Sequence record: MK250029.1 | DNA: 64,000 bases | Direction: 5' to 3' (one strand) | Shown here: positions 1-64,000 of the stretch, piece after piece | Layout of the letters: the number at the start of each line of letters is the position of its first letter | Numbering within the stretch: position 1 is the stretch's first letter | Notes under the pieces: generated by a model | Told to the model about the DNA's origin: nothing | The model's input: the letters and a program-made list of their open reading frames with translations, nothing else | Database searches by the model: none | Translations under genes and position numbers: made by a program

Positions 1-37
1 GATATAGAAAAATAAAAATTAAATACGTTATTATATT

Positions 38-493
38 ATGAAACTAAGTAAAAACTTTTCGTTAGAAGAACTCATAAAATCAGATACAGCAAATGAATGT
101 GGAATTAAAAATTCACCAAATTCATTAGAATTGAAAAACTTAACAAATCTTACTACTAAAATATTACAACCGATAAGAGATGCATTTGGTAAACCTATTA
201 TAATTAGTTCTGGATTTAGATGCATTCAATTAAATAAGAAAGTAGGAGGTGCAAGTAATTCAGATCATTTATTTGGAGCTGCAGCTGATATACATACATC
301 TTCAAATACATATGAAGATAATAAAAAACTTTATGATACTATTATATCTTTAAAAAATAAAGGTAAAATATCATGTAGGCAAATAATATGGGAATATGGA
401 AAGAAGAATATAGGTCCTAAATGGATTCATATAAGTGTAAACCATACAAAAAATTCATATAAGAAAAATCAATTAGTTTATGTAGGTATATAA
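38..493 (+). CDS. Peptidase M15A-type Zn D-Ala-D-Ala/L-Ala-D-Glu peptidase (candidate endolysin)
   Basis: Motifs KLSKNFSLEEL, IISSGFRC..LN..VGGASNSDHLFGAAADI, WIHIS are typical of Peptidase_M15_3. Confidence 0.85.
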   Translation: MKLSKNFSLEELIKSDTANECGIKNSPNSLELKNLTNLTTKILQPIRDAFGKPIIISSGFRCIQLNKKVGGASNSDHLFGAAADIHTSSNTYEDNKKLYDTIISLKNKGKISCRQIIWEYGKKNIGPKWIHISVNHTKNSYKKNQLVYVGI

Positions 494-497
494 ACTA

Positions 498-532
498 TTA
501 AAGGTTAGAGAAGTAATATCTCTAACCTTTAA
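498..532. terminator. Inverted-repeat hairpin between convergent genes (likely bidirectional terminator)
   Basis: TTAAAGGTTAGAGA-agtaata-TCTCTAACCTTTAA, perfect 14-bp stem. Confidence 0.7.
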
Positions 533-534
533 TA

Positions 535-1968
535 TTATTGTATAAAATTATCATAATTATTATTATAATATAATATAGCTGAAATTAAACTCCATAATAT
601 ATTTTGAATTTCTTTCATATCTATACGTAAATCACCGTCATCTAACATATTATAAGAACCAATAAATGATGCTGGCACTTGATGTTGTCCGCATGAATAT
701 GATGATATATATCCATCTGTTGTTTTACTTTCTGAATTTATATATTCAACATGAATTTTTGGATATGGATCATAATCATAACCAGTAATATAAAATTTTT
801 TATTACTATTAAAAAATTTACCTTCATATATAGGTTCATTTAATTCGAATGACATATCATTATTCTTATTACCTAATTTATTCTTATATAATAATATTTC
901 CAAACATGTTAAACATTTTTTAATTGTCGGATATTTCCTTATAACCTTTGGCATTATTTTTTCCATCTCATAAGAATCAATTTCTTCATTGAAGTCCCTC
1001 TTTTTATTACCGAATTTACCTAATGTATTATTAATGACTTTATTTTTAGGTAAAAATGGATTATTATATTGTCTCTATGATGAATAACTTAATTTTGCTA
1101 ATGCAATTTGGCATAATTCATATAATTGTTCATATGTAATAAATGTATTATCATCTAATTCTATCTTATCACCAATAGGCTCATCATTAATTGTCATATT
1201 ATTTTCTAAAATACAGAATGTTCCTTCATATACACGTTTTTTCTATGTTTTCACCCATGATATATATATACAATGTTTATCATTGAAATATATTTTCTAA
1301 TCTTCATCAGTTGTTACAGTTCTAAAATATAATTTATATGTAGGTTCTTCTATTTTATAAAATGATTTCTATATAGTATAATATGTTTTATCTAATATAT
1401 TATAAATACATTCACACACTTCAGATAAACTATCATAACCGCGTTTTACAAACTTTAATGTATCTTCATATGACTTTATGCCATCAGGTAATTTCTTCTA
1501 TACTATTGTTGGTTGTTTAATAACTTTTTTCTATTCAGTATTATCAACTTTTACCTATGTATCCTATTTAACTTCTGTATTTAATTTCTATTCTACCTAC
1601 TTTGGTTGAACATTAATGGTATTTGTTACCAATTTACCACCATTATTTATATATTCTTGTTTGATTTCATCTATTGTACATCCTAACTATAAAAGACGCT
1701 TACCTACTAATTTAAATGTTTTAATATCATCAATATCCTATTCAGATTCCGGACATTGTTTTTTCATTATGAGAAGTGCTGCAACATATCTTGGTAATAA
1801 TTCTTCTTTAGACTATGATGCTCTTGGTTTAACATTTTCTGCTTCTGTCGCCTTATTTCTTGAACATGTAGATGCAATACTTAACCATAATTTTTTGTCT
1901 ATTGTTCTTGAAACTCTTGCTTCATTTATACAATTTAATAATGATTCATATAATGATTTTATTATCAT
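535..1968 (-). CDS. Hypothetical protein (477 aa with TAG=Gln); N-terminal domain paralogous to 37770-39230
   Basis: Hand translation from ATG 1968 (MIIKSLYESLLNCINEARVSRTIDKKLWLSIASTCSRNKATEAE...) stays in frame through several TAGs into track ORF 535-966; ends TAA. Confidence 0.75.
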
Positions 1969-2004
1969 AATTTCTAATTAATAAAATAACTTTTATTATT
2001 TATT

Positions 2005-2889
2005 TTATGCGTATAAACAATTAAAAAATGTTCCATAAGTATTAAAATATAGAATATCATAATTTAATAGTTCAAATATAAAATCAAATCCTGTATTTTG
2101 AATAATATAATTTTGTTTTACATCATAATCAAATGATAATAATATTTTATTACATTCTATATCTGCTTTTAATTTTGTAGTTACTGAACCATTTGTTACA
2201 TCATATATGTAATAATATATCTTTTGATTTGTTTCTTCAATTAAATCATAAGTAGTGTGTGATATTAATGTGCAATATAAATTAGATGTTAATTTTATTA
2301 AATAATTTTCAACTATATCAAATATTCCTTTTAATTCCATTAACTTAGTTGCTAATAATTTTGCACTTGGTTCAAAACGCGCATAATCAGATATTTTCCT
2401 TTTATACTCATTAGAAACTACATAAACACAAAACATTAATGTTAAATCATCATTTCTATATGTTTTTTGATTCGATGTAATATTAAAAAACTCTAATATT
2501 CTATTCTGCTCAGGTTCTTTCCATGCATTAGGATAAAAATAACTTTTATCAGTAGATGTATATAATAACCATCCCTTAATCAAATCAGATATATTTCTAT
2601 CTTTTGTATACTTCTCTATATACTTTTTTGATCTTAATAACGAGAGATTATATGAAACCTCATCATAATCAATACGTTTAATAATAAAAGCATCATATAC
2701 AAGATTTTTAATTTTATCATGGAAATCCGTTGTTATATCTTCATCTGTTAAATCCAACTTATCTAACAGTTCTGACCATAAATTTATATCAATTGGTCTA
2801 TTCGAAAATGAATAATTAATTACATTCTTCAATTCATCTTCAGTTAACGGCGATGTTAACATATATTTTATTTTTTCTGATTGTCGCAT
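2005..2889 (-). CDS. Hypothetical protein
   Basis: 294-aa open frame, no recognisable motif. Confidence 0.7.
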   Translation of the reverse strand: MRQSEKIKYMLTSPLTEDELKNVINYSFSNRPIDINLWSELLDKLDLTDEDITTDFHDKIKNLVYDAFIIKRIDYDEVSYNLSLLRSKKYIEKYTKDRNISDLIKGWLLYTSTDKSYFYPNAWKEPEQNRILEFFNITSNQKTYRNDDLTLMFCVYVVSNEYKRKISDYARFEPSAKLLATKLMELKGIFDIVENYLIKLTSNLYCTLISHTTYDLIEETNQKIYYYIYDVTNGSVTTKLKADIECNKILLSFDYDVKQNYIIQNTGFDFIFELLNYDILYFNTYGTFFNCLYA

Positions 2890-3728
2890 TTTTCTGATAA
2901 TGTTTTCATTAATTTATATTTTTGATTTCCAAAATCAATAAATGTATTTAATCTATTTACATCAAAATCAAAATTTTGTTTAAACAATTTAAAATTTAAT
3001 CCTTGTTCATTCGGTTGTCTAAGTAAATTACATACATATACACTTATCTTATCATATGAAGATAAACCATATGTTTCTACCAATGCTTTCTTATAAACAT
3101 GTAATTGAATTGTATATGTATTCATATCACACTCATCTAACATATATGCAGGTCCTTGTAATTTCTTACCATATCTTGATGATGTTGTTATATCATCTGT
3201 TGTCTTCCAATCTATTATAATATAAGCATCTGTATTCTCATCATAAAATAAACAATCAAAACGTCCATTAATATGACCATCTTTTGGCGTTTTACAATAT
3301 AATGGTAATTCTCGCGCTACATACTTATAATTTGTTTTAGTTAATATAAAATTATAGAAATCATCAAATCCTTTACAGATTGATTTTAATCTATCATCAT
3401 AATCATAACCGTTATCTAACTTCCATAATTCTAATTTTTCTGTTTCTTTATTAAGATTCATACCGGCATAATCATCCAATAAAGAACCATATCTTTTTGA
3501 CTCTGACGATTTTGCGTGCCATTGTTCAAGGATCTGATTTGCAGTCATACCTGCATATTTATAATTAGGATCATTCAAACCTTTCTTTGAACATACTTCT
3601 GCTTGAGCTACATCATCAAACTTTACTTTAATATAATCATTACATAATTTTGAAACAGATACACAACCTTTATATTCTGTCTTTATCTAATTATTAATAT
3701 TTTCAATTAATTCTTTAATATTCTTCAT
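2868..3728 (-). CDS. PD-(D/E)XK family nuclease (Cas4/RecB-like exonuclease)
   Basis: INGRFDCLFYD...YIIIDWKT and YTIQLHVY motifs; start extended to ATG 3728 across one TAG at codon 14. Confidence 0.75.
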
Positions 3729-3849
3729 ATTAATTTTATATATAATTTATCATTAATTTATAGTAAAAATAATATATAAAGTTTATATAAAAATTAAGGG
3801 AAATAACACTTACAAAAATGTTATTTCCCTTAATTTAATCATTATATTA

Positions 3850-4692
3850 TTATTTAAAATGTATTAATGCAATAGATAATAATCTTGTATTTTTTGTAGT
3901 TGATTTAAATGATATATTAGAAAGATCTGCACAATATATATACTTAACATACTCCGAAGTACTTGCATACTATGATGATGTACTATATAATTTTGTACTC
4001 TATATATTAAATAATTTTCCAAGATTCTTACTAAATGTATGTGCAGAAATACCGCCTGTCTATTCTGGATTATGTTGTTTATCACATAAATCTTCTAATA
4101 TTCTTAATATTTCAAATTTAGAAGGTATATACAAATAATAATCATCTGTACTTTCATTTAATAACTTCTACCATATAGTTTGATTTTTACCTACTGATAA
4201 TTCATTTGTATGCTTTGTAAACATATGTTCTGTACCATCCCATCCATTACCATATATATTTTCTGCATGATATGTATTAAATAAATTAGTATTTAAAAAC
4301 GCCCAACTATATTCATTTTTAAGTCCTGACCAATATGGTGATGCCCATAATCCTTTACCTACGCAAATACCTAAAACTTCTCCATACTAATCAGATATAT
4401 CTGTTATAACATCTGATTTCGGATCCCAGTAATTCTATTCATTTTCATTTGTATTCCATATTGTATACATACCTTTATCATTTTTACTCATAATTGCACC
4501 AATTATACAAAAATATTGATATATCTATTTTATCTCATCCCTATTATAAGTCATAGGTTTCTTCTATTCTGTTATAATACCAATAGATGATAATGTATCT
4601 AATACAGTTACTTCTTCCCCTGTATAATAAATTACTGAATTTTTATGAATAACTTTCCCTTCTAAACCATCAAGTTTTTGCAAATATTTCAT
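3850..4692 (-). pseudogene. DUF1566/C-type-lectin-like protein interrupted by one in-frame TAA (4609-4611); alternatively a shorter gene from ATG 4554
   Basis: Same frame from ATG 4692 (MKYLQKLDG...) to TAA 3850, with TAGs and one TAA at codon 28; C-terminus YIPSKFEILRI...YSTSSQY...RLLSIALIHFK resembles the CLec-like domain. Confidence 0.45.
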
Positions 4693-4723
4693 TATAACAT
4701 AATAATTACATTTAATATATTTA

Positions 4724-6391
4724 TTAAATATTCAAATATGTATCTATTACCTATTTGATAACATCTATCTTATTACTCCATATCGGTAAATAATTCNNNN
4801 NNNNNNNNNNNNNNNNNNNAAATTTTAATGGATCAACTACAGTCCATACATTTATAGCTGCTTCATATTGCTTTGATGTTTCTGCATTCTATTTCCAAAT
4901 ATTTAATAACTATATATCATCTTCATTATTTTCGTTAAAAAGATGCTTACCATGCGTCCAATATGCATTTATTTCTATAAATAAATCTAATGAATGTATA
5001 TAGAAATCTACATGAAACGGATAACGTTCATCTACATTTACATTAAACTAAATATCATCTTTATTAAATAATGTCAATAAATATTCATATGTTTGATATT
5101 CTGATTTTGTCATTCCATTATTTTTATTTTTCTATAAACTCTATGTAATTTTATCATATGTTACTTGATAATAGTTTTTAACAGAACCATATTTCTCTAT
5201 ATATGTTTGCTCTTTTTTCTTTAAAACTTTATTCCAATTTTCATTTGCTTCTGGTGTACCTGATAAATATTTTTCATAGTATGAATCTTTCATTTTCTTT
5301 TTTATTTGTTCATTCTACTATGGATATTCACAACCATATCGTTCTATATTTGTTTCTCGTATTTTCTATTTTATTTCGTCAGATTTACCAATATTATCAA
5401 CACCATATTTTTCTAAATTTGTATTTTTAATTTTATTTTTTATCCCATCATTCTATATAGGTGAAGTCACACCATATTTTTCTAAATTTGTATTTTTAAT
5501 TTTATTTTTTATCTCATCATTCTATAATACATATTCAGTACCATATTTTTCTAAACATGTTTGCTTACTTTGTTCTTTTATAATATCTGACTATAAAGCG
5601 AATTTAACACCATATTTTTCTAACATTGTTTCATAACATTTTTCTCGTATTTCTTTATTCTATAATGGTGATGCATAACCAAAATTCTAAATATTTTTTT
5701 CTTTTACATAATTCATTATATCTTTATTCTATAATGCATGTTCAACACCATAATGTTTCATCATAGTATCTTTAGATTTTTGCATTTTTATTTCTTTTAA
5801 TTTATTTGCTTCTTCTGTTCCACTATAATATTTTTCATTAAATGTATCTCTTATTTTATTACGCACTTTATCAGATTTCTATGCACATTCATTTCCATAT
5901 TTTTCTAAATTAGTCTATCGTATTTTCTATTTAACTGATTCTAATTTAAAACAATTATCTACCCCATATTTTTCTATCATATTATTTTTAATCTTGTCTC
6001 TAAATTCCTTTGATTCTAATGTATTCTTTACACCATAACGTTTTAACATTGTTTCTTTGGCTTTATTATTCCAAAATTTATAGCCTTCTGGTGATTTCTA
6101 ACATTTTTTTGAACAATATGTACCATATTTAGAAGTATATGGTATTCTGTTTCCACATATAGGACATTTTGGTATTATTTCTATATGGTGTTCTATACGA
6201 TAAACTATTTCTTTTAATGTTGTATTTTCATCTATATCATTAAATCTATTAATTAAATAATCATATACATTTTTGTTTTCTCTATTTATGTAATTTTTAT
6301 TAAAACGTCTAGATACATATTTTCCATTACATTTAAAAAATTTTAAAATATATTCATCTGTTATATTATTCATATATTTAATTATATTCAT
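4724..6391 (-). CDS. Homing-endonuclease-like protein (Zn finger + EKYG repeats + Vsr/PD-(D/E)XK-like domain), TAG-containing
   Basis: CPICG...YCSKKC, repeated EKYG(V) units, C-terminal YPFHVDFYIHSLDLFIEINAYWTHG; short N-mask near the 3' end. Confidence 0.7.
5401..5526. repeat. 57-bp direct repeat, two copies, 69-bp period (one 23-aa EKYG unit duplicated)
   Basis: caccatatttttctaaatttgtatttttaattttattttttatc(c/t)catcattctata at 5401 and 5470, one mismatch. Confidence 0.9.
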
Positions 6392-6449
6392 TTATATATT
6401 TATCTGTTTACTCTGTTAAAATAAGGGATTTTCATATTTATTTTTACAT

Positions 6450-6492
6450 AAAAGATAAGAGCTAGATATTTTATATCTAGCTCTTATCTTTT
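6450..6492 (-). terminator. Terminator hairpin downstream of recA
   Basis: AAAAGATAAGAGCTAGATAT-ttt-ATATCTAGCTCTTATCTTTT, perfect 20-bp inverted repeat. Confidence 0.75.
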
Positions 6493-6496
6493 ATTT

Positions 6497-7789
6497 TTAT
6501 TTTATTGTTGCATCTGCAATAGGATCATTTTCATCATTCTCATCATTAGTTGTACCTAATGAATTTTCAATATCTTTAATATCATCAAATGAATTTTGAT
6601 CTGGTAATTGAAATGCCGGTTTTATAACATTTTCATCTAGCTCTTTTAAAAATTCTGGTGTAAATACAGTATCTGAAAAGAATTCGATAAAATTAACTTG
6701 TCTACCTAAGTGGCGGCATACAATTCCACGAGCTGTATCCTTTTCTTGACAATACAGTGTTTGACCATCATAACTAAAAACATGTATTTTTTCTTTTTCA
6801 GAATCACTTAATTTATTATAATCTCTTTCTGATATTAGACTACCTCTACATACACCTGAATTATCCCATGTCATATATTGCTCTATACCTACATAAGGTG
6901 ACGGTTTTTTAAAAAATGGAATCTAAAAAGTTACTGGGCGAGTAATAACAAAACGACTTTTCTGAGGCTTTGCTGTTACTAAGATACCATTTTTTGTAAC
7001 TTTACCTGCTTGCTTTGCAGCTTTTTCATCATTTTCTTTATCTACTAATTTAGACTTAAATAATTCAATAGTCAAACTGGAATTATAAATGATACCACTA
7101 CCACCGCTAACGACATTACCAGGACTAAACATATTCATACTTGCATATACATGAGAAACAACTACCCATGGAATCTGTAATCTTGCAATAGGTGTAGCAT
7201 TTACTCTAAACATCGCTTTAATTTCCTGTTGTTTTGTCATATCACGTTTTTGATTTCCTGATAATGTATCATCGCGTTCCTTCTCAGAAGTTAAGTTTCC
7301 TAATGAATCAAGAACTATAATTATCTTATCATGTTGACCATATTTTTCATCTTGTTCTTGTAATTTTTTACAAAGATTCGCAATAAATCTTGATGTCTCT
7401 GTAATTGTATTAACCTGTTTAATAATAAATTTTGTCGGATCAGCACCGAGACGTCTTACAAATTCACTATCATATGCACCTTCTGAATCTAACACAATTG
7501 GAGTATACCCCATTTTCTATGCTTCTCTACATATAGAAACAGCTAAATAACTTTTTGCACAACCACTTTCTCCTACTAATGTTGTTACACGTCCAGTTGG
7601 CACACCAGAAAATAATGAACCACCCATACATGCATTAAGCATTAAATTTCCTGTAGGAATCCATTCTTTAATATTAGAATATGCAGAATCTGCAATAATT
7701 TCTGCTTCACTATCTATACTACTTACCATTGACATTATTGAACCAATACCACCATCAAAATCTTCACTTGACTACTTTTTCTTTGCCAT
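6497..7789 (-). CDS. uvsX: RecA/UvsX recombinase (430 aa; three in-frame TAGs)
   Basis: Three track ORFs join in one frame across TAGs at codons 6, 92 and 289: WIPTGNLMLN, Walker A GESGCAKS, CREA(Q)KMGY..VLDSEGA, IIVLDSLGNL, SGGSGIIYNSS. Confidence 0.92.
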
Positions 7790-7914
7790 AATATTAAATT
7801 ACGTTAATTTTATATTTTATATATATTATATTCATATTTTTATAATTTGTTTAGAAAATAATAGCATCTAAAATACTAAATCTTAGATGCTATTAATATA
7901 TGTTAAATTAAAAA

Positions 7915-8948
7915 TTACATAATTCCTGTAAGAACGTCATCAAGACTCATATTTGATGCAGGATTAGTTGGAGCTGCTGCAGGAACTCCACCATTAAGAA
8001 TTGAATCAAGTTCACCATTTCCAACACCTGGAATATTAGCGGCATTAAAACCACCTGGTGTTGTCTGATTCATTGATGTTGCATCTGCACCCATCTCAAG
8101 ACCTGTAACTGGTGCAGTAGGCATTGATGTCGGCATTACTGGTTGTGCAGGAGCTGCTGGAGATACTGGAGATACCTGTGGCTGCATAGCTGGTTGCATA
8201 TATGGATTTGCTGCTGGCATTGCTGCTGCCTGCATTCCTGTTGCTGCTTGCATTGAAGCCTGTGGATTTGTATAAATCTTAATACAAGAATTTACAAAAT
8301 TAGTAGTCTCTGATGTCCATGCATGATATTCATATGGTGCAAGTGAAGGACAATTTTCTTTAAGATAATTAAGAACAAGTGGTTTAACATCAGGATTCTG
8401 TGCAATAACTTCCTGTGTAATAACTTGCCAATTTTCCTGTCCCTGCGCATTCTTAACCTGAATACGAAGAGCACCATCCTGTGGTTGAAGATCAATAAAC
8501 TGAGAATCATCAAAATTATTGAAATTTGATACCAACTTACACTTTACATAGAAAGGACGACCAACAAACATATTAAATGGATTTCTTGGTGTACCCATTG
8601 GTGGATTCATTTCATTATAAATCTTCTCATGGATCTTAATACCATAACGCCAAACAAGAATCTTTCCAACTAGTTGAGGCTCTGCCTTACATGAAAGAAT
8701 CTGAATAAGCGATGCATAACGCTGACGACGTGAAAAATGTTTTGAATTTTCCTTAAGAACCGGATTATCACTATTACGAAGTGCAAAGAATGTGTCCTGA
8801 AGAATATCAGGCTGACCAACTGTAGATGGACAATCAACCTCCATCTGAGCATTTGTCAAAGGATTCTTAAGGAATACTGTATTCTTTGAAACGATAGATT
8901 TGTTAGAAGGATCTTCTGGATTTGGAATAAAGCGAATTACTGCATCAT
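7915..8948 (-). CDS. Single-stranded DNA-binding protein, T4 gp32-like (5' end masked)
   Basis: AVIRFIP, CPST, LVGKILVWRYG.KI, NPFNMFVGRPF..K, NFDDSQF pattern; Pro/Ala/Gln-rich tail; adjacent to uvsX. Confidence 0.75.
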
Positions 8949-9300
8949 NNNNNNNNNNNNNNNNNNNNNNNNNNNNNNNNNNNNNNNNNNNNNNNNNNNN
9001 NNNNNNNNNNNNNNNNNNNNNNNNNNNNNNNNNNNNNNNNNNNNNNNNNNNNNNNNNNNNNNNNNNNNNNNNNNNNNNNNNNNNNNNNNNNNNNNNNNNN
9101 NNNNNNNNNNNNNNNNNNNNNNNNNNNNNNNNNNNNNNNNNNNNNNNNNNNNNNNNNNNNNNNNNNNNNNNNNNNNNNNNNNNNNNNNNNNNNNNNNNNN
9201 NNNNNNNNNNNNNNNNNNNNNNNNNNNNNNNNNNNNNNNNNNNNNNNNNNNATTGTTTATAAAAAATCTAAAATATAAATAAAAAATATATTTTTTATTT

Positions 9301-10512
9301 ATGTCAAATCAAGAACTAATAGAATATTTAACTGATAATAGTGGAGAATATAATAAACGTATAAACAGAAAATACTTAGAAATTCATGATTTAAACATAT
9401 TACATATATTATATAATGTATATGATGATCTGTCTAAAGAAACTCCCGTATATGAAATATATTACCGGTTAAAAAATAATTTAAAAAAACGACCAGTATG
9501 TATTATTTGTGGAAAACCAGTAAAATATACTTCTGGCCATTATGCAAAATTTTGTAGTAAAGAATGTCAATATTCAGATTTAGGTAAAAAAATAACAAAA
9601 GAAATAAAAATAAAATCAAATTTAGAAAAGTATGGAGTTGAACATACGTCTCAATTAAAGGGTGTAACAGATAAACGTACAAAAAGTCGAGCAGATCACG
9701 TTAATAAAATACAATAGCATGTTCGTGAATCATTATATAAAAAATATGGAGCATATGATGTTATGCATATTCCTCATATTTTATAGAAAATAAAAGATNN
9801 NNNNNNNNNNNNNNNNNNNNNNNNNTTTCCTTTACAATAGTTAAAAAAAGAAAATAGTGAAATTTATTAGAAAATTTCGCAAACATGTATTAATAAATTT
9901 GGTGTAGACTCTCCATTAAAGAATAAAGAAGTTAGAGAAAAAATTAAACAAACCAATATACAGAAATATGGAGTTGATTATCTTTTTAAAAGTAATATTA
10001 TAAAAGAAAAAATTAAGCAAACAAATATATAGAAATACGGAGTTGATAATCCATTAAAAAATAAAGAGATATGGAAAAAATCACAAGATAATAGACAAAT
10101 ATCTTCAAAATCAAAATTAGAAAATAATTTTTTAAATTATTTAAAATTAAAATATGAATCAGATGATATTATTACATAGTATAAATCTAAAGAATATCCA
10201 TATTATTGTGATTTTTATATAAAGTCCATTAACTTATATATAGAAATTCAAGGTCATTGGACTCATAACGATCATCCGTTTGATATTAATAATTTAAATG
10301 ACTAGTTAATAATGAATAAATGGCGTACCAAATCATTATCTGACAAATATTATAAAAATGCTTTAAATACATGGACGATAAAAGACGTAGAAAAGCGAAA
10401 TACTGCTATATAGAATAATCTAAATTATTTAGAAATATTTGGAAAAACAGATTTAAATAAGTATATAGATATATTTGAAAACTATATTAAAAATATGGAG
10501 AATAATACATAA
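9301..10512 (+). CDS. Homing-endonuclease-like protein (same family as 4724-6391), TAG-containing
   Basis: CIICG...FCSKEC, EKYGV repeats, YPYYCDFYIKSINLYIEIQGHWTH; frame continues past TAG 9715 to TAA 10512. Confidence 0.7.
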
Positions 10513-10529
10513 TTATTCTCCATATTTTA

Positions 10530-11135
10530 TTAAAATTCAATAATACTATTAAATATATTATGAAGATATTCCTTATATTCTGTTTTACCATTATTTACAT
10601 TAATAAGTTCCTTATTTGTTAATAAAGACATACAAAAAGCCTATTGAAATAAAATACATTCTTTGTTAATAAGTTCTTTATTTGAATTTGATAATGATAA
10701 ATTATCTTCATGTTCTAACAAAAATTCTGGATCACCAACTAATACATATAGAAATATGTTTTCTTTACCAAATATTTTAGAAATTTTATAATCCATTACA
10801 ATATTGTCTTCTGTTATTTCTTGATATGTTCTATTTCTATATAATGGACCATAGACATATTCAGAAATCCAGCCTCTATCTAATATGATGTAATCATACA
10901 TATCAGAATTATATAATGTATTAAGTTGTTTTACTAATATATCTGTATAATACATATGTGAATAATGTGGAATATCTTCTTTCTTTATTTCCTTCGGTGG
11001 TTTTTCAAGATGAATAATATTCACATTCATATTCAACTAATCCTACAAAACCGATGTGATCCGGTTAATTAATGTAGTTTTACCGGTATTATCCATACCG
11101 TCTATTATAATAAGTTTTGTATCTTTCTATCTCAT
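10530..11135 (-). CDS. Deoxynucleoside monophosphate (thymidylate) kinase
   Basis: With TAG=Gln: IIIDGMDNTGKTT P-loop and IILDRGWISEYVYG; four TAGs; the track ORF lacks the P-loop. Confidence 0.8.
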
Positions 11136-11139
11136 ATTT

Positions 11140-12009
11140 TTATGAAAAATAATAATTTATACGTATATTGTCCGATGATATATAACCATAAATTTCATCT
11201 ACTAATCGATGAATAATAACAATTNNNNNNNNNNNNNNNNNNNNNNNNNNAAACGGTTCATCAAATAATGAATCTATGTTTTCTTCATAATCATAACTTT
11301 CTGTATCATAATCTGTGTCATCCGACATTTCATTTACTTCTGGTTCTTGCTCTGATTCAACTTCTGGTTCTGTATCTTCACCATTTAATTTACTATATAT
11401 TTTATCTATTTTTTTATCTATAGTCTTAAGTTGATCATTAAGAATTGTTGTCTTAATCTTATTCTTGAAATCCTCAATCTCCCTATTATGAATAGAGTAG
11501 AGCTCTGATAATAAAACATATGTTCTATTATAGATATAATTGTCATCTAAACATAATTCTTTCCTTGTTTCTTCAGAACAATCTTCTGGAATACCTCGAT
11601 TAATGATATTATACTTATCTTCATACCATCTTGAAAGATAAACATCTCTGATTGAACCACCGTTATCACAATATTCAGAAATCTTTTTTACTTCTTCCTG
11701 TTTCCCATTATTATTTGAAATTATTTCAAATTTATCAGTATGTGAATGAGGATTATTTAATACCCAATATTTTACCAAATGCCATTTATAATCGCATGTT
11801 TTCATTTTCTCCCAATATTCTGGAATACCATCAATTTCATGTGCAATATGAAATTTTCTATATGGATATTCATTATCTGAATTAACTCTATAAACATCAT
11901 ATGGTAATAATGTTTTCTTATCTATCTTATTTAGACTTTCTTCATTCCATACATATCCTTTAACACATGGTAATTTTACCTCTATAACTCTTGTTACGTA
12001 TGTACTCAT
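11140..12009 (-). CDS. Hypothetical protein
   Basis: 289-aa frame with acidic C-terminal stretch, short N-mask. Confidence 0.65.
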   Translation of the reverse strand: MSTYVTRVIEVKLPCVKGYVWNEESLNKIDKKTLLPYDVYRVNSDNEYPYRKFHIAHEIDGIPEYWEKMKTCDYKWHLVKYWVLNNPHSHTDKFEIISNNNGKQEEVKKISEYCDNGGSIRDVYLSRWYEDKYNIINRGIPEDCSEETRKELCLDDNYIYNRTYVLLSELYSIHNREIEDFKNKIKTTILNDQLKTIDKKIDKIYSKLNGEDTEPEVESEQEPEVNEMSDDTDYDTESYDYEENIDSLFDEPFXXXXXXXXXIVIIHRLVDEIYGYISSDNIRINYYFS

Positions 12010-12125
12010 TATACTTTAAATCTATTTTTCTATAATTTATATTAAAAGAAATAGGTATTGTTTGAAAACAATATTCTTAAATATAAATAAATATATTGAT
12101 AACAAAAAAAAACATATATTTTATA

Positions 12126-12220
12126 ATGGATAAAAATAAAAAACGTGCATTATACGAAGCTATAATGAAAGATGTTTCAAAAACAATAAAGAGAAAGATC
12201 AACGAAAATGTTGAGGATTC
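12126..12220 (+). CDS. Hypothetical protein, 5' fragment (rest masked)
   Basis: MDKNKKRALYEAIMKDVSKTIKRKINENVED, then N-run. Confidence 0.4.
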
Positions 12221-12648
12221 NNNNNNNNNNNNNNNNNNNNNNNNNNNNNNNNNNNNNNNNNNNNNNNNNNNNNNNNNNNNNNNNNNNNNNNNNNNNNNNN
12301 NNNNNNNNNNNNNNNNNNNNNNNNNNNNNNNNNNNNNNNNNNNNNNNNNNNNNNNNNNNNNNNNNNNNNNNNNNNNNNNNNNNNNNNNNNNNNNNNNNNN
12401 NNNNNNNNNNNNNNNNNNNNNNNNNNNNNNNNNNNNNNNNNNNNNNNNNNNNNNNNNNNNNNNNNNNNNNNNNNNNNNNNNNNNNNNNNNNNNNNNNNNN
12501 NNNNNNNNNNNNNNNNNNNNNNNNNNNNNNNNNNNNNNNNNNNNNNNNNNNNNNNNNNNNNNNNNNNNNNNNNNNNNNNNNNNNNNNNNNNNNNNNNNNN
12601 NNNNNNNNNNNNNNNNNNNNNNNNNNNNNNNNNNNNNNNNNNNNNNNN

Positions 12649-13356
12649 CTGAAATCTTTTAATTTTAAAAAAGAGTTGAATCCTAAAATATGGAAAAATG
12701 GAAAATTAAAAGATAACATAAGAAAACGCTTAATAAAAATTGCAAAAGAATTTGTTGAATCTACTGAATTAGATTTCATTCCAGTAGATATTGTTATCGT
12801 TGGCTCTATTGCATCATTTAATTGGTCAAAATATTCTGATATTGATTTACATATAATTACAGATTTCAAATAGNNNNNNNNNNNNNNNNNNNNNNNNNNN
12901 NNNNNNNNNNNNNNNNNNNNNNNNNNNNNNNNNNNNNNNNNNNNNNNNNNNNNNNNNNNNNNNNNNNNNNNNNNNNNNNNNNNNNNNNNNNNNNNNNNNN
13001 NNNNNNNNNNNNNNNNNNNNNNNNNNNNNNNNNNNNNNNNNNNNNNNNNNNNNNNNNNNNNNNNACATAAGAAATTAGATAAAGATGCGATAAAAGAAAT
13101 TGCTTCTATGTATATTAATAAAATAGAATATTATAACAGAAAATATGATGAATTAAATAGTGATAAATCTATTTTATTATTATAGTCTAAAGTTGATTAT
13201 TTATATGATTCTATTATATAGGGTAGAAAAAAATCATTACCAATTGATGGTGAACAAGCAACAGGGAATATTGTATTTAAAGTATTAAGAAGAAGTGGAC
13301 ATTTAGAAATGTTAAATAATCTAAAAACAAAAATATTTGACCGATTGAATTCTATT
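12649..13356 (+). CDS. Nucleotidyltransferase (Pol-beta superfamily), partial, TAG-containing
   Basis: VIVGSIASFNWSKYSDIDLHII and, in the same frame after the mask, GEQATGNIVFKVLRRSGHLEML; both ends masked. Confidence 0.75.
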
Positions 13357-13442
13357 NNNNNNNNNNNNNNNNNNNNNNNNGATAAATTAATAATATAAAA
13401 ATAAGGGATTTAAATATACCAAATATTTAAATCCCTTATTTA

Positions 13443-13841
13443 TTAAGATGTTCTAATAACGTCATAACACCATGCGCAATTTAAGAAATCTATGTAGACC
13501 TGTGAATTTCCATTACTTTCTATTCGTAATCGCACAGTTCCCTTATCATAATCTTGATCAATAACATAGAATGTTACTTGTCTACCTCCTTTATTATCAG
13601 TAAAAACATCACCTGTTTTATAAACCTTATATATCTGAGTTTTTGGACTATAAATTGTTATAACATCAGTATTAAGATTAATTGTTAAAACCATATCAGA
13701 TGATTGCCAATCACCCCAATAGTATTTACCGTTATAAATCTTTGCTTCTGCAAATGATGTTGTTTTATAATATTGAATTTGTGCATGTGAAGAAATTACA
13801 AATCCAAATATCATTAAAAAAATAAAAATAAATTTCTTCAT
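13443..13841 (-). CDS. Hypothetical secreted protein (signal peptide)
   Basis: MKKFIFIFLMIFGFVISSHA-Q signal-peptide-like N-terminus. Confidence 0.7.
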   Translation of the reverse strand: MKKFIFIFLMIFGFVISSHAQIQYYKTTSFAEAKIYNGKYYWGDWQSSDMVLTINLNTDVITIYSPKTQIYKVYKTGDVFTDNKGGRQVTFYVIDQDYDKGTVRLRIESNGNSQVYIDFLNCAWCYDVIRTS

Positions 13842-13864
13842 AATAAAATTAATTAAAAAATTAG

Positions 13865-14354
13865 AAGCTTAGATGGGAATCGAACCCATAAAGTTTTTAA
13901 TAACTTACCACACTTATTCACATAAGCAATACTTGAGTAAACTAACAGCTCATCTGTATTTGACTACTGATTTTGATATTATCTCATGATTACTGACTTT
14001 TACTCTCACTACTGTTAACCATTTTTCATTTTTAAGTATTTTGTGGTCTGAACTTTTTTTTACCATATTTAAGTTTGCGCGCTCCTTATTGTAATACCAA
14101 ATGCTCAATGATTAGGTGATAGTCTGCAAATTAACTATACTTCGTGTACTTAAACGTAGGTATCTCCTATAAAGTCTCATCACAATTTATGCTGTAACAC
14201 TACAATTTACATTTAAAATAGATTCACGTTCTATTACAATTTAGTGGAATATAATCTATTATCAAAAATAGATTAATATTCATTAGGGAGATTTTTATCA
14301 CTATGTATTTCTAACATGTGTAAATATTTTTTAAACTTATTCCAAATCTAAGCT
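13865..14354 (-). ncRNA. 490-nt tmRNA-like / tRNA-mimic RNA
   Basis: 5' AGCTTAG pairs with 3' CTAAGCT; T arm ATGGG-TTCGATT-CCCAT; stemless D-loop ATTTGGAAT; long helix AAGTTT..TTTAC.ACA / TGTG.GTAAG..AAACTT; no long ORF; intergenic. Confidence 0.65.
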
Positions 14355-14384
14355 TAACCATGTTTATTATATATTGTTAATATA

Positions 14385-14729
14385 TCAATGTCTACCAAAC
14401 AAAGACAAAAACTTTTTAATTAATGAATTATTAGATTTATTTAGGTTATTATCTGTTTTAATTACACTAATTATATTTGATATATTTGTACCTATTAGCA
14501 TATCTTGACCATCAATTTTTAATGTTATATTATTATACATAATACCTTGATATGTATTATCATCATTTAAAAATGGTATTAATGCTTTACTATACTTATT
14601 TTCTTCTTTGTTTACCGTTTTCTGATAATTAATATATGCATTGCTTTCTAATTTAACAATCAATGCATCCTTATCACTTATATTGGTTCTTACTTTATCT
14701 CCTATATGTAAGTCTTCAATCTTTAACAT
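14385..14729 (-). CDS. Hypothetical protein
   Basis: 114-aa ORF, KOW/YopX-like start (LKIEDLHIGDKV). Confidence 0.6.
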   Translation of the reverse strand: MLKIEDLHIGDKVRTNISDKDALIVKLESNAYINYQKTVNKEENKYSKALIPFLNDDNTYQGIMYNNITLKIDGQDMLIGTNISNIISVIKTDNNLNKSNNSLIKKFLSLFGRH

Positions 14730-15681
14730 AATTTTTAATAAAAATAATTTCTTTTAATAAAGATTCAGTTAAACAGGAAATATATAATTCTTTATTTGAA
14801 TCATCTAACCAATTTACTATAGCTTTATTTATATAAGATATGATGTCTAATATTTTATCTTTATGTCGTTTATCATTTAAGTATTCTTTTAATACATTAA
14901 ATATTACAGTATTATCATATTTGTAATTTTTACTGAATACGAAATCGATTAATGTTTCAAATGAATTAGTATCTGTAAATGTAGCTGTTTCCCCTAATAT
15001 AAATTTAATAATTTCGTTAATATCATTTGTAATAAATTTATCATCTTCTTTTACAGTAACTGGATTCTTCAATAATCCTCTTTTACCGTTATATGTTTTA
15101 TGTCGTAAAAATAAACCTTTATCATATGTTAATGTATATTTCCAGAAATCAGTTAATACATGATCATCATTATATACATCCGGTATATTAGTAGGAATAA
15201 AACTTGCTAAATCAATTAACAAATTTGTTCTATATAAACCTTTGAAGTTTGATTCGTTATTTCTGTAATCTGGTGAATGATACATAAATTTTGAATATTC
15301 TATATCATTAGAAAACATTAAATCTACTTGAACAACATCTCTAACCCACTTAACACCAAAAGAAATTATATGAAAACCAGAACTGACTTTTATTTGAGGT
15401 TCATTATTAGAAAACGCTGGACAAATCTTATTACGAATACAATTTTCTATTGCATTAATATTGTTATCAGAGAATTCAAGTTCAACAGCAATATCAATAT
15501 CGCCTGAATACTCATCATCTTTTTTCTTCCCTGTTGAACCTAATGTGCATGCATTAAAATTCATTATATTTCCGTCAGTATCTTTACAATTATGTGTTAA
15601 ATTATCTATTACCATACTTGCTATATATACTGCATCAAAATTTCTAACAGGCACAGAGCCTTTAATTGCCATACCACTCAT
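14716..15681 (-). CDS. Nucleotidyltransferase (Pol-beta superfamily)
   Basis: TLGSTGKK...SGDIDIAVE and later VQVDLMF (GS..DxD..D signature). Confidence 0.75.
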   Translation of the reverse strand: MSGMAIKGSVPVRNFDAVYIASMVIDNLTHNCKDTDGNIMNFNACTLGSTGKKKDDEYSGDIDIAVELEFSDNNINAIENCIRNKICPAFSNNEPQIKVSSGFHIISFGVKWVRDVVQVDLMFSNDIEYSKFMYHSPDYRNNESNFKGLYRTNLLIDLASFIPTNIPDVYNDDHVLTDFWKYTLTYDKGLFLRHKTYNGKRGLLKNPVTVKEDDKFITNDINEIIKFILGETATFTDTNSFETLIDFVFSKNYKYDNTVIFNVLKEYLNDKRHKDKILDIISYINKAIVNWLDDSNKELYISCLTESLLKEIIFIKNYVKD

Positions 15682-15993
15682 ATTATAATTTAATTAAATA
15701 TATTCATATTTTGTAATTTATAATAAACTTAATGAGAAAAGTCTTTTATAATAATAAAGAAAAAATAAATTTTAGCTAACTTATATNNNNNNNNNNNNNN
15801 NNNNNNNNNNNNNNNNNNNNNNNNNNNNNNNNNNNNNNNNNNNNNNNNNNNNNNNNNNNNNNNNNNNNNNNNNNNNNNNNNNNNNNNNNNNNNNNNNNNN
15901 NNNNNNNNNNNNNNNNNNNNNNNNNNNNNNNNNNNNNNNNNNNNNNNNNNNNNNNNNNNNNNNNNNNNNNNNNNNNNNNNNNNNNNNNNNNNN

Positions 15994-17337
15994 AAAGATA
16001 TTGAAATTGATGGTTGTATAGTATGTCATTCTATTGAAGATGCTATCAGTTATTCAAAAGAAATTAAAATGGATTCTGCATTCATTATTGGTGGTGGATC
16101 TATTTATAAAGAAGCAATTAACAAAGATCTTATTGATATTTTATATATTGATTTTTTAAATACAGGTTTATCTGATGAAGATTTTGATACTTATTTTGAA
16201 TTTCCTCCTGTTGAACAAACATATCGTACATGTGAAAATTTAACAGATTATAATCCAAATTCAAATATTAATCCGGTTATTTCATACAGAGAACGTACAT
16301 TTGTTACAACTGATTATGATTATTTGTCATTAATGAATAAAATTATTAAAAATGGAAAAACAAAACATACACGTGCAGGTGAAACATTATCTATTTTTGG
16401 TGAAATGCTTTCATTTGATTTAAGAAAAGGTTTACCTATTCTCACAACAAAGAAAGTGTATTCAAAAGGTTGTATTCATGAATTGTTATGGATTTTACAT
16501 GGTGATACAAATATAAAGTATCTTGTTGAAAATAATACTCATATATGGGATGATGATGCATACAGATATTATTTGCAGAAATTTGAATCTGATAAAGATG
16601 TAAAGACAACAAAAGAACAGTTTATTAACCGTGTAATTAAACAGGATATTATTCATTATGTTGAAGATGGTGATATGAATAGCNNNNNNNNNNNNNNNNN
16701 NNNNNNNNNNNNNNNNNNNNNNNNNNNNNNNNNNNNNNNNNNNNNNNNNNNNNNNNNNNNNNNNNNNNNNNNNNNNNNNNNNNNNNNNNNNNNNNNNNNN
16801 NNNNNNNNNNNNNNNNNNNNNNNNNNNNNNNNNNNNNNNNNNNNNNNNNNNNNNNNTTGTCATTACTTATCACAATGGTATGTAACTGAAATGAATAACT
16901 ATGAAAGAAATGAAGAATATCATAAAAGATATAATATCAATGTAGATGATAATAAACTATTATCTGATGAAGAATTAGATAAATTAGGAATTCCACATCA
17001 ATATTTAAGCTGTATGTGGATGCAGAGATCTGTTGATACATGTTTAGGTTTACCATATGATTTATTGAGTTATTCTATATTAACTCATCTTATTGCACAG
17101 ATTTGTAATATGGTTCCTTATGAAGTTAAATGTTCACTTGGTGATTGTCATATATATAAGAACCAGTTATCCGGTGCAATTAAACAAATTCAGAGAAATC
17201 CGTTTAAATATGAACCTGCACAACTTGTGCTTAATAAAGAAATTAAAGATATTAATGATTTTAAATATGATGATATTAAAATTGTAAATTATAATTCATA
17301 TTCAACAGTTAAATATCCACTTTCTGTTGGACTTTAA
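15994..17337 (+). CDS. thyA: Bifunctional dihydrofolate reductase-thymidylate synthase (5' part masked)
   Basis: DHFR C-half (IVCHSIEDAI, AFIIGGGSIYKEA) in frame with ThyA motifs (LPILTTKKV, ELLWILHGDTN, QRSVDTCLGLPYD, GDCHIYKN). Confidence 0.9.
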   Translation, partial: KDIEIDGCIVCHSIEDAISYSKEIKMDSAFIIGGGSIYKEAINKDLIDILYIDFLNTGLSDEDFDTYFEFPPVEQTYRTCENLTDYNPNSNINPVISYRERTFVTTDYDYLSLMNKIIKNGKTKHTRAGETLSIFGEMLSFDLRKGLPILTTKKVYSKGCIHELLWILHGDTNIKYLVENNTHIWDDDAYRYYLQKFESDKDVKTTKEQFINRVIKQDIIHYVEDGDMNSXXXXXXXXXXXXXXXXXXXXXXXXXXXXXXXXXXXXXXXXXXXXXXXXXXXXXXXXXXCHYLSQWYVTEMNNYERNEEYHKRYNINVDDNKLLSDEELDKLGIPHQYLSCMWMQRSVDTCLGLPYDLLSYSILTHLIAQICNMVPYEVKCSLGDCHIYKNQLSGAIKQIQRNPFKYEPAQLVLNKEIKDINDFKYDDIKIVNYNSYSTVKYPLSVGL

Positions 17338-17343
17338 AAAAAT

Positions 17344-17377
17344 AAAGGTTGAAACATTCCAAAATGTTTCAACCTTT
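17344..17377. terminator. Hairpin between convergent thyA and CLec gene
   Basis: AAAGGTTGAAACATT-ccaa-AATGTTTCAACCTTT, perfect 15-bp stem. Confidence 0.75.
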
Positions 17378-17393
17378 TATATTTAAATATATA

Positions 17394-18284
17394 TTATACT
17401 TCTAAAGCTAAGAAACCTAAGACAGGGTAGTCTGCATACTTACCGGTGTTGTAGACGCGTCCATCATCGAGACCGAAACTGCGCACATCGTCTTTATCGT
17501 ACTCTCTACTACTCCAATAATTGTTGTCCTCACTAAAACCACTACCTTTTATAGCTGTACGTTTTTCATTTATAACTGTTTTGTTTGCATAAATTTGATA
17601 TAATTCGCCAGGCATTGGTAAATACCAGTCACCGGATTTAGTACCAGGTGTTGAATATGCAACACAACAACATGCAGGTGCACAATAACCTGCATCAGGA
17701 TTATTTGTTACTCCATCACATATGTTCTAATCCTGATTTGTTGCTTTAGATAAACATTGTTGTGTATTCCATTTACCTCCTATATATGCAATTTTTTCAG
17801 TTCCACCCTTTACATTACCTACATCAACGCTATCATTTCCAAAATACATATCCACATCTTGTGGAAGTGGATTTCCATTTGCTGGTGTTTTATAATCCAT
17901 ATAATTTATAGAAACAAATCTGGCTGTTTTAACAGCACCCGTTGAATCATCACCATTTTTGAAGTTTTCAGTAACCTCGGGAATTACACAAATTGCAATT
18001 GCAGTGTTATTCACATTATTTGTCTATGCATCAAGTGTTAACTTACCATCTGAAGTTGAATAAAGAATATCTGCAACAGCAGGTTTCTTTTTACTAGATG
18101 AAGCATCCAATTTAACTGGTTCCATATTTACTGAACCTAACATCAAACAATTAGGTCCAGGATGTCTTTCATCTATAAATTTAGTCGTCTAAGACTGATA
18201 TACAAATGCACCATCTTTATGATGAATCTATAAAGCAGCTTCATTCATTAATTCATCAGTTGCAAACTATTTAATAAATTTCAT
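17394..18284 (-). CDS. DUF1566/C-type-lectin-fold protein, candidate DGR target (296 aa, five TAGs)
   Basis: Joins track ORFs 17727-18014 and 17394-17615; C-terminus GDWYLPMPGEL..IY.N...IN...YWSSREY...F.LDDG.V...K...VLGFLAL. Confidence 0.8.
17412..17528 (-). repeat. Putative DGR variable repeat (VR)
   Basis: 16 of 39 codons end in C; 54/117 bases G+C (46%) in a very AT-rich genome; located at the 3' end of a CLec-fold gene. Confidence 0.65.
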
Positions 18285-18424
18285 AAATAATATATTTTTT
18301 ATTATATTTATACTGACAATTACTAACTTTTATGGAATCTTATAACTTTATAAACATAACTAAATAGAATATTTCATAATTAAGTTATATTTTTATAAAA
18401 ACTTAATATTTTATCAAATTTCTA

Positions 18425-18928
18425 TCAATTTAATCCTATTTTCTTCAGTTTTTCATATAAATTTTGATAAAATTTTTCAACCAGTATAATATATCTTGAA
18501 TTACCATTTTCATCTATAATTTCATTAAAATAATCAGAATATTTTTCAACAATTTGTTTTACATATTCACTTTCATTATTTTTATAAATTACATATTGTG
18601 CATCAACTTCTTGTTTAGCATTTCTTGGACAATTAGTCTTTGTATAGTGTGAACATTCCCAATCGATAATAGTTGCTTCATAATCATAATTATCACATTT
18701 ATGATATTTTCCCATTTGTAAAAAATAATATTCTGGATGATGTTTATTATGAAATCTATGAAATTTCTGTAATGTTTTATATGGTACTATTAATTTAAGA
18801 AATGGTTTTTCCATATCATGAAACAGATATTTAAATTTCCAGCATTTTTGATTTAATGCAACCATATTAAATGAACACCAGTGTGCAAACCAATATTTAA
18901 ATGAACTTCTTTCTGCTTTATCAAACAT
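18425..18928 (-). CDS. HD-domain-like protein (DUF5662-like)
   Basis: H...FHD.EK...H...NKHHPEY...IIDW pattern. Confidence 0.55.
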   Translation of the reverse strand: MFDKAERSSFKYWFAHWCSFNMVALNQKCWKFKYLFHDMEKPFLKLIVPYKTLQKFHRFHNKHHPEYYFLQMGKYHKCDNYDYEATIIDWECSHYTKTNCPRNAKQEVDAQYVIYKNNESEYVKQIVEKYSDYFNEIIDENGNSRYIILVEKFYQNLYEKLKKIGLN

Positions 18929-19007
18929 AATTTTATATTTTATTTTTAAAAATTAAAAGGAAGATTCCAAATATATTACAATATTAGAATCTTCCTTTTA
19001 TTATAAG

Positions 19008-19376
19008 TTAATAAACATTTTCATTTGTTATATCAGATAATTTAGCATCTGTTACAACAATATAAATTTTAGAATTAATTTCTTGTTCTGGATCCTCTAT
19101 GAAATCATATCTAATTACCTTATATGGAATTAAATTTGTTTGTGTTTCATTTGGACACCATATAATAGAATCTTGATTAGGAAGAGTATCAACATGGAAA
19201 TCACAGATATGTATAATATCTGGTATATCATTATCTTCTGTTACTTTATATTTAATAATACATATATTTGTCTTATTTTGTAGACTTATATTATTATCAA
19301 TAACTTCTTTTTCTATTTCTTCTTCCTGTTCTAATTCAGTTTTTTTATTATTAAATAGTTGTTTAAAAATATTCAT
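19008..19376 (-). CDS. Hypothetical protein
   Basis: 122-aa ORF. Confidence 0.6.
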   Translation of the reverse strand: MNIFKQLFNNKKTELEQEEEIEKEVIDNNISLQNKTNICIIKYKVTEDNDIPDIIHICDFHVDTLPNQDSIIWCPNETQTNLIPYKVIRYDFIEDPEQEINSKIYIVVTDAKLSDITNENVY

Positions 19377-19380
19377 TTAA

Positions 19381-19785
19381 TTAATCAACTGGTTCCCAAA
19401 GGATACTTTGTTTATTTTGATCTTCAATAATTTCCATAAGAGGTCTTGCATGTTTGAAGTCAAGATTTGCTATAAATGAAACAATCTTATCCATTTCTTC
19501 AATAGGCATTCTATCATACTTCTGTTCAATATATTTAACCAAATCAATAAGCTTAATCTGATCATTATTTGAATTCTTTAAAATAGTTGCATATGGAAGT
19601 GTATCAACAGTTTCATGGAAAAGTTGCATGAACTTATTTGTACATTTAATAAGTTTTTCATATGACTTTGTTTCAGGTTCTGGCATATCTGAATCATCAT
19701 CCATGACAATCATTTCTGGATCAATAGTATTATCTAATTTTGAAGACTTTACTTCTTCTGCTTCAATGATTTTATCTTTACTCAT
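19381..19785 (-). CDS. Hypothetical protein
   Basis: 134-aa ORF, co-oriented with baseplate genes. Confidence 0.65.
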   Translation of the reverse strand: MSKDKIIEAEEVKSSKLDNTIDPEMIVMDDDSDMPEPETKSYEKLIKCTNKFMQLFHETVDTLPYATILKNSNNDQIKLIDLVKYIEQKYDRMPIEEMDKIVSFIANLDFKHARPLMEIIEDQNKQSILWEPVD

Positions 19786-19799
19786 TTTCTTTATATTAT

Positions 19800-20054
19800 T
19801 TAGATTTTTGGTATATTAAAATTTGGGGTTGGTATATTAGGTGGTTGATAACTATTTGTTAAACCTGATGGATTACTCATTTGATTTTTTAAATCATTCA
19901 TGTTATAACGACTTTGCATATTATTCATTTGTTTTTCCATACGCTGATTTTCTTCTTTATTTTGTTTTTCTTGCTCTTCCATATTTTCTTTATAAACATC
20001 TAATATATCAAGAATTTCAAAAAAAGACATTTCTTTAATATCTTGAAAACTTAG
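19800..20054 (-). CDS. Baseplate hub assembly chaperone-like C-terminus (T4 gp51-like; 5' masked)
   Basis: LSFQDIKEMSFFEILDILDVYKENMEEQEK resembles the gp51/gp26 C-terminal pattern. Confidence 0.45.
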   Translation of the reverse strand, partial: LSFQDIKEMSFFEILDILDVYKENMEEQEKQNKEENQRMEKQMNNMQSRYNMNDLKNQMSNPSGLTNSYQPPNIPTPNFNIPKI

Positions 20055-21249
20055 NNNNNNNNNNNNNNNNNNNNNNNNNNNNNNNNNNNNNNNNNNNNNN
20101 NNNNNNNNNNNNNNNNNNNNNNNNNNNNNNNNNNNNNNNNNNNNNNNNNNNNNNNNNNNNNNNNNNNNNNNNNNNNNNNNNNNNNNNNNNNNNNNNNNNN
20201 NNNNNNNNNNNNNNNNNNNNNNNNNNNNNNNNNNNNNNNNNNNNNNNNNNNNNNNNNNNNNNNNNNNNNNNNNNNNNNNNNNNNNNNNNNNNNNNNNNNN
20301 NNNNNNNNNNNNNNNNNNNNNNNNNNNNNNNNNNNNNNNNNNNNNNNNNNNNNNNNNNNNNNNNNNNNNNNNNNNNNNNNNNNNNNNNNNNNNNNNNNNN
20401 NNNNNNNNNNNNNNNNNNNNNNNNNNNNNNNNNNNNNNNNNNNNNNNNNNNNNNNNNNNNNNNNNNNNNNNNNNNNNNNNNNNNNNNNNNNNNNNNNNNN
20501 NNNNNNNNNNNNNNNNNNNNNNNNNNNNNNNNNNNNNNNNNNNNNNNNNNNNNNNNNNNNNNNNNNNNNNNNNNNNNNNNNNNNNNNNNNNNNNNNNNNN
20601 NNNNNNNNNNNNNNNNNNNNNNNNNNNNNNNNNNNNNNNNNNNNNNNNNNNNNNNNNNNNNNNNNNNNNNNNNNNNNNNNNNNNNNNNNNNNNNNNNNNN
20701 NNNNNNNNNNNNNNNNNNNNNNNNNNNNNNNNNNNNNNNNNNNNNNNNNNTATAAAATCTGTCAATTTCTTTAAGGTCTTTCCATGTTGCCTGCCCAGTT
20801 GGAAATGAAATCTTCATACAACGTTCAATGATATAACTTAATGCATCATCAATTGCACTTACATCTGTTTCATCTGTCATAGACCAGTGTCTAATATCAC
20901 CACCTGATGCTGCACGTACAAAAATTCGTGTTCCTTCTGGATAGAAAATACCACCCGTTGGAAGAGACTCTAATGGTAATTCAAGAAATCCCATACCACT
21001 GTCATGAATTTCTTTCTTCAATTCATCCTGACGTATTGCATGTGCTTCTCTCATACTTGGTCGTGCTTTCGCATCTGCAACTTGCTCTGCAAAATGTTCC
21101 TGTGCTGTTTGTACATTTTCTACACTTGGTGCTTTCTTTGTGTTTGCTTTTGTCTTTCCTTGTTCAATCTCTGCAAGATGTGCTGCACCTTCTGCTGTCT
21201 ATGCATACTGTGCAAGAACATCTTCTACTGTATGTTTCTAATCTGACAT
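20035..21249 (-). CDS. Baseplate hub protein, T4 gp26-like (middle masked; 3' end uncertain)
   Basis: LELPLESLPTGGIFYPEG..IFVRA; start extended to ATG 21249 across TAGs at codons 4 and 17. Confidence 0.55.
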
Positions 21250-21320
21250 AATTTCGAAATTATTGTTTGTTTTATTTTATACTAAATTATTTAACTTTTG
21301 TTTACTTTATTTTATTAAGA

Positions 21321-23465
21321 CTAGTATTCTACTTTTCCTTCATAAAGAGTTGATTGNNNNNNNNNNNNNNNNNNNNNNNNNNNNNNNNNNNNNNNNNNNN
21401 NNNNNNNNNNNNNNNNNNNNNNNNNNNNNNNNNNNNNNNNNNNNNNNNNNNNNNNNNNNNNNNNNNNNNNNNNNNNNNNNNNNNNNNNNNNNNNNNNNNN
21501 NNNNNNNNNNNNNNNNNNNNNNNNNNNNNNNNNNNNNNNNNNNNNNNNNNNNNNNNNNNNNNNNNNNNNNNNNNNNNNNNNNNNNNNNNNNNNNNNNNNN
21601 NNNNNNNNNNNNNNNNNNNNNNNNNNNNNNNNNNNNNNNNNNNNNNNNNNNNNNNNNNNNNNNNNNNNNNNNNNNNNNNNNNNNNNNNNNNNNNNNNNNN
21701 NNNNNNNNNNNNNNNNNNNNNNNNNNNNNNNNNNNNNNNNNNNNNNNNNNNNNNNNNNNNNNNNNNNNNNNNNNNNNNNNNNNNNNNNNNNNNNNNNNNN
21801 NNNNNNNNNNNNNNNNNNNNNNNNNNNNNNNNNNNNNNNNNNNNNNNNNNNNNNNNNNNNNNNNNNNNNNNNNNNNNNNNNNNNNNNNNNNNNNNNNNNN
21901 NNNNNNNNNNNNNNNNNNNNNNNNNNNNNNNNNNNNNNNCTAATAGAATTACATTTCATATTATTTCTTATTTGTGGTTTAGGTGTATATTTACATTTCC
22001 AAAATGAGCCTTCTATATCTTTATTATGTTTTGAATAATCGATTATATTAGTAAAACTTTCTATTGACTCTATTGTATCAGTTTTCCCATCACTTTCTAA
22101 TAATCTTGTATTCGGTATATAATTATATGTAACAGTAACTTCATTATAAATAATCCATTTTGCAGCATTATCNNNNNNNNNNNNNNNNNNNNNNNNNNNN
22201 NNNACATTAGATAAATTATCATAAAACGCTTCAGAAACCAATGGAATCTCATTATATTCTATTCTTCTCATAATATCATCTGAAAGCTCAACTACATTAT
22301 TTCCTTCGCCATATACTGGATAATATACAATTTCTTTATTATCAATATCCTCATATATTCTTATATTGAAGTAATCAGAATTCGATTTATACTTTATAGC
22401 AATCTGATTTATTGGATCTTGATGGAATGTACTTGCATATATATTAGGATCTGTTGATGTAAGATTACCTTCTGAAACTGTTGCAAAATTTATAATTAAT
22501 GTAGGATCACTCAATATCTCATATACTAATGTACGTTGTGTATTATCATTTGGTATTTTTCCATAATTTAGTATATGATCATTTTCATCTTTAATTAATT
22601 CACCATGTCCATATTTACTTTCTACTGATAATTTTAAATGATTTAATGACATATAATATGCGGATGGTACAAAAAATTCTATATATCTATCATAAAAACA
22701 ACCATTCTGATATATTGGAGATTTATGCCAATGAACAGCATCTGAAAGAATAGTCAAACATTCTTTAGGGNNNNNNNNNNNNNNNNNNNNNNNNNNNNNN
22801 NNNNTCTATGACAATTTTTCAACCTCTGTTTGTTTTGCTCCATTCTAATATGCATACTATACTGCAGTTGGATTATCATTTGCAGTTACAACATTATTAT
22901 CATCTATCAATATAGATTCAGCTTCAAATATAGGATTATGATATTCATCATACATTTTATATGTATTACTATTTTGATACATTTTCTAAGAAGGTGCTAA
23001 ATATCCTGCATTCGTTTTTACTTGTAATGTTATACCAGCTAATCTATCTAATGTAAAACCATATATAAAANNNNNNNNNNNNNNNNNNNNNNNNNNTTTA
23101 CCACCTTTATGTTCTGTATATGTATCTACATGATCCACAATATTTAATAAAGAATCATTACTATATTTGCCATCTTGCTATTTTTTTAAACCAACAAATG
23201 TATATTCTGACATTGATTCATCTGGGAACTTAATAAAATACTAAGCTTTAGAATATCTATACTTTTCTGAATCATCCTCATTTAGTTTCTACTACTTATC
23301 TGAATTCCGCTTATCTGTATAATATATATTACCATCTTTACCTATATATACTGTATAATCTATTGATTTTTCATCAGGTTCACCACCATTTGCATCATAC
23401 TAATTAGCTACATATTCTAACATTATCTGATTAGTAACCTAATAAAACTTTGATAATTCTGCCAT
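21321..23465 (-). CDS. Large hypothetical protein, probably virion-structural (TAG-rich, partly masked)
   Basis: ATG 23465 (MAELSKFY(Q)VTN(Q)IMLEY) is in frame with track ORF 21321-22757; located between spanin-like and baseplate genes. Confidence 0.6.
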
Positions 23466-23524
23466 CTTTCTTTATTACTTATTAATTGTAAATTATTTAT
23501 TAATGATATTTCACCATATCAATT

Positions 23525-24237
23525 TTAGAATTGAATTATTCCATATGAAATGCCAATACCAATATATGGTGTTAACTTCNNNNNNNNNNNNNNNNNNNNN
23601 NNNNTTGTAGGACCTATAGACCATTTTTTCTGTTTATAATATTTCTTCAAATATTTAAATTTTGATGGGTCAAACATAACACCATCCATATTACTGATAG
23701 AAATATATGGATTATCTGTTCTACCTATTAATCTAATTCCAGATTTATCTTCAATAATATCTAATGTTAAATTTGTATTCATAGTAAATTGATCTATATG
23801 TGCAGAGAATGATGAAAAGTTTTTTCTGACATCTGTTCCACCAGTAACTGCATAATATCCTTTTGGTTCATCAATATGCCATTTTAAATTATATATAGAA
23901 TCACCATGTATAATTGTATCAGACTATGCATATACAGTATCAATTTTTGTATGCATCTTTGTCTATGTAATTACTAAAGGATTATCTTTTAATGATTTTA
24001 ATTCCTATGCTAATTCACAATTCTGATTTTGTAAATCTTTTATATTCTGTACATAGATTTTTTTTGATACATATAAATTCTTTAATTTATTCTTGTAAAT
24101 TTCTAATGAATCACTATTATATATTACCAATGGTGGTTTAATTGATTTTGATTCATAATGTCGATATTTCATGTAACATACACATGAAATCATTACAAAT
24201 AAGATAATAACATAATCTTTAAATGTTAATTTCTTAT
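23525..24237 (-). CDS. Spanin-like membrane/periplasmic protein (start masked, TAG-containing)
   Basis: N-terminal TM (VIILFVMISCVCY), coiled coil, TKIDTVY, C-terminal KKWSIGP...LTPYIGIGISYGIIQF as in Bacteroidetes phage lysis proteins; two track ORFs share one frame. Confidence 0.45.
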
Positions 24238-24384
24238 NNNNNNNNNNNNNNNNNNNNNNNNNNNNNNNNNNNNNNNNNNNNNNNNNNNNNNNNNNNNNNN
24301 NNNNNNNNNNNNNNNNNNNNNNNNNNNNNNNNNNNNNNNNNNNNNNNNNNNNNNNNNNNNNNNNNNNNNNNNNNNNNNNNNNNN

Positions 24385-24597
24385 TTGAGATAGATATTAT
24401 ATATAATATAGAAAAAATTTAATCTTTAAGAAATAATTTTAAATATTTATTTTTATTATAATTTATATATGATTTTTAATAAATATTTTTTTTAAAAATA
24501 TTTCTTTAAAATCTAGACTTTTTTGAAGAACTTAAGTATAATAAATATGTTAATATTTAAGGTTGAGATAGATATTATATATAATATAGAAAAAATT
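24385..24597. repeat. 35-bp direct repeat x2 in an AT-rich intergenic region
   Basis: ttgagatagatattatatataatatagaaaaaatt at 24385 and 24563. Confidence 0.85.
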
Positions 24598-24713
24598 ATT
24601 TTTAATTCAGATTTAAATTTATGTAATTTAGATCTGAATTTTTATTTTATATATTAATATATTATTTAGAATTTGTATAAATTAACATATAAATAATATT
24701 GATAATCAGTTAT

Positions 24714-26237
24714 TTATAAATTATTTTTAAAAACCATTAAAAATATTTTATAAATAAGTAGACTTTTTCTGGNNNNNNNNNNNNNNNNNNNNNNNNNNNN
24801 NNNNNNNNNNNNNNNNNNNNNNNNNNNNNNNNNNNNNNNNNNNNNNNNNNNNNNNNNNNNNNNNNNNNNNNNNNNNNNNNNNNNNNNNNNNNNNNNNNNN
24901 NNNNNNNNNNNNNNNNNNNNNNNNNNNNNNNNNNNNNNNNNNNNNNNNNNNNNNNNNNNNNNNNNNNNNNNNNNNNNNNNNNNNNNNNNNNNNNNNNNNN
25001 NNNNNNNNNNNNNNNNNNNNNNNNNNNNNNNNNNNNNNNNNNNNNNNNNNNNNNNNNNNNNNNNNNNNNNNNNNNNNNNNNNNNNNNNNNNNNNNNNNNN
25101 NNNNNNNNNNNNNNNNNNNNNNNNNNNNNNNNNNNNNNNNNNNNNNNNNNNNNNNNNNNNNNNNNNNNNNNNNNNNNNNNNNNNNNNNNNNNNNNNNNNN
25201 NNNNNNNNNNNNNNNNNNNNNNNNNNNNNNNNNNNNNNNNNNNNNNNNNNNNNNNNNNNNNNNNNNNNNNNNNNNNNNNNNNNNNNNNNNNNNNNNNNNN
25301 NNNNNNNNNNNNNNNNNNNNNNNNNNNNNNNNNNNNNNNNNNNNNNNNNNNNNNNNNNNNNNNNNNNNNNNNNNNNNNNNNNNNNNNNNNNNNNNNNNNN
25401 NNNNNNNNNNNNNNNNNNNNNNNNNNNNNNNNNNNNNNNNNNNNNNNNNNNNNNNNNNNNNNNNNNNNNNNNNNNNNNNNNNNNNNNNNNNNNNNNNNNN
25501 NNNNNNNNNNNNNNNNNNNNNTTTGGAAATCTATAAATTCTATCAGGATTGAGTTTCTTTCTTGTATTAATTAAAAGTTCTCGATCTTCTGGATGTTCAT
25601 TTAAATGTCTTCCATAATCATAATAACAACCATAAATATATTGCATATGATTTATATTACATAAACCACAATATTCTGTATGCAAACCATAATCATTTAG
25701 AAATGTTAAAATATTAGTTGAACCCTGACGTCTGAAAGTATATGTAAAATCAAGCGGTGTTTTTCGCTCTTTAATAGGATTTACAATTTTCTTATTAAGA
25801 CCTCTCGCTTTATAAATTTGAGATTCAGCATACTTATAGAATGATATAAAACATTGTTTAGTCAAAAACATATCTCTATGCTCTCTANNNNNNNNNNNNN
25901 NNNNNNNNNCTTCACCTATAATAAAATTATCATCTACAAATAAAGCTTCAAGAATATTAGGATTTGCCTTTACAAGTAATGATATAAATTTATTAAGTTC
26001 ATACCATTTATTATCATTCTTTGAATCTGCGATTTCTTCTTTGTATGTATTATAACCAAGAAGTTCTTTAATTGAACAAATGTAAATTCCACCTGAATCA
26101 ATATCCGAAGTTGGCGTTGAAAGACCATAGCTGGTACTTCCTCTCACATATTCTATAAGAAGTCTTCCATCATTTCTAATTTTATCGAATTCAGGAATTC
26201 CAACTGTTTCTGTTTTAAAATTCTTATATGATTTCAT
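24714..26237 (-). CDS. Nucleotidyltransferase, RlaP/YcgL (PF10127)-like; 3' half masked, end uncertain
   Basis: YVRGSTSYGLSTPTSDIDSGGIY, WYELNKFISLLVKANPNILEALF. Confidence 0.8.
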   Translation of the reverse strand: MKSYKNFKTETVGIPEFDKIRNDGRLLIEYVRGSTSYGLSTPTSDIDSGGIYICSIKELLGYNTYKEEIADSKNDNKWYELNKFISLLVKANPNILEALFVDDNFIIGEXXXXXXXXREHRDMFLTKQCFISFYKYAESQIYKARGLNKKIVNPIKERKTPLDFTYTFRRQGSTNILTFLNDYGLHTEYCGLCNINHMQYIYGCYYDYGRHLNEHPEDRELLINTRKKLNPDRIYRFPXXXXXXXXXXXXXXXXXXXXXXXXXXXXXXXXXXXXXXXXXXXXXXXXXXXXXXXXXXXXXXXXXXXXXXXXXXXXXXXXXXXXXXXXXXXXXXXXXXXXXXXXXXXXXXXXXXXXXXXXXXXXXXXXXXXXXXXXXXXXXXXXXXXXXXXXXXXXXXXXXXXXXXXXXXXXXXXXXXXXXXXXXXXXXXXXXXXXXXXXXXXXXXXXXXXXXXXXXXXXXXXXXXXXXXXXXXXXXXXXXXXXXXXXXXXRKSLLIYKIFLMVFKNNL

Positions 26238-26248
26238 ATTTTATAATT

Positions 26249-26875
26249 TTATTTCTTTTCTCTATCTCTGACGGCTTTAAATAATGCGGTTGCCCATGTT
26301 TCAAGATCTGATGGATCAACTGGAATAATATCTCTTGTTAACCATTGTTCTTCTGACATTCCTTCAATATTAATAAAATTATCATGCTTCAGATTTTTAA
26401 CAACATCTTCTGAATGTGTAATAACAAGAATACCATAATTATTTTTCAATATATCAGGAAATTTTTCATTCAGCATGTTACATACACCTGTTTGAACCTC
26501 ACGAGACATTCCGATTTCTAATTCATCTATAACTATGAATTTATTTTTAGCATGTGATAACATACCATTCAAAAGATTTATAGTTGAATCAGACGTTGAG
26601 CACCAAGGAAGATCATGATTCATATCAGAAAGTGCACTATATTCAGGTCTACTTTCCGTTCTTGTCTGCATAGAAACACTAATAACAGCTTTATTTGCAG
26701 AAATATCTTTTTTATTTGAGATATAAAAAGCCAACTGTTTTCTGATAAGAGATTTTCCTAATGCATTACCACCAGTTAAAATAGTTATTTTATCTACTGG
26801 AATACTATCACATATATCAAGTATATGATTTATATGCTTATTTAATGTTTCTTCTGATGTATCTTTATAATTCAT
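26249..26875 (-). CDS. ABC/AAA-type ATPase
   Basis: Walker A LTGGNALGKS, Walker B IVIDELEIGMS, VITHS switch. Confidence 0.75.
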   Translation of the reverse strand: MNYKDTSEETLNKHINHILDICDSIPVDKITILTGGNALGKSLIRKQLAFYISNKKDISANKAVISVSMQTRTESRPEYSALSDMNHDLPWCSTSDSTINLLNGMLSHAKNKFIVIDELEIGMSREVQTGVCNMLNEKFPDILKNNYGILVITHSEDVVKNLKHDNFINIEGMSEEQWLTRDIIPVDPSDLETWATALFKAVRDREKK

Positions 26876-26921
26876 ATCATTATTATCTTTATTGTATCTT
26901 CATATATGTGATTATTTGGTT

Positions 26922-27521
26922 TTATGGAACATAAAGCAGTGTAATTCCATCACTATGAATGTCTATAGATTTGAATGTCTTTCTAAATTCATTCATATCA
27001 AAACCGGTTGTTAATAGATGACAACCATTTTTTGTAGGAACACTCATACGTACTTTTCTAAGTACATATGTTGGCTGAAGATTATTAATTGTAGAAACTA
27101 CATCATTATAATCATCTGAACCAATATCAATACCATCAAGATCTACAAGATATAGTTTATCATTACCATCTTGCTTTCCACATACGCCACATGCTGAATT
27201 AAGAGATTTTGACATATGCTTCCAATTACCCTTTCTGATTTCCTGTGTAATAAGAGAAATCTGTTCAAGCATAACAGATTGTGCATCAAGACAATTCATC
27301 TTAATATATGCACGTGCATTATGCATATTACACAATTCAATAATACGTTTTTCGAGTTTCTCATATTGTTCAACACTGAAAACATAAAAGCTTTCAATAG
27401 GAATTGAATATGCTTTCATTTCCGGGTTTTCCTTCTTTCTCTTCAAAATCTGAATGAAATAAAATGAGCGTTCATTTTGAAACTCAAGATGATTCTTAAT
27501 AAGTTCGAAATTGTTTACCAT
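26922..27521 (-). CDS. Hypothetical protein
   Basis: 199-aa ORF (RAYI..N, YLVDLD, T.NG.HLLT motifs). Confidence 0.7.
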   Translation of the reverse strand: MVNNFELIKNHLEFQNERSFYFIQILKRKKENPEMKAYSIPIESFYVFSVEQYEKLEKRIIELCNMHNARAYIKMNCLDAQSVMLEQISLITQEIRKGNWKHMSKSLNSACGVCGKQDGNDKLYLVDLDGIDIGSDDYNDVVSTINNLQPTYVLRKVRMSVPTKNGCHLLTTGFDMNEFRKTFKSIDIHSDGITLLYVP

Positions 27522-27522
27522 A

Positions 27523-27813
27523 TTATTTTTTATATTTAGAAAGTTCTTCTTTTAATCTGTTAATCTCATTTACCATATTATAGTATTCCTTATATGGTAT
27601 AATTTTAAGTTTACCTTGATTTGACTTTGTTGTAAATTTCTCTGTTTCAAGTCTGAAATGACTATTCACACGTTCTGCTTCTGCTGATGCATCTCTCTCA
27701 TTTTCATTTAAAAATAAGCGGACTTTTTTTACATCTGCAACAGCTGTACTTTGATAATCGGTATCCCAATCATTATGAATGTAAGTATCGATTGCTACAT
27801 ATCCATATACCAT
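27523..27813 (-). CDS. Hypothetical protein
   Basis: 96-aa ORF downstream of TAnnTTTG promoter. Confidence 0.65.
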   Translation of the reverse strand: MVYGYVAIDTYIHNDWDTDYQSTAVADVKKVRLFLNENERDASAEAERVNSHFRLETEKFTTKSNQGKLKIIPYKEYYNMVNEINRLKEELSKYKK

Positions 27814-27851
27814 ATTATTTCTTATTTAATTATTATTGTTATTAACTAATA

Positions 27852-27859
27852 CAAAGATA
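27852..27859 (-). promoter_or_regulatory. Bacteroidetes-type -7 promoter element (TATCTTTG)
   Basis: Minus strand TTTTTTATTTCATGGAAAATATGTATCTTTGT upstream of the 27813 start. Confidence 0.7.
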
Positions 27860-27995
27860 CATATTTTCCATGAAATAAAAAAATAATATATATAAAAAAT
27901 AAATATTTCTCCTGTATCGCATTATTTTTAACTTACCTTAATACTTTACTATATAAGATATTTGGATGCGATACAGAAGAAATATGATATGAAAT

Positions 27996-28307
27996 TTAAG
28001 ATTCTATGTCATCATCGTCATCATCTACTTTAGATGTATCAACTAATTTGACATTATCAGTATTCATAATTGCAATAGTGTGAGGTTCTCTAAAATTACG
28101 ACCTTTATAATTTGAATCATATTCACAAATAACAGGTTCTGTATTTTTATCTCGTGTGAATCTATTAGGCATAAAACATGGATCAATTCGTACTTTACCT
28201 GATGGCATAAATCCAACTACAACTCCTACACGAGCCTCTGCATAACCTGGGTCACCATATGCCACAAAATCTCCAATTTTAATTTCTCTATCTAAAATAT
28301 CCTTCAT
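27996..28307 (-). CDS. Hypothetical protein (KOW-like start)
   Basis: MKDILDREIKIGDFVAY. Confidence 0.65.
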   Translation of the reverse strand: MKDILDREIKIGDFVAYGDPGYAEARVGVVVGFMPSGKVRIDPCFMPNRFTRDKNTEPVICEYDSNYKGRNFREPHTIAIMNTDNVKLVDTSKVDDDDDDIES

Positions 28308-28434
28308 ATAAAAATAATTTAAAAAATATTAAAAAATACAAACAAACACTGTGCTTTTCCATATAATTAATGTTTGTTTGTATTAAATGTTTCTAATCTA
28401 AAAATATAATATTAAATTTAAGGTAATAAGGTAT

Positions 28435-28797
28435 TTAAGAAATTTCATATTTATATTCTACCGTAAACTCAGATGATTCATAATCATTATCTAGTTTATC
28501 CCAACAATAAGGATTATCTGCAAAATCATCTGCTAAATGATGTTTACAATATGAATCTTTTAATGTTTCATTTGGAAGAATAATATTAATTCTTACATTA
28601 TTTTCATCATCTGTATGTTGTACATACAAATATGAACCAGTTTCTTTATGCATATAAAGAAGATTATTATACCATGATATATTATCACAATATACAAGTT
28701 CCTTTCGATTAATGATAATATTTGTACCTGCAGGATAATCATTACCATTAATTAGTGCTCTAAGTAACTTAGCTAATGTTATAGTATTCATAATCAA
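28435..28797 (-). CDS. Hypothetical protein
   Basis: 120-aa ORF. Confidence 0.6.
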   Translation of the reverse strand: MIMNTITLAKLLRALINGNDYPAGTNIIINRKELVYCDNISWYNNLLYMHKETGSYLYVQHTDDENNVRINIILPNETLKDSYCKHHLADDFADNPYCWDKLDNDYESSEFTVEYKYEIS

Positions 28798-28805
28798 TTA
28801 TTATT

Positions 28806-29024
28806 TTAACAATATTCAGATGCTTCATGTTCAGCATTATCATAACCATCATTATATGCTAAACCATAAATTTCAGAAACAATATTTGCTATTTTATCAA
28901 TATCTGTTTCTTTAATTTTTAATTTTGATAACAATGGTAACATCTCTTTATGAAACTTATCAGATGCCTCACATTTACCAAAGAAGTCACCAGAACCGAT
29001 ATAATATGTTTTATTTTTATTCAT
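28806..29024 (-). CDS. Hypothetical protein
   Basis: 72-aa ORF after promoter at 29055. Confidence 0.6.
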   Translation of the reverse strand: MNKNKTYYIGSGDFFGKCEASDKFHKEMLPLLSKLKIKETDIDKIANIVSEIYGLAYNDGYDNAEHEASEYC

Positions 29025-29054
29025 AATTTATTTTATCTTTATTAATTTACATAA

Positions 29055-29062
29055 CAAAGATA
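29055..29062 (-). promoter_or_regulatory. Bacteroidetes-type -7 promoter element
   Basis: TTTTTTTATTTCATAAAATATGTGTATCTTTGT on minus strand. Confidence 0.7.
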
Positions 29063-29086
29063 CACATATTTTATGAAATAAAAAAA

Positions 29087-29299
29087 TTAAATGATAGAAT
29101 CATCTTCATCTTGTTCAACTTTATATGTATATCTTGGGTCAAATGGTTCTGCATAATTAAGATCTACACACATTACATATATCATAATAAATGGAAATGG
29201 AATAATTAAACCGAGATAATATAGTATCTGCTGCAAACGGTAAATCAATACATCATTCCATTTGTACTTCTGTTTGTCCTTTGTTTTTATTAGTCTCAT
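29087..29299 (-). CDS. Small membrane protein, hypothetical
   Basis: Hydrophobic segment ILYYLGLIIPFPFIMIYVMCV. Confidence 0.55.
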   Translation of the reverse strand: MRLIKTKDKQKYKWNDVLIYRLQQILYYLGLIIPFPFIMIYVMCVDLNYAEPFDPRYTYKVEQDEDDSII

Positions 29300-29603
29300 T
29301 TTCTTCTTTCATCTTTTTCATTGCTACAAATATCTCACATAATGATGCAAGTTGATTTTCATGATCATGTTCAAATGATATAAATTCTCGGCATTCTTTT
29401 TCTTTAATATCAGGAAACATATAAGAAGGTATTTCACCACCTAATTGTCTGGAAAGTTCCCATTTCCCTGTTGAATTATTAAATATAGGAGTATCATAAA
29501 ATACATGAAGTTTTCCATATAGTTCTAATTCATCATGAAATTTAGGATGTTCACCGCGTTCATCACGTGCTAAATAAATTGATAGAACTTTATTTTTACT
29601 CAT
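29253..29603 (-). CDS. Hypothetical protein
   Basis: 116-aa ORF. Confidence 0.6.
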   Translation of the reverse strand: MSKNKVLSIYLARDERGEHPKFHDELELYGKLHVFYDTPIFNNSTGKWELSRQLGGEIPSYMFPDIKEKECREFISFEHDHENQLASLCEIFVAMKKMKEENETNKNKGQTEVQME

Positions 29604-29610
29604 AATTGTA

Positions 29611-29877
29611 TTATTTTAGTTTACGACCACAAATTGGACAATAATTGATATTTAATTCAACATCAAAATCATAACTATATGCATTTGATTTATGATGCAT
29701 TATTAATGTATTTGTATCTGTATTGATATGCATAGATGAAAAATCGTCATCAGAAATTATATCAAGTTGTGTTATATCTATATTATCAACTTTCTTATAT
29801 TTCGGCAATCCTCTGCGACTATAACCATCAAATACTTCTTTAAGACCAATCTTAGTCTTTTCACAATATTTACACAT
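29611..29877 (-). CDS. Small Zn-ribbon protein
   Basis: MCKYC...INYCPICGRKL. Confidence 0.7.
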   Translation of the reverse strand: MCKYCEKTKIGLKEVFDGYSRRGLPKYKKVDNIDITQLDIISDDDFSSMHINTDTNTLIMHHKSNAYSYDFDVELNINYCPICGRKLK

Positions 29878-29887
29878 TACTTATAAA

Positions 29888-30259
29888 TTATTTAGTCCAA
29901 CCATAAATATACCCATATGTATTTCTACATACATCTGAATATTTTGTATCTATAATTTTATGATAATTTATAAAATCATTGTCTGATATATATTCTGTTT
30001 CATACCAAAAATTACAATCATTTCCATCACTACACTGATAATGATGTTCAATCATATTTTTATCTGAATTCCATTTTAATGAATCACCATAATTATATAA
30101 AGTTTTATTTGTTTCCTTTAAATAAGAAACAATTTCTTCCCATGCTTTGAAACCTTTTGTTTTCCAAAACATTTCTTCTTCTTTTTTCTGCTGAATCTTT
30201 ACTTTCTCTTCTTCTCGATCAAAAGATTCCTTAAGCTGTGATAAAATAATATTATCCAT
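29888..30259 (-). CDS. Hypothetical protein
   Basis: 123-aa ORF. Confidence 0.6.
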   Translation of the reverse strand: MDNIILSQLKESFDREEEKVKIQQKKEEEMFWKTKGFKAWEEIVSYLKETNKTLYNYGDSLKWNSDKNMIEHHYQCSDGNDCNFWYETEYISDNDFINYHKIIDTKYSDVCRNTYGYIYGWTK

Positions 30260-30461
30260 TTGTTACATTTTTAGATTCAACAATAAAACCGTTTCCGATT
30301 TCTCTTGCAACACGAGATGCATACTCAATGTTATTGTAAATTCCGTAATACCAGTTACCATCAGGACATTCCCTTGCAACTGTATATCTATAATCATTAA
30401 TATATTCAGAAAATCTTGCTGGAAGATTCTTAATAATATGTCTTGGATCAATATTTGCCAT
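30252..30461 (-). CDS. Hypothetical protein
   Basis: 69-aa ORF after promoter at 30491. Confidence 0.6.
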   Translation of the reverse strand: MANIDPRHIIKNLPARFSEYINDYRYTVARECPDGNWYYGIYNNIEYASRVAREIGNGFIVESKNVTNG

Positions 30462-30490
30462 AATTTTATATTTTTAAATTTTTTATATTA

Positions 30491-30498
30491 CAAAGATA
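30491..30498 (-). promoter_or_regulatory. Bacteroidetes-type -7 promoter element
   Basis: TTTTTTATTTAAAAACAAATGTGTATCTTTGT on minus strand. Confidence 0.7.
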
Positions 30499-30522
30499 CA
30501 CATTTGTTTTTAAATAAAAAAA

Positions 30523-31464
30523 TTATTCTGGAAAAACTTCTATATTTTTTAAATTCCTAAAATCTGATACATTATATTTTAATGTTAACTTAATCACATT
30601 TCCATATAATACGCAGTTACCTCTTGATATTTCTACATTTCTTGAACTTTGACAAAATATTCCAGCACCATCATTATATCGTTCACATCTAATTAATCTT
30701 GCATGTTCACGTAATGCTTTATCAGAATATAAACAATTTACAGTATTACCTAAATTATCTCTTAATATAAATGAGAAATAACCTAATCTTGTAATTGTGT
30801 TTACTGCTTCATTAAATTTATTAATCTGAAATTTAACATACTCATTTGACATATCATAATGTTTGTATGCATCGGACAATGCTTTATTATATACATTTTG
30901 AAATGTATTTTGTTGTATAATATTATCTGTACATTTAATACTAATATTAAGAATTACTTTATTTCCATATATAACTGGTTCATCAACATCCAATTTATAA
31001 TTATAACATTGTGTTGAAATATCTGTAAGTTTCTCTAATACATGATTGAATGAAATATGTACACTTTCATTATTAGAACCTGTTACTTCATTATTTGCTA
31101 TTAATGAAGAACCATTTATGGAAACAGATGAACCATGATTATTAACATATTTGTTTAACTTATCAACAGATACAATAACATTCAGTTTAATTGTTTTTGT
31201 TGATTCATTATATTCTATTTCTTTATATGACTTAATATAACCATTTGTGATCATTACAGTTTCATCTGTAAATAAGTCTTCTGTATTAATTGATGAACGT
31301 GATGATATATAAGTTCCATATGCATCTGCAAGAGCAAATCTCAATGCAGATAAAGTAGCTTCTTGCTTATTCTTACCAGTACCGCAAGATTTTACCAAAA
31401 CATCATTACAATAACAATTAATACATGTTATATAAAGAAATAAAAATATAATGAATCGTTTCAT
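30523..31464 (-). CDS. Secreted LPP20-like envelope protein
   Basis: Signal peptide; G.GKNKQEA..SALR.AL..AYGTYISS....N......E....TNGYIKSYK. Confidence 0.6.
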   Translation of the reverse strand: MKRFIIFLFLYITCINCYCNDVLVKSCGTGKNKQEATLSALRFALADAYGTYISSRSSINTEDLFTDETVMITNGYIKSYKEIEYNESTKTIKLNVIVSVDKLNKYVNNHGSSVSINGSSLIANNEVTGSNNESVHISFNHVLEKLTDISTQCYNYKLDVDEPVIYGNKVILNISIKCTDNIIQQNTFQNVYNKALSDAYKHYDMSNEYVKFQINKFNEAVNTITRLGYFSFILRDNLGNTVNCLYSDKALREHARLIRCERYNDGAGIFCQSSRNVEISRGNCVLYGNVIKLTLKYNVSDFRNLKNIEVFPE

Positions 31465-31468
31465 AACT

Positions 31469-32014
31469 TTACTTTTTTAATTTAATAAAATATATATAAA
31501 TATCAGAATTTTTAGCTGATACTTTCTTTAACATCTGCAAATGACTAACTTCACCCATTGATGTTTGAACAATTTCATCTGTAAATATATAATTATCAAA
31601 ATTATGTGAATTTTCATTCATATTAACTGATGTTACTGCATCAATATCAGAATTATCTGAATTATTATCATCGTTAGAATCTTCTGTATAGAAATTTGAT
31701 TCCATATTTTCTATATTATATGTAGAATAAGATCTGTTTCTTGCTCCACGTAAAAATTCAATAATAGATCTTGTTGCATTCATATGTGCAATACGATCAC
31801 AATATTCAGGATTTCTGTTATTTGCAATTTTAACGACTGATACCAAAACAGGACCATTAGATGTTTTATATACAGAACAACCAGTTACATTATTTTCAAC
31901 ATATTCTGATACTACTTTATTTCGTAGTAGAATTTTATTCTTTTCAGATAGAACTTGAGAAAAACTAAATGTAAAAGAAAATAAACAAATTAGAAATGAT
32001 ATAATATATTTCAT
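31469..32014 (-). CDS. Secreted hypothetical protein (LPP20-like operon)
   Basis: Signal peptide; R.A.MNA.RSI.EFL.GA. Confidence 0.55.
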   Translation of the reverse strand: MKYIISFLICLFSFTFSFSQVLSEKNKILLRNKVVSEYVENNVTGCSVYKTSNGPVLVSVVKIANNRNPEYCDRIAHMNATRSIIEFLRGARNRSYSTYNIENMESNFYTEDSNDDNNSDNSDIDAVTSVNMNENSHNFDNYIFTDEIVQTSMGEVSHLQMLKKVSAKNSDIYIYFIKLKK

Positions 32015-32066
32015 AATCTTAATTATAATTAATGTTATACTATGTTTTACTTAATTTTATTTAATG

Positions 32067-32744
32067 TTACTCATCTTGATTAGGTTCTAAAGGAATTCCT
32101 TCGTTCTCTGATTTTTTCTTATCAGACTGATACTTATCAAGTTCATCCCATGCATCCATCATATCTCGCTCAAATTCTTTTTCTTTTTTAAGAAGCTGTC
32201 TATCCTGTGATTTAATATTACTGATAATATTCTCTTTATCATATTTTACGCAAACTTCATACCGATACATTTGCTTATATCGATTATAATACTTTTGACA
32301 CTTTATAACATTGATACCTTCTACAATACCCTTACATGCATTGACAACCTGTTCACGTGTCTTATTACTGATAGATGAACCATCATCTGTTTCAAGTTCA
32401 TCATTATACATGTCAATACCATAACGAATATACAACTCCATCTTTTTACGAAGATTAGCAGTTGCATGTGTTACTGCTTTATTATATGCAAACATCTCAT
32501 TTCGAGATTCTGAAATACCATATGCACGGATTTCACCTGTTCCTGTTTCAAGAGACAATTGCATAATAGGAGAAATATCTTCTACACTATAACCGTCTGA
32601 TTGAGGACCATATTCCTCAATATACTTCTGCAATCTCTGATTCTCTACACGAAGATTGTGAATCTCTGTTGTATCCTTCTTACTAGCATATGTAGTAAGT
32701 GTAACAGCAAACATTGTAACTAATACAAAAATAAACTTTTTCAT
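32067..32744 (-). CDS. Secreted LPP20-like protein
   Basis: Signal peptide; IRAYG..ES.NE..A..KA...A.A.L, Y...VCV.Y pattern. Confidence 0.6.
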   Translation of the reverse strand: MKKFIFVLVTMFAVTLTTYASKKDTTEIHNLRVENQRLQKYIEEYGPQSDGYSVEDISPIMQLSLETGTGEIRAYGISESRNEMFAYNKAVTHATANLRKKMELYIRYGIDMYNDELETDDGSSISNKTREQVVNACKGIVEGINVIKCQKYYNRYKQMYRYEVCVKYDKENIISNIKSQDRQLLKKEKEFERDMMDAWDELDKYQSDKKKSENEGIPLEPNQDE

Positions 32745-32825
32745 AATTTTTAATAATTTTTAATTAATATTCTTAATATACTCTTTTATATAATCTAACC
32801 TTTTTATCTTAATTTAGGTCTAACG

Positions 32826-32833
32826 CAAAGATA
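32826..32833 (-). promoter_or_regulatory. Bacteroidetes-type -7 promoter element driving the LPP20-like operon
   Basis: TTTTTTATTTAAATTTTTAGGTGTATCTTTGC on minus strand. Confidence 0.65.
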
Positions 32834-32905
32834 CACCTAAAAATTTAAATAAAAAAATATATTCTATATAAATTTAATATAAATAAGAAAAATATTTTTT
32901 GATAC

Positions 32906-33862
32906 ATGGAACGATTATATAATAATTTAATTAAATGTATATCAATATCAGTAAAGTAGGCAATAGAAGAATCGATAGGAACATTACAAATAGATAATAA
33001 CATTGATAAAATTTATAATGATATAGAAAATCATATATATAAAAATAATAAAATAAACTATAATGATTATAAAAATATTATATAGTTTAATGAACATGAT
33101 AATTTATATATGTTAACATATAATGATATATGTAATATAAAGAATTTATAGATTATTATATGTGAAAATCCAGATATTATGTATACAGAAGCAGCAGCAT
33201 TAATAGATAATAAAGAATATACAATTTTAGGTTCAGATGAAATTATATTAGCAACATTAATTATATATAATCCAGATGAATTGCGGTTCTTAAAGAATCA
33301 TTTATATCATGAAATAAAACATTATTATGATACATTTAAACATATAAATTCATATAGCGGTTATGATAGGGGTATTAATTATCTATTAAATAAAGAACAG
33401 AAAGATAATAAAACATATAATATTAATTTTTTGCAATTTAAAAAGATGTTAATGAATAATAATATACCATATCCTTTATTATAGCAAGCTATATTATCTC
33501 AATTATATTATCTAGATAAATCAGAAATTCGGGCACATACAGAAAATATGTTTGGTGAAATAGATGAGTATTTTAAATATAATAATATAGTAAATAATTC
33601 TTTAGAAAATATATCAGAAACATATAATTTTTATAAATCAATAAAAGATGTTTTTACATATTACAAAGATAATTTATCAGAAACATATATTAACTGGTTA
33701 GTTAAAAATTTTGGTGATGATTTTTATGAAATATATTATGGTAAAATAGGACATCCTAAAAGTTTTAATTTTGTGTTTAAAAAAATTATTTATAATTGTA
33801 ATAAGTTTTTTAAACATGCAGAGCAAATGAAAATATATTGTAAAAATAAGTATGAAAAGTAA
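32906..33862 (+). CDS. HExxH zinc metallopeptidase-like protein (TAG-containing)
   Basis: ATG 32906 is in frame with both track ORFs; HLYHEIKHYYD and downstream SEIRAH. Confidence 0.6.
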
Positions 33863-34199
33863 TTCAATTATCATTGACTTTATAGGTGATGATTATATAG
33901 AATATTCAGATTTTTGGGAAAATACATATTAGAATTTATCTATAGATTCTCAAATATTATATGATTCATTGCATAGTAATGTTATATACAATATATTTGA
34001 TGAAATAAAATTATATATAAGAGAAAATATTGATCACCTTGATTTAACAATATATGATTATTATCTTTTACATTATTTGATTCCAGATAAAGAATCATTG
34101 AAGAAATATGTATTAAATAAAATGGAAAATATAACAGATAATGTTATTGATGATGTATTTAATAAAATAGAAGAACTTAAAAATAAACAAGAAAATTAA
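33852..34199 (+). CDS. Hypothetical protein (one TAG)
   Basis: ATG 33852 is in frame with track ORF 33969-34199. Confidence 0.55.
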
Positions 34200-34254
34200 G
34201 CAATTTAATAATTAAGATATATAATAAAAAGTAATTTTTGATTAAATAAGATTT

Positions 34255-36171
34255 ATGACAACAAAGAAATTAACGATTGAACAGAAGTATAAAAGTATGA
34301 CAGAAGTTGAACATATCCTCCAGAAATCTGGTATGTGGATCGGTTCAATTAATAAAGAAGATAAGAATTTATATGTTTATGACAATGATAATTGTAAGAT
34401 GATTATGAAAACAGTCTCATATATTCCAGCGGTTTTAAAGTTAGTAGATGAGATTATTTCAAATTCAGTAGACGAATATAGAAGAATTGATAATTTAGGA
34501 CTTACAAACCTTGATGTGAAAATTGATACAAACGGTTTTATTACTATTAGAGATAATGGTGGTATTCCTGTTGTAAAACATAAAGAAGCTGGTATTTATG
34601 TACCTACATTTTTGTTTGGTTCTCTGAGAACTTCATCAAATTATAATGATGATGATTCACGAGATGGCGTAGGAACAAATGGTGTAGGTTCTGCTATTAC
34701 AAATGTATGGTCAACACAATATGAAGTAAGTACAGCAGACGGAAAGAATTCATATCATCAAACATGGTCTAATAATATGAATATAAATGATGATCTAGAA
34801 ATAAAGAAATGTTCGAAGAAAGATCATTATACAGAAACAAAGTTTAAGTTAGATTTTAAGAGACTTCATGAAACTGTAGATACATGTTTCTCTGAAGATT
34901 TTATCAATATCATAGAGAAAAGATGTATTGATGCAGCTGCTGCAAACGTTGGATTAAATGTACATTTTTCATATACAGATAATGACAAGGTTATCAGAGA
35001 ATCAGAATGGCATTTCAAAACATTTGATGAATATATTGAATTATTTACTGATTATGTAGATACAGAACAAATGTTGAAATTCTCTGATTCTATTATGCAA
35101 GTATGGGTATTTCCTGATAATGGAATTAATGTCGGATTTGTAAATGGTGCAGAATGTTCAAGAGGAACACATATCAGAGCAGTTAGAAATGAGATTAACA
35201 ATGCTATTTCTGCTTATCTTTTAACAAAAGAAAAGATTGACATTACACCAAAGAATGTAGATGGAAAATATTCAATGTTCTGTACATTCCATGTTAATAA
35301 TCCATCATATGATTCACAGACAAAGGAATGTTTGACAACTGTTGTTGAGAAATTCAGTAATGATTCCAAATATACATTTAAAGTTCCAGATGCATTTATT
35401 AAGAATGTATTAAAATCTGAGATTGTTGATATAGTAATTGATTGGTATAAGCAAAAATGTGAAGTTGAAGATCAGAAAACACTTCGAAAACTTAATAGGC
35501 AAGCAAAGAATAAGATTAGAAATAACGATAAATTCATTGATGCAAATTCAAAACGAACAGCAGATAGAGAACTTTGGATATTTGAGGGTGATTCTGCACG
35601 TGCAGGATTCAGAGGTGCTCGTGACCCACAAACACAAGCGGCATATATGTTGAGAGGTGTTATTTTGAATGTTATCGGATTACCACCAACAAAAATTATG
35701 GCAAATAAAGAGTTATCTGATTTGTTTAATATTATCGGTTTACAATGGGGTGAACCAATCGATGTAAAGAAACTTAATTTCAGTAAATTAGTTATTGCAA
35801 CAGATGCTGATTTTGATGGTAGTAAAATTGCTGGATTGCTTTTAACATTCTTTAATTTATGGCCAGAATTATTTGAAGCAGGAATTGTATGCAGAAGTAT
35901 TACACATATTATTACTGCAACTAAAGGTAATGATGTACAAGGATTCTTTACAATGGAAGACTTCAAAAAGAAAGAAGATAAATTAAAGGGTTATAAGATT
36001 ACATATAATAAAGGTCTTGGTGGATTAACAGCAACAGAATATAAAGAGATGATGCGTAATCCGATTTTACATTATTATACTAAAGATGATTTAGCAGATA
36101 TGACTATTAAATCATGGTTTGGTAAAGGTATTGCAAAAACTCGTAAAGATATGCTTAAAAATGAAGTTTAA
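34255..36171 (+). CDS. Type II DNA topoisomerase large (ATPase+TOPRIM) subunit, T4 gp39/60-like
   Basis: EIISNSVDE, RDNGGIP, TSSNY..G.NGVG, FEGDSA, LRGVILN, ATDADFDG, YNKGLG. Confidence 0.95.
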   Translation: MTTKKLTIEQKYKSMTEVEHILQKSGMWIGSINKEDKNLYVYDNDNCKMIMKTVSYIPAVLKLVDEIISNSVDEYRRIDNLGLTNLDVKIDTNGFITIRDNGGIPVVKHKEAGIYVPTFLFGSLRTSSNYNDDDSRDGVGTNGVGSAITNVWSTQYEVSTADGKNSYHQTWSNNMNINDDLEIKKCSKKDHYTETKFKLDFKRLHETVDTCFSEDFINIIEKRCIDAAAANVGLNVHFSYTDNDKVIRESEWHFKTFDEYIELFTDYVDTEQMLKFSDSIMQVWVFPDNGINVGFVNGAECSRGTHIRAVRNEINNAISAYLLTKEKIDITPKNVDGKYSMFCTFHVNNPSYDSQTKECLTTVVEKFSNDSKYTFKVPDAFIKNVLKSEIVDIVIDWYKQKCEVEDQKTLRKLNRQAKNKIRNNDKFIDANSKRTADRELWIFEGDSARAGFRGARDPQTQAAYMLRGVILNVIGLPPTKIMANKELSDLFNIIGLQWGEPIDVKKLNFSKLVIATDADFDGSKIAGLLLTFFNLWPELFEAGIVCRSITHIITATKGNDVQGFFTMEDFKKKEDKLKGYKITYNKGLGGLTATEYKEMMRNPILHYYTKDDLADMTIKSWFGKGIAKTRKDMLKNEV

Positions 36172-36242
36172 TAACAATATTGAAATTCCATATGTTAAAT
36201 ATAAAAAAACATATGGAATTTTTAATTATAAAAATAAAAATG

Positions 36243-36250
36243 TATCTTTG
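36243..36250 (+). promoter_or_regulatory. Bacteroidetes-type -7 promoter element upstream of folD
   Basis: tttttaattataaaaataaaaatgTATCTTTGt. Confidence 0.7.
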
Positions 36251-36271
36251 TAAAAATAATTTAGGAATAAA

Positions 36272-37147
36272 ATGAAGTTAATAGATGGAAAACAAGTATC
36301 TACGGAAATTAAACAAAATATAAAAGTAGAAGTAGATAATATTATTAAAAATGGTGGTAGACCACCACATCTTGTTGCGATTCTTGTAGGACATGATGGT
36401 GGTTCTGAAACATATGTTAAAAATAAAGTTAAAGCATGTGAAACATGTGGATTTAAAAGTACAGTATTGAGATTTGATTCAACTATTACAGAAGATGAAT
36501 TACTTAATGAAATTCATAAATTAAATAATGATTCTACAGTAGATGGTTTTATTGTACAACTTCCATTACCTAAACATATATCAGAAGATAAGATAACAGA
36601 AGCAATTGATTATAAAAAAGATGTAGATGGTTTTCATCCAGTTAATGTAGGACGATTAAATATAGGATTACCTTGTTTTATTTCTGCAACACCATATGGT
36701 ATTATGGAATTGTTAAAATATTATAATATTGAAACAAAAGGTAAACATTGTGTTATTATCGGACGTAGTAATATAGTGGGAAAACCAATGTCTACATTAA
36801 TGGTTCAGAAGAATTTTGGTGATGCAACAGTTACGGTTTGTCACAGTCATTCTGAAAATCTTAGAGATATATGTAAACAGGCAGATATATTAATCGCTGC
36901 TGTTGGTAAGTCAGAATTTGTTACTGCCGATATGGTAAAAGATAATGCAGTTGTTATTGATGTTGGTACAACACGAATACCTGATAATACTAAGAAGTCA
37001 GGTTTCAGATTATGTGGAGATGTTAAATTTGATGAAGTATCACCAAAATGCAGTTATATAACACCTGTACCTGGTGGAGTAGGTCCAATGACAATTTGTA
37101 TGCTTATGAAAAATACGTTATTAGCAGCAAAGCATGAAATTTATTAA
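36272..37147 (+). CDS. folD: Methylenetetrahydrofolate dehydrogenase/cyclohydrolase
   Basis: [52 protein letters not shown]. Confidence 0.97.
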
Positions 37148-37163
37148 TTAAAAATAATACATT

Positions 37164-37730
37164 ATGACAATTATATTTTCAAATATGTTAGATTCCGATT
37201 GTCAGGTTCTTAGATGTACATGGCAAAATATATCTGATGTTAATGTAGTAGAAATTACACCAGATATGAATATAGATGAAGCAGAAACTTCTGTTAATAA
37301 TGCAATTATAGCAGAAGATGATACTATTATATTTTTAGGTCATGGAACCGAATATGGTTTATTATTTCCTGATTTCTATAAAGGACTATATATTTTGCAT
37401 GATGAAAATGTAAATTTAATTCATGCTAAAAATGTGATTTGTTGTTGGTGTCATGCATCTTCTTTTGTAAATAGACATAGTGATCATTTACATAATATAT
37501 TTGCGACATCTATGTATATTTCAAATGAGCATGAAGCATATGATAATGCAATATATGATTATTCACAGAATGATATTGATTTAAATGGTATACGTTTTTA
37601 TGCAAATATAAATCAATTATTGATTGATAAAATACCGTTAGATCAATGGGTAATGATTTTAGGAGCAAAAATGGATATTGAAAATGAAATAGATGTTTTT
37701 AATAGGCAAGGCCTATTTTATCAAGAATAA
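37164..37730 (+). CDS. Hypothetical protein (possible caspase/CHAT-like fold)
   Basis: IIFLGHG...WCHAS dyad-like motifs; fold call is weak. Confidence 0.55.
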   Translation: MTIIFSNMLDSDCQVLRCTWQNISDVNVVEITPDMNIDEAETSVNNAIIAEDDTIIFLGHGTEYGLLFPDFYKGLYILHDENVNLIHAKNVICCWCHASSFVNRHSDHLHNIFATSMYISNEHEAYDNAIYDYSQNDIDLNGIRFYANINQLLIDKIPLDQWVMILGAKMDIENEIDVFNRQGLFYQE

Positions 37731-37769
37731 AAAATAAAGGATAAGAATTTTAATTCTTATCCTTTTTAA

Positions 37770-39230
37770 TTATACTAATTTTCCTTTTTGTATATCTTCT
37801 TTTATAATATTAAATACTTTTTCTGCAAATGTATCCAAATCTGATACAACACAACTATAATATGCATCTTCATGATAACCAGAATATGTTCTGTCTGTAT
37901 ATGTAAATTCATATTCATCTGAAGCAGATAATGAAGTGAGATGGTTTAATGTATCTGTACTGTCTCTATCAGAACTTCCTGACTACATATATACATGTAT
38001 AAAACATTTACCATTTGAACTATTATAATATAAATCTTTAATAGCGCCACTCCAGTCATTATAATTACAATATATCTTCTTATCTGGATTATTTTCCAAA
38101 ATTGTTTTTATCTATGATTTAAACCATTGGAAATAATTAGATGGATTCGTTTCCATCTTATATTTTAATAATGTTTTTTCACTATTAGCTGCATTTTCAG
38201 ATTCATTACCATTTAATTTATATAAAATATATGGTTTAACAATATAAAGATAAACACCTTCACATAATACTTTAAATAAATTTGGTTTTTCATTAAAATA
38301 TGAATATGATGTTAATGGATACTTAAATAAGTTTGTCAATTCAAAATCTCTTTTAAAATCTCTTCTTCTTGCATCAGGTGCAAATGAAGCAGCTTCATAT
38401 TCAACAAAACAATTATATGAATCTGGATCAATTTCAAGATTAAAATATTGATCATAACCATCATAACCTCTTCTTACATATCCTACATTTTTTCTAATAG
38501 CAAATAAATGTTTATCAGTAAAACCAGTTAACTTATTAAAATTAATTATATCATCTCTTAATAAATCAACGAATTTAATAGCATCATTATGACATTTCTT
38601 TAATAAACTATTAACATATGACTCAATATCACTTTGACATTTTTTATATACTTTATTATATTCACTTACATATGAAGCTGATTTTACATCAAAATCATCA
38701 TATAATGAAGCAGGTATATGTTGTATTAATGTTTCAAGTTTTGTAATATATTTTTTACTTACTTTACTTCTTGTTGATGTTGTACGAGTTTTTCTAACAG
38801 GTTTAGCAATATCTGGTTCAGACTATACTACAGGTTTTGACTATATAGGTTTAGTATTAGATGTAATACCCATATTTATATTATATAAGTCTTGTATTTC
38901 TGATATAGTTCCACCTAATTCTAATATTCTATGACCAAATAAATTGAATACCTTAATTTTATCCATATCTCCTTCTGTTTTTGGACATGGTTTCTTCATA
39001 ATAATAAGAGCTGCAACATATCTTTCAATTAAATCCTATTTTGTTAATTTTTTCATAGGTTTAACGAATTCACATTCAGTCGCTTTATTTCTTGAACAAA
39101 CTGATGCTACACTTAACCATAATTTTCTATCTAATGTTCTGTGATCTATTTTCTTTGCCATTTCATTTAAAATATTTCTGACAGAATATGTAGATAGTTT
39201 TTTATTTATTGCTTTATCAAATAATGACAT
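37770..39230 (-). CDS. Hypothetical protein (486 aa, TAG-containing), paralog of 535-1968
   Basis: Track ORFs 39036-39230 and 38112-38339 share one frame; ends TAA 37770; LWLSVASVCSRNKATECE. Confidence 0.7.
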
Positions 39231-39272
39231 AATAATATTATTCTATTTTTACAATATATTTATTAAAAATAA

Positions 39273-40031
39273 TTAACTATTAAAGACTGGTCTTATTGTG
39301 AATGCATAAAAACGTGGTTCCTATATTATATGTGGTACTTCACTTTCATATTTTATATCATTTGAAAAATATAAACTTTGTGCATATGCTTTAATGTTAT
39401 TTCTATATGTATTCATATATTTAGGATCTGATGTATTATAAGAAGTCCAGTAATTACCGTATCCATAACCAGAAAAACCTTCAGTAACACTTCCAGCAGC
39501 AGGTAAATATATAAATTCTTTATTACCTCGTTTTTTAGATGTTATTTTATAACCAGGTATTATATTACCATTAGTATCACACCATTTCCAATTACAATAT
39601 TTAATTAATTCTTCAAACTATTCCGGTGTTGGTATTTTATAATTTCCATTTGTTTCCTAATAAGCAGCATCATCTATATCTTCTAATTGGTAATGAACTT
39701 TATTTTTAGAATATTTTATAAATGTTTTATTATTTCCAGATGGATTAAATTTTGTATAATCTGTTTTAAATATACGCTTAGTATGTACAGGTTCTGTATA
39801 TCCCCACTGATAGTAATTACCTGGATCTGTTTCAGTTTCTGCACCTAGATTTTTAGTACACCATAATGTTCCAGAAGGTAAACCTAAATTTACAAATTTA
39901 TAATTATTTGATATATTATCTATTATTGTAGTATTATCATCTAATATAATATCATCGTCTATATCATCAAATAAACTTTCATATATTGCGGTTTTAATAG
40001 ACTCTATTAATTTATTATATAATAATGACAT
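39273..40031 (-). CDS. Bacteroidetes 'VxLGLPSGTLW' / Fib_succ_major-like (CLec-fold) protein (TAG-containing)
   Basis: FVNLGLPSGTLWCTKNLGA..GNYYQWG, IPTPE(Q)FEEL, IYLPAAG, GNYWTS, C-terminal TIRPV after readthrough. Confidence 0.8.
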
Positions 40032-40119
40032 AAAAATATAAAAACTTTTATTATTTATTTTATTATAATGTACTTATTTTATAATAATTTATAATGATTT
40101 ATTCTTTTTACAAAATAAA

Positions 40120-41508
40120 TCAGAAATTAAACTAACCTACGTAGGATTTAGTTGAAAATAAGCTGGAAAACTACAGATTAAATTTATCTATAGAAAGTCT
40201 ATACATCATTTTAGACTTTTTGAAGAAGTAATATAGTTCCACTAAGTCATGATATGTAGGATGTAAATGAAATTCTTCCAATGACTTCATATACAACTGT
40301 TTAAACATAACTATGCTTGGTCTAACTATATTCTTTTTTATATCTTTAGATTTTATAATGTACTAATTATAAAATTCATATGCTCTACGACTTAACTCTA
40401 TTGAAGCTAAAATCATATCAGGTAAATTCAATGATCTATAAAGAAAGTTACCAATAAAACTCGAATATTCAGGAACAACCTTCAATAACTTAATATTCAA
40501 GATATTACATCTCTTCTATAAATTATTAACAAATAAAATTCTGTTCCATGAGTTATTAACTAATTTATTAAATCTCTTTCCTTTATCGGAATCTTTAGAT
40601 TTGATATTTAAATCTTCACATGAAATTAACTGACATTTGTAATATATAGCTTTGTTAACTATATTTTTAACTATCTATATAGTTTCATACTAACGTTTAT
40701 TTGAAATATATTTACGTTCTTTAGATTCAGTACTATAACCTTTACCTTTTAATCCAAAATCATAATCATTTAATTCTTTTATAGAATAAACACCGGATTT
40801 AACTACCTCAAATTCTGATTCAGATTTCCAATCAACTATACTCCATCCTATATAATTAGGATTAAGATCTAAACTAAGAATTCTGTTTTCAATTTTCTTT
40901 GAATTGAACTATGTATTTGAAATTATATTTTCATCAAACTGAATATAAACATATTGATTATCAATTTTATAAGTTATTGGACAATCATCTAGAACTTGGT
41001 GTTTGTATATATTTGTTAATGTTTTCTTTATATTTAAATGTAAGAATTTTGGTAAGTTAATTTGAATTTTCTTTTCTTTAAGTTTTAATGTAATGAAAGA
41101 TAAATCTTCGGATAGTTTGAATTTCCTGTTTCCATGCACAGATTTAGTTCCTGATTTCTTTTCGCCATATGAACATAAAGGAACTAATCTTTTTTCATTA
41201 AATTTATCTTTAGAAATTAATCCTTTTAACCTATTGAAAAAGTTTTTCTTTCCACCAAATATAACTTTCTATTCATTACCTACTAAACTATGAAGAAATT
41301 TCGCTTCATAGCTTGCTGACTATATAAACCAACTATCCAACAACTCTATATTATTCAATAAACATAAATCAGTTACCTTATTCTTTATACCATTCTATAA
41401 CTTATTAAATGCAACACGATATACATGATTATACTACTTGATATATCTACCAAGCAATAACTAATCATTTTGATTATCTATTCTATATTTAATTTTTATT
41501 GTTTGCAT
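40120..41508 (-). CDS. tnpB: TnpB/Cas12f-like RuvC nuclease (462 aa; 12 in-frame TAGs)
   Basis: Full hand translation: RuvC-I ILSLDLNPNYIGW, RuvC-II ISCEDLNI, KVVPEYSSFIGN, RuvC-III LPDMILASIELSRR; N-terminal VIFGG..GNRKF; ends TGA. Confidence 0.8.
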
Positions 41509-41673
41509 TTAATATTATAATTATATTCTATATTATTTATCTAAATTATTCTTAGAATTATCATCATTTCTAAAAATATTTCGAAAATATTTTAATTATT
41601 ACCAACAAAATTAAACAAAAAGAATATAACTTTATATAGAGAATAAATTATTTATAATATATGATTAATTATA

Positions 41674-42552
41674 TTGAATATGAAGAAATTATTTAAGTTA
41701 AATAATAATATTTGTGATCAGATATTTAATGAAGCACAAATACATTTTACTAAAAATTGTTCAAACAGATGTCCTTTCTGTATTGATGCATTTAATAATG
41801 GTGTTGGAAATAAAAAACCAGATATAGATAAGATCTTTTTATCAGTATTAAATATAAAAGATAAAATAGATGATATTGCAATATCAGGTGGTGAACCAAT
41901 GCTTTATATTGATGAGCTGCTACAATTAGTCAGAAATATAAAAAGATTTGCAAAATTAAATGTTACTGTTATTACATCAATGCCTATTACATGCTGGACA
42001 CATAAAGAAACATTTTTCGAAATAATAAAGATAATAGATCATCTTATTATTTCCCCACAACATTATGACCAGGAAATTGGTGATAAAATCAGAGGTTGTA
42101 ATTCATTTTATAATAGAGAAAAATTATTCAGTGAAATACCATATAAAAATAAAGTTTCATTAACTATTAATATTATAAAAGGTTATTTCAATGATAAACA
42201 AGATATTATAGATAATATAAAGTTTTTTGAAAAATTAGGTTATTCTAATTTCAAATTAGCAGAAATATTTGAACATGATGAACTTTATGTTTCCATAGAG
42301 GATTTATTAGGTTTTAAATTACCTTCCCCTTTTTCATATGGATGTTCAACAAAACATTTTGATCTATCTCCATATTTAGGATATAATTCAAATTCTGATT
42401 TTACTATTAAACGATGCTGTTTTTATAAGACTCATAAACAACATGCGTCTATTAATGATTTATTGAAAATATTAATCAGACCATTTTTTGCAAAAAAATA
42501 TTTTTTCTGTATTATATATGAAGATGGAAAAATTGTCAGAAGATGGTTCTAA
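41674..42552 (+). CDS. Radical SAM protein
   Basis: CSNRCPFC cluster motif and ISGGEP. Confidence 0.85.
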   Translation: MNMKKLFKLNNNICDQIFNEAQIHFTKNCSNRCPFCIDAFNNGVGNKKPDIDKIFLSVLNIKDKIDDIAISGGEPMLYIDELLQLVRNIKRFAKLNVTVITSMPITCWTHKETFFEIIKIIDHLIISPQHYDQEIGDKIRGCNSFYNREKLFSEIPYKNKVSLTINIIKGYFNDKQDIIDNIKFFEKLGYSNFKLAEIFEHDELYVSIEDLLGFKLPSPFSYGCSTKHFDLSPYLGYNSNSDFTIKRCCFYKTHKQHASINDLLKILIRPFFAKKYFFCIIYEDGKIVRRWF

Positions 42553-42573
42553 AAATAAAATTAGTTAATAATT

Positions 42574-43035
42574 ATGGATGTTAGAAAAATATTAGATAAT
42601 ATTACCAAATATATAGGTGATTATATTGCATCACATGCAGATAGAAATGAACTATTGAATAGTTATAATACTATAACAAAAATTGATAGTGCAATTAAAA
42701 ATATTGATAGTACATTGGAAACAATAGATGATAATGAATTATCAGATCGATTAAAAGAATATAAACATAAGAAGGAAGAAGAAAAAGAAAAGATAATGGA
42801 TGAATTACTGTATAAAGTATTACCTAAACCTTCTGTTATTGATATTAATGATTATTCAACAGATGGAAGTAATTATTATACATTAAATAGTAAGGAAAAA
42901 AATACACTAAATTTTAAAGAAGTAATTAAAGAAAAACCAAAAGAAAAACCAATAACTACCAGAGATTATTATGAAACATATTCAGGTGGATGTGGAAATA
43001 CATATAGTGGTTTTTCTCGTTCTGGAGGATGTTAA
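42574..43035 (+). CDS. Hypothetical coiled-coil protein
   Basis: 153-aa ORF. Confidence 0.6.
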   Translation: MDVRKILDNITKYIGDYIASHADRNELLNSYNTITKIDSAIKNIDSTLETIDDNELSDRLKEYKHKKEEEKEKIMDELLYKVLPKPSVIDINDYSTDGSNYYTLNSKEKNTLNFKEVIKEKPKEKPITTRDYYETYSGGCGNTYSGFSRSGGC

Positions 43036-43190
43036 ATAATAAATTAAATAAATTAATAAACTAATAAATTATGAAATTTTTATTTTTTATATTTTTTATG
43101 TACATTATTATAAAGTTATTTAATAACAATAATAATAATTCAAATTTAAGTTTAAATTAAATGAGTATACTATTTTAAATAAAGCACATT

Positions 43191-44126
43191 ATGACAAAAG
43201 ATGATTTAATAAAGAAATTTCCTATACCACAATTTAGTAAGTTTCCTGATAACAAAATAAATGAATTAATAGATTTATGTCTTGATACAGCAAAGTCATA
43301 TCATCAGGTAAATGATATGATTTATAATTATATCAAATATAATTTTACACATTCAACATATTTAATATTTGAAAGTGATACTGTTGATGGAGAACTGTCA
43401 AAAGATGAATTTGAAAATAATTTCAATTATGAAAGTTTTAATGCATGGTATTATGGATATTTGTCTAAAGATAATTATAATACATTGCTAAAGTATGGTG
43501 AATATTTAAATGGAAGAATAATAGATATTCCTACATATTCAATACAAGATTGGATTAAAGATGTTGAAATTTATTTTAAGTTAACACATAAATCTCATAG
43601 AACATTATTTGATGCATGTAAACTTATTTCTGATATTGTATATAAAGATGTTTTTGATGAGAATTACCAAAGTCTTAGAACAAAGTATCATACTAAACAA
43701 ACATTAATGCTTCAAGGATTGGGTATTCTATTGAAACAGAATTCAATGTCAAAAGTAACAAATGAAAATAAAGAAAAGTTTTATAAAGAATTAATGAAAT
43801 ATTTCATGTATCCTAAATATTTTGGTTATATGAAAGAAAATTACAGATATTCATTATCAAAGAAAAAACTTCCAAGAAAGACAAAGAAATTTTTACATAA
43901 TCCTATGGTAAACAATATATCAGGACGAAATAGATTTAATCTTATTAAACAGCAACTTTTTTATAATCGAATATATTCTGATTATGGACCATATGGAGAA
44001 TTTCTTAATATATTCAGAAACGCAGGAATATCAGATGAGATTGCAAGAAAAATTTGTCCTTGGAAAGAATCTGCTATGATTAATTATGAAGATATGTCAG
44101 TTGTTGTAAATGGTATATATTATTAA
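43191..44126 (+). CDS. Hypothetical protein
   Basis: 311-aa ORF. Confidence 0.7.
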   Translation: MTKDDLIKKFPIPQFSKFPDNKINELIDLCLDTAKSYHQVNDMIYNYIKYNFTHSTYLIFESDTVDGELSKDEFENNFNYESFNAWYYGYLSKDNYNTLLKYGEYLNGRIIDIPTYSIQDWIKDVEIYFKLTHKSHRTLFDACKLISDIVYKDVFDENYQSLRTKYHTKQTLMLQGLGILLKQNSMSKVTNENKEKFYKELMKYFMYPKYFGYMKENYRYSLSKKKLPRKTKKFLHNPMVNNISGRNRFNLIKQQLFYNRIYSDYGPYGEFLNIFRNAGISDEIARKICPWKESAMINYEDMSVVVNGIYY

Positions 44127-44127
44127 T

Positions 44128-45294
44128 ATGAATGATAATCAATAGATAAATGATGATTATATAGTTTCTTTATTTTTTACAAGTAAAACAAATCCAAATA
44201 GAATAAGGAAAACAACATCATACATTATAGATAATAATGATGATATAAAAAATTATCTTATAAATAGGTTTCCTGATTTCAGAAATGATTTTAAAGAAGT
44301 TTTACACAGAATAAAATATAACATAGAAGAAATACCAAAATGTCCTGTATGCGGTAAACCATTAAAGTATTATGGTCTTTCTTCTATGCTATATGGTAAA
44401 ACATGTTCTAGGAAATGTCAATATGAATATATGAAAACAGAAGAGTTTCAAAGTAAACTGGATTATACATCATATATGAGTAATCCAGAAAACATTAAAA
44501 GAATACAAGAAAAAAGGAAACAGAAAATTGATGGAATAAAAGAAAAAACAAAAAGAACTCTTCTTGAACGATATGGTGATTCACACTATAATAATCGAAA
44601 TAAATGTAGACAAACATGTTTAGAAAAATATGGTGTTGATAGTCCCATGTTATTAGATTCAGTAAAAAATAAAATTAAAGAAACTAATATTAAACGATAT
44701 GGTGTCGAATGGTCTGCACAAAATAAAGAAATAAATCAAAAAACAATTAATACACAAATTAAAAAATATGGTGGTGTTTTCAATCCTGAAAAAGTAAAGA
44801 AAACGAATATAGAGAAATATGGTGTAGAAAAACCATTTATGTCATCTGATATACAAAATAAAGTTAGGAGTAAAATAGATATTATTTTACAAAAAGTAAA
44901 TAATACTAAACGTATAAATGGAACATTTAATTCATCTAATACAGAGAAAATTTCTAAAACATTATTAATCGAAAAATTTGGTGTGAATAATGTAATTGAA
45001 CAATATAAATCAGATTTATATCCATTTTATTGTGATTTCTATATTAAAAATTTAGATTTATATATTGAATGTAACTATCATTGGACACATGGTGGACATA
45101 TATTTAATAAAGATAATATAAATGATATTGAAAAATTAAATAAATGGAAGCAAAAGAATACAAAATTTTATAATAATGCTATAGAAGTATGGACTAAACG
45201 AGATCAATTAAAAATAAAAACAGCAAAAGATAATAATTTAAATTATAAAGCATTTTATTCATTAGACGAATTAAAACAATATTTAGAAATTTAA
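44128..45294 (+). CDS. Homing-endonuclease-like protein (third family member), single TAG at codon 6
   Basis: CPVCG...TCSRKC, EKYGV repeats, YPFYCDFYIKNLDLYIECNYHWTHG; ATG 44128 is in frame with the track ORF. Confidence 0.75.
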
Positions 45295-45328
45295 TTATAA
45301 ATATAAGAAATAAAATTTTAATTATTAA

Positions 45329-46753
45329 ATGAAAGTAACAACAAAGAAAGCTAAAGGTTTAGATGCACATATTATTAATGATAGTAATAAAAAAATAGTA
45401 AGAACTATAACAGATTTTTTAAATACAGATTATAAAGATTATACAAAGTATGTAATTGCAACACGAGCATTACCTAGTTTACTAGACGGCTTTAAAGTAG
45501 GCGCAAGAAAAATTATGCATGCAGCTTTCCACGGAGGAATGAAAAACGGAAAGGAAATTAAGAATTTAAATCTTGTAGGTGATGTTTATAATTTAACTCT
45601 GTACATGCATGGTGACGCTAGTTTAACAAACACTATATTCACCCTTGCAGCAGAATTTCGTGATAATCTTAATCCTATTACTATAACAGGTCAGCATGGT
45701 TCATTACGAGATGAAAAAGCCGTTTCTGCTCCTCGTTATCTTTTCTGTAAGTTATCACCATATGCAAATTTATATAAAGCAGATGAGGATCTTTTGGAAT
45801 ATGTGTTTGATGAAGGTACATATCTTGAGCCTGTAAATTATTGGCCAATTATTCCTACTGTAATTACATCAAGATCAGAAGGTATGGCACCTGGTTATAA
45901 ATTCAGTTCATTTTCATATAATCCTGTTGATGTTATTGATGCTTGTATTGAAATGTTGAATACTGGTGATATTAAAGAAACTGTGATTAGACCATATGTT
46001 AGAGGTATTAGTGAAGATAGGTTTACATTTGATACAGACGTAAATAAATGGTTAAATTCTGGTGTATATAAAGTAGATATTAAGAATGATATATTTCAGG
46101 TAACTGATTTGCCATATGATACAGGTTTTGATAAGTTTGAGAAACGTCTTAATGATATGGTTGAAAAAGGATTTCTTAAAGATTGGAAGAATTATTCACA
46201 GGATGATAAGTTGAATTATTGGTTAATTTTCCCTAAGAAACAACTTGAGCGTGAGATGAAACCAGATCGAAAAGATAAACTTTTTAAGAAAATAGGACTA
46301 TATACATATGTACCAGATGATTTGTTATATGTTCTTGATGAAAATAAGAAAGTAAAACATTTCATTAATAAAGAAGAACTTATAAAGTATTTTGTTAATA
46401 TTCGTCTTAATAAGTATAATGATCGAAAAGATCGGTTAGTTACTGTTATGGAGAAACGATATGAAGATAACAACAATCTTTGTAGATTCATTGAATTGGT
46501 TAATAATGGAGATTTGATTATTTCTAACAGAAAGAGAAAGGATGTTGTAGCAGATTTGAAGAAATATGATTTACCTGATTCTGTTTTACAAATTCAAATT
46601 TCTAAGTTAACTGATGAAGAGAAAAAAGAATTAATTAAGAAAAACAAAGAGATAGAAAAAGAGCTTAAGTATATTAAGAAAACAACCATAAAGGATATGT
46701 ATCTTGATGATTTGAGGAATTTAAGAAAGACTCTTGAAACTGAATTTTGTTAA
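45329..46753 (+). CDS. Type II DNA topoisomerase breakage-reunion subunit, T4 gp52/GyrA-like
   Basis: RALPSLLDGFKVGARK, YMHGDASL, active site SAPRY, GMAPGY. Confidence 0.95.
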   Translation: MKVTTKKAKGLDAHIINDSNKKIVRTITDFLNTDYKDYTKYVIATRALPSLLDGFKVGARKIMHAAFHGGMKNGKEIKNLNLVGDVYNLTLYMHGDASLTNTIFTLAAEFRDNLNPITITGQHGSLRDEKAVSAPRYLFCKLSPYANLYKADEDLLEYVFDEGTYLEPVNYWPIIPTVITSRSEGMAPGYKFSSFSYNPVDVIDACIEMLNTGDIKETVIRPYVRGISEDRFTFDTDVNKWLNSGVYKVDIKNDIFQVTDLPYDTGFDKFEKRLNDMVEKGFLKDWKNYSQDDKLNYWLIFPKKQLEREMKPDRKDKLFKKIGLYTYVPDDLLYVLDENKKVKHFINKEELIKYFVNIRLNKYNDRKDRLVTVMEKRYEDNNNLCRFIELVNNGDLIISNRKRKDVVADLKKYDLPDSVLQIQISKLTDEEKKELIKKNKEIEKELKYIKKTTIKDMYLDDLRNLRKTLETEFC

Positions 46754-47556
46754 TGGAAAATTTATTTGATGACGATATTTTATTAAATGATGATAATGAT
46801 GTTACTTCAGTGTTTGGTGATACTGCGGTAACATCATTATCTAATTTAGTTAATGATAATTTGAATTATCTTAAATTCAATAGTTATATAAATAATGATA
46901 TTTATAAACGACATAATGCTTTTTATGCTTATATGGATTCATTTGAAGGCTATGGACAATATAAAAATTATTTTGACGTTGTGACATTTGATGTTAATAG
47001 TCCTTATAGTATTTCATTGAATATAAAGGGATTATTAGGTGAAAAATATCACTGTAGACATTATAAGAATTGTTTATTAGGTGTTATAGATACTAATATA
47101 ATTAAAGCTATACCACATATTACAAATATTAATATAGAACCTTTATATGATTTTTATGAAGTAAATGAAAAATGTACGAAATTTTTAATATTCATGACAT
47201 TATCAAAATATCGTGATAAAAATAAAAGTAATTTAATAGATGATGAATTTATTGAGAATATAAAAGAGTTTATATTAAATTTTAAAGATAATAACATATA
47301 TTATGAATTAGTATTTGAAAATGTTGTATTTGAATTTGAATCAATTAAAAAACTTAATAATTTATTACCATCTAATATAAAAATTCAAATAACAGGAGAT
47401 TGTAAAATACATCTACCAGATGATATTATTGCTAAATATAAACAAGTTCAACAAGATATGCAAATTTCATTATTTGCTAATACATATCCAGACTTTGATG
47501 ATTGTGATAATATTACATTTAATATATTTTCAATACTTAAAGATTTGAGATATTAA
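46753..47556 (+). CDS. Hypothetical protein with LFDDD leader
   Basis: MENLFDDDILLNDDND. Confidence 0.65.
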   Translation: MENLFDDDILLNDDNDVTSVFGDTAVTSLSNLVNDNLNYLKFNSYINNDIYKRHNAFYAYMDSFEGYGQYKNYFDVVTFDVNSPYSISLNIKGLLGEKYHCRHYKNCLLGVIDTNIIKAIPHITNINIEPLYDFYEVNEKCTKFLIFMTLSKYRDKNKSNLIDDEFIENIKEFILNFKDNNIYYELVFENVVFEFESIKKLNNLLPSNIKIQITGDCKIHLPDDIIAKYKQVQQDMQISLFANTYPDFDDCDNITFNIFSILKDLRY

Positions 47557-47855
47557 AATAAAGAATTCGAATTAACATTATCATCAACAATTTCATATGC
47601 ATGAGAAATAAATGAATCAATATCAGTATCTTCTTTAAGGATAACTTTTGTTTGTAACATATCTAAATATCCTTTATTAATATTTTCATAAATAGGAATT
47701 TTATTTTTCTCAAAATCTTTATGAATAATAATATAAGGACAAAAACTAAATTCTGATAAGTATGATTCTTGATAACCAATGTTATGGAGTTTAGATAATA
47801 GTTTATTTAAGTCAGATACATTATTAATATGAATATAGTATATTTTATAAAACAT
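47553..47855 (-). CDS. Hypothetical protein
   Basis: 100-aa ORF. Confidence 0.55.
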   Translation of the reverse strand: MFYKIYYIHINNVSDLNKLLSKLHNIGYQESYLSEFSFCPYIIIHKDFEKNKIPIYENINKGYLDMLQTKVILKEDTDIDSFISHAYEIVDDNVNSNSLF

Positions 47856-47914
47856 TTTATTTAAATAATTTTATAAATTATATAGTTAAATTAACGAAAA
47901 GATTATAAAAAGTA

Positions 47915-48268
47915 ATGAAAAAAGATAAAACTCGACAATTATATAATATATATGCAGGAAAAGAGAAAATAGAATTATTTAATCGTTATTATGGGAAAAT
48001 ATATTTAGAACCGATTTCAGAAGATTCATATCAATTAATTGGTCCAGAAAATATTTATACATTTATGAGAGTTGGATTTAAGGATTTAGGTAAAGCTCGT
48101 ACGGATTATACTAATATAGAGTTTATAGATCCAGATGGTGGTCCATATATTTCAGTTGGAAGTATTATAGGTACTCATAATGAAGTTATAACAAATATTA
48201 TATGTATTAAAGTAGAAAAGAAAGCCGTTTATATTATAGAAACAAAAAAGGAAGATCATAAAGAATGA
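47915..48268 (+). CDS. Hypothetical protein
   Basis: 117-aa ORF containing FIDPDGGPYISVG. Confidence 0.65.
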   Translation: MKKDKTRQLYNIYAGKEKIELFNRYYGKIYLEPISEDSYQLIGPENIYTFMRVGFKDLGKARTDYTNIEFIDPDGGPYISVGSIIGTHNEVITNIICIKVEKKAVYIIETKKEDHKE

Positions 48269-48283
48269 TCTTCCTTTTTTATT

Positions 48284-49432
48284 TTAATCAAAAATATCAT
48301 GAAAATGTTCTAATGTTTCATCTGTTAATCTAACAATTACACATGAATCAATTTTATCTCCTAAACAATATCTGTCTATATTTTTTGAATTACATTTACT
48401 AAGCATTTCTGAATTAATATTTTTATAGAAATAAAATGTTAACCCATTTTTTGTTAATTCATATACAGCATTATCATCATCTTTTTCTATATCGTTTAAC
48501 GGATATATATTTTTCTGTAATAAATAAATTAAAAATGTAGGTATATTATATATTTTTGAATATTTACATAGACTTACCTGCCGTTTCCAATTAAAATAGA
48601 CAATTCCATATGGTTCATTTTTATTATTAAGATAAAAACTATTATCTCTAATAACATTTAAAGTTCCTAATTTTTTATAACGTGATTTTAAAAATGATAT
48701 ACGATTATTTATATCTTTTGTTTTAGTAATAATATCTTTCTGTTTATTATCATCTTTTTCTTCATATATAACTTTTCCAGTTAATTTAAGAATTGCGATA
48801 AATGATGATTCATTATAATCATATTTAATACCACATCCAGAAGGTGATTGATATGTTAACATTATACCTTCATCTTCAGATAATAAAATCGTTTTATATG
48901 TTGGATCATTTCTAAAACACTCTTGAACAATTTCAGGCATTGCAGGAAATATTTTATTAACCCAATTATCATATTCATGTTCTAATTTTAAATAACCACA
49001 ATTTGCATATAACTCACTATCTTTAGGTGGTAATCCTCGTGTAAGTCCAAGCGATTCTTTTTCTTTACATTTACCATCATAAAATGATAAATTATTGACA
49101 AATGCATAGGGACAATTTGATACTCTATATACATTAAATTTTTTCTTTTTTAACGCATCCATCATATCTTCTAATGCTTTATCTGGATATAAAGAACCCT
49201 TTCTGCCTCTATGTACAAGAACCTTTTTGTTATTAATCTTTTCATATTTCCAACTACGTGGTTTATCGATACCGAGAAGATCTACCACAATTGGTTTTAA
49301 ATCATTTTCTGCGAATCGAGCAGATAAATCGGTATCGATTGAACCTGTAGTTTCATCGGATAATATATCATCATCAAATAAATCAGAAAATGATTCAAAT
49401 AGTTTTAATAAATTATATATATTCTTTTTCAT
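48284..49432 (-). CDS. Hypothetical protein with LFDDD leader
   Basis: MKKNIYNLLKLFESFSDLFDDDILSDE; 382 aa. Confidence 0.7.
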   Translation of the reverse strand: MKKNIYNLLKLFESFSDLFDDDILSDETTGSIDTDLSARFAENDLKPIVVDLLGIDKPRSWKYEKINNKKVLVHRGRKGSLYPDKALEDMMDALKKKKFNVYRVSNCPYAFVNNLSFYDGKCKEKESLGLTRGLPPKDSELYANCGYLKLEHEYDNWVNKIFPAMPEIVQECFRNDPTYKTILLSEDEGIMLTYQSPSGCGIKYDYNESSFIAILKLTGKVIYEEKDDNKQKDIITKTKDINNRISFLKSRYKKLGTLNVIRDNSFYLNNKNEPYGIVYFNWKRQVSLCKYSKIYNIPTFLIYLLQKNIYPLNDIEKDDDNAVYELTKNGLTFYFYKNINSEMLSKCNSKNIDRYCLGDKIDSCVIVRLTDETLEHFHDIFD

Positions 49433-49462
49433 ATTTTTAATTATTCTATTATGATATATTTA

Positions 49463-52400
49463 TTATGCAAGTACTAATAAGATAGGAGTTAATGTAGCTG
49501 ATTTCCATGTTGCATAATAAGTGACTGAACTATTTATAGTAACTGTACTTGTAGAACCATATGTTGCGATACTACTTGTAGACCATCCGTTAAAAATATA
49601 ATTATTGCGTGTAGGTACATAACTTCCTATATTAAATGTTCCTTTTGTATATATAATATATGGATTTGATGTTGTATATTCTTTACCATTTACTGTTAAT
49701 GTACCATTACCATTATTAGGGGTAAGAACAACTTTATAACTTGCTACTGTTAACTATAAATATACATTTGTTGGATTAGTTGTTACTGTTGCAGTTGAAT
49801 TAGATAATAAAGTACCACCAGATGCTGCAGTATACCATGCACCCGTATATCTTATCGTATTATCAACTTTTCTTATAGGATTTGCTAATGGTACAGGAGC
49901 AGTTAGAGAACTATATTTTGTTCCATAAGCTACAGATGAACTTTTTGTTAATGTTACATCATCTGACCAAATAATAACCATTGAATCTGTATTATTCCAA
50001 TTAATTGTACATGTATTAGCTGAACTTGTATATATAGCATAAAAATTAAAAGTTGAGCTTGTTGTAGTTAATGTATATGGAAATGTAACTACATTACCAT
50101 TTGTTGTTAAAGACCAACCTTTAAATTTATAAATCGTTGAGGTAGTTGCTGTTTTTGTTGGACTTGATGAATATGCAGAAATAGATGCTCCATAATTTTT
50201 CTTTTCTGATTTCTATGTAGAACCATCACTGAAAGTACCACCGTTTGAATTCCAATATACAGTTTTTTCTGTAACTGTATACATTGCATTAAATTGTATA
50301 GCAGTTGTACCTAATGTAATACTTACAGGAAATGTTTTATAATATGTACTATTATAATACCAACCAAGAAATGTATTACCTGTTTTACTAGGAGTATTCT
50401 TATAACCTATATCAGATGGCTAACATTTAATCGCTCCAGGATTATGATAATCATATATTGAATTACTTGTTGATGTTCCACCTGATGTTGGTGAAAGTTG
50501 TCCACCATTTGGATCCCAAGAAACTTTTATATAACCAGTAGAAACGGTGCTCCAACGAGCATATAAATTTATATCACCAGTTAATAAAGATCCACTTGTT
50601 ACTGCAGCACCTGTTGTTGTTGTTGAATAGTTACCAAGGAATACATATTTTAAATTACTACCTTCTACCCATGTAGGTGTTTCATCTGGTTTTAATTCTG
50701 TATATGGTGTATCTTTACTAAATTTCTTTGTAATTGATTCATTACCAGTAGTTTTACTCCATTTTGCATATGTATTGTTTTTATGGAATGTAACAGTAAA
50801 TAATGTTGTATTACCTGTTTGTGTTAATGTAGCAGTATCAGGTGAATAATACTAATAGTTTCCTGTAAATGTATATGTTCTATTTTTTGTACTTGACTAA
50901 ATATTTGGTATAACTGGTTTGTTACCTGTAAAAGAAAATTTATTAGATGTTGTTTCTCCTGAATTTTTATATACGCCAGTAAAGGTTGTTGAACTTGTTA
51001 TATCAGTATATTCTGGCTGAGAAACACTTGTTTCTTTTGATGTCCAATCTTCATTATATATTTTTACTAATTTTGATGTTAACGTTGCTGTACCACCAGT
51101 ATAAGTAAAAGATGTTGGATTTACAGAAACCGCTATTGATTCAGTTTTTAATTCTTTATTTTCTACCGTATTTCCCTATCTTGTTAATATAGTAACAGTA
51201 TCTGTTTTTAAAGAATTACCAAGAGAATCTTTAACATCATACTATTTTTCATTATATGTATGTTTAAGATCTTGAAGTTCAACATGAATTTCAGCATAAC
51301 GAGTTTTTTCCTCTGCATATGATGTACCTAAAGATTGAGAAGTAACAGAAGTTGGCCTAAATTTATACATGTTTGCAGTTAAATCATTAAATGTCCATTT
51401 AACCGTTTCTGTTATAGTCTTATTTTCCATTGACGTATAAGTCCATTTATAAGTACCTTCCAATGTACAATCTGTTGCTGTTATAGTTTTACCAGATGCA
51501 GGAAAATGATAACCTGATTTATCAGTTGCATAACTGTATTTTGTTATTACTAAATTAGAATATGTAAATGGTTTTGATGCATCAGGTCCATCTAATTTCT
51601 ATGAAACTGATACTTCATTTGATGTTATACCATCATACGTTGTTTTAAACTTTATTGTTCTTGCTGAAGTAGATGCAGGAATTTTATATGATGTTCCTTT
51701 AGTTGATGAAACACCAGTTATTCCAGTTATTGTATATGTCTAATTAGCATTAACCGCTTCAGGTCCTTGATTCGCATCACTTCCACCACCAGACGTTGAA
51801 CCAGATGTATACTAATAAACAACTTTATTTAATGTATACTTTCTCTATAATGTAAATGTTACTGTTCCTCCTGAACTATATACTGTTGTAGGACTTACAA
51901 ATAATATTACGCTGGTGGTTTTCTTTGATTCTGGTGTCATAACTGACTTTGTATTAGCAGCTTGTTTTACTGTAAAACTAGGATGTGTTAAAGCAACTCC
52001 ATCAATTGTTGTTTGCTTCTGTGTTGTACCACCTGCAGGTATTGTTGTAACATTAGTAACAGGAGATTCTGTAGTTCCTTTTGTTGTTGCACTTACAGTA
52101 GAAAATGTCACATTTTCTGTAACATTTTCAGATTCACCAGTATTATATGTTTTCCTAAAAGTTAATGTACCCGAACTTATATTTCCTCCGCTTGCAGGAA
52201 TTAAATTTGTAGTAATACTTGCATTATCTAATTTAGTTACATACTTATCCCGTTTTGTTTGAGTAATAGTTATATTTGCCTGTTCATACATATCACCACG
52301 TAAACCCATTGCATGAATTATAATAGTTCTATCAGAAGATGCATTATCTCTTTTACTAAATGTAACACTAAATGGATTATTATGTGTATATATTCCATCC

Positions 52401-52729
52401 TAATGTGGTGTATTATTTATTGTACAACCAGATGTATCTCCACTACCACTTTTAAATGTTGCATTAGGATAATTATATATTCGTTCTTCTGTTCTTGTGG
52501 TAAATCCTTCTCTTACTGAATATGTTTCTTTACAATATAAATTAAATTTTTGTGTTGTTCCTCCTTCCCATGATATATTTGGTATAGTACTAGGATCAGA
52601 ACCATATTCTGTTTTAATTAAAGTTTCTGTTTTCTTTACATAGAAACGTCTGGAAGTTTTCTGCCCTTCCCAACACACATGTTGGTTTTTCTATACATCA
52701 ACAGCTTTATTATTATTTTTTATAATCAT
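49463..52729 (-). CDS. Large Thr/Ser-rich tail-fibre/adhesin with InlB B-repeat (Flg_new)-like repeats (about 1088 aa, TAG-containing)
   Basis: Four minus-strand track ORFs (52400, 51845, 51242, 49754) fall in one frame from ATG 52729 to TAA 49463; repeats of W..NGG....P.KTG.TF.GWY type. Confidence 0.75.
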
Positions 52730-52758
52730 GTTTACTAATAAATAATTAATTTTTAGAA

Positions 52759-53790
52759 CTAATCTTTATAAGCATTATATGTTGCAATAACATCTTTTAA
52801 ATGAATAGTAGGGAATTTCTGTAACTTTCTTAATATATTAATAAAATCTTCTTTACTGCTCATATTAATTCTGGATCTATTATAACCATAACGTCCTCTA
52901 TAACCACTAAAAGATTTACTATATACACCATGTCCTAATATAATAGTTAATAATATATCATCATTAAACTGTAATTGTAAATCTTTTATATTTCTGTTCT
53001 TTGCACATATAAATAAAGCTGCTAATCTTGCAACCATTTTATCTGCTTTTGTTATTTTATCAAAACCACTGAAATTCCTTGTATCTATACATTTATTCAT
53101 ACGGTCAATATCTTTCTGAACTACTTTATATACTTTTCCTGTACATGTTAATTCATCTGTAATTCTCTATGTATTAAATACTTTTTCTACCTATTTTAGT
53201 AATGCGTCATATATTTCAGATTGCTATGATTTAATGTCAAACTATGTACTATTATACTTAGTAATAAACTTATTGACAGCAGTATTCATATTATCTGAAA
53301 TATTACATACACTTAATATAATTTCATCTGTAGTATAAGGAAATGAAACACACCATGCACTAAATTCTTTTGGTTTATTCCTATATGTTATTTCATATGG
53401 AATTTGCTTAATATTGAATATGAAATTATCACCGATAACACATTTGAAATATTTTCTAAATATATCTAAACTATAATTTGTTTCTACTGTTATTTTAATT
53501 TGTTCATTATTAAACTAATCACAATCTATAGTATAAGGAAAATATGTTTTCTTAATAGCAGACATTATATCAGTAATTGTATTTAATACATTATTAACAA
53601 GATCGTATTTATTGATGAAATATTCATTTACTTCATCTATATTATCACATTGTGCTAATGATGTAATTTTGACATTATCATTAATCATTTGAGAAACTTC
53701 CTATGTATCAGAATCTGTATCATCAACATATATATCATTGAAATCATCATCAAATAAACTTTCGAGTAATTTCTTTATATTCTTATTCAT
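52759..53790 (-). CDS. Hypothetical protein with ESLFDDD leader (TAG-containing)
   Basis: ATG 53790 MNKNIKKLLESLFDDDFND reads through TAGs into track ORF 52759-53100. Confidence 0.7.
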
Positions 53791-53868
53791 ATAATAATTA
53801 AAATGTATTTTATTATTTATTTTTAGATAATAATTCATGAAATATTTTTTTAATTAAAATATTATATG

Positions 53869-53876
53869 TATCTTTG
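53869..53876 (+). promoter_or_regulatory. Bacteroidetes-type -7 promoter element
   Basis: tttttttaattaaaatattatatgTATCTTTGa. Confidence 0.7.
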
Positions 53877-53906
53877 AGTCACATAATAATTAATGAATAA
53901 TATAAT

Positions 53907-54281
53907 ATGGTATTAAATATAGACGATTTTGAAGTATTGAAATTTTATGGGTATACAAGTCTAATACCTATAAATGCTCGTATTAATGAAGTGTCATCAA
54001 TAGATGATAATCCAAGAGAACAAATACGTTATAAAAAATTAGAATCCTTTTATAATAAGGTAATTGAAAAAGCAAAGGAAAAATGTACAAATAAAAGTTT
54101 TAAGTATTGTCATTTTGAAGATAATAAATGTGTATTTTGTTTATCACATATTAAAACAGGTCATATTATCTATATAGGTAAATATGATTTTGAAATATCG
54201 ATAGGTCTTGATTTCAAACAGATATTTGGTCCATCATATAATTTTTTATTTAATAAAGAATCATATAAGAATGAAGAGTAA
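53907..54281 (+). CDS. Hypothetical protein
   Basis: 124-aa ORF after promoter. Confidence 0.6.
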   Translation: MVLNIDDFEVLKFYGYTSLIPINARINEVSSIDDNPREQIRYKKLESFYNKVIEKAKEKCTNKSFKYCHFEDNKCVFCLSHIKTGHIIYIGKYDFEISIGLDFKQIFGPSYNFLFNKESYKNEE

Positions 54282-54411
54282 AAAATTTTTATCTAATTTA
54301 AATAATATAGAAACTTGCAAGAATTCATTGGTATTTCTTGCTATGGTATTTCTTATTATTTTAACATATGCAGGTATCATATGGTTTTCAGATTATTTGA
54401 ATAATTATTAA
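54271..54411 (+). CDS. Small membrane protein
   Basis: ATG 54271; single TM LVFLAMVFLIILTYAGIIWF. Confidence 0.5.
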   Translation: MKSKKFLSNLNNIETCKNSLVFLAMVFLIILTYAGIIWFSDYLNNY

Positions 54412-54423
54412 AATTAAATACAT

Positions 54424-54756
54424 ATGGTTATACATAAAGCAGAAAAATGTAATATTAATAATGTATCAGAAAATAAAATACATGATAGTACATCAGGTTA
54501 TAATAGTTTAATTATATTTTTTATCATTACTGTAATTACGGCAGTTGTATATGCAATAACAGTTTATCCTGCTGCATGTTCAAGAGAATCTGTAATTACA
54601 AATAAAGATACAGAAACAAAATTTAAAATGATATTGAGAGACAAATATATTGATAATGTATTTCTTGAAAATATTAGTCAAAATTCATGGAATTCAATAG
54701 AAGTATATGATTCAAATATGAAATCTCATAAAATTATTTGGAAAGAAGTAAAATAA
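54424..54756 (+). CDS. Small membrane protein
   Basis: One TM segment LIIFFIITVITAVVYAITVY. Confidence 0.6.
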   Translation: MVIHKAEKCNINNVSENKIHDSTSGYNSLIIFFIITVITAVVYAITVYPAACSRESVITNKDTETKFKMILRDKYIDNVFLENISQNSWNSIEVYDSNMKSHKIIWKEVK

Positions 54757-54809
54757 TAAAGTAAAAAGAAAATATATTTAATAATTACTAATTTTAATAA
54801 AAATAAAAA

Positions 54810-56879
54810 ATGAAGAATTTTATTTTGTGCTTGCTCATTTCATTGGTGAGCGTTTTTAATTCTTATGCAGACACTGTAAATGATACATTGACTGCATTGA
54901 AGTTGAAGGAAGTTACTGTAACTTCTTTGTATCGAAATAATGTACAGACTGGTAGTATGATTAATACATCTACTATTAAGATGATGAATCATGGTCAGGG
55001 TACAGATTATGTACTTTCTACATTGCCTAATATTTATGCATATAATGACAATGGTACGCAAATGGGTTATTGTTATTTCCGTATGCGTGGTATGGGTCAG
55101 GAACGTATGAATGTTACATTGGATGGAATGCCATGGAATGAAGCTGAAGATTTCGGATGTTATTTCAGTAATTCTCCTGATCTTATGTCTAGTTTGCATT
55201 CTATTAAGGTAGAAAAGGGTGCATCAGTAACTAATAACGGTACAGCTGCATATGCAGGTAATGTTTCTTTGGAATCTGTTGATTTGAAGAAAGATACAGA
55301 TTCATGGTTTGATATTGGTTATGGTTCATTTAATTCATCACGTGTAAGTGGTGTTTATAATATGGGTTTGAAGAACCATTGGGGATTGCATGTTCGTGCA
55401 ACATCACAGCAAACTGATGGTTATAAGGAAAATACATATAATAATTCAAAGTCAATTACACTTAAGACTGGTTATTTCTTTAATGATAAGCATTCGCTTG
55501 ATTTCTTGACAATGACAGGTTATCATCGTAATGGTCAAGGTTTTATGGGTCTTACAGAAGATATGATTCCTAAGCATCCTACGCCATTTAAGCAAATGAA
55601 GTCTGGTAATCGTCAGCAGGAAACAGATGATTTCTTGACAACTTATAATAGATTTCAATACAAGGGAATTCTATCAGATAAGGTATTCTTGTCATCATCA
55701 TTGTATTGGCAACATCAGACTGGTAATTATCGTATTGGATGGGATGATCCTTCACGACCTACTGGAAGTGTATTGAATAATTATCATCTTAATTATAATC
55801 TTACAGGATTTAACACAGTAATTAAGTATTATCCAGCTAATAATCTTTCACTTACAACTGGAGTAAATGCATATGTTTATCATAGACGTCATAAGGGATA
55901 TGATATTGCAAACTCTGATAGTATTATTACAGCATGGAAGAATCCAGGACTTACTCCTTATTATGATAATGCAGGAACAAAACCAGATGTAAATGTATTT
56001 GCAAATGTAAAGTATCAACCAATTAATAAGTTTACTATTGATGCTGCACTTCAATATCGTTATACATCACTTCATTATCGTGTAAATACACCAGCTATTG
56101 GTATTAATGGTGATTCTGATTTTAATCATGACTGGAATTTTATGAATTACAGTTTTGGACTTACATATGATATTGATAAGTATTCAAAGGTATATGCACG
56201 TTATGCAGTCACAAACCGTGAGCCTTCCAGAACTGATATGTTCGGAGGTGAATATCGTACAGATGAATCTGAAATGAATACAAAGTCAGAGCGCGTACAT
56301 GATGTTGAACTTGGTTATGAAATTCGTAATAATAAGATTAATTTCAATATTAACGGTTTTTATATGAATTTCAGTAATGAACTTGTTGCAACAGGTGAAC
56401 TTTCATCAATGAATGGTCTTCCTCTCCATAAGCAGCATGATTCATATCGACTTGGTTTGGAACTTGCGATGGATTATAATCCTGTTAATACATTGCATCT
56501 TATTGCAAATGCTTCATGGTCAGAGAATAAGTTGAAGAACATTAATGGAAAGGAAATGAATCATACATTCTCACCATCATCTACATTGTTTGCTGAAGCA
56601 AATTATACAGTTAATAAGATTAAGTTCGGTGTAAATACGAATTTCCGTTCATCTATGTATATGGATATTTATAATAATCATCAGCTTAAGGAAAACCTTA
56701 CACTTAATGCATATGTTAATGCACGAGTATCGAAGATTGTAGAACTTAGTTTGAATCTTAATAATATTACGAATCGTTTGAATTTCTCTAATGGATCAGT
56801 TGATATTCCATCAGATACAGCATATTATTTGGTTGATTCACCATTTAATATGTTTGCAACAGCTAAGTTTCACTTTTAA
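54810..56879 (+). CDS. TonB-dependent outer-membrane receptor (thiamine/vitamin-type TBDT-like)
   Basis: Signal peptide, LKEVTVTS TonB-box-like segment, plug RMRG...RMNVTLDGMPWNEAE..NSPD.MSS..SIKVEKG...NG.AAYAGNV, beta-barrel alternation, C-terminal F. Confidence 0.92.
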   Translation: MKNFILCLLISLVSVFNSYADTVNDTLTALKLKEVTVTSLYRNNVQTGSMINTSTIKMMNHGQGTDYVLSTLPNIYAYNDNGTQMGYCYFRMRGMGQERMNVTLDGMPWNEAEDFGCYFSNSPDLMSSLHSIKVEKGASVTNNGTAAYAGNVSLESVDLKKDTDSWFDIGYGSFNSSRVSGVYNMGLKNHWGLHVRATSQQTDGYKENTYNNSKSITLKTGYFFNDKHSLDFLTMTGYHRNGQGFMGLTEDMIPKHPTPFKQMKSGNRQQETDDFLTTYNRFQYKGILSDKVFLSSSLYWQHQTGNYRIGWDDPSRPTGSVLNNYHLNYNLTGFNTVIKYYPANNLSLTTGVNAYVYHRRHKGYDIANSDSIITAWKNPGLTPYYDNAGTKPDVNVFANVKYQPINKFTIDAALQYRYTSLHYRVNTPAIGINGDSDFNHDWNFMNYSFGLTYDIDKYSKVYARYAVTNREPSRTDMFGGEYRTDESEMNTKSERVHDVELGYEIRNNKINFNINGFYMNFSNELVATGELSSMNGLPLHKQHDSYRLGLELAMDYNPVNTLHLIANASWSENKLKNINGKEMNHTFSPSSTLFAEANYTVNKIKFGVNTNFRSSMYMDIYNNHQLKENLTLNAYVNARVSKIVELSLNLNNITNRLNFSNGSVDIPSDTAYYLVDSPFNMFATAKFHF

Positions 56880-56986
56880 ATAAAAATGGGTGATTAAATA
56901 TTCCTGATATTTAATCACCCATTAATTATTTCATATTTATCAATAATTATAAATTAATTATAAATAAGATAATGAAAATATAAAGA

Positions 56987-58282
56987 ATGATTTATTTAGA
57001 AAAAATGAGTAAATGGAAATTAAATGAAAATAGTATAAACGAATTTTTATGGACATGTGCAGGTGTTAATAAGAATATATTAAGATTATATCCGAGTGAA
57101 TATGCAAAATATGCAGGTAGTGGAGGAACTATTTTATTTACTGCTATGATGGCATTTATATCAGGTAGTTATGCAATGTTTTTTGTATTCAGTAATGCTA
57201 TATTATCACTGATCTTTGGTATATTCTGGGCATTACTTATATTTAACCTTGACAGATTTATTGTTAATTCAATGCATACTGACGGTAAAGACACATTAAG
57301 TTGGAAAAAGATTCAAACTGCAATGCCACGTATAATTATGGCTATATTTTTAGGTATTGTTATTTCAACACCACTTGAAATGAAGATATTTAATGATAGA
57401 ATAGAATCATAGTTACTAAAAGATAATATAGAACGAATAAATTCAGCAAAGAATGAATCATCAGATTATAAGACAATATCATTATTACAAGCAGAATAGA
57501 ACCAATTGACAAAAGATCGAAAACAACTGGTAGATGATTTACAGAAAGCATAGAAAGAACTGAAAGAAGAGGCAGAAGGAAATGCATTATCCGGTATTGC
57601 TGGGCATGGGACTATATATAGAGATAAAGAAACATATGTTAATCAATGTAAACAATCATTATAGGAATGGGATCTTCTTCATAAAGAACGGTTGACAACT
57701 GTATAGAAACGTATTGATGAAGTTAATAAGCATATTGAAAAATTTGAAGGTAAAATAGATGGTTTAAGAGAAGATGGTTTCAGTGCAAGGTATGAAGCTT
57801 TTTCAAATCTTAAAGAAGCAAATAATTCATTAGCGATGGTATCATTCATGATAACAATGTTATTCATTATTATAGAAGTTACACCTACATTTTTTAAACT
57901 TATTATGACATCAGGACCATATGAAGANCATTTATAGATAGAAAATTATAAAATAACAGCATATGTTACTAAAGAGAAAAATGGTCTTGATACAGAATTA
58001 AAAATAGATGATTATAATAATAAAGAAAAATTAAAAGCTGTTATTAAACAAGATGAACCTATTATTGATGTAACAGATGTATCAGTAAAACCTATTGTAT
58101 ATTCAGCTATATAGTCATTAACATTAGAATCAGAACAAGAACCTGAAGAAGTTCCATATATAAAGTCTAATACATCTATTATAACAACACCTNTTGCAAC
58201 AAAGAAATTAGAATTTAAGAAAAATGAGAAAGGACAAATTATGTTAGATTTCTCATCAAGACCTAAAAAATTAAATAAATGA
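56987..58282 (+). CDS. DUF4407-domain membrane protein (431 aa, TAG-containing)
   Basis: KYAGSGGTILFTA, IFNLDRFIV, ISTPLEMKIF, EAEG..SG..GHG..Y, IIEVTPTFFKL after readthrough; ends TGA. Confidence 0.8.
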
Positions 58283-58347
58283 AATAAAAATAATATCCAT
58301 TAAGAAAAAAAACTTAGTGGATATTTTTTTATATAAAGAATTATATG

Positions 58348-58355
58348 TATCTTTG
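58348..58355 (+). promoter_or_regulatory. Bacteroidetes-type -7 promoter element
   Basis: ttttttatataaagaattatatgTATCTTTGt. Confidence 0.7.
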
Positions 58356-58391
58356 TATTGTAATTAAATAACAATTTAAATAATAAAGAAT

Positions 58392-59399
58392 ATGAGTGAA
58401 TTAATGTTTAAGAGTAAGAATGTAACACCACAGTTGAATACTTATGTTATTAAGGTAACAGGTAAGTATAATGATCATCTACCATGGGAAACAAATATTA
58501 TTAATGTAGAGGCAGATCGCATGAATAATTTTGTGTTGTTATTTCTTGCATATGTTGGTAACAGAAATTGGCAGCATAAATGGAAGAATTCTACATTCGG
58601 CGAGAATTTTAAGAAGGGACCACTGCAGACATATCTAGGTGCTTTTACCGAAGATACACATTATCCATGTATGGACCTTATGTGGAATGATGTTGTTTCA
58701 GTAAACATTAATTATGTTAATAATAATGGAACATACATTTTGTGTGAACTTCCTGATGTAGAAGAGTTGTATGATACTGAGGAGGATTTCCTCAAGGAAC
58801 TTAAGTCACAGTTTGATGAATTTAATAAGAATGATCCTCGTGATGTTTATGAGGATGAAGGAATTGAGATTGTTGATTCATATGAGCTTGAGCTTGTAAG
58901 AAATGTTCTTCGTTCTACTGGTAAGTGGGATAATGATGAAATTGATAATCTGTTTTGGGTTGATCGAGAGATTGGTTTTAGTTCATTGGTTGCACGTACT
59001 TCTACAGATGAAAATATTCTTAAAGTATGTAAGCAGGAACATGCTAAGAGTGCAACAGGTGTTGAGTATAATGGATTTAAACCAGAAACACTCGAAAAGA
59101 TTAAGACCGCTATTATTGGAACAAATCTTCCAGAGGAAACTAAGACATTTGTAATTGATATTTGTTCTAAGTATAATTCAAAGAATATGTTGAGTGAATC
59201 TGAGAAGGAAGATCTTAAGAATATCATGGAAACATATAATTTGGTAAATTATTCATATGGATGGATTGGTCCAGATGGTTGGAGCGGTATTTACCTTGAG
59301 CATGTGGTAGATCCAGAGATGATTGATTTCGATGATTATTCAGAGAATTCAGTTATTAAGTATGAGGGTGAAACATATATTATTCATGAAGGAGATTAA
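58392..59399 (+). CDS. Hypothetical acidic protein
   Basis: 335-aa TAG-free ORF. Confidence 0.75.
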   Translation: MSELMFKSKNVTPQLNTYVIKVTGKYNDHLPWETNIINVEADRMNNFVLLFLAYVGNRNWQHKWKNSTFGENFKKGPLQTYLGAFTEDTHYPCMDLMWNDVVSVNINYVNNNGTYILCELPDVEELYDTEEDFLKELKSQFDEFNKNDPRDVYEDEGIEIVDSYELELVRNVLRSTGKWDNDEIDNLFWVDREIGFSSLVARTSTDENILKVCKQEHAKSATGVEYNGFKPETLEKIKTAIIGTNLPEETKTFVIDICSKYNSKNMLSESEKEDLKNIMETYNLVNYSYGWIGPDGWSGIYLEHVVDPEMIDFDDYSENSVIKYEGETYIIHEGD

Positions 59400-59402
59400 T
59401 TT

Positions 59403-59825
59403 ATGTTAATTATTCTATCAATAGTATTAATTATTGTAGGATTATTTCTTGGAATTTTAATAGGTACTTTAGGATCATTTGGTGATTCTGAAATACCTAT
59501 TAAAGAAGATAAAATAATCAAGAGATGTTTGTTATTTAATATAGCATCTCGGTGTGATAAAATTATACTTGTATGTTGTACACCATTCGGATGGTTAGGA
59601 ATTCTTTTATTATTTGTATGTTGTTTTGTATTTCAACATATTATAGGAATTATGTTTATTAGTCCTTTACCTATGATGGAATTTCTTAATACATTTGAAG
59701 ACAAAATATATAGTCTTGCACTATTATATTTAGTACCTATGTTTGGTGGTTATTTTATAGGTTATAATTATATGAATAATTTTATTAAACGAATAGAAAA
59801 AGAAGAACATGAAGAAAGGAACTAA
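59403..59825 (+). CDS. Membrane protein, hypothetical
   Basis: Three hydrophobic segments. Confidence 0.65.
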   Translation: MLIILSIVLIIVGLFLGILIGTLGSFGDSEIPIKEDKIIKRCLLFNIASRCDKIILVCCTPFGWLGILLLFVCCFVFQHIIGIMFISPLPMMEFLNTFEDKIYSLALLYLVPMFGGYFIGYNYMNNFIKRIEKEEHEERN

Positions 59826-60303
59826 ATTTTATGTTATATTAGGTTATAATACAGAAACAGAAACCTGGTATGGATATGTAGAACATTCTTTTTCTATGGG
59901 TGCAGATAAAAATAGGATTAGAACATTTTCTACATGTAGAGCAGATTATCCTTGGAAAGATAGATCATTTCCAGAGAGAAAAAGAATAGCGAAAGCATAT
60001 TTGAAGAAACATGGTTATAGATGTAATTATGCTCGTGATTATATTATAGACGCAAAGATGAATCCTAATTCACCAAATCAATGGATTTATTTTTATTTGC
60101 GAGATATTGCAGACAATCTTAATAAAAAACATTATAATAATTGTCATTGGAAAGTATATAGAGTAAATTCTAAGTTTTGTCCTATTAATGTAAATATGAA
60201 TGAATATTACAAAACATTAGTAAATAAGAAATTTAGGAAGTCTCTTGACAAATTTCAATTAAGAAATCAAGAATTTTCTGTAAAGGAAGTTTCAAAAGAT
60301 TAA
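59809..60303 (+). CDS. Hypothetical protein
   Basis: 164-aa basic ORF. Confidence 0.65.
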   Translation: MKKGTKFYVILGYNTETETWYGYVEHSFSMGADKNRIRTFSTCRADYPWKDRSFPERKRIAKAYLKKHGYRCNYARDYIIDAKMNPNSPNQWIYFYLRDIADNLNKKHYNNCHWKVYRVNSKFCPINVNMNEYYKTLVNKKFRKSLDKFQLRNQEFSVKEVSKD

Positions 60304-60310
60304 AAATATA

Positions 60311-60565
60311 TCGGTATGGCTCTAAAGGAGAGAGCATCATTTATGACTAATGATGACGAAGATTTGTTCGTAAGTTAATCTTTACTAAGAGAATATACAA
60401 TATTTAGTTATATAGAAGTAATTTAATTGTTATAATGCGAAGACAATTTTATATGAAACTATATATGTCATTTATGAGATTATAGTGAAGAATAGCATTT
60501 ACAGTAACTATAATAAGATGATATAAACAATATAACTTCTGTGGTTCGATTCCACACGTACTGAC
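60311..60565 (+). ncRNA. tRNA-like RNA with ~185-nt variable region (nominal anticodon TGA)
   Basis: Acceptor TCGGTATG/CGTACTGA, D arm GCTC-TAAAGGAGA-GAGC, stem TCATT-TATGACT-AATGA, T arm TGTGG-TTCGATT-CCACA. Confidence 0.65.
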
Positions 60566-60583
60566 TAATAAACATATAACATT

Positions 60584-60802
60584 ATGAAAGAAGAAATTAA
60601 ATTCTTAGGTAAAACACCGAGAGAAATTGCAGAACGTTACTTCAATAAATCATATGAAGGTAAAGAACGATATGATATTTTAGTTGAAGGCTTTATTGAG
60701 GGATTTAATTATCTATTTCCTCATTATGATATAGCTAATACTTTGGTTGAAACATTTGAACGAATTAAAGAATTAGAGAATAAAGAGAAAAAAGATTCAT
60801 AA
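60584..60802 (+). CDS. Hypothetical protein
   Basis: 72-aa ORF between ncRNAs. Confidence 0.6.
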   Translation: MKEEIKFLGKTPREIAERYFNKSYEGKERYDILVEGFIEGFNYLFPHYDIANTLVETFERIKELENKEKKDS

Positions 60803-60829
60803 TTATTTTTTTAATTGAAATAAAATATG

Positions 60830-60837
60830 TATCTTTG
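60830..60837 (+). promoter_or_regulatory. Bacteroidetes-type -7 promoter upstream of a noncoding cluster
   Basis: ttttttaattgaaataaaatatgTATCTTTGt; no long ORF follows for over 1 kb. Confidence 0.7.
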
Positions 60838-60849
60838 TATTGTAAATAA

Positions 60850-61165
60850 TGAACACCTATAAGTGTTAAGTAACATAGGTATGGAAACCCTACGGTTCGT
60901 AAGTAGTAATATCGAATAGTCCGCATAATAGGAACATGTCATTATTTTAACATTTATATAAGAATATACTACATGTCTTATATGAGCGTCAGGAGTATTG
61001 TAACAGAGTCGACGTGTTTACATTTTTAGAGGCGCAGCTTTTAAATCTGACTATTCTACGTAAAGTAGTGTTCTATGTAAAGTAGTGAAGTGCAAGATAC
61101 GGCGTCAGTACAAGTCTATATAATAAGTTGCAAATAAAAATAGAAACTGTTAAAATTCGTATCTA
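60850..61165 (+). ncRNA. Putative structured ncRNA, family unknown
   Basis: GC-elevated, no long ORF, several hairpins, tandem 17-mer ttcta(c/t)gtaaagtagtg (61054-61087). Confidence 0.4.
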
Positions 61166-61169
61166 ATTT

Positions 61170-61340
61170 GTCTGTATTTCACAATGGTTAATGAGGTACA
61201 TGAAAAGTGATTTGGAAGAATCATTATAGATATATATGATTAAGATAACGTTCAACTAAGCTATAGAATAATAGTAAGTACAGCGCTGAAAATATATGTT
61301 TATATGTATTGCGGTTGTGGTTCGATTCCACATACAGACA
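61170..61340 (+). ncRNA. tRNA-like RNA with expanded anticodon and variable arms
   Basis: Perfect acceptor GTCTGTA/TACAGAC + A73, D loop with GG (CAATGGTTAA), T arm TGTGG-TTCGATT-CCACA; 171 nt. Confidence 0.65.
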
Positions 61341-61562
61341 CGACTTATTAATGATGAAAAGTCTGCACTTAACAAAATATAAAAAACATTTTAATGTACT
61401 GTTGATTATATGTTTTAATTTTGTTAACTAAGAGATTCTTGTAAATTATAAAAATTTACAAATCGAGGGGAACGCATAACGGCAATTATGTTAGTACTTG
61501 GCGTTTAATGAAATGAATATGTATATTTGCCGATGTGCATATGAGTGACATTAAATGATAAA

Positions 61563-61655
61563 ATTATAATAGTGTAGCGGTTCGCACGCCCGTTGGTAAA
61601 ACGGGAAGGGTTTATGTTTGAAAGCATATTAGGGGTTCGACTCCCGCTTATAAAC
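61563..61655 (+). tRNA. Degenerate class II tRNA, nominal Tyr(GTA)
   Basis: D stem GTGT/GCAC, anticodon stem CCCGT-TGGTAAA-ACGGG, variable hairpin, GGG-TTCGACT-CCC; G33, weak T stem, 6-bp all-AT acceptor. Confidence 0.45.
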
Positions 61656-61942
61656 AATTAAATTACATAATGTTCTCACGAAGAGCGAGCATCGGAAGGT
61701 GAGCAATTTAGAAAGATATTTAAGAGTGATCATATTAAATTGATTTCTAACAGAAATACGGTGACGTAGGAGCTGAAAAAGAACAAACGTATGGTAATGT
61801 TAACATTATGTATTTTTAAAAAATTTTATTTTTTTCCACACAGACTTTGATACATTTTTTGTATCATATATTATATTTAATTTTGAAGTTAAATCAGATG
61901 CTTGTGATAAGTATCTGATTTTTTTAATTCATAAAAAATATG

Positions 61943-61950
61943 TATCTTTG
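61943..61950 (+). promoter_or_regulatory. Bacteroidetes-type -7 promoter upstream of nadR-pnuC
   Basis: tttttaattcataaaaaatatgTATCTTTGt. Confidence 0.7.
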
Positions 61951-61980
61951 TAATATATTAAATAATAATTAAATAATTAA

Positions 61981-63141
61981 ATGATTAAGAATATAGGAAT
62001 TTGTTTTGGTGGTTATTGTCCTATGCATCAGGGACATCTTGACCTTATAATGAAAGCAAAGAAAGAAAATGATATTTGTTATGTGGTTGTTTGTGGTTAT
62101 ACAGATGAACCACGTGGTAATGAATTAGGTCTTAATATTAATAATAGAAAAAGACTTATTAAAGAGTTTTTTAAAAATGATGAACTTATTCGAGTTCTTA
62201 CTGTAAATGATACAGAATTAGGTATTGATGAAAGTATGTCTGAACATAATTGGAAAGTATGGACAGATTATGTAAAATATCAAATTACAGATGATCTTTG
62301 GGGTGGTGGTCCGACATATCCATTTAGTCCAGATGAAAGGATTGAAGCGCATGAATTGAAACTTACATTCTATGTTGGTGAAAAGTTCTATGTTGAATCA
62401 TTGAATAAATTAAATATTAATGCAGTGTTAGTTGGTTACGATGAGAATTCACCATCTAATAGAAGTAATGATATATCAGCAACATATATTAGGCAAAATC
62501 CTCAATATTATTGGGATAAGATTGTATCAACATTTAAACCTGCATTAACAAAGAAAATTCTTGTATTAGGTACAGCATCAGAAGGAAAATCAACACTTGT
62601 TAAAGATATTGGTAATTATTTTAATATACCATATACAACAGAATTCGGTAGAGATTATATGGAGAAACATTGTATGTTAGATCCTGATATTACTGTAAAT
62701 GATTTTGTTGAATTCCTTATTGGACAGAGACAATACTATTTTGATGCTTTGAATGATAAAGGAAATAAGGGTGTTATCATTTCAGATACTGATAATCTCG
62801 TTACACTTATGTATGCAAAAGCATATGTATCTGATAATAATATGCAAATTACTGAAGATGAATATAACAATATATTGAAACCACTTGCAAAATCATTACA
62901 AACAGGTGTTTCATGGGATGTAATTTATCTTATCAAACCGCATAATAAATTTGTTGATGATGGAACACGTTACATGAATCAATCTTCAATAGATGAGAGA
63001 ATGAAGAATTATAAAATTCTTTTATCATTACTTGAAGAGTTCGGTTTACTTGATAAGGTAATTGAATTGAATGGTTCTTATATGGATCATTTTAATTATG
63101 TTAAGGATTATATCACAAAATTATATGATAAAGAAAATTAA
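61981..63141 (+). CDS. nadR: NadR-type NMN adenylyltransferase / nicotinamide riboside kinase
   Basis: FGGYCPMHQGH (HxGH), SATYIR, then P-loop LGTASEGKST, EFGRDY, SDTD, FVDDGTR. Confidence 0.92.
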   Translation: MIKNIGICFGGYCPMHQGHLDLIMKAKKENDICYVVVCGYTDEPRGNELGLNINNRKRLIKEFFKNDELIRVLTVNDTELGIDESMSEHNWKVWTDYVKYQITDDLWGGGPTYPFSPDERIEAHELKLTFYVGEKFYVESLNKLNINAVLVGYDENSPSNRSNDISATYIRQNPQYYWDKIVSTFKPALTKKILVLGTASEGKSTLVKDIGNYFNIPYTTEFGRDYMEKHCMLDPDITVNDFVEFLIGQRQYYFDALNDKGNKGVIISDTDNLVTLMYAKAYVSDNNMQITEDEYNNILKPLAKSLQTGVSWDVIYLIKPHNKFVDDGTRYMNQSSIDERMKNYKILLSLLEEFGLLDKVIELNGSYMDHFNYVKDYITKLYDKEN

Positions 63142-63790
63142 TAATATATTATATTCAGAGTTTATAGAAGGAAGAAATATTAATGAACATTTGTTTATGC
63201 TCATTGGTATTTTCCTTCAATTAATTGCATGGTATATAACTAAAGATTCATTGATTTCTTTAATATCTGGTGTAACTGGTATTATATCTGTTATATTATG
63301 TTCACAAAGAAAGATTTCATTTTATTTCTTCGGCTTTATACAATTAGGAACATATATGTATCTTGCATGGCAGCAAAGATTTTATGGTGAATTAATAGAG
63401 AATGTATTTTATATTATTACTATGTTAATAGGTATTGTAGTATGGTTAAAAAATTACAATACAGAAGAGCAAATAGTAGAATCTAAAAGACTTTCTGATA
63501 GGTTATTCTATATAATATGTAGTATAATGGTGTTTATCTGTGTATTATTTGGTTATTATATGAAATACTTTACAGATAATACACAACCATTTATGGATTC
63601 ATTTTCAACAGTACCTGCATTTATAGCGCAGACATTGTTAATGTTACGATATAGAGAACAATGGATATTCTGGATTATAATTGATGTTGTTTCTATATTC
63701 ATGTGGATGTTTGCTGATAATTGGATAATGGTTATTCAATTTATATTTTGGACAATGAATTGCATATATGGTTATAGAAAATGGAAATAA
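63125..63790 (+). CDS. pnuC: PnuC nicotinamide riboside/vitamin transporter
   Basis: Multi-TM; ISGVTGIISVIL, PFMDSFST..AQ.L...RYREQW.FWIIID; start taken at ATG 63125, overlapping the nadR stop. Confidence 0.92.
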   Translation: MIKKINNILYSEFIEGRNINEHLFMLIGIFLQLIAWYITKDSLISLISGVTGIISVILCSQRKISFYFFGFIQLGTYMYLAWQQRFYGELIENVFYIITMLIGIVVWLKNYNTEEQIVESKRLSDRLFYIICSIMVFICVLFGYYMKYFTDNTQPFMDSFSTVPAFIAQTLLMLRYREQWIFWIIIDVVSIFMWMFADNWIMVIQFIFWTMNCIYGYRKWK

Positions 63791-63805
63791 TAAAAATAAA
63801 ATAAT

Positions 63806-64000
63806 ATGACATTTGTTATTATAGTAATAGTTATTTGCTTAACTGTATATGGTATTATATCATCTAAACATAATGCAGAAGAAAGTAAAGCATTTTGGGG
63901 TGATCATTCAGATTCATCTGATGTTAAGAAATTAAAGTCAAGAATGAAACTTTTGATTGATAGAGTAGATTTACTTGAGGAACGAATTAATAAGTTAGAT
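63806..64000 (+). CDS. Small membrane-anchored protein (runs off window)
   Basis: MTFVIIVIVICLTVYGII followed by coiled coil. Confidence 0.5.
   Translation, partial: MTFVIIVIVICLTVYGIISSKHNAEESKAFWGDHSDSSDVKKLKSRMKLLIDRVDLLEERINKLD

Follow-up and report, generated by a model that had tools for sequence, protein, structure and literature searches.

The minus strand of Prevotella phage Lak-C1 (MK250029.1) carries what is probably a small tRNA-like gene with its own transcript, split by a 429-nt group I intron from a mobile gut-phage family. The locus lies in the last 64 kb of the record, and this whole stretch of 64,000 nucleotides is what we call the window (record position = window position + 476217). 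The scheme that best accounts for our data is that transcription would start at G14359 from a TAGACA-17-TATAAT promoter, that the minihelix formed by the acceptor stem and the T arm would direct tRNA-type 3′ trimming at U13865, and that self-splicing of the intron would yield a 61–62-nt product made of an acceptor stem, a stemless GG loop, an 8-bp hairpin and a T arm. Most of the RNA that can be detected in metatranscriptomes would stay unspliced and joined end to end (3′ to 5′), most likely as a covalently closed circle sealed by a ligase. The most probable 'purpose' of the unit is the persistence of a selfish intron in a harmless tRNA-like host gene.

A probable tRNA-like gene and its intron family

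The window has a G+C content of ~24%, falling to 0.10–0.12 at 20001–22000 and 24001–26000, and contains 3717 N. Its open-frame coverage rises from 0.73 to 0.92 once TAG is read as a sense codon, which fits code 15, known for Lak phages (PMC6784885). The features of the locus, all on the minus strand, are the following.

14366–14394, minus strand: sigma-70-like promoter TAGACA-17 nt-TATAAT, with 11/12 consensus matches, the best site in 13700–14500
13865–14359, minus strand: whole RNA unit of 495 nt (leader GGUU(A), exon 1, intron, exon 2), ending at the discriminator U13865, from RNA-library contigs
14333–14354, minus strand: exon 1, 22 nt (AGCUUAG acceptor 5′ strand, unpaired AUUUGGAAU, AAGUUU), boundary placed by homology to the tRNA-Leu and primase introns
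13904–14332, minus strand: predicted group I intron, 429 nt, with ~80% core identity to the Lak tRNA-Leu(UAA) and cr116_1/IAS primase introns
14332–14321, minus strand: P1/P10 guide AAAAA(A/G)UAUUUA of the intron
14320–14299, minus strand: P2 of the intron
14292–14287 with 14167–14162, minus strand: P3 of the intron
14176–14171 with 14056–14051, minus strand: P7 of the intron
14161–14148 with 14074–14062, minus strand: P8 of the intron
13926–13913, minus strand: terminal hairpin CUUAU-GUGA-AUAAG of the intron
13904, minus strand: terminal G of the intron
13865–13903, minus strand: exon 2, 39 nt (UUAUUAAAAACUUU, T arm AUGGG-UUCGAUU-CCCAU at 13889–13873, CUAAGCU at 13872–13866, discriminator U13865), from sequence reading
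14354–14348 with 13872–13866, minus strand: acceptor-like helix AGCUUAG/CUAAGCU, in which pair 3-70 is C14352-G13868; an eighth pair, A14355-U13865, completes the 8-bp helix AAGCUUAG/CUAAGCUU
14347–14339, minus strand: unpaired, GG-containing stretch ATTTGGAAT
14127, minus strand: GCA opening the frame ADYHLIIEHLVLQ, which ends ...HLVLQ before a stop

The initial annotation had described an RNA laid out like a tmRNA with a non-alanine acceptor stem, and the elements from which it argued (the acceptor helix, the T arm, the stemless GG loop, the C-G pair 3-70 and the frame from GCA 14127) can all be read in the sequence. We estimate from base composition that, in DNA of 24% GC, a perfect 7-mer partner would occur by chance within 700 nt upstream in ~2–5% of cases. 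The promoter predicts a transcription start at G14359, 7 nt downstream of TATAAT. Pfam holds no family for the four ORFs neighbouring the element, and a look-up aimed at the RNA contigs returned no record of the 52-aa ORF within it. Our literature search returned no description of the Lak-C1 13865–14359 locus, nor of phage circular ribozyme RNAs, and the locus is absent from the tRNA introns reported for Lak phages (PMC6784885).

The assignment of the interior to group I is based on homology and on hand-checked pairings among only ~4 divergent lineages. Counted by script, the core pairs retained across 7 sequences number 6 in P3, 6 in P7 and 3+7 in P8, and two double compensatory changes occur among them. 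P3 (AUCUCC/GGAGAU) is invariant, P7 (GACU(A/U)U/A(U/A)AGU(C/U)) contains one double change from U-A to A-U and one change from G-C to G-U, and the long P8 contains the other U-A to A-U double change. Covariation between copies is also seen in P2, P5 and the terminal hairpin, the P4–P6 region has a like fold in every copy despite differing sequence, R- and S-like motifs are found in the intron family, and the terminal G is conserved in all copies. The Rfam model RF00028 gave no match at E≤10 for the intron of the Lak-C1 element or for its sister copies, and no small self-cleaving ribozyme family was found in 13500–14700 (Rfam, E-value mode).

Pairings across the splice sites can be drawn for both exons. 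P1 joins UAAGUUU, the last 7 nt of exon 1, to the guide segment (G/A)UAUUUA at 14327–14321 with 6/7 pairs, and P10 joins the guide segment AAAAA to the start of exon 2, UUAUU, with 4/5 pairs. In the sister introns the guides are GAGU for ACUU and UUU(U) for AAA(A), and by this comparison the guide appears to be retuned to the site in the Lak-C1 element. Eight of 14 DNA variants have the wobble G of P1, as do all four RNA runs; the remaining six DNA variants, Lak-C1 among them, carry an A at this position, which gives a U-A pair at the splice site and should weaken splicing in these genomes. A rival exon motif, UAGAUUU at 14350–14344, pairs equally well with the guide, so that the 5′ splice site is not certain, its probable place being after the UAAGUUU of exon 1. 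The predicted spliced joint reads GGAAUAAGUUU, or AAUAAGUUU, followed by UUAUUAAAAAC. No spliced joint occurs in the contigs of the four RNA runs, a kind of data that drops rare or short species, and the spliced-exon word, which would reveal an intron-less allele, has 0 matches in IMG/VR.

At ~80% identity, the central ~220 nt of the interior recur at a second site in Lak genomes and in cr116_1, a crAss-like phage. The homolog in this phage, like that in IAS virus, sits between two fragments of a DNA primase gene, and the joined primase exons align with the intact crAss001 primase through the junction (GKVT..LKIYQPF). From this comparison, ...ACUCUU precedes the 5′ splice site and makes a U-G wobble with the guide GAG, and the 3′ splice site follows a conserved ...GUA(A/G)G. 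In Lak-C1, in Lak-B1 and in an IMG/VR relative (G001), the second copy lies in a class II tRNA-Leu(UAA), between U34 and A35, in the context AGGGACUU, intron, AAAAUCCCU, which folds as AGGGA-CUU, intron, AAAA-UCCCU. Excision of the homologs restores their hosts, both the primase reading frame and the tRNA-Leu(UAA). The acceptor stems of the Lak-B1 and Lak-C1 tRNA-Leu(UAA) genes show compensating differences, which argues that this is a live tRNA. A second insert lies in the D loop of the same tRNA-Leu, after GGUAAAG, and matches RF00028 at 41.8 bits (gathering score 50; E=3.5e-9), so that group I introns are demonstrably present in Lak tRNA genes. These lines of sequence comparison place the interior of the Lak-C1 element, as we read them, in a group I intron family that is mobile among gut phages.

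The doubly interrupted tRNA-Leu(UAA) is found in Lak-C1 at record positions 331,980–332,730 (locus L027, 545–1290) and also in L002, L006, L008, L009 and L028, and this gene, with its two group I introns, is conserved across Lak-B, Lak-C and IMG/VR relatives. The published tallies of Lak tRNA introns, 2 for C1 and 1, named tRNA-Tyr, for the B genomes (PMC6784885), are too low to cover it.

Lak-A has the unit and lacks the tRNA-Leu copy, Lak-B has the reverse, and Lak-C1 has both; in Lak-B and cr116_1 only the central ~220 nt of the unit recur. Both flanking ORFs are kept in Lak-B phages, and in Lak-B1 they lie 4 nt apart with the ~540-nt unit absent, which makes the whole unit an insertion or a deletion. 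Judged by this distribution, the unit is dispensable and accessory. Natural variants also differ within the unit. The P9 domain (~110 nt, window 13929–14039) is replaced by cr116-type primase-intron sequence in three DNA contigs (L040, L041 and L044) and in RNA runs X6 and X11, a swap that points to recent recombination between Lak and crAss-like intron copies. One variant (L020) carries a ~260-nt insert near the 3′ end of the intron, and a 26-nt deletion in another (L024) takes in the 5′ splice site and the guide.

What the exons encode

Removal of the intron would leave 22 + 39 nt, that is 61 nt, or 62 nt where the exon has six As. In the fold of the spliced sequence, a GG linker of 9 nt leads from the acceptor stem into a hairpin of 8 bp (AAGUUUUU-AUU-AAAAACUU), and a single U separates this hairpin from the T arm; only 36 nt, with one hairpin, lie between the acceptor and the T arm, and there is no cloverleaf. 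At relaxed settings, Rfam gives a tRNA match of 22.9 bits at 13866–13927, of which the 'D arm' is the conserved intron hairpin. In one variant (L037) a T-stem G-C pair is replaced by A-U through changes on both sides, and this compensatory change indicates selection on the T arm. Variants have either 5 or 6 As in the A-run, and the would-be anticodon loop is accordingly 7 or 8 nt, a polymorphism that argues against decoding. We infer that the intron is able to self-splice and that its removal would release a 61–62-nt D-armless tRNA mimic, neither a decoding tRNA nor a tmRNA. The unit is an accessory insertion, and its exons, as far as their fold can be judged, form a stunted, vestigial tRNA-like gene.

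Two identities would give the exons a conventional role. A working decoder tRNA with an intron, D-armless and reading AAU with the anticodon AUU, is very unlikely. In mitochondrial mode and at an 80% threshold ARAGORN does call the spliced sequence a tRNA-Asn(att) of this kind, and the canonical T arm and acceptor, together with the compensatory T-stem change, are what a functional tRNA would have. However, ARAGORN reports no tRNA in the spliced sequence at default settings, there is no D arm, the variable region is only ~1 nt, the 'anticodon loop' varies between 7 and 8 nt with the A5/A6 polymorphism, A34 and U73 are what we take to be at odds with Asn identity, and Lak-C1 already has two tRNA-Asn(GUU) genes. 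The identity suggested by the initial annotation, a divergent tmRNA or an SmpB/ribosome decoy, is scarcely credible. The exons alone do resemble the tRNA-like domain of tmRNA, having its acceptor stem, T arm and stemless D loop with a helix in place of the anticodon arm, and ARAGORN makes a 'permuted tmRNA' call when its threshold is lowered to 80%. The tmRNA topology proposed for the interior is not borne out, however: ARAGORN by default and Rfam at gathering thresholds find nothing at the locus, and neither RF00023 nor the rest of its clan matches at the gathering threshold or at E≤10. Pair 3-70 is not the G3-U70 of alanine identity. The supposed tag frame from 14127 is located in the P8 region of the intron, most natural variants have a T>A change in it that creates an in-frame TAG and an improved hairpin, and sister introns either lack this segment or have another sequence there. 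The interior shares homology with the tRNA-Leu(UAA) and primase introns and has a group I core, and a canonical tmRNA is present elsewhere in Lak-C1 (record 182229–182625, minus strand; locus L032, 330–726). This gene scores 49.4 bits with RF00023, above the gathering score, has an acceptor GGGGACA/UGUCUCC with G3-U70, encodes a tag ...NDDEIDFRMAA before its stop, and is missed by ARAGORN. On these grounds (no G3-U70, an unconserved tag, a shared intron and a canonical tmRNA elsewhere) we reject a tmRNA identity for the element. The initial annotation had also set against itself the case of an ordinary tRNA with a group I intron; of this, the intron was found, but the exons form no ordinary tRNA. 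The exons may still be an unusual tRNA mimic, which it had listed too. A false lead is thus removed: the element is not a second, non-alanine tmRNA, and the real tmRNA of the phage is placed elsewhere.

Other tRNA-like genes with inserts occur in the same genome. Two Lak-C1 tRNA genes (L013, c[9887,10051]; L014, [2164,2323]), labelled Ser(gct) and Ala(agc) by ARAGORN and read by us as tRNA-Tyr(GUA) and tRNA-Gly(UCC), each have a ~90-nt insert adjoining the anticodon. Both inserts combine an acceptor-like helix of 8 bp with a GG loop and a perfect T arm, and are built like the predicted spliced product; these nested mini-tRNAs may correspond to the 'enigmatic introns' of PMC6784885. The window contains two further tRNA-like genes with large inserts, at 60312–60565 and 61170–61345 (plus strand), both with the T arm TGTGGTTCGATTCCACA and with 7-bp acceptor partners 228 and 146 nt upstream of the T arm, respectively; neither was found by ARAGORN or Rfam. 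At 61563–61655 (plus strand) ARAGORN calls a 93-nt 'tRNA-Tyr' that is unmatched by RF00005. Lak-C1 also has suppressor-type tRNAs, L016 and L034 with anticodon CUA (TAG) and L017 with anticodon UUA (TAA).

RNA contigs and the joined ends

We placed on 13400–14800 the contigs of four RNA libraries, two from a wastewater metatranscriptome (X3 and X6) and two from pig gut (X11 and X14), the four runs coming from three samples and two studies. RNA depth upstream of 14386 is zero in all four runs, and the depth of the unit ranges from 6.6 to 125. The downstream ORF appears in pig runs only, as a separate, shallower contig (unit versus ORF, 125 versus 22 and 45 versus 13.7). Since the RNA contigs span 13864–14361 with nothing upstream, the initial annotation was right in expecting a separate RNA of ~490 nt that a tRNA-like helix closes.

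In every run the contig of the unit has identical 30-nt ends and closes on the same strand, forming an isolated cycle in the k=31 graph. The contigs start and end exactly at the base of the helix (14359/14361 and 13865/13864), and the joints are 14359 to 13865, 14359 to 13866, and 14361 to 13864 with 4 extra letters; the head-to-tail sequence reads CUAAGCUU followed by GGUUAAGC. The 5′ side of the joint coincides with the predicted start G14359 in the window-type variant, and where a variant's leader is longer by 5 nt it shifts accordingly and again falls at −10+7 (AUUAUGG...). On the 3′ side the joint has the discriminator U13865, either bare or followed by C(C), as trimming of the tRNA type would predict. 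The exon–intron boundaries are continuous in all RNA contigs. At the DNA level, eight independent contigs of up to 541 kb have a single linear, unbranched copy, and the junction pattern has 0 matches in IMG/VR and 0 in JGI/ENA metagenome contigs. The contigs suggest that the whole ~495-nt unspliced transcript accumulates end-joined, as a closed circle, the evidence for which consists of assembled contigs; in the two deep runs, the words across the junction could be infrequent.

No mechanism is known for closing an RNA that has a triphosphate at its 5′ end, and a transcript of this kind is not known to serve directly as a ligase substrate. Lak-C1 encodes at least four PF09414 (Rnl2-family) ligase domains above the family cut-off. 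These lie at record positions 208104–208733, 256166–256519, 447019–447543 and 408022–408723, and one of them is interrupted by stop codons. No RtcB was found in Lak-C1; the Rnl1 family gave no match there either, in a search for which the control was equally silent.

Other origins of the joint were considered and rejected. Against a mobile element of the IS-like or MITE kind, bounded by 8-bp inverted ends, the joint has a spacer that differs (4 nt versus ~11 nt) and tracks the transcription start. A full-length intron circle does not fit a joint that lies outside the exons and does not follow a G, and excision from a polycistronic mRNA does not fit the zero RNA depth of the upstream flank.

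The RNA contigs also bear on two further readings. One is that the unspliced ~0.5-kb RNA is itself the functional product, a covalently closed phage RNA with a domesticated intron ribozyme, the tRNA-like clamp serving only to define and join the ends. We entertain this tentatively. It would account for closed cycles in four RNA runs with uninterrupted boundaries and a depth much above that of the flanks, for DNA assemblies with a single linear copy, for the persistence of variants with a weakened or deleted 5′ splice site, and for a joint whose 5′ side follows the predicted start in two leader variants. However, the evidence is at the level of contigs, Lak-B phages manage without the unit, and P9 is freely swapped with the crAss-type intron, which is selfish-intron-like behaviour rather than the mark of a refined function. 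Taken to its full extent, the proposal is that a DNA phage produces large amounts of a covalently closed RNA circle of ~0.5 kb, in which a tRNA-like clamp holds a group I ribozyme and the tRNA-type 3′ end is joined to the start of the transcript, and that this circle, or a ~66-nt circular tRNA mimic that splicing would release from it, has a role of its own in infection; we offer it as speculation. The other reading takes the joint for a tandem DNA duplication in some strains or a reverse-transcriptase template switch between the paired ends, and we regard this as possible, if doubtful. The data are contigs, and a rare junction suffices to close the graph in the two deep runs; yet the graph also closes at a depth of 6.6–7.9 in the wastewater sample, where the flanks are at zero depth and DNA carry-over is unlikely, long DNA contigs are unbranched at the locus, and the joints are same-strand ones, not strand switches. 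We continue to favour a selfish intron housed in a tRNA-like gene, with a transcript that would remain for the most part unspliced and end-joined.

If the circle is real, it is a rare natural phage-encoded circular RNA with a ribozyme, and it bears on how stable RNAs are made in bacteria and on how 'viroid-like' circles in metatranscriptomes are read. If the circle splices, a ~66-nt circular tRNA-like RNA would be released.

Comparison with known systems

One intron family, common to Lak megaphages and crAss-like phages, connects three kinds of host: tRNA, tRNA-like and protein-coding genes. An intron-bearing tmRNA gene exists in Clostridium botulinum. The Lak-C1 element is like tmRNA in its stemless D loop, its T arm and the several hundred nucleotides between its halves, and differs in having neither G3-U70, nor a tag frame, nor a pseudoknot body. 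Circular tRNA-related RNAs include the intermediates of permuted tRNA genes and the circularised tRNA introns of archaea and animals, which arise by bulge-helix-bulge cleavage and RtcB ligation. The RNA described here would share with them the circular form, with a short linker closing an acceptor-type helix, but its ends resemble a transcription start and a tRNA-type 3′ end, and RtcB was not found in the phage.

A review (PMC3984707) covers the tRNA-Leu(UAA) group I intron found in cyanobacteria and plastids, together with those of other bacterial tRNAs. Like them, the Lak-C1 intron is located in the anticodon region of a tRNA-type gene and is predicted to be self-splicing, and its sister copy in the Lak tRNA-Leu(UAA) occupies the same 34/35 site. 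As in these introns, the predicted 5′ exon has U as its last base and the intron a terminal G, and P1 and P10 would form with exon bases. Unlike them, the Lak/crAss family is missed by RF00028, has a long P8 and variable P2 and P9 extensions, and is also found in a protein-coding gene, and the exons of the Lak-C1 element form no real tRNA.

The closest comparison within the same phages is with the 'enigmatic' tRNA introns described by Devoto et al., 2019 (PMC6784885). Our analysis helps to explain these, in that the family can be carried by a gene with exons of no apparent coding or decoding use. Both involve small tRNA-like units with an 8-bp acceptor helix, a T arm and a GG loop. The 'enigmatic' inserts, however, are ~90 nt long, lie at or next to 37/38 and have no ribozyme core, whereas at the locus studied here the tRNA-like sequence is the host and the insert is the group I intron.

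What the first reader, a model, noticed from the sequence alone, without database searches (positions are those of the whole stretch)
17394..18284. Orphan DGR target: variable-repeat signature at the end of a C-type-lectin-fold gene
Seen: the last ~40 codons switch abruptly to 46% GC, and 16/39 end in C (GAC AAC..TAC..GAC..CGC..TTC..CTC..CGC GTC TAC AAC ACC..GAC TAC..GTC..TTC), while the rest of the genome strongly prefers A/T third positions. The protein ends in the GDWYLP.GEL..YWSS.E..G.V..K motif. Known: DGRs overwrite a 3' VR of CLec-fold genes from an AAC-rich template by adenine mutagenesis, leaving NNC codons. No template repeat or reverse transcriptase is visible in unmasked sequence, so this would be a remote (trans) target of a DGR elsewhere in a recoded megaphage, or a relic. 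The gene has five TAGs and a TATAAATA upstream, consistent with a late virion receptor-binding protein.
Basis: partly seen in the sequence, partly recalled or inferred. Interest (0 to 1): 0.85.

Follow-up and report, generated by a model that had tools for sequence, protein, structure and literature searches.

The report
Relic hypermutation site in giant phage
The end of this giant-phage gene carries the scar of a reverse-transcriptase-driven hypermutation system (a DGR) that a sister phage still has but this phage has deleted, so its once-variable binding site is now frozen.

Summary
The gene at 17394-18284 (-) is 296 aa with five TAG=Q codons. Its codons 251-288 have 47% GC, against 33% for the rest of the gene, and 15/38 end in C, against 11/250 (p=1e-8). 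The window is the last 64 kb of Prevotella phage Lak-C1 (MK250029.1).

A sister megaphage, G001 (553,716 bp), has a complete DGR: an Avd-fold protein, an AAC-rich template repeat (TR), a 676-aa DGR-type RT and six variable repeats (VRs). One VR is in this gene's counterpart. The window VR differs from that TR at 25/56 adenines and 11/82 other bases.

Across 120 related protein clusters, entropy is about 3 bits at the TR-adenine codons and near 0 between them. The protein model matches a Bacteroides type V pilin and the Lcl C-terminal (DUF1566) domain.

Lak-C1 has no RT and no TR anywhere. The syntenic site shows a microhomology-flanked deletion of about 5.7 kb. In seven of eight close variants the VR is identical while other residues change. 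The eighth differs only by point mutations.

Verdict: an orphaned, frozen DGR target. The late-promoter argument is not supported, and read-level variation could not be tested.

The parts
17394..18284 (-). Target gene, 296 aa, five in-frame TAG read as Q. It belongs to a large Lak-phage paralogue family.
   Evidence: 1064 related 90% clusters; TAG aligns with CAA/CAG in paralogues.
17547..18119 (-). Scaffold part of the conserved module (aa 56-246): beta-rich, pilin-like region plus the first helices of the lectin-like domain. It includes the GDWYLP..GEL motif.
   Evidence: AF2 model with pLDDT 91.4. Foldseek hit 4eps, Bacteroides ovatus fimbrial protein, E 1.4e-4 over 266 columns. 4EPS is the type V pilin reference for Bacteroides DGR variable proteins (10.1101/2024.11.15.621889).
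17405..17546 (-). Full stretch homologous to the template repeat of related Lak phages (aa 247-294).
   Evidence: Alignments with the G001 TR and eight further TRs.
17421..17534 (-). Variable core (codons 251-288), high in GC and in NNC codons. It is now fixed in this lineage.
   Evidence: Composition. 25/56 TR-adenine sites changed against 11/82 other sites, p = 6e-5. Family entropy peaks at exactly these codons. Identical in 7 of 8 nearest variants.
17405..17423 (-). Invariant 3' segment GTCTTAGGTTTCTTAGCTT, shared by all VRs and the TR. It is IMH-like: homologous but not mutagenised although it contains adenines.
   Evidence: L289-A293 invariant in 120 clusters.
17394..17404 (-). VR-specific tail TAGAAGTATAA, including the stop codon. 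The TR reads ACTAAATATAA here, so this is the point where VR and TR diverge, like IMH versus IMH*.
17344..17377 (.). Perfect 15-bp hairpin with a 4-nt loop followed by a T-run, between the convergent target and DHFR-TS genes. Most likely a bidirectional intrinsic terminator. A role in DGR target recognition is not shown.
   Evidence: dG -15.8 kcal/mol, z -6.3. Similar stem plus T-run follows 5 of 7 VRs but not the other two.
18305..18312 (-). TATAAATA upstream of the start codon. It has no evidential value as a promoter.
   Evidence: 31 matches in the window against 40 expected from shuffles.

Best explanation
The 3' end of this Lak-C1 gene is a variable repeat (VR) written in the past by a diversity-generating retroelement (DGR). 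In related Lak megaphages a cassette encodes an Avd-fold accessory protein, a ~140-nt AAC-rich template repeat (TR) and a 676-aa DGR reverse transcriptase. That cassette copies TR RNA into cDNA with random bases opposite adenines. The cDNA replaces the VRs of up to six dispersed paralogous genes, each encoding a pilin-like scaffold that ends in a C-type-lectin-like (Lcl_C/DUF1566) ligand-binding domain. This explains the island of high GC and C-ending codons in a 26% GC genome. The Lak-C1 lineage has since lost the whole cassette through a deletion of about 5.7 kb between short direct repeats. The VR is no longer rewritten. It has kept one fixed sequence, has picked up changes at positions that the TR would otherwise reset, and now evolves only by ordinary point mutation. 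Shown: the TR/VR relation, the adenine bias, the absence of RT and TR, the deletion junction and the invariance among close variants. Inferred: the order of events, that the protein is a host-surface binding protein, and that it is still functional.
For: The window is Lak-C1 MK250029.1, positions 476218-540217.

The sister genome G001 has an RT with IGNLTSQ and YVDD motifs. It scores over the PF00078 cut-off, matches phrog_1423 at 2e-64, has the BPP-1 bRT 8ub7_A as best PDB match at 1e-26, and finds known phage DGR RTs by tblastn.

The G001 131-aa accessory protein folds as a four-helix bundle matching BPP-1 Avd (4dwl and 8ub7 chains, TM about 0.8). The TR lies between the two genes.

The six G001 VRs differ from the TR at 130/336 adenine sites and 17/492 other sites, p = 3e-40. 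The window VR differs at 25/56 and 11/82, p = 6e-5.

The same cassette and a nearly identical TR occur in eight further metagenomic contigs with RTs 82-98% identical.

Family entropy is about 3 bits at TR-adenine codons and near 0 at scaffold codons. Lcl_C is hit in 37/61 family members, and the fold matches 4eps and 8q4e.

No RT and no TR was found in all 540,217 bases of Lak-C1 by protein, HMM or DNA search. At Lak-C1 148,767/148,780 the flanks of the G001 cassette abut. A shared CTTATTG microhomology and a 23-nt remnant of the neighbouring coiled-coil gene mark the junction.

In seven of eight variants that are 93-100% identical, the VR matches the window's residue for residue in six and differs only at A293T, in the invariant tail, in the seventh. 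Their substitutions lie elsewhere. The eighth differs by 9 single-base changes and keeps the same deviant scaffold, so it was not re-written from a TR.
Against: A minority of diversified haplotypes, or a cassette-bearing subpopulation that the curated MAG left out, cannot be excluded.

Lak-A1 also lacks the RT, yet its orthologous VR is only about 55% identical to the window VR while the gene flanks are about 100% identical. This requires independent late losses, recombination, or diversification in trans.

The 8-11 non-adenine mismatches could partly reflect an unknown lineage-specific TR rather than drift. The TR of contig L057 already removes two of them.

RT-bearing contigs are all short (at most 44 kb) apart from G001, so complete genomes may be biased towards DGR-less phages.
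Confidence: 0.8

Rival explanations
1. The VR is an active remote target of a DGR encoded elsewhere in the same Lak-C1 genome.
For: In the sister genome G001 the counterpart gene is such a remote target, about 206-348 kb from the RT.
Against: No RT was found by protein, by PF00078 HMM at E<=10 or by DNA over the whole 540,217-bp record. The only four TR-like stretches all continue upstream as coding sequence of target genes. The VR is invariant among the closest variants.
Confidence: 0.03
2. The VR is still diversified now and then, in trans, by the Avd-TR-RT machinery of a co-infecting RT-bearing Lak phage. RT-less phages would then keep retrohoming-competent VRs and borrow the enzyme.
For: The 3' IMH-like segment, the VR-specific tail and the 5' homology TATTGGAGTAGTAGAGAG are intact and identical to those of the G001 VRs. 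DGR core components work in trans (Wu et al. 2018, PMC5758913). The VRs of RT-less Lak-A1 and Lak-C1 differ strongly between near-identical flanks. RT-bearing Lak contigs are common: the cluster of P0132 has 361 members.
Against: Homing from any known Lak TR would reset the non-adenine positions. The window lineage instead keeps 8-11 such deviations (D263, K264, R268, F270 and others), and the P0127 variant shares them. Seven variants have the same VR.
Confidence: 0.1
3. The cassette is absent only from the assembly. Lak-C1 is a curated metagenome-assembled genome, and repeat-rich, variable DGR regions are easily collapsed or skipped.
For: All RT-bearing contigs other than G001 are short, 3-44 kb, which suggests that assemblies break at this locus.
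Against: The junction is specific, with microhomology and a remnant. Three other junction forms (63 bp, about 660 bp) occur in Lak-A2, Lak-A1, G002 and G003. Independent contigs of 331-544 kb carry the same or a near-identical allele. The VR is static.
Confidence: 0.05
4. The signal is unrelated to a DGR: a compositional island from horizontal transfer, or selection for Tyr/Asn/Asp/Gly-rich binding loops.
For: Binding loops rich in Y/N/D/G occur without DGRs. The non-adenine mismatch rate (13%) is higher than in active VRs.
Against: The stretch aligns base for base with a bona fide TR, with significant adenine bias. The variable and invariant codons of the family coincide with TR adenine and non-adenine positions. 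The boundary coincides with the point where VR and TR diverge.
Confidence: 0.02

Closest known systems
Bordetella phage BPP-1 DGR (mtd-avd-TR-brt)
   Same: In the sister phage: an Avd-fold accessory protein, an AAC-rich TR, an RT with the I/LGxxxSQ motif, adenine-specific TR-to-VR differences, a VR at the 3' end of a lectin-fold binding protein, and an invariant 3' homology followed by a VR/TR-specific tail.
   Different: The RT is 676 aa with an unexplained C-terminal extension of about 280 aa. There are six targets rather than one, five of them 137-348 kb from the RT. The target domain is of the Lcl_C/DUF1566 type, not Mtd. In the window's own genome the avd, TR and RT are absent.
DUF1566/Lcl_C ('category d', CLec2) DGR targets and Bacteroides type V pilin-like variable proteins
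   Same: Lcl_C hits in the family. Fold matches to the Lcl C-terminal domain 8q4e and the pilin 4eps. 4EPS is the reference structure for 'domain group 1' Bacteroides DGR variable proteins, 70% of which are prophage-encoded (10.1101/2024.11.15.621889). DUF1566 targets make up 14% of curated DGRs (PMC5758913).
   Different: The gene is encoded by a lytic-type, TAG-recoded half-megabase phage. The window protein itself scores below the Pfam cut-off (19.4 against 34.9 bits). This copy has no cognate TR.
Cellular DGRs with many remote targets (for example Treponema, seven non-adjacent targets)
   Same: One RT/TR serves several dispersed paralogous VRs more than 100 kb away (PMC5758913).
   Different: Wu et al. 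expected remote targets not to occur in phage DGRs, because they would not travel with the phage. Here all targets lie inside a 554-kb phage genome.
Published Lak megaphage genomes (Lak-A1, A2, B1-B9, C1)
   Same: The window is Lak-C1 itself.
   Different: The Lak papers searched mention no DGR, retroelement or reverse transcriptase. A jumbo-phage survey reported no DGR-type lectin (FGS) domains in jumbo phages (PMC7824862). No GenBank Lak record gave a close (>=60% identity) RT match, and the four records searched whole have no RT at all (C1; A1, A2 and B7).

Membership tests
DGR variable repeat (target of mutagenic retrohoming) | A cognate template repeat is present in the same genome | tested here: not met
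   Lak-C1 has four TR-like stretches, and all are the 3' ends of coding target genes. There is no AAC-rich non-coding copy. A TR exists only in relatives.
DGR variable repeat (target of mutagenic retrohoming) | TR/VR mismatches fall overwhelmingly at TR adenines | tested here: met
   Against the G001 TR: 25/56 adenines and 11/82 others, p = 6e-5. Against the L057 TR core: 24/41 and 8/40. This is weaker than in the active G001 VRs, 130/336 and 17/492.
DGR variable repeat (target of mutagenic retrohoming) | A DGR-clade reverse transcriptase is present in the genome | tested here: not met
   None in the whole MK250029.1 record. Present in G001 and in eight metagenomic contigs.
DGR variable repeat (target of mutagenic retrohoming) | An accessory protein (Avd or similar) is present | tested here: not met
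   No DNA match to the G001 avd in Lak-C1, and none in the window by tblastn. In G001 the 131-aa protein has the Avd fold.
DGR variable repeat (target of mutagenic retrohoming) | A 3' homology element (IMH) at the VR end, with a differing counterpart (IMH*) at the TR end | tested here: met
   GTCTTAGGTTTCTTAGCTT is shared. After it the VRs read TAGAAGT and the TRs read ACTAAAT. This is a sequence feature only; its function was not tested.
DGR variable repeat (target of mutagenic retrohoming) | Hypervariability confined to the VR among related sequences | tested here: inconclusive
   Met across the family: about 3 bits at TR-adenine codons in 120 clusters. Not met within the Lak-C1 lineage: the VR is identical in 7 of 8 variants. 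Read-level diversity is untested.
C-type-lectin-like Lcl_C / DUF1566 domain | Sequence match to PF07603 and the corresponding fold | tested here: met
   The window protein scores 19.4 bits, below the 34.9 cut-off, but 37/61 family members match, best E 2.3e-11. The model matches 8q4e_A at E 4.7e-4, rmsd 2.9 A over 85 columns.
Phage receptor-binding or virion protein expressed late | Virion association, a late promoter, or a position in a structural module | not testable with these tools
   TATAAATA is not enriched. The neighbours are a DHFR-TS gene and a 167-aa ORF of unknown function. No proteomic or transcript data were examined.

The most novel reading that the evidence does not exclude
RT-less Lak megaphages such as Lak-C1 keep their VRs competent for retrohoming, with intact 5' homology and IMH-like end. 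They get them rewritten now and then by the Avd-TR-RT of a co-infecting RT-bearing Lak phage. The DGR would then act as a shared resource within a phage population. This would also explain the very different VRs of Lak-A1 and Lak-C1 between near-identical flanks.
Probability: 0.1. Interest if true: 0.75.

Novelty: new member of a known kind. Interest (0 to 1): 0.5.

Why it matters
DGRs are well known, and the window feature is a member of that kind, in a decayed state. Three points go beyond the routine.

1. Neither DGRs nor their lectin-type targets are reported for Lak megaphages in the papers I could search. One jumbo-phage survey states that no such domains were found.

2. The sister genome shows a phage DGR serving six targets spread over hundreds of kilobases. 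A large DGR survey did not expect that arrangement for phages.

3. The published complete Lak genomes that were searched lack the RT but keep the VRs. This offers a natural before-and-after comparison of how a hypervariable binding site evolves once the mutator is lost.

The paralogue family is also a concrete candidate for the unknown host-recognition proteins of these uncultured Prevotella phages.

Tried and rejected
Read-level variation. The look-up of sequencing runs found wastewater and pig-gut runs holding the gene. One search, made earlier, had included them.

TATAAATA as a late promoter. Rejected: it is not enriched.

The hairpin after the VR as a DGR recognition element. Not adopted: it looks like a terminator, and it is missing after two G001 VRs that are clearly TR-related.

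Scans of viral contigs. The peptide-pattern scans and a TR/VR DNA pattern returned essentially only G001 and two partial relatives. Further TRs came from protein look-ups instead.

The roughly 660-bp filler at the cassette site in Lak-A1, G002 and G003. Its weak matches to the G001 avd region are in the wrong orientation and overlap a dispersed intergenic repeat. I did not count them as a remnant.

Rfam on the other high-GC spot found nothing. That spot is a Pro/Ala/Gln-rich coding tail.

Masked (N) stretches were not filled. Locus L019, fetched automatically and covering the window's own region in the public record, was not read.

Full report
**1. What is in the window**

The - strand ORF 17394..18284 encodes 296 aa if its five in-frame TAG codons are read as Q. 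In paralogues these TAG codons align mostly with CAA or CAG. The conserved DAQTN position alternates only between TAG and CAA. Lak phages are described as alternatively coded (PMC8346664 abstract).

Codons 251-288 (window 17421-17534) have 47.4% GC. The rest of the gene has 32.9%, and 114-nt windows average 25.9%. Only 0.26% of such windows reach the VR value. Of the 38 codons, 15 end in C, against 11 of the other 250 (p = 1.2e-8). The unmasked window holds no second copy and no RT.

**2. Where the window comes from**

The region is 100% identical to Prevotella phage Lak-C1, MK250029.1, a 540,217-bp circular record from human faeces in Bangladesh. Window position x corresponds to record position 476217+x. 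The nearest genome held is G001, IMGVR_UViG_3300045988_166570, 553,716 bp. Its length matches the 553,716-bp Lak-A1-like genome of the MGV catalogue (PMC8241571).

**3. A complete DGR in the sister genome**

A search of G001 with the last 241 nt of the gene gave seven related stretches. One of them, at 354,880-355,029, is non-coding and AAC-rich. It lies 40 nt upstream of a 676-aa ORF that passes the PF00078 cut-off.

That ORF has these properties:
- It carries the DGR-type motif IGNLTSQ and a YVDD motif.
- It matches phrog_1423 (reverse transcriptase) at 2e-64.
- Its best solved relative is the BPP-1 bRT, 8ub7_A, at 1e-26.
- By tblastn it finds the RTs of BPP-1 and of the DGR-bearing Bacteroides phages F1, F2 and F4.

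About 245 nt upstream of the TR lies a 131-aa ORF with no Pfam hit. Its model is a four-helix bundle whose best matches include BPP-1 Avd (4dwl and chains of 8ub7-8ube, TM about 0.8, rmsd 2-3 A).

The other six stretches are the 3' ends of paralogous genes at 6.9, 8.0, 133.6, 218.1, 357.3 and 529.1 kb. They differ from the TR at 130 of 336 adenine sites and at only 17 of 492 other sites (p = 3e-40). After the shared GTCTTAGGTTTCTTAGCTT, all VRs read TAGAAGT where the TR reads ACTAAAT. This is an IMH/IMH*-like distinction. G001 therefore has a canonical DGR with one adjacent target and five remote targets.

The cassette is not a one-off. RTs 98%, 88% and 82% identical occur on pig-gut and other gut metagenome contigs, with the same gene order and nearly identical TRs. 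The 98% cluster has 361 member sequences.

**4. The window VR is a product of such a TR**

Aligned to the G001 TR, the window VR differs at 25 of 56 adenines and 11 of 82 other bases (p = 6e-5). The TR of contig L057 reads AACAATAGTAAC where G001 reads AACTCAAGTAAC. This removes two of the non-adenine mismatches, so part of the excess reflects TR differences between lineages.

The gene lies in the same neighbourhood as the G001 tandem pair at 6.2-8.2 kb: a 167-aa ORF on one side and DHFR-TS on the other. It aligns with both members of the pair. Lak-C1 therefore has one gene where G001 has two.

**5. The protein**

Pfam gives a sub-threshold Lcl_C (DUF1566) hit for the window protein. The same family is hit by 37 of 61 relatives, best E 2.3e-11.

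The AlphaFold model has pLDDT 91.4. It matches the Bacteroides ovatus fimbrial protein 4eps at E 1.4e-4 and the Legionella Lcl C-terminal domain 8q4e at E 4.7e-4. Weaker hits are animal C-type lectins.

4EPS is the reference for the largest group of Bacteroides DGR variable proteins (10.1101/2024.11.15.621889). DUF1566-type VRs form 'category d' of curated DGR targets (PMC5758913).

The family is very large, with 1064 clusters at 90% identity. Among the 120 closest clusters, entropy is about 3 bits at residues 251-255, 262, 265, 266, 269, 271, 273, 274, 276, 278-281 and 283-287. The residues there are Y/N/D/G/S-rich, the spectrum expected from AAC codons. Entropy is near 0 at the interleaved scaffold residues.

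**6. Lak-C1 has lost the mutator**

Three searches covered all 540,217 bases: the RT protein, PF00078 at E<=10, and the 14-kb G001 cassette region as DNA. None found an RT, avd or TR.

The four TR-like stretches lie at 284.8, 285.5, 366.2 and 493.6 kb. The last is the window copy. All continue upstream as coding sequence.

The flanks of the G001 cassette are 92-98% identical to Lak-C1 and abut at 148,767/148,780. The junction reads ...ATATG CTTATTG CTAGTACATTTGCAGA.... CTTATTG occurs both in the right flank and inside the neighbouring coiled-coil gene of G001. The next 16 nt (23 nt counting CTTATTG) are a remnant of that gene's 3' end. A second small deletion between GCAGA repeats follows. This is the signature of a deletion in Lak-C1, not of an insertion in G001.

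The same site holds 63 bp in Lak-A2 and about 660 bp in Lak-A1, G002 and G003. None of these, nor Lak-B7, has the RT. No GenBank Lak record gave a close RT match.

**7. The VR is frozen**

The 90% cluster of the window protein contains eight other full-length variants, found on contigs of up to 544 kb. In six of them residues 251-296 are identical to the window. A seventh differs only at A293T, in the invariant tail. Their substitutions fall at residues 69, 90-95, 141, 151-155, 180 and 196.

The eighth, P0127, is 93% identical. It differs by 9 single-base changes in the 114-nt VR, against 25 in the other 777 nt (p = 0.03). All nine change the amino acid. It keeps the same unusual scaffold (GATA.AG.C, GTGCGC, TTC, GGACGC). 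It therefore descends from the same fixed VR by point mutation, not from a fresh TR copy.

The window protein departs from the family's almost invariant scaffold at D263, K264, V267, R268 and F270. This is what is expected once TR-templated resetting has stopped.

**8. What remains open**

Lak-A1 also lacks the RT. Its orthologous VR is only about 55% identical to the window VR and has a 12-nt indel, yet the first 290 nt of the gene and the downstream flank are about 100% identical. The four Lak-A1 records are identical to each other here. The possible explanations are independent recent losses (the junctions differ), recombination, or diversification in trans during co-infection. I rate the last at about 0.1.

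Read-level diversity could not be measured. Whether the protein is a virion receptor-binding protein is inferred from fold alone. TATAAATA upstream is uninformative, and the downstream hairpin looks like a terminator.

**9. Comparison with what is known, and novelty**

The mechanism is that of the BPP-1 DGR, and the target is of the known DUF1566/pilin-like class.

What I did not find described:
- The Lak papers do not mention DGR, retroelement or reverse transcriptase.
- The jumbo-phage survey reports no DGR-type lectin domains.
- The global DGR survey could not detect remote targets.
- Wu et al. expected no remote targets (>100 kb) in phage DGRs.

The window feature itself is a new member of a known kind, in a decayed state. 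The sister-genome system is an unusual variant of it.

Noticed in passing
G001 (locus L010 4411-10120; G001 352.4-358.1 kb) and G001 6.9, 8.0, 133.6, 218.1, 529.1 kb: A complete phage DGR (coiled-coil gene, Avd-fold gene, TR, 676-aa RT, adjacent target) serves five further targets 137-348 kb away inside a 554-kb phage genome. A large survey did not expect remote targets in phage DGRs.
   Followed up: yes
L010 8270-9101 (RT residues ~400-676): The Lak RT has a C-terminal extension of about 280 aa, absent from ordinary DGR RTs of about 330-450 aa. The extension is conserved in the 98%, 88% and 82% RT clusters. No domain was assigned.
   Followed up: no
Lak-C1 record 283.6-285.7 kb (locus L022 450-2486): A 678-aa gene carries two tandem copies of the module, one VR in the middle of the protein and one at its end. 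In G001 the related genes are separate.
   Followed up: partly
window 17394-18491 versus G001 5.5-8.7 kb: The single window gene aligns with both members of a tandem pair of target genes in G001. This points to a tandem duplication in G001 or an unequal-recombination loss in Lak-C1.
   Followed up: partly
window 7915-8859 (-), especially 8011-8171: This is the only spot in the window with higher GC (about 52%) than the VR. It is the Pro/Ala/Gln-rich C-terminal tail of a 314-aa ORF, next to a 430-aa ORF (6497-7789) with a Walker A motif (GESGCAKS). There is no Rfam match.
   Followed up: partly
window ~27818-27901, 30460-30523, 36163-36261, 53827-53909, 58322-58384, 60805-60853, 61918-61990 (from record coordinates): Short dispersed intergenic repeats of 50-100 bp, 75-88% alike, occur dozens of times across Lak-C1. 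They also flank the G001 DGR cassette (L010 ~3590-3660 and ~13864-13948). A longer repeat (L010 ~5890-6180) has at least four copies.
   Followed up: no
window 16069-17337 (+), partly masked: The convergent neighbour is a fused dihydrofolate reductase-thymidylate synthase gene. Its counterpart in a related contig (L064) carries PF00186 and PF00303.
   Followed up: no
window 61563-61655 (+): tRNA-Tyr (GTA) is the only tRNA that ARAGORN finds in the window. No TAG-reading suppressor tRNA lies in these 64 kb.
   Followed up: no
loci L056-L063: Apart from G001, every contig carrying the Lak RT is short (3-44 kb), while RT-less Lak genomes assemble to about 540 kb. Assemblies may break at active DGR loci, which would bias complete genomes towards DGR-less phages.
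   Followed up: no

Follow-up and report, generated by a model that had tools for sequence, protein, structure and literature searches.

A probable non-autonomous IS607-family TnpB/omega-RNA insertion sequence adapted to TAG-to-glutamine recoding in megaphage Lak-C1

Genetic code and predicted fold of a TAG-hidden tnpB

A 64-kb stretch of phage DNA with a GC content of 24% (the window) contains a frame of 462 codons that is visible only when 12 in-frame TAG codons are read as sense. The original prediction, made from the letters of this DNA, took the frame for a solo TnpB/Cas12f-like nuclease. This raises the question whether the gene is real under the code used by the phage, whether its product is a TnpB or a CRISPR effector, and whether it stands alone or belongs to a larger unit. 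The window corresponds to positions 476218-540217 of the record of Prevotella phage Lak-C1 (MK250029.1), with 100% identity over the 3.2 kb that were compared.

The gene, tnpB, is located on the minus strand at 40120..41508 and ends with a TGA stop. With table 11, a reading of 40035-41508 gives only fragments of at most 76 aa. The reading of its TAG codons as Gln is justified by three observations. In-frame TAGs, read as Gln, occur in about 30 of the 83 listed window ORFs of at least 100 aa. Two tRNAs with the anticodon CUA are found in a near-relative megaphage genome (G001, 553,716 bp). Furthermore, in an 84-member alignment Gln is 4.4 times above background at the TAG columns, counted in the TAG-free homologues, and it is dominant in these homologues at the two best-conserved TAG columns, residues 25 and 382.

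The tRNA coordinates reported for G001 are L149:6446-6518 as well as L152:11810-11884 and 12719-12791. Besides the CUA tRNAs, this genome has one tRNA whose anticodon, UUA, would decode TAA; none of the tnpB copies showed a TAA in frame. The sole tRNA of the window is a 93-nt tRNA-Tyr (GTA) at 61563-61655 (+), which is present in G001 too (L162:16229-16321). The window also includes 20 runs of N with a total of 3717 nt, two of them a single N (4797-25909, 57928 and 58193), and the finding is unaffected by them.

The tnpB product carries the three RuvC motifs SLDLN (D214), CEDL (E298) and LPDM (D364). The triad is invariant across 49 relatives with 34-79% identity, and 25 further columns of the same alignment are conserved at 90% or more. 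Judged from the sequences, the product is under clear purifying selection. An AlphaFold2 model was calculated from the alignment of relatives with a mean pLDDT of 90. A Foldseek search of this model against the PDB retrieved AsCas12f, OsCas12f, CnCas12f, Cas12k, ISFba1 TnpB and ISDra2 TnpB with E values of 1e-9 to 1e-5. The RuvC resolvase is aligned to residues 208-385 with an rmsd of 2.9 Å. In the secondary structure of the model, D214 is at the end of strand 1, E298 is at the end of strand 4 and D364 opens the helix following strand 5, which are the canonical positions. The spacing 214/298/364 is close to the spacing 191/278/361 of ISDra2 TnpB (PDB 8h1j/8exa). The fold match spans residue 1 to about residue 400, in accordance with a split RuvC domain on the WED/REC/RuvC architecture of TnpB. 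Residues 400-462 lie outside every match, and their coding region overlaps the predicted omega-RNA described below. Model and sequence together show a predicted TnpB/Cas12f fold with an intact D-E-D triad and without a zinc finger, in agreement with the fold and the hidden frame that had been proposed. By analogy with its structural relatives, the product is a predicted RNA-guided nuclease of the TnpB type, which would presumably cleave DNA.

Standard annotation misses the gene, as had been foreseen. The GenBank Lak records are without annotation, and even the correct translation scores below the cut-offs of the NCBIfam TnpB models (TIGR01766, 23.2 bits against 32; TIGR01765, 14.2 against 47.25). 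A PHROGs search with the product gave no match, and a single-sequence search of the PDB returned a chance STING match only. With residues 300-400 phmmer found chance matches only and did not help the RuvC-III alignment. No paralogue of tnpB was found within the window.

The absence of a CxxC pair between RuvC-II and RuvC-III was noticed correctly at the outset: a single Cys (C334) is present between E298 and D364, and it is not conserved. At this position, where ISDra2 TnpB and Cas12f have a CCCC zinc finger, the C4 zinc finger (TNB) is replaced by a loop of 16 residues. Without this domain of canonical TnpB, catalysis or substrate loading may differ. The loss does not disqualify the protein as a TnpB, since zinc-finger-less TnpB branches, some of them virus-enriched, were reported by Altae-Tran et al. 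2023 (PMC10691335). The largest such clade, the virus-enriched RIIIr-4, has likewise lost the C4 zinc finger; by its description it is set apart from the protein studied here, because it has a His in place of the RuvC-III Asp while D364 is invariant. The suggested value as a compact tool variant without zinc finger therefore stands only in part. The zinc finger is indeed absent, but its loss had already been described (PMC10691335) and 462 aa is not unusually compact. As a tool, the protein is of interest for its lack of a zinc finger and for an A/T-rich candidate TAM, and the size is no advantage.

The best structural matches of the product are Cas12f enzymes, and compact type V systems are known in huge phages (PMC12607003). 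Both would fit a CRISPR-associated miniature Cas12f-like effector whose crRNAs stem from an array at another place in the phage. Against this reading, no array is found in the 64-kb window, where the absence of a CRISPR-like array and of tnpA had been stated before. The surroundings of the gene bear on this alternative further.

Ends of the element, empty sites and IS607 affiliation

A search for empty sites had been proposed, and it delimited the element. An exact empty site is present in Lak-A1 and Lak-A2 with flanks of 99% identity, and the flanks are contiguous in G001 too. The empty allele of Lak-A1 matches the flank of the window over at least 45 nt, and the empty sites of G001 and Lak-A1 read CAC-ATATTA|TAATAAAATAAATAATAAAAG. 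Together with the diverging flanks of other copies, these sites define a mobile element at 40066..41656 (-), with an insert of 1589 bp (40066-41654) and a TA at 40066-67 and at 41655-56. The proposed left limit at 40035 is thus about 30 nt beyond the element end at 40066. In the subfamily, the right end always reads ...TATAAAATAAGTACATTA and is followed by twelve different flanks; the flank divergence in the 12 different copies starts directly after ...GTACATTA. The left end starts with TAAATAATTT... in the window type and with TAATTTAATT... in the type of 75% identity. The left-end region, non-coding over 146 nt at 41509..41654 (-), contains the motif TTTAGATAAATAA at 41533-41545. In autonomous relatives this motif sits between tnpA and tnpB. 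The comparison of independent copies and empty sites revealed neither inverted repeats at the termini nor a duplication of the target, only a TA that is common to both junctions and the empty site. Exact-pattern scans of viral contigs with two left-end sequences hit G001 only, or nothing.

An apparent 7-nt duplication at the junctions, TTATAAT, was rejected. Independent copies place the true end at ...ACATTA, and the overlap consists of the target motif and the TA core.

Directly 5' of the left end, at 41655..41660 (-), the sequence ATATTA is found in gene orientation, and its last two bases are the TA core. Among the 5' flanks of 8 independent sites, ATATTA occurs in six, ATGTTA in one and TATATA in one. 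A preference for ATATTA of this kind would arise by chance with P ~1e-14, given the composition of the window. From these flanks, ATATTA is the likely TAM of the element. Its conservation could instead stem from a preference of the recombinase.

Copies with 96-99% identity to the window copy occupy at least three other sites in other assemblies, and contigs from RNA libraries of other samples diverge from the window at 40060-40065. Since near-identical copies are found elsewhere and an RNA-library contig diverges at 40060, the element has moved recently. In the genomes with an empty site, the start codons of the two neighbouring genes are about 53 nt apart, so that the element lies inside a short divergent intergenic region. 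The left neighbour (39273-40031, -) encodes 252 aa with three TAGs and has no family match. The right neighbour (41674-42552, +) is radical-SAM/NrdG-like (phrog_626, E 1.5e-7).

The family of the element is revealed by its relatives. In more than 20 related loci, an ORF of about 200 aa ends 1-55 nt upstream of tnpB, and it scores 157-174 bits against the NCBIfam model NF033518 'IS607 family transposase' with a cut-off of 110. IS607 has neither inverted repeats nor target duplications, and its strand exchange takes place over a dinucleotide that is identical at the ends and in the target, GG in IS607 (PMC6188088). The TA core at the junctions and in the target fits this scheme. No tnpA was found in the 64-kb window, nor anywhere in G001 despite its four tnpB copies. 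As tnpA is absent here and precedes tnpB in more than 20 relatives, the window copy is regarded as a non-autonomous IS607 derivative. Lak-C1 and Lak-A1 have one tnpA each, with 6-7 TAG codons, beside a tnpB copy of 64% identity; in Lak-C1 it is located at record positions 17474-18076, about 17.5 kb beyond the end of the window on the circular record. The subfamily of this copy has the right end ATTTAA, whereas the window copy ends with ACATTA. Mobilisation of the window copy in trans by the Lak-C1 tnpA is an unproven possibility, given this difference of subfamily. No autonomous member of the window copy's own subclade was found among the sampled relatives.

Taken together, the element is in all likelihood a non-autonomous IS607-family TnpB/omega-RNA insertion sequence of Lak-C1 that is adapted to the reading of TAG as Gln. 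The nuclease is not 'solo', as it had been called, but is carried by an IS607-family element that has defined ends and occurs in several copies. The multiple copies, the precise empty sites and the relatives adjoining an IS607 tnpA also argue against the Cas12f-like effector introduced above.

Predicted omega-RNA and guide

Nucleotide conservation over the final ~100 nt of the ORF is well above the level expected from 55-60% protein identity. RNAalifold was applied to a MAFFT alignment of 17 copies, and two hairpins and a long-range helix of nine pairs were obtained. The helix is formed between the sequence after UUUUCUAG and the sequence directly before the terminal ACAUUA. The minimum free energy fold of the window copy's sequence alone has all five stems listed below (-30.3 kcal/mol, z -3.9). 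The consensus fold, the covariation, the matches of a covariance model and the single-sequence fold together place the scaffold at 40066..40219 (-). This conserved structured RNA of 154 nt, a predicted omega-RNA, overlaps the last 33 codons of tnpB and the stop, and ends exactly at the right boundary of the element. Stem S1 spans 40219-40194 and S2 spans 40193-40171. S3 (40153-40130) is the CCTACGTAGG palindrome, and S4 (40122-40095) is the GATTTATT/AATAAATC hairpin. The long-range stem S5 pairs 40163-40155 with 40080-40072 over nine pairs, and the 3' tail ACAUUA occupies 40071-40066; all of them are on the minus strand. An omega-RNA had been expected precisely here, and the palindrome and the hairpin pointed out then are both stems of the conserved structure.

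For the counting of pairs, the structure was composed of S1, S2, S3 and S5, with the palindrome hairpin (S3) added by hand and S4 left out. In the 17 copies, 92.6% of the cells are paired, compared with 26-45% when the partners are slid by 1-3 columns, and 18 pairs are changed on both sides, compared with 2-8 in the slid controls. None of 500 shuffles reached the covariation score. Among 77 distinct copies, 89.7% are paired overall and 91-98% in helices 1-3, where a position shows as many as five kinds of pair; this larger alignment was fitted to the covariance model and favours the structure, a bias of which the MAFFT-based count of 17 copies is free. For S4, inspection by eye showed compensatory changes in three copies. 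Across the family, the covariance model places a single match at the 3' end of nearly all tnpB copies. In the window it gives a single match at 40060-40259, and no second omega-RNA. A search of Rfam at a permissive threshold, including the curated omega-RNA and RAGATH families, returned no match.

Three further matches of the omega-RNA model in G001 (459560-459697, 449174-449321 and 122433-122582) are weak, with E values of 1e-6 to 0.02, and one of them adjoins a broken piece of tnpB. All three are what is left of more insertions that have decayed.

One in-frame TAG, the codon of Q446, lies within the near-invariant CUGUAG of the 3' strand of S2 (40171-40178). A TAG-free copy (L104) has CUGAAG at this place. 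At Q446, the reassigned codon falls on a position under constraint from RNA structure.

In four metatranscriptomic runs, which belong to three studies, contigs extend over most of the element, without showing strand or ends and with possible carry-over of DNA. Three of these runs leave the neighbouring gene at 39336-40005 nearly uncovered, again with contigs to which contaminating DNA may contribute. The depth over the omega-RNA sums contigs of paralogues, so its peak is not taken as expression.

The conserved 3' structure might also be a feature of the DNA or of the transcript, for instance an end to which the recombinase binds, a terminator or a stabilising element of the mRNA, with TnpB as inactive baggage. 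The IS607 recombinase acts on duplex DNA, while the compensatory changes in four helices, including the long-range one, indicate a folded single strand. Purifying selection on the tnpB product does not agree with inactive baggage either, and solved TnpB and Cas12f complexes share the layout of a scaffold that overlaps the 3' end of the gene. In favour of such a feature, the ends of IS607 bear recombinase-binding repeats (PMC6188088) and the RNA-library contigs give no direct evidence of RNA. We regard this explanation as very improbable and the predicted omega-RNA as the preferred one. That the conserved scaffold stops exactly at the element boundary, in the fashion of an omega-RNA, also speaks against crRNAs from a distant array, and a Cas12f-like CRISPR effector is extremely unlikely.

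By analogy with the TnpB paradigm, the 3' flank of the element would serve as the guide. The predicted guide, TAATAAAATAAATAATAAAA in gene orientation, is at 40046..40065 (-), outside the element, and it is identical in the empty site of Lak-A1. Targeting of host DNA, which had been offered as one function, is unsupported, and the predicted guide matches the empty site of the sister phages instead.

The position of the element in the ~53-nt divergent promoter region between the 252-aa gene and the radical-SAM gene could suggest another role. TnpB would be domesticated or work independently of nuclease activity, as an RNA-guided DNA binder or repressor of the neighbouring genes, similar to TldR but with the triad kept, and would no longer take part in mobility. 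The lost zinc finger and the copies without tnpA in G001 are in line with this idea. On the other hand, the catalytic triad is invariant, near-identical copies occupy more than one site and sister phages differ in whether this locus is filled. Moreover, the sequence at the guide position is the local flank and not a conserved target. Such a domesticated TnpB is very unlikely, and a mobile element with a predicted nuclease is preferred.

Relatives and proposed mode of action

Among named relatives, the TnpB of ISCaje4 from Campylobacter phage CP220 (NC_027997.1) is the nearest, with 42.7% identity over residues 3-462. In its record, tnpB is annotated together with a truncated resolvase-like transposase. 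ISCaje4 resembles the window element in its similar size (1714 bp as annotated), its presence in a phage, the position of tnpB after a serine-recombinase remnant, and a match of the omega-RNA model at its 3' end (L046). It differs by the standard code with a TAG-free gene, by the host clade, and by being filed under IS200/IS605; its record gives no ends, TAM or RNA. IS607 from Helicobacter pylori and the ISFba1 TnpB with its RAGATH-18-derived reRNA (PDB 8iaz) have a serine-recombinase partner, as relatives of the window copy do, and a guide RNA at the right end, as predicted here; IS607-family systems are also without inverted repeats or duplications and show one and the same dinucleotide at both ends and at the target. 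Unlike them, the window element has a TA core instead of GG, a scaffold without an Rfam match, no zinc finger, about 80 extra C-terminal residues and a code with TAG as Gln. In ISDra2 TnpB and Cas12f, too, the scaffold extends into the 3' part of the gene, but ISDra2 has a Y1 transposase as partner and Cas12f a CRISPR array. The TAM of ISDra2 is TTGAT. The element is a well-delimited addition to the known TnpB family, not a new kind of system. The original prediction was right on the protein and the RNA; it missed the IS607 element with its transposase elsewhere, and it overstated the novelty of the zinc finger loss.

The family has more than 3,000 matches in a collection clustered at 90%, many of them on contigs of 0.3-0.55 Mb, and comprises 960 clusters at 50% identity. 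The family is thus large, and huge phages of gut and rumen contain thousands of its copies. Most database members are unnamed, and some carry Pfam PF27229 (SSO2105_N). Five tnpB are present in Lak-C1, four full copies and remnants in G001, and up to six in other large phage contigs; among Lak megaphages the element has become widespread. Earlier work had already noted TnpB genes in phages, crAss-like phages among them, and no literature linking Lak phages with TnpB or IS607 was found. The label 'phage-locked' that had been given to the nuclease is apt as far as its recoding with 12 TAGs goes, but TAG-free members of the family occur on many other large phage contigs and, as ISCaje4, in Campylobacter phages. 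In a FastTree phylogeny the recoded copies cluster, yet at least three code switches are seen; the label 'standard' means merely that no TAG is present in tnpB, and thus no conclusion on origin is drawn.

In G001 (348696-350081, L002) and in Lak-C1 (record 62751-64130, L178), the paralogue of 74-75% identity contains a single TGA in frame, at the position of a conserved Trp codon. This is either a common nonsense mutation or a case of occasional TGA read-through. L171, the copy of this paralogue that a further Lak assembly carries at this site, can be translated without that TGA. Between L002 and L171 the element and the 5' flank are the same, and G001 has about 190 extra bases before the common 3' flank, a second small indel.

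From the fold, the ends and the RNA structure we infer the following mode of action. As the gene contains 12 TAGs, translation of the tnpB mRNA would be confined to cells in which TAG is read as Gln, i.e. cells with an active suppressor tRNA of the phage. TnpB would bind the scaffold cut from its own transcript, and about 16-20 nt of the flank past the right end would act as the guide. The RNP would then recognise ATATTA followed by the right flank. Excision would leave this sequence as the joint, and co-infecting Lak-A-type phages carry it as their natural empty allele. Cleavage of the empty site and recombination with an occupied genome would restore or copy the element, resulting in homing and retention. 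For transposition elsewhere, the serine recombinase TnpA would have to be supplied in trans, with strand exchange at the TA core, and for the ends in the window the predicted excision joint is ...ACAT-TA-TAAATAAT... The order of TAM, left end, tnpB, 3'-overlapping scaffold, right end and flank guide is that of characterised TnpB systems, and on this basis the element is proposed to be a TnpB/omega-RNA homing and retention module.

A bolder reading, which we hold only tentatively and consider rather doubtful, is that TnpB and its omega-RNA are a homing weapon of phage against phage. In a co-infected cell the Lak-C1 copy would cut the intact Lak-A-type site of ATATTA and guide, and thereby convert competing genomes or exclude their markers, and the TAGs would confine the nuclease to recoded late infection. 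If true, it would be an RNA-guided counterpart of the homing endonucleases of T4, gated by a change of the genetic code, and a zinc-finger-free RuvC with an A/T-only TAM would offer a distinct engineering scaffold.

Lak-C1 and Lak-A1/A2 form a natural pair of occupied and empty sites in which possible TnpB homing between competing phages could be followed. For a TnpB family annotated as 'hypothetical', the locus provides a full anatomy with ends, crossover dinucleotide, candidate TAM, guide position and a fold backed by covariation. The recoded copies show that an insertion sequence has adapted, in tnpA as well as in tnpB, to the reassigned stop codon of the phage. A second selfish nuclease gene is found in the window at 9301-10512 (+), N-masked at 9799-9825. 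Its ORF of 403 aa has eight in-frame TAGs, needs the recoded reading as well, and matches phage homing endonucleases (phrog_3339, E 9e-23).

What the first reader, a model, noticed from the sequence alone, without database searches (positions are those of the whole stretch)
54810..63790. Phage-encoded TonB-dependent receptor plus PnuC and NadR: a complete two-membrane vitamin/NAD-precursor uptake route?
Seen: an intact 689-aa TBDT and, 5 kb away, nadR-pnuC; all TAG-free and downstream of host-type promoters. Known: the plug motif resembles Bacteroidetes TBDTs encoded with Pnu transporters (thiamine uptake); PnuC imports nicotinamide riboside and NadR converts it to NMN and NAD+; NAD+ depletion is a common anti-phage defence (Thoeris, SIR2). 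Inference: the phage installs an outer-membrane importer, inner-membrane permease and kinase/adenylyltransferase to restore NAD+ or scavenge a B vitamin. The TBDT could also alter receptor availability. Outer-membrane transporters are unusual phage cargo.
Basis: partly seen in the sequence, partly recalled or inferred. Interest (0 to 1): 0.75.

Follow-up and report, generated by a model that had tools for sequence, protein, structure and literature searches.

The report
Phage outer-membrane gate for NAD salvage
A gut megaphage (Prevotella phage Lak-C1) carries an intact outer-membrane TonB-dependent transporter that, across dozens of distantly related huge phages, always travels with an inner-membrane nicotinamide-riboside permease and the enzyme that turns it into NAD+. 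It is most likely a three-part, two-membrane version of a recently described phage NAD+-rebuilding system.

Summary
The window is the last 64 kb of Prevotella phage Lak-C1 (MK250029.1), a genome that reads TAG as a residue. The three genes are real and intact:
- TBDT, 54810-56879: signal peptide, TonB box, plug, barrel, C-terminal Phe.
- HTH-less NadR, 61981-63141: NMNAT and RNK motifs intact.
- PnuC, 63125-63790: NR-type.

- Of 46 unique IMG/VR loci holding this TBDT family, 41 have a NadR-like gene downstream on the same strand, and 31 also have PnuC. The genes are often an overlapping operon.
- The 635-735 kb GenBank phages and one Bacteroidota-type bacterial contig carry the same triad.
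- On a NadR tree of 82 sequences, TBDT presence needs only 2 changes. NadR-PnuC jumbo phages without an adjacent TBDT have none anywhere.
- All three genes are under purifying selection. The TBDT appears gene-bounded in RNA-library contigs.
- No phage TonB or ExbB was found, so host energisation is needed.

PnuC+NadR is the published NARP3 counter-defence module (2026). A preprint of October 2026 already lists the Lak TBDT and favours receptor remodelling. What I found stated in neither is the conserved three-gene unit and the implied NAD-precursor TBDT family. The substrate is untested, and the thiamine analogy is not supported.

The parts
53869..53876 (+). Promoter-like -7 box TATCTTTG (Bacteroidetes TAnnTTTG type). 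Probable start of the transcription unit orf124-orf110-TBDT.
   Evidence: The same octamer lies 29-44 nt upstream of four TAG-free + strand ORFs. That it acts as a promoter is inferred.
53907..54756 (+). Two small TAG-free ORFs (124 aa at 53907-54281; 110 aa at 54424-54756, with one hydrophobic segment). Lak-specific and probably co-transcribed with the TBDT.
   Evidence: no family; homologues only in Lak loci. RNA-library contigs X3 54361-54916 and X15 54075-54827 span the junction into the TBDT.
54810..56879 (+). TonB-dependent outer-membrane transporter, 689 aa. It has a signal peptide (residues 1-20, ...SYA|D), a TonB-box-like LKEVTVTS (residues 31-38), a plug carrying the family motif WNEAEDFGCYFSNSPD, a barrel of the 22-stranded TBDT type, and a C-terminal Phe.
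   Evidence: Pfam. AF2 pLDDT 84, pTM 0.83. Foldseek TM 0.75-0.8 to Fiu, PqqU/YncD, FecA and FhuA; motif conservation; dN/dS 0.13 against Lak-B. RNA-library contigs bounded by the gene.
56885..56923 (+). Intrinsic-terminator-like hairpin (18-bp stem) directly after the TBDT stop codon.
   Evidence: In one search, run X3 covers up to 56800 and then has zero depth from 56801 to 57600.
56987..60802 (+). Lak-specific insert that splits the module: a DUF4407 membrane protein (56987-58282, 7 in-frame TAG), orf335, orf140, orf164 and orf72. It is not part of the conserved triad.
   Evidence: homologues only in Lak loci. In relatives the three core genes are contiguous.
61563..61655 (+). tRNA-Tyr (GTA) inside a 1.2-kb stretch (60803-61980) that has no convincing ORF, upstream of nadR.
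   Evidence: no Rfam match.
61891..61950 (+). Terminator-like hairpin (61891-61921) followed by the -7 box TATCTTTG (61943-61950), 30 nt before the nadR ATG.
61981..63141 (+). NadR-like bifunctional NMN adenylyltransferase / ribosylnicotinamide kinase, 386 aa, without an HTH. HxGH, ISxTxxR, Walker A (GTASEGKST), DTD and DDGxR are all conserved.
   Evidence: full-length match to L. lactis NadR 6gye at 173 bits, and 63 bits to 9x6f; invariant motif columns in 8 phage homologues; phrog_3462; dN/dS 0.175.
63125..63790 (+). PnuC nicotinamide-riboside permease. The ORF is open from 63071 and the likely start is 63125. It overlaps the nadR stop by 17 or 71 nt.
   Evidence: PF04973, 151 bits. TIGR01528, 137 bits against a cut-off of 42; 4qtn, 93 bits, with the LRYREQW motif shared; phrog_1880.

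Best explanation
The TBDT, PnuC and NadR of Lak-C1 are one functional module: a two-membrane salvage route for an NAD+ precursor.

Proposed mechanism:
1. Soon after infection, host RNA polymerase and the standard genetic code express these TAG-free genes.
2. The TBDT is exported by Sec and inserted into the Prevotella outer membrane by Bam. It has a signal peptide and a C-terminal Phe.
3. The host TonB-ExbBD energises it through its TonB box. It then takes up nicotinamide riboside, or possibly NMN or NAD+, at low external concentration.
4. PnuC carries NR across the inner membrane.
5. NadR phosphorylates NR to NMN and adenylylates NMN to NAD+.

This keeps NAD+ available for the phage's long replication; Lak phages also encode an NAD+-dependent ligase and a Nampt-like enzyme. 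It would also refill NAD+ destroyed by host NADase defences. In effect it is the published NARP3 pathway with an outer-membrane front end suited to Bacteroidota, which rely on TBDTs for scarce vitamins.

Shown: gene integrity, domain and motif conservation, conserved synteny, purifying selection, and presence in RNA libraries.
Inferred: the substrate, TonB dependence, the timing of expression, and the counter-defence role.
For: Integrity. All diagnostic parts of a TBDT are present. All NadR catalytic motifs are present. PnuC passes the NR equivalog model.

Linkage.
- TBDT relatives at 43-47% identity on 198-473 kb phage-like contigs are followed by NadR and PnuC.
- In IMG/VR, 41 of 46 unique TBDT loci have NadR downstream on the same strand (median gap 735 nt, minimum 3). 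33 have PnuC and 31 have both. Gene orders are T-N-P (16 loci) and T-P-N (14 loci).
- Overlapping operons are seen in L008, L058, L045 and L152.
- The 635-735 kb GenBank phages LR745206, LR756501 and LR756502 carry a contiguous T-P-N. These are predicted Bacteroidetes phages of the same Mahaphage clade as Lak (PMC7162821).
- A bacterial contig with a SusD-like gene carries TBDT-PnuC-NadR-like.
- One phage contig has this TBDT 3-5 kb from NadM plus Nampt instead.

All-or-none pattern.
- On a NadR ML tree of 82 sequences, TBDT presence needs 2 changes, against 24.9 when labels are shuffled. The two TBDT clades are 22/22 and 30/30.
- Five NadR-PnuC jumbo phages without an adjacent TBDT have no Plug domain anywhere.
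- Each of five complete TBDT phages has exactly one TBDT.
- TBDT and NadR pairwise distances correlate at r = 0.90 (Mantel test, 0 of 2000 permutations as high).

Selection. dN/dS against Lak-B is 0.13 for the TBDT, 0.175 for NadR and about 0.18 for PnuC.

Expression.
- RNA-library runs X3 and X15 hold both the TBDT and nadR-pnuC.
- Pig-gut metatranscriptome contigs cover 54918-56662, but nothing at 53801-54800 or 56801-57000.
- A preprint reports transcription of the Lak TBDT.

Function of the two-gene core. This was shown experimentally in other phages as NARP3 (PMC13464706).

NAD context. Lak-A2, Lak-B1 and G003 each carry a LigA-type ligase and an NAPRTase/Nampt-like gene.
Against: - No experiment shows what this TBDT binds. 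Fold and sequence matches to solved TBDTs are generic (12-16% identity).
- NR (255 Da) could in principle pass through porins, so a TBDT is not obviously needed.
- In Lak itself the TBDT is separated from nadR-pnuC by 5 kb. The insert includes a TAG-using gene and a strong terminator, so the genes are not co-transcribed here.
- The TBDT-less NadR-PnuC clades show the pair works without it.
- About 10 TBDT+NadR loci show no PnuC within 10 kb, and at least three loci or contigs with 8-10 kb of flank on both sides have neither gene (L049, L055, L146).
- The IMG/VR loci were found by motif patterns, so there is ascertainment bias. A high distance correlation is expected for any two vertically inherited phage genes.
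- No TonB or ExbB is encoded, so function depends on compatibility with host TonB.
- The RNA evidence is from assembled contigs, which cannot exclude carry-over of DNA.
Confidence: 0.65

Rival explanations
1. The TBDT is not a nutrient importer for the phage. Instead it remodels the receptor landscape of the infected cell, for example by superinfection exclusion, receptor masking, or acting as a decoy for competing phages or bacteriocins. Its position near nadR-pnuC would then be incidental.
For: TBDTs are classic phage and colicin receptors; the Foldseek list includes FhuA complexes with T5 pb5 and with the exclusion lipoprotein Llp. The 2026 preprint on huge-phage envelope proteins favours this idea for phage OMPs, and notes that Lak also encodes OmpA and an OmpX-like protein. 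In Lak the TBDT is its own transcription unit.
Against: - Incidental placement does not explain strict, ancient, same-strand and often overlapping linkage to NadR/PnuC across lineages with 27-47% TBDT identity.
- It does not explain the all-or-none pattern.
- It does not explain the same operon on a bacterial contig.
- The TonB box, the apical plug motif and the whole protein are conserved under purifying selection, as expected of a working transporter.
- The two roles are not mutually exclusive.
Confidence: 0.12
2. The TBDT imports a different scarce nutrient, such as thiamine as with BT2390/PnuT, a corrinoid, or an iron chelate. PnuC/NadR would then be a separate NAD module that merely shares an accessory-gene region.
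For: JGI auto-annotation calls relatives 'iron complex outermembrane receptor'. The weak NCBIfam and PDB hits are to siderophore receptors. From my own knowledge, Bacteroides pairs a TBDT with a Pnu-family thiamine permease.
Against: - No riboswitch or any other Rfam element lies in 52000-64000.
- No thiamine, cobalamin or iron genes were seen near the module in the loci whose neighbours I inspected.
- PnuC passes the NR-specific equivalog model.
- The constant partner is an NMNAT/RNK enzyme. In one phage the partner is NadM plus Nampt, which again points to NAD.
- All NCBIfam siderophore hits are far below their cut-offs (24-36 bits against 645-925).
Confidence: 0.1
3. The module serves only as an ordinary metabolic booster, supplying NAD+ for ligase and redox needs during a long megaphage infection. 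It would have no role against NAD+-depleting immunity.
For: Lak phages encode an NAD+-dependent LigA-type ligase and a Nampt-like enzyme. A 2024 survey describes NAD synthesis and NAD use in gut jumbo phages as a general trait (PMC11662467).
Against: This rival concerns purpose, not mechanism, and is compatible with the best explanation. NARP3 homologues were shown to overcome Sir2-HerA. No data here can separate the two purposes.
Confidence: 0.3

Closest known systems
NARP3 (phage TrudiRoth Bas30_87 PnuC-like + Bas30_86 NadR-like; Sci Adv 2026, PMC13464706)
   Same: Adjacent PnuC-type permease and HTH-less NMNAT/RNK NadR in a phage genome. The proposed chemistry, NR to NMN to NAD+, is the same. 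PHROG families 1880 and 3462 cover both.
   Different: Here a third gene, a TBDT, is conserved with the pair, and the paper mentions no outer-membrane component. The host is Bacteroidota, not Enterobacteriaceae. Lak NadR is much closer to L. lactis NadR (6gye, 173 bits) than to 9x6f (63 bits), which I take to be the NARP3 enzyme. In Lak the TBDT lies 5 kb from the pair.
Lak-phage TonB-dependent receptor reported in bioRxiv 10.64898/2026.10.24.761521 (Oct 2026)
   Same: The same kind of gene in Lak phages (cluster HP2985): 22-stranded and transcribed. The preprint also notes NMN-transport genes near 10- to 22-stranded phage OMPs.
   Different: The preprint discusses receptor-landscape remodelling and superinfection exclusion. 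In the passages my term searches returned, it does not describe a conserved TBDT-NadR-PnuC unit, its phylogenetic all-or-none pattern, or a link to NARP3. I did not read the whole text.
Haemophilus influenzae NAD uptake route (OmpP2 porin, periplasmic NadN/e(P4), PnuC, NadR) - from my own knowledge
   Same: A two-membrane route that ends in PnuC import of NR and NadR conversion to NAD+.
   Different: Outer-membrane passage there is by a porin, with periplasmic nucleotidases. Here it is a TonB-dependent transporter, no nucleotidase gene is seen nearby, and the genes are phage-borne.
Bacteroides thiamine uptake (TBDT OMthi/BT2390, PnuT, thiamine pyrophosphokinase; TPP riboswitch) - from my own knowledge
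   Same: The same logic: a TBDT, a Pnu-family inner-membrane permease and a trapping kinase for a B vitamin in Bacteroidota.
   Different: No TPP riboswitch and no thiamine kinase. The permease is NR-type and the enzyme is NadR.
Uncharacterised TBDT-PnuC-NadR-like operon on a Bacteroidota-type metagenome contig (L148; TBDT cluster of P0143/P0409)
   Same: Same three families, same order as phage clade B, with TBDT and PnuC overlapping. The TBDT cluster representative P0143 is 32% identical to Lak's. The family plug motif NEPEDQG-YFSN-PD is shared.
   Different: The context is cellular: SusD-like, gamma-glutamyl transpeptidase and dehydrogenase genes. Its NadR-like protein is shorter (282 aa). 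I found no paper describing this operon.
PqqU/YncD (E. coli TBDT for the cofactor PQQ; PDB 9c4o, 6v81)
   Same: Among the best structural matches (TM 0.78-0.83). It is a precedent for a TBDT devoted to a small organic cofactor.
   Different: Only 16% identity, so no inference about substrate is possible.
SusC-like TBDT of marine megaphage Mar_Mega_1 (PMC9723777; BFVD A0A8D9FQQ5)
   Same: The only other viral TBDT in BFVD. It was proposed to be an uptake AMG.
   Different: A different family: 805 aa, 13% identity, proposed to take up carbohydrate.

Membership tests
TonB-dependent outer-membrane transporter (TBDT) | N-terminal plug domain inside a beta-barrel of the 22-stranded TBDT type | tested here: met
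   Pfam Plug 34 bits (cut-off 23.9) and barrel 72 bits (cut-off 27). AF2 model pLDDT 84. Foldseek TM 0.75-0.83 to many solved TBDTs.
TonB-dependent outer-membrane transporter (TBDT) | Export and insertion signals and a TonB box: a signal peptide, a conserved N-terminal x-E-V-x-V-T motif, and a C-terminal aromatic residue | tested here: met
   The sequence shows MKNF...SYA|D, LKEVTVTS at residues 31-38, and a terminal ...KFHF. The TonB-box column is conserved across the family.
TonB-dependent outer-membrane transporter (TBDT) | Energisation by TonB-ExbB-ExbD | not testable with these tools
   No TonB_C or MotA_ExbB in five complete TBDT-bearing huge-phage genomes. Host proteins would have to serve.
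SusC/RagA-type Bacteroidota TBDT | N-terminal CarboxypepD_reg domain and an adjacent SusD-like lipoprotein | tested here: not met
   Pfam finds only the plug and the barrel. Neighbours have no SusD family. More distant bacterial relatives of 730-830 aa do carry CarboxypepD_reg.
NARP3 (phage PnuC + NadR NAD+ reconstitution pathway) | PnuC-type NR permease | tested here: met
   PF04973 151 bits. TIGR01528 137 bits against a cut-off of 42. 4qtn 93 bits. phrog_1880.
NARP3 (phage PnuC + NadR NAD+ reconstitution pathway) | NadR-like enzyme with NMNAT and RNK domains and no HTH domain | tested here: met
   CTP_transf_like plus AAA_28. PRK08099 is matched from model position 64. Full-length alignment to 6gye. 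The catalytic motifs are invariant.
NARP3 (phage PnuC + NadR NAD+ reconstitution pathway) | The two genes are adjacent in a phage genome | tested here: met
   nadR 61981-63141 overlaps pnuC 63071/63125-63790. The genome is phage Lak-C1.
NARP3 (phage PnuC + NadR NAD+ reconstitution pathway) | NR import, NR-to-NAD+ conversion, and rescue from an NADase defence | not testable with these tools
   Shown only for Bas30_86/87. It needs assays here.
Thiamine TBDT/PnuT system (BT2390 type) | TPP riboswitch control and a thiamine-specific permease and kinase | tested here: not met
   No Rfam match at E<=1 in 52000-64000. The permease passes the NR equivalog. The enzyme is NadR.
Canonical enterobacterial NadR (trifunctional regulator) | N-terminal HTH DNA-binding domain | tested here: not met
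   The alignment to PRK08099 starts at model position 64 of 411, and the score of 132 bits is below the cut-off of 201.

The most novel reading that the evidence does not exclude
This TBDT family (about 650-700 aa, plug motif N-E-[PA]-E-D-x-G-x-Y-F-S-N-x-P-D) would be the first TonB-dependent transporter dedicated to pyridine nucleosides or nucleotides (NR, NMN or NAD+). It would be native to Bacteroidota and inherited for a long time by Mahaphage-type huge phages as the outer-membrane stage of a three-component NAD+ reconstitution pathway. That pathway would give infected diderm cells high-affinity access to external NAD precursors, and so a way round NAD+-depleting immunity.
Probability: 0.5. 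Interest if true: 0.78.

Novelty: new variant of a known kind. Interest (0 to 1): 0.62.

Why it matters
NAD+ depletion is one of the commonest antiphage strategies, and NARP1-3 show that phages answer by rebuilding NAD+.

A conserved outer-membrane component would show that, in Bacteroidota, access to the precursor across the outer membrane is limiting enough to be worth a 2-kb gene. That gene has been kept for a long evolutionary time in the largest known phages.

It would also assign a substrate class to an uncharacterised TBDT family found in gut and environmental metagenomes, and so add vitamin B3 forms to the list of TonB-dependent cargos. Infected Prevotella cells would then become competitors for NR and NMN in the gut.

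The hypothesis can be tested directly with three genes in a laboratory strain.

Tried and rejected
- Riboswitch or other RNA control upstream of the TBDT or nadR: no Rfam match at E<=1.
It found one relative, a 41.6-kb contig of a 'Clostridia bacterium' MAG that carries the identical phage module and is probably mis-binned. Because this scan needs exact motif matches, it says little about more distant bacterial homologues.
- Naming the bacterial donor through homologue names: almost all relatives of the TBDT and of NadR are unnamed metagenome proteins.
- Substrate inference from solved structures: only generic TBDT similarity.
- A first HMM scan with default filters missed PnuC in AT-rich Lak loci. 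I repeated it with --max.
- Intervening Lak genes as extra module parts, such as a lipoprotein partner or a periplasmic nucleotidase: they are Lak-specific and have no informative family. Genes downstream of pnuC in Lak-A2 show nothing related to NAD.
- dN/dS for PnuC against L066 was discarded because the HMM hit ran past the ORF.
- No complex prediction was run, because no protein-protein binding is claimed.
- The masked N stretches of the window were left untouched.

Full report
**What the window is.** Window 54000-64000 is identical to the last 10 kb of Prevotella phage Lak-C1 (MK250029.1, 540,217 bp). It is 98% identical to Lak-A, and Lak-B matches at 80% over 64% of the stretch. The genome shows TAG recoding. 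Reading TAG as a residue extends many ORFs; 15 of 53 non-overlapping ORFs of at least 100 aa use it, at 1.5% of codons. The masked N runs were left untouched.

**The observation.**
- The 689-aa protein at 54810-56879 passes Pfam's Plug and TonB-dependent barrel models.
  - It has a signal peptide, a TonB-box-like LKEVTVTS and a terminal Phe.
  - It folds with pLDDT 84 and pTM 0.83 into a canonical plug-in-barrel. TM is 0.75-0.83 to Fiu, PqqU/YncD, FecA and FhuA, at only 12-16% identity. This gives no clue to the substrate.
- The protein at 61981-63141 is a NadR-like NMNAT plus ribosylnicotinamide kinase without the HTH domain.
  - It aligns full-length to L. lactis NadR (6gye, 173 bits).
  - The HxGH, ISxTxxR, Walker A, DTD and DDGxR motifs are invariant in eight phage homologues.
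- The ORF at 63071-63790 is an NR-type PnuC. TIGR01528 scores 137 bits against a cut-off of 42, and 4qtn scores 93 bits. Its likely start is 63125, and it overlaps the end of nadR.
- All three genes are TAG-free. This is significant against the TAG-using class (P about 4e-9), but it is also true of 38 of the 53 ORFs here.
- A Bacteroidetes-type -7 box (TATCTTTG) lies 30 nt before nadR.
  - The TBDT has none of its own. The nearest precedes two small Lak-specific ORFs at 53869.
  - An 18-bp hairpin terminator follows the TBDT.

- TBDT relatives at 43-47% identity, on 198-473 kb phage-like contigs, are followed by NadR and PnuC. In L008 the three genes overlap.
- A scan of IMG/VR seeded with the TBDT gave 46 unique loci at 27-99% identity.
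  - 41 of them carry a NadR-like gene downstream on the same strand (median gap 735 nt, range 3-5,814).
  - 33 carry PnuC and 31 carry both.
  - There are two gene orders, T-N-P (16 loci) and T-P-N (14 loci).
- The low-identity group is also phage. L058 (483 kb) and L045 (362 kb, with terminal repeats) are 98-100% complete by CheckV. They carry DNA polymerase B, a methylase, ClpP, DnaJ, a release factor and a CCA-adding enzyme around an overlapping T-P-N operon.
- In GenBank the family occurs in all 15 Lak genomes and in LR745206 (635 kb), LR756501/3 (735 kb) and LR756502 (642 kb). All of the latter have a contiguous T-P-N.
  - Al-Shayeb et al. place these genomes with Lak in the Mahaphage clade and predict Bacteroidetes hosts (PMC7162821).
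- Contexts sampled through an exhaustive HMMER search, which does not depend on motifs, agree.
  - P0140 and P0164 have NadR next to the TBDT, and P0140 also has PnuC.
  - P0176 has NadM plus Nampt within 5 kb.
  - P0130 has nothing within 8 kb, and two short contigs are uninformative.

**The reverse test.**
- Seeding with NadR gave 64 unique viral loci. 62 have PnuC and 26 have the TBDT.
- On an ML tree of 82 NadR sequences, TBDT presence needs only two changes, against 24.9 for shuffled labels.
  - One clade of 22, including Lak, and one of 30 are entirely TBDT-positive.
  - They are separated by TBDT-less clades.
- Five near-complete jumbo phages of the TBDT-less clades have no Plug domain anywhere.
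- Five TBDT-positive genomes have exactly one TBDT each.
- TBDT and NadR pairwise distances correlate at r = 0.90. Vertically co-inherited genes would do this anyway, so this shows co-retention, not function.

**A cellular counterpart.** A 162-kb metagenome contig (L148) has a SusD-like gene and ordinary metabolic genes. It carries TBDT-PnuC-NadR-like as an operon. The module is therefore probably of Bacteroidota origin.
- The family plug motif (NEPEDQG-YFSN-PD; WNEAEDFGCYFSNSPD in the Lak clade) is shared across about 140 representative clusters.
- It differs from the motif of the longer bacterial relatives that bear CarboxypepD_reg.
- I found no paper that describes a TBDT-PnuC-NadR operon.

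**Selection, expression and dependencies.**
- dN/dS between Lak-C1 and Lak-B is 0.13 for the TBDT, 0.175 for NadR and about 0.18 for PnuC.
- Two runs on record as metatranscriptomes hold both the TBDT and nadR-pnuC.
- Contigs from pig-gut RNA libraries cover 54918-56662 but nothing in the flanks (53801-54800 and 56801-57000).
  - Run X3 stops at the terminator.
  - These are contigs, so DNA carry-over cannot be excluded.
  - A preprint independently reports transcription of the Lak TBDT.
- No TonB or ExbB is encoded by five complete TBDT-bearing phages, so host energisation is required.
- Lak genomes also encode a LigA-type NAD+-dependent ligase and an NAPRTase/Nampt-like enzyme. That gives both an NAD+ consumer and a second salvage branch.

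**Mechanism.** The best-supported reading is a two-membrane NAD-precursor route.
1. The TBDT takes up NR, or possibly NMN or NAD+, across the outer membrane.
2. PnuC carries NR across the inner membrane.
3. [quoted passage not shown]

The last two steps are demonstrated for homologous phage genes as NARP3, which restores NAD+ depleted by Sir2-HerA (PMC13464706). The first step rests on conserved gene neighbourhood only. In Lak the module is split by a Lak-specific 5-kb insert that includes a TAG-using DUF4407 gene. The TBDT and nadR-pnuC are therefore separate transcription units in this genome.

**Rivals.**
- Receptor remodelling or superinfection exclusion, the preprint's preferred idea, is not excluded. 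It does not explain the linkage, however.
- A different substrate such as thiamine or iron is disfavoured. There is no riboswitch, the permease is NR-type, the partner enzymes are NAD enzymes, and all siderophore-model hits are far below cut-off.
- Whether the purpose is counter-defence or plain NAD supply cannot be settled here.

**Novelty.**
- PnuC and NadR in phages are known (PHROGs 1880 and 3462; PMC11662467; NARP3).
- The presence and transcription of a TBDT in Lak was reported in October 2026, with a passing note of NMN-transport neighbours.
- Three points I did not find stated anywhere:
  1. The TBDT family is a conserved, clade-defining third member of the NadR-PnuC module in Mahaphage-type phages.
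  2. A bacterial counterpart operon exists.
  3. This implies a TBDT family for NAD precursors.
- I therefore rate the finding a new variant of a known kind, of moderate to high interest.

Noticed in passing
window 27852-61950 (10 sites: + strand 36243, 53869, 58348, 60830, 61943; - strand 27859, 29062, 30498, 32833, 33671): The exact octamer TATCTTTG recurs. It lies 29-44 nt upstream of four TAG-free + strand ORFs, so it may be the -7 box of a Lak early or host-type promoter class. The looser pattern TAnnTTTG is not enriched (111 found, 114 expected).
   Followed up: partly
window 60803-61980: A 1.2-kb stretch without a convincing ORF. It holds a TATCTTTG box at 60830 and a 93-nt tRNA-Tyr (GTA) at 61563-61655. 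No Rfam family matches.
   Followed up: partly
window 56987-58282: A DUF4407 membrane-protein gene with 7 in-frame TAG codons (and two single masked N) sits between TAG-free genes. Genes of both coding classes are therefore interleaved within 1.5 kb.
   Followed up: partly
Lak-A2 MK250019.1 254891-255442 and 128997-129884 (also Lak-B1 and IMG/VR G003): Lak genomes encode a LigA-type NAD+-dependent DNA ligase (ORF of about 700 aa) and an NAPRTase/Nampt-like enzyme (about 530 aa), both far from the module. With NadR these would give a second salvage branch, from nicotinamide.
   Followed up: partly
L147 2623-9962 (190-kb phage-like Logan contig): A member of the same TBDT family lies 3-5 kb from NadM (NMNAT/Nudix) and Nampt, a NARP2-like pair, with no NadR or PnuC. 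This is a second kind of NAD module next to this TBDT family.
   Followed up: partly
L148 8001-11618 (162-kb JGI contig): A bacterial, Bacteroidota-type (SusD-like gene nearby) TBDT-PnuC-NadR-like operon. It is apparently undescribed and is a candidate cellular source of the phage module.
   Followed up: partly
L009 / G002 (JAFRDD010000051.1, 'Clostridia bacterium' MAG RGIG2387, goat ileum): This 41.6-kb contig carries a module matching that of the 198-kb phage-like contig L004: identical NadR and PnuC, and the same TBDT score against Lak. It is probably a huge-phage contig mis-binned into a bacterial MAG.
   Followed up: partly
L004 6675-7268, L007 8288-8887, L008 14399-14971: A formate/nitrite transporter gene (Form_Nir_trans) lies within a few kb of the TBDT module in several related huge phages. 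A radical-SAM gene follows the module in L004, L007 and L058.
   Followed up: no
L089-L128 (IMG/VR jumbo-phage loci): Several clades of jumbo phages (33 unique loci on the tree, in three groups) carry NadR-PnuC but no TBDT anywhere in the five genomes checked. Their hosts are unknown. If the hosts are monoderm, that would fit the outer-membrane role of the TBDT.
   Followed up: partly
L145 8001-11551 (NCBI GCA_020047475.1, JAHZTK010005535.1): An 835-aa TBDT with an extra N-terminal DUF8361 domain is followed directly by a NadR-like gene. The contig has 22% GC and is rich in glycosyltransferase and methyltransferase genes. Its origin (phage, giant virus or bacterium) is unclear.
   Followed up: no

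What the first reader, a model, noticed from the sequence alone, without database searches (positions are those of the whole stretch)
60311..60565. tRNA cloverleaf with a ~185-nt structured variable region
Acceptor, D, anticodon and T arms are all recognisable, but 60355-60539 is inserted at the variable arm and has its own pairings (ACGAA/TTCGT hairpin; AAGTTA near 60371 with TAACTT near 60533). The anticodon loop has A33 instead of U33, and the acceptor is 8 bp or has a 2-nt bulge. The insertion is not at a usual intron site. Candidate tRNA mimic (anticodon-nuclease decoy, synthetase or ribosome modulator) or a new intron class.
Basis: seen in the sequence. Interest (0 to 1): 0.7.

Follow-up and report, generated by a model that had tools for sequence, protein, structure and literature searches.

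The report
tRNA-shaped phage RNA with extra domain
This is a real, conserved and transcribed 255-base RNA of a Lak megaphage that looks like a tRNA at its ends but carries a large, precisely folded extra domain and no usable anticodon, so it is a previously undescribed tRNA mimic, not a tRNA, a tRNA with an intron or a pseudogene.

Summary
The window is the end of Prevotella phage Lak-C1 (MK250029.1). All are confirmed by compensatory changes in relatives: 73 pairs in 12 helices, 96.5% standard pairs, 24 pairs changed on both sides, against 29-47% and 0-4 in slid controls.

It is not a decoding tRNA:
- The 'anticodon' loop differs between close strains (UAUGACU, UAUAAUU, two 8-nt loops). In distant relatives it is a UUCG tetraloop or a 3-nt loop.
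- ARAGORN and Rfam do not call it, even after the domain is deleted in silico.

It is not an intron or junk:
- The inserted domain (four helices plus a covarying kissing loop) is better conserved than the cloverleaf part and than the neighbouring gene.
- RNA-library contigs run straight through both borders.

It is not tmRNA: there is no conserved tag frame, no conserved G3:U70 and no Rfam match.

The tRNA 'top half' is conserved: the acceptor helix, the T loop and C at position 74 in all 12 sequences examined. The RNA abuts an orphan protein family (P0001) in nine of ten lineages; one truncated contig is the exception.

Best reading: a non-decoding tRNA mimic, matured by tRNA-processing enzymes, whose extra domain carries a still unknown function, probably together with that protein.

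The parts
59809..60303 (+). Gene of an orphan protein family (P0001, 164 aa) whose stop codon lies 7 nt before the RNA. It is the conserved neighbour of the RNA.
   Evidence: ORF, translation. Homologues are directly followed by a tRNA-like RNA with a large insertion in 9 lineages, and preceded by one in a tenth. No Pfam, PADLOC, PDB-sequence or fold match. PHROG 15953, function unknown.
60311..60318 (+). 5' strand of the 8-bp acceptor-like helix (pairs with 60557-60564).
   Evidence: Three of the 8 pairs change on both sides in Lak-B (TCGGTATG/CGTACTGA against ACAGTATA/TATACTGT). No non-standard cell in 72.
60319..60333 (+). D-like arm: stem 60319-60323 with 60329-60333, loop AAAGG containing GG. 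It abuts the acceptor helix with no residues 8 and 9.
   Evidence: One pair changes on both sides (T-A to C-G). The GG is kept in most lineages.
60335..60355 (+). Anticodon-arm look-alike: 7-bp stem, loop 60342-60348 (TATGACT) with A at position 33.
   Evidence: The stem covaries at 3 of 7 pairs. The loop is not conserved: TATAATT, TAAGTGTT and TAAGAATT in relatives. In L022 the arm ends in a UUCG tetraloop and in L027 in a 3-nt loop.
60356..60371 (+). Hairpin at the place of a class-II variable arm (ACGAA-GATTTG-TTCGT).
   Evidence: Two of 5 pairs change on both sides (CTGAA/TTCAG in L013 and L015). The loop GATTTG is invariant in 7 sequences.
60372..60538 (+). Extra domain, closed by the long-range helix 60372-60377 with 60533-60538. 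It holds hairpin 60380-60391, helix 60409-60415 with 60459-60465, hairpin 60425-60448, helix 60467-60471 with 60518-60522, and hairpin 60479-60514.
   Evidence: Each helix has at least one pair changed on both sides. RNAalifold on a MAFFT alignment finds the same helices apart from one register. This part is 81-99% identical where the 5' 60 nt are 65-98%.
60434..60440 (+). Loop residues that pair with 60493-60499 (a kissing loop between the two apical loops of the extra domain).
   Evidence: AATGC/GCATT here, AACGC/GCGTT in L013 and L015, ATTGCAA/TTGCAAT in Lak-B. Two pairs change on both sides and a third is gained in Lak-B.
60493..60499 (+). Partner strand of the kissing loop.
60540..60556 (+). 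T arm: TGTGG, loop TTCGATT, CCACA.
   Evidence: The loop TTCGANT is kept in the Lak lineages. The stem is weaker in L013 and L015 (one C.A) and has 3 bp in Lak-B, where the acceptor helix can extend to 10 bp.
60557..60565 (+). 3' strand of the acceptor-like helix plus C60565. In 7-bp numbering A60564 is the discriminator and C60565 is position 74.
   Evidence: C at position 74 in all 12 sequences examined, representing ten lineages. N73 is A in 8, G in 2 and T in the two Lak-B sequences. One relative encodes ACCA.

Best explanation
The locus encodes a stable, non-decoding, tRNA-shaped RNA of about 255 nt. It belongs to a family present in Lak and related large phages.

Shown:
- A cloverleaf-like shell (8-bp acceptor helix, D-like arm, a second arm, a variable-arm-like hairpin, a T arm) encloses a 167-nt domain of four helices locked by a loop-loop pairing.
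- All of these pairings are kept by compensatory changes.
- The region is transcribed.
- The RNA lies 3-12 nt behind the stop codon of one orphan gene family in eight of the ten lineages examined, 41 nt behind it in a ninth, and just upstream of it in the tenth. Here it has no terminator or evident promoter of its own.

Inferred:
- The RNA is made on the same transcript as the upstream gene.
- It is cut out at its 5' end by RNase P, which recognises the acceptor/T-arm/elbow.
- It is trimmed at its 3' end and its CCA completed from the conserved encoded C74.
- The tRNA 'top half' therefore serves as maturation and stability handle and possibly as a docking surface for tRNA-binding machinery.
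- The conserved extra domain carries the specific activity, most likely as a complex with the adjacent protein.

It does not read codons. What the complex does is not known.
For: Structure:
- 73 pairs, 96.5% standard, 24 changed on both sides.
- Slid controls give 29-47% and 0-4. In 2000 column shuffles the maxima were 91.4% standard and 17 pairs changed on both sides.
- An independent RNAalifold consensus agrees.

Selection:
- The RNA is more conserved than the DNA of the neighbouring gene in four of five Lak-A/C-like comparisons: 98.8 against 92.1%, and 78.7 against 73.8%.
- The extra domain is more conserved than the cloverleaf part.
- There is a single copy per Lak genome.

Not decoding:
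- The loop varies and A33 is present.
- Distant members carry a UUCG or 3-nt loop.
- No ARAGORN or Rfam call.

tRNA-type ends: C74 in 12 of 12 sequences in a genome with about 27% G+C, ACCA encoded in L029, and position -1 pairing with 73 with covariation.

Transcription:
- In RNA run X20 one contig spans 60177-61686 at depth 56.5. Depth is 3.7-17.5 upstream and 0 downstream. That unevenness is not what contaminating DNA would give.
- Contigs of X15 and X20 cross both borders of the domain.

Context:
- No terminator-like site lies between the upstream gene and the RNA. The next one is at 61891-61921.
- L022 has a terminator right after the RNA.
Against: - No read-level data: all RNA runs were contigs, so the ends, processing, CCA addition and the abundance of this RNA on its own are not shown.
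- The structural alignment was made by hand. The 5' arms of Lak-B match only in topology and were left out of the counts.
- Homology with the most distant RNAs (L016, L022, L025, L027, L029) rests on synteny, end architecture and one shared hairpin. It has no score behind it.
- The link to the protein is adjacency only. The protein has no recognisable RNA-binding fold.
- One truncated gene copy (L020) is not followed by the RNA in the 140 nt available.
- The MFE z-score of the single sequence is only -1.94.
Confidence: 0.55

Rival explanations
1. A class-II tRNA gene interrupted by a new kind of intron between variable arm and T arm. Splicing would give a working 88-nt tRNA.
For: - Lak phages carry tRNA genes with unexplained insertions (PMC6784885).
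- The cloverleaf is complete.
- Deleting 60372-60538 in silico gives an 88-nt class-II-like sequence that ARAGORN calls at a lowered threshold.
Against: - The 'anticodon' differs between strains: Ser UGA or Leu UAA in 7-nt loops, and two 8-nt loops in L013 and L015. A33 replaces U33. Distant members have a tetraloop there.
- The domain is better conserved than the tRNA part.
- No joint skipping it appears in four RNA runs, and contigs cross both borders.
- No group I intron match in Rfam.
- By inspection there is no bulge-helix-bulge at the borders.
Confidence: 0.07
2. A reduced tmRNA-like rescue RNA, with the adjacent small protein acting as SmpB does.
For: - ARAGORN at 80% threshold calls 60312-60565 a tmRNA, and does the same for the L029 RNA.
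- tRNA-like ends enclose a large pseudoknotted domain.
- The gene order resembles smpB-ssrA.
- A G.U lies at the third pair in 8-bp numbering.
Against: - No reading frame is kept between lineages; indels shift it and stops differ (by inspection).
- The G.U is A-U in Lak-B and C-G in L021.
- No tmRNA match in Rfam.
- It has D and anticodon-like arms that tmRNA lacks.
- The protein has no SmpB domain or fold.
Confidence: 0.07
3. A purely cis-acting processing or stabilising element of the neighbouring mRNA: an RNase P site or a block to 3' exonucleases, with no function as a free RNA.
For: - It starts 3-12 nt after the stop codon in eight lineages, with no promoter or terminator of its own here.
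- It sits on the 5' side of the gene in L029.
Against: A minihelix would be enough for processing. A 167-nt domain with four covarying helices and a covarying loop-loop contact, more conserved than the gene itself, is hard to explain this way.
Confidence: 0.15
4. A decaying pseudo-tRNA with inserted junk.
For: tRNA detectors reject it. The 5' arms evolve faster than the rest.
Against: Covariation in every helix, conservation above that of the coding neighbour, presence in ten lineages, and transcription.
Confidence: 0.02

Closest known systems
tmRNA (ssrA) with SmpB
   Same: The 5' and 3' ends form a tRNA-like acceptor/T-arm module. A large domain with tertiary pairings lies between them. A small protein gene is adjacent.
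   Different: It has D-like and anticodon-like arms. It has no conserved tag frame and no conserved G3:U70. The protein is not SmpB, and there is no Rfam match.
Class-II tRNAs, tRNA-Sec and allo-tRNAs (8/5, 8/4, 9/3 shapes; from my own knowledge of Mukai et al. 2017)
   Same: Long variable-arm hairpin, and an 8-bp acceptor helix with a 5-bp or shorter T stem.
   Different: A 167-nt domain follows the variable arm. There are no residues 8 and 9. A33 replaces U33, the second-arm stem has 7 bp, the anticodon is not conserved, and the RNA is not detected by tRNA or tRNA-Sec models.
The 'enigmatic introns' of Lak tRNA genes (Devoto et al. 2019, PMC6784885, Table S6)
   Same: Same phages. By my inspection of the printed sequences, those insertions are themselves tRNA-like: an 8+5 or 7+6 bp acceptor/T minihelix, a TTCGANT loop and a short CTA/CA tail. 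They can hold inserts of variable size before the T arm.
   Different: Those sit at position 37/38 inside recognisable tRNAs and are 79-141 nt long. This one is free-standing, single-copy, larger, has its own conserved domain, and is not in that paper's tRNA or intron tables.
Bacterial Y RNA YrlA (tRNA-like module; from my own knowledge of Chen et al. 2014)
   Same: A non-coding RNA that mimics the tRNA elbow and acceptor region and works with a partner protein.
   Different: In YrlA the RNA ends lie on the opposite side, in the Ro-binding stem. There is no Rfam match, and no Ro gene here.
GOLLD and ROOL RNAs (large ornate phage-associated RNAs found near tRNA genes; from my own knowledge)
   Same: Large, intricately folded phage RNAs of unknown function that sit among tRNA-like genes.
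   Different: They are much larger (about 600-800 nt) and not built on a tRNA frame. There is no Rfam match.

Membership tests
Decoding tRNA | Recognised by tRNA detectors at their normal thresholds | tested here: not met
   ARAGORN default and the Rfam gathering and E-value scans give no call. After in-silico removal of the domain there is only one odd call at default settings.
Decoding tRNA | 7-nt anticodon loop with U33 and an anticodon kept among orthologues | tested here: not met
   A33 is present. The loops are TATGACT, TATAATT, TAAGTGTT and TAAGAATT, with UUCG or a 3-nt loop in distant members.
Decoding tRNA | Acceptor helix, T arm with a TTCGANT loop, D loop with GG | tested here: met
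   The features are weaker in Lak-B (3-bp T stem, no GG).
Decoding tRNA | Aminoacylation and use on the ribosome | not testable with these tools
   Needs charging assays.
tmRNA | tRNA-like domain formed by the two ends | tested here: met
tmRNA | Conserved tag reading frame with a resume codon and a stop | tested here: not met
   The frame ARAGORN proposes stops after 8 codons in L013 and runs into the T arm in Lak-B. A 2-nt indel lies just before it.
tmRNA | G3:U70 alanine identity pair | tested here: not met
   G.U only in the A/C, L013 and L015 types and only in 8-bp numbering. It is A-U in Lak-B and C-G in L021 and L022.
tmRNA | Match to the Rfam tmRNA models; SmpB partner | tested here: not met
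   No match. The neighbour has no SmpB domain or fold.
Group I intron in a tRNA gene | Match to the group I model, and insertion in the anticodon loop | tested here: not met
   No Rfam match up to E=10. The insertion lies between variable arm and T arm, and 167 nt is below the usual size.
Spliced tRNA intron of any kind | A joined form in RNA | tested here: inconclusive
   No joint in four RNA runs and contigs cross both borders. But contigs drop rare forms.
Lak tRNA 'introns' (Devoto 2019) | Insertion at 37/38 of a recognisable tRNA, listed in Table S2B/S6 | tested here: not met
   The paper's coordinates equal GenBank coordinates. Nothing is listed at 536.5 kb of C1.
YrlA / Y RNA | Rfam match; ends in a Ro-binding stem | tested here: not met
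   No match. The ends form the acceptor helix.

The most novel reading that the evidence does not exclude
The RNA and the adjacent orphan protein form a new kind of tRNA-mimicking ribonucleoprotein. It would dock on tRNA-binding machinery of the host (ribosome, RNase P, elongation factors or a tRNA-directed defence) through the conserved acceptor/elbow. It would act through the extra domain: an analogue of tmRNA-SmpB without a tag, used by large, partly recoded phages to control translation.
Probability: 0.12. Interest if true: 0.85.

Novelty: new variant of a known kind. Interest (0 to 1): 0.62.

Why it matters
Few classes of RNA are built on a tRNA frame for a purpose other than decoding: tmRNA, viral tRNA-like structures and Y RNA modules. 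Each of them revealed new biology.

This locus has several things in its favour:
- A well-supported fold of about 255 nt with a tertiary contact.
- A conserved partner gene of unknown fold.
- A distribution across Lak megaphages, which are common in human and animal guts, and some related large phages.
- A possible link to two unexplained observations in the Lak literature: strongly expressed intergenic regions and tRNA-like 'introns'.

It is directly testable with RNase P and CCA-adding assays, structure probing and protein binding.

Tried and rejected
- Rfam at gathering threshold on the whole window, and at E up to 10 on the locus and on ten related loci: no family for this RNA.
- ARAGORN with introns allowed gave only spurious long-intron calls that borrow the T arms.
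- The reading frame in the 'anticodon' region (ATG at 60344) is lost in L003 and L017. It was rejected as a coding feature.
- My first idea that AGTTATAT pairs with ATATAACT was dropped.
- A k-turn or hammerhead reading of conserved stretches did not fit on inspection.
- Riboswitch for the NAD salvage genes downstream: rejected. A promoter, 1 kb of other RNA genes and a terminator lie between them here, and L022 has no such gene.
- Mobile repeated element: rejected, one place per Lak genome.
- The protein neighbour gave nothing in Pfam, PHROGs, PADLOC, PDB sequences, Foldseek, VIA-align or the ESM Atlas. The source name 'homing endonuclease' on one homologue could not be substantiated.
- No whole genome was held for the window.
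- A full-length covariance model was not built, because calibration of a 255-position model would exceed the tool's time limit.
- The higher depth of the X19 contig 60360-60539 is not taken as evidence of excision. Strain mixtures sharing the conserved interior would explain it equally well.

Full report
**Origin of the window**

The stretch 60000-62000 is 100% identical to Prevotella phage Lak-C1, MK250029.1, at 536217-538217, so window coordinate + 476217 gives the record coordinate. Lak-A1 and Lak-A2 carry the locus at 99-100% identity, and Lak-B only its 3' part at 76%. Lak phages read TAG as glutamine (PMC6784885), so ORFs were listed with table 15.

**The observation**

- An 8-bp terminal helix, 60311-60318 with 60557-60564.
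- A D-like arm directly abutting it.
- A 7-bp arm with loop TATGACT, with A where U33 should be.
- The ACGAA/TTCGT hairpin.
- AAGTTA (60372-60377) pairing with TAACTT (60533-60538).
- A perfect T arm.

The single-sequence fold reproduces the outer cloverleaf, though its energy z-score is only -1.94. The word GGTTCGANTCC occurs four times in the window against 0.01 expected. ARAGORN at default settings and Rfam call nothing here. ARAGORN at 80% threshold calls 60312-60565 a tmRNA.

**Relatives**

I collected the region downstream of homologues of the upstream gene. The sources were IMG/VR, metagenome contigs and the large protein collection.

Nine distinct sequences align along most of the RNA:
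- Five of the Lak-A/C type.
- Two diverged ones that keep the cloverleaf arms (L013, L015; RNA identity about 78%).
- Two of the Lak-B type.

More distant lineages have an RNA of 184-277 nt at the same place (upstream of the gene in L029), with tRNA-like ends. These are L021/L023, L022, L025, L027, L016 and L029.

**Structure**

A segment-by-segment alignment, checked letter for letter against the sources, gives 12 helices with 73 pairs. Of 595 cells, 96.5% are standard pairs, and 24 pairs change on both sides. Every helix has at least one such pair.

| Test | Standard pairs | Pairs changed on both sides |
|---|---|---|
| Observed | 96.5% | 24 |
| 3' partners slid by 1-3 columns | 29-47% | 0-4 |
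| 2000 within-column shuffles (maxima) | 91.4% | 17 |

RNAalifold on an unedited MAFFT alignment of seven sequences independently returns the acceptor helix, D stem, second arm, variable-arm hairpin, the long-range helix, and three further helices and the T arm. Eleven of its pairs change on both sides.

The two apical loops of the extra domain are complementary, and they covary:
- AATGC/GCATT here.
- AACGC/GCGTT in L013 and L015.
- ATTGCAA/TTGCAAT in Lak-B.

Caveats:
- The alignment is manual.
- The 5' arms of Lak-B correspond only in topology and were excluded from the counts.
- The sequences represent about five independent lineages.

**It is not a decoding tRNA**

- The loop of the second arm is TATGACT here and TATAATT in L003 and L017, which otherwise differ at a handful of positions. 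It is TAAGTGTT and TAAGAATT (8 nt) in L013 and L015.
- In L022 the arm is an 8-bp stem with a UUCG tetraloop. In L027 it is a 7-bp stem with a 3-nt loop.
- Deleting 60372-60538 in silico gives sequences that ARAGORN calls only at lowered thresholds. The calls are inconsistent: Ser-tga, Leu-taa, a 4-base 'tata', Ser-act and Arg-tct.

**It is not an intron or junk**

- Against the window, the extra domain plus 3' part is 99, 96, 99, 81 and 81% identical in L011, L017, L003, L013 and L015. The first 60 nt are 98, 86, 92, 69 and 65% identical, and the DNA of the upstream gene is 92, 91, 97, 74 and 72%.
- Each Lak genome holds one copy.

Six RNA libraries from five studies hold about half of the sampled words of 60200-61900. 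Four of them were laid on the sequence.
- In X20 a single contig covers 60177-61686 at depth 56.5. Depth is 3.7-17.5 upstream and zero downstream. Contaminating DNA would not give that pattern.
- Contigs of X15 (59957-60844) and X20 cross both borders of the domain.
- No joint is reported in 60311-60565.
- All runs were contigs. Ends, strand and level of this RNA alone cannot be read, and a rare spliced form cannot be excluded.

**It is not tmRNA**

- The frame ARAGORN proposes is not kept. L013 reaches a stop after eight codons, Lak-B runs on into the T arm, and a 2-nt indel precedes it.
- The G.U at the third pair is A-U in Lak-B and C-G in L021 and L022.
- Rfam's tmRNA models match none of the loci.

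**What is conserved across all lineages**

- The tRNA 'top half': an acceptor helix of 6-8 bp whose sequence changes completely between lineages, and a T arm.
- Mostly a GG-containing D-like loop.
- In 7-bp numbering, C at position 74 in all 12 sequences, in DNA of about 27% G+C. N73 is A in eight. L029 encodes ACCA and L016 encodes GCC.
- Position -1 pairs with 73 and covaries: T-A here, A-T in Lak-B.
- An AT-rich 7-8-bp hairpin about 25 nt before the T arm, flanked by GAG and AAT. It recurs from Lak-C1 to L022 and L027 with different stem sequences.

**Context**

- The stop codon of the 164-aa gene (59809-60303) lies 7 nt before the RNA. In eight lineages the gap is 3-12 nt, in L016 it is 41 nt, and in L029 the RNA lies 9 nt upstream of the gene instead.
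- One truncated copy (L020) is not followed by the RNA in the 140 nt available.
- The protein family has invariant E, S, R, C, K and N residues. Its AlphaFold model has mean pLDDT 79.8.
- The protein has no Pfam, PADLOC or PDB-sequence match and no convincing fold match; the best Z is 3.9. PHROGs places it in family 15953, function unknown.
- No terminator-like site separates gene and RNA. The next one is at 61891-61921.
- In L022 a clear terminator follows the RNA.

**Mechanism**

The most economical model has four steps:
1. Co-transcription with the upstream gene.
2. Release by RNase P at the acceptor helix.
3. 3' trimming and completion of CCA from the encoded C74.
4. Action as a stable tRNA-shaped RNA whose extra domain, probably bound by the neighbouring protein, provides the function.

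The fold, its conservation, transcription and the adjacency are shown. Processing, protein binding and any docking to tRNA-binding machinery are inferred. I put about 0.55 on this model.

| Rival | Probability |
|---|---|
| Cis-only processing or stabilising element | 0.15 |
| Spliced tRNA with a new intron | 0.07 |
| tmRNA-like rescue RNA | 0.07 |
| Pseudogene | 0.02 |

**Comparison with what is known, and novelty**

Devoto et al. 2019 reported up to 35 tRNAs, 'enigmatic introns' at 37/38 of Tyr, Phe, Gly and Thr tRNAs, and strongly expressed intergenic regions. Their C1 coordinates equal GenBank coordinates, which I verified at the Gly-TCC gene. Nothing is listed near 536.5 kb.

By my inspection of their printed sequences, those introns are themselves small tRNA-like units with 13-bp acceptor-plus-T helices and a CTA/CA tail, so this RNA may be a larger, free-standing relative. 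Later Lak papers and full-text searches gave no description of it.

It works like the known tRNA mimics (tmRNA, YrlA, viral tRNA-like ends) but fails the defining tests of each. I therefore file it as a new variant of that kind.

Noticed in passing
window 60830-61170: A Bacteroidetes-type promoter word TATCTTTG (60830-60837; the same word recurs at 61943-61950) is followed by about 320 nt with no ORF. This stretch is 74% identical to Lak-B1 and has the highest depth in RNA run X19 (1596 at 60860-63). A stretch GAATAGTCCGC...ATAGG loosely recalls the RNase P RNA P4 region, but Rfam finds no family.
   Followed up: partly
window 61170-61340: A second tRNA-like RNA: perfect 7-bp acceptor helix GTCTGTA/TACAGAC and a T arm identical to that of the finding. 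It is 171 nt here but 98 nt in Lak-B1 and L013. The ends and D region are conserved with covarying acceptor helix, and the middle is replaced. Rfam tRNA gives 22.6 bits on the L013 copy.
   Followed up: partly
window 61563-61655: A 93-nt 'tRNA-Tyr(GTA)' called by ARAGORN, with G at position 33, a weak acceptor top and a 3-bp T stem. The anticodon is ATA in Lak-B1 and L013. It is absent from the published C1 tRNA table, and the best Rfam match is tRNA-Sec at 18.6 bits.
   Followed up: partly
window 13842-14384, minus strand: A 540-nt gap without ORFs holds another T arm (ATGGG-TTCGATT-CCCAT at about 13872-13890). It is followed by CTAAGCT-T-CTAA, with a possible bulged 5' partner about 95 nt upstream. 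ARAGORN does not call it.
   Followed up: no
window 60584-60802: A 72-aa ORF starts 19 nt after the RNA. It is present in the Lak-A/C types only and absent from Lak-B1 and L013, where the RNA is followed directly by the promoter region. It has no family match.
   Followed up: partly
window 61981-63790: NAD salvage genes: an NMN adenylyltransferase/kinase of the NadR type (61981-63141) and an NMN transporter of the PnuC type (63071-63790). In L021, L023 and L024 the adenylyltransferase gene starts about 45 nt after the RNA.
   Followed up: partly
L029 712-992 and L016 3025-3211: Distant members of the module. In L029 the tRNA-like RNA ends in an encoded ACCA and lies 9 nt upstream of the protein gene. 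In Lak 'Sonny' (L016, a 660-kb genome) the gene sits inside a tRNA array and is followed by a 187-nt RNA ending GCC.
   Followed up: partly
L029 166-283 and L025 279-394: Rfam tRNA matches of 116-118 nt (54 and 47 bits). These are tRNA genes with insertions in phages outside the Lak A/B/C group, so interrupted tRNA genes seem common in this wider set of phages.
   Followed up: no
window 61891-61921: A strong terminator-like hairpin (14 pairs, then a T run) closes the non-coding RNA cluster just before the nadR promoter word.
   Followed up: no
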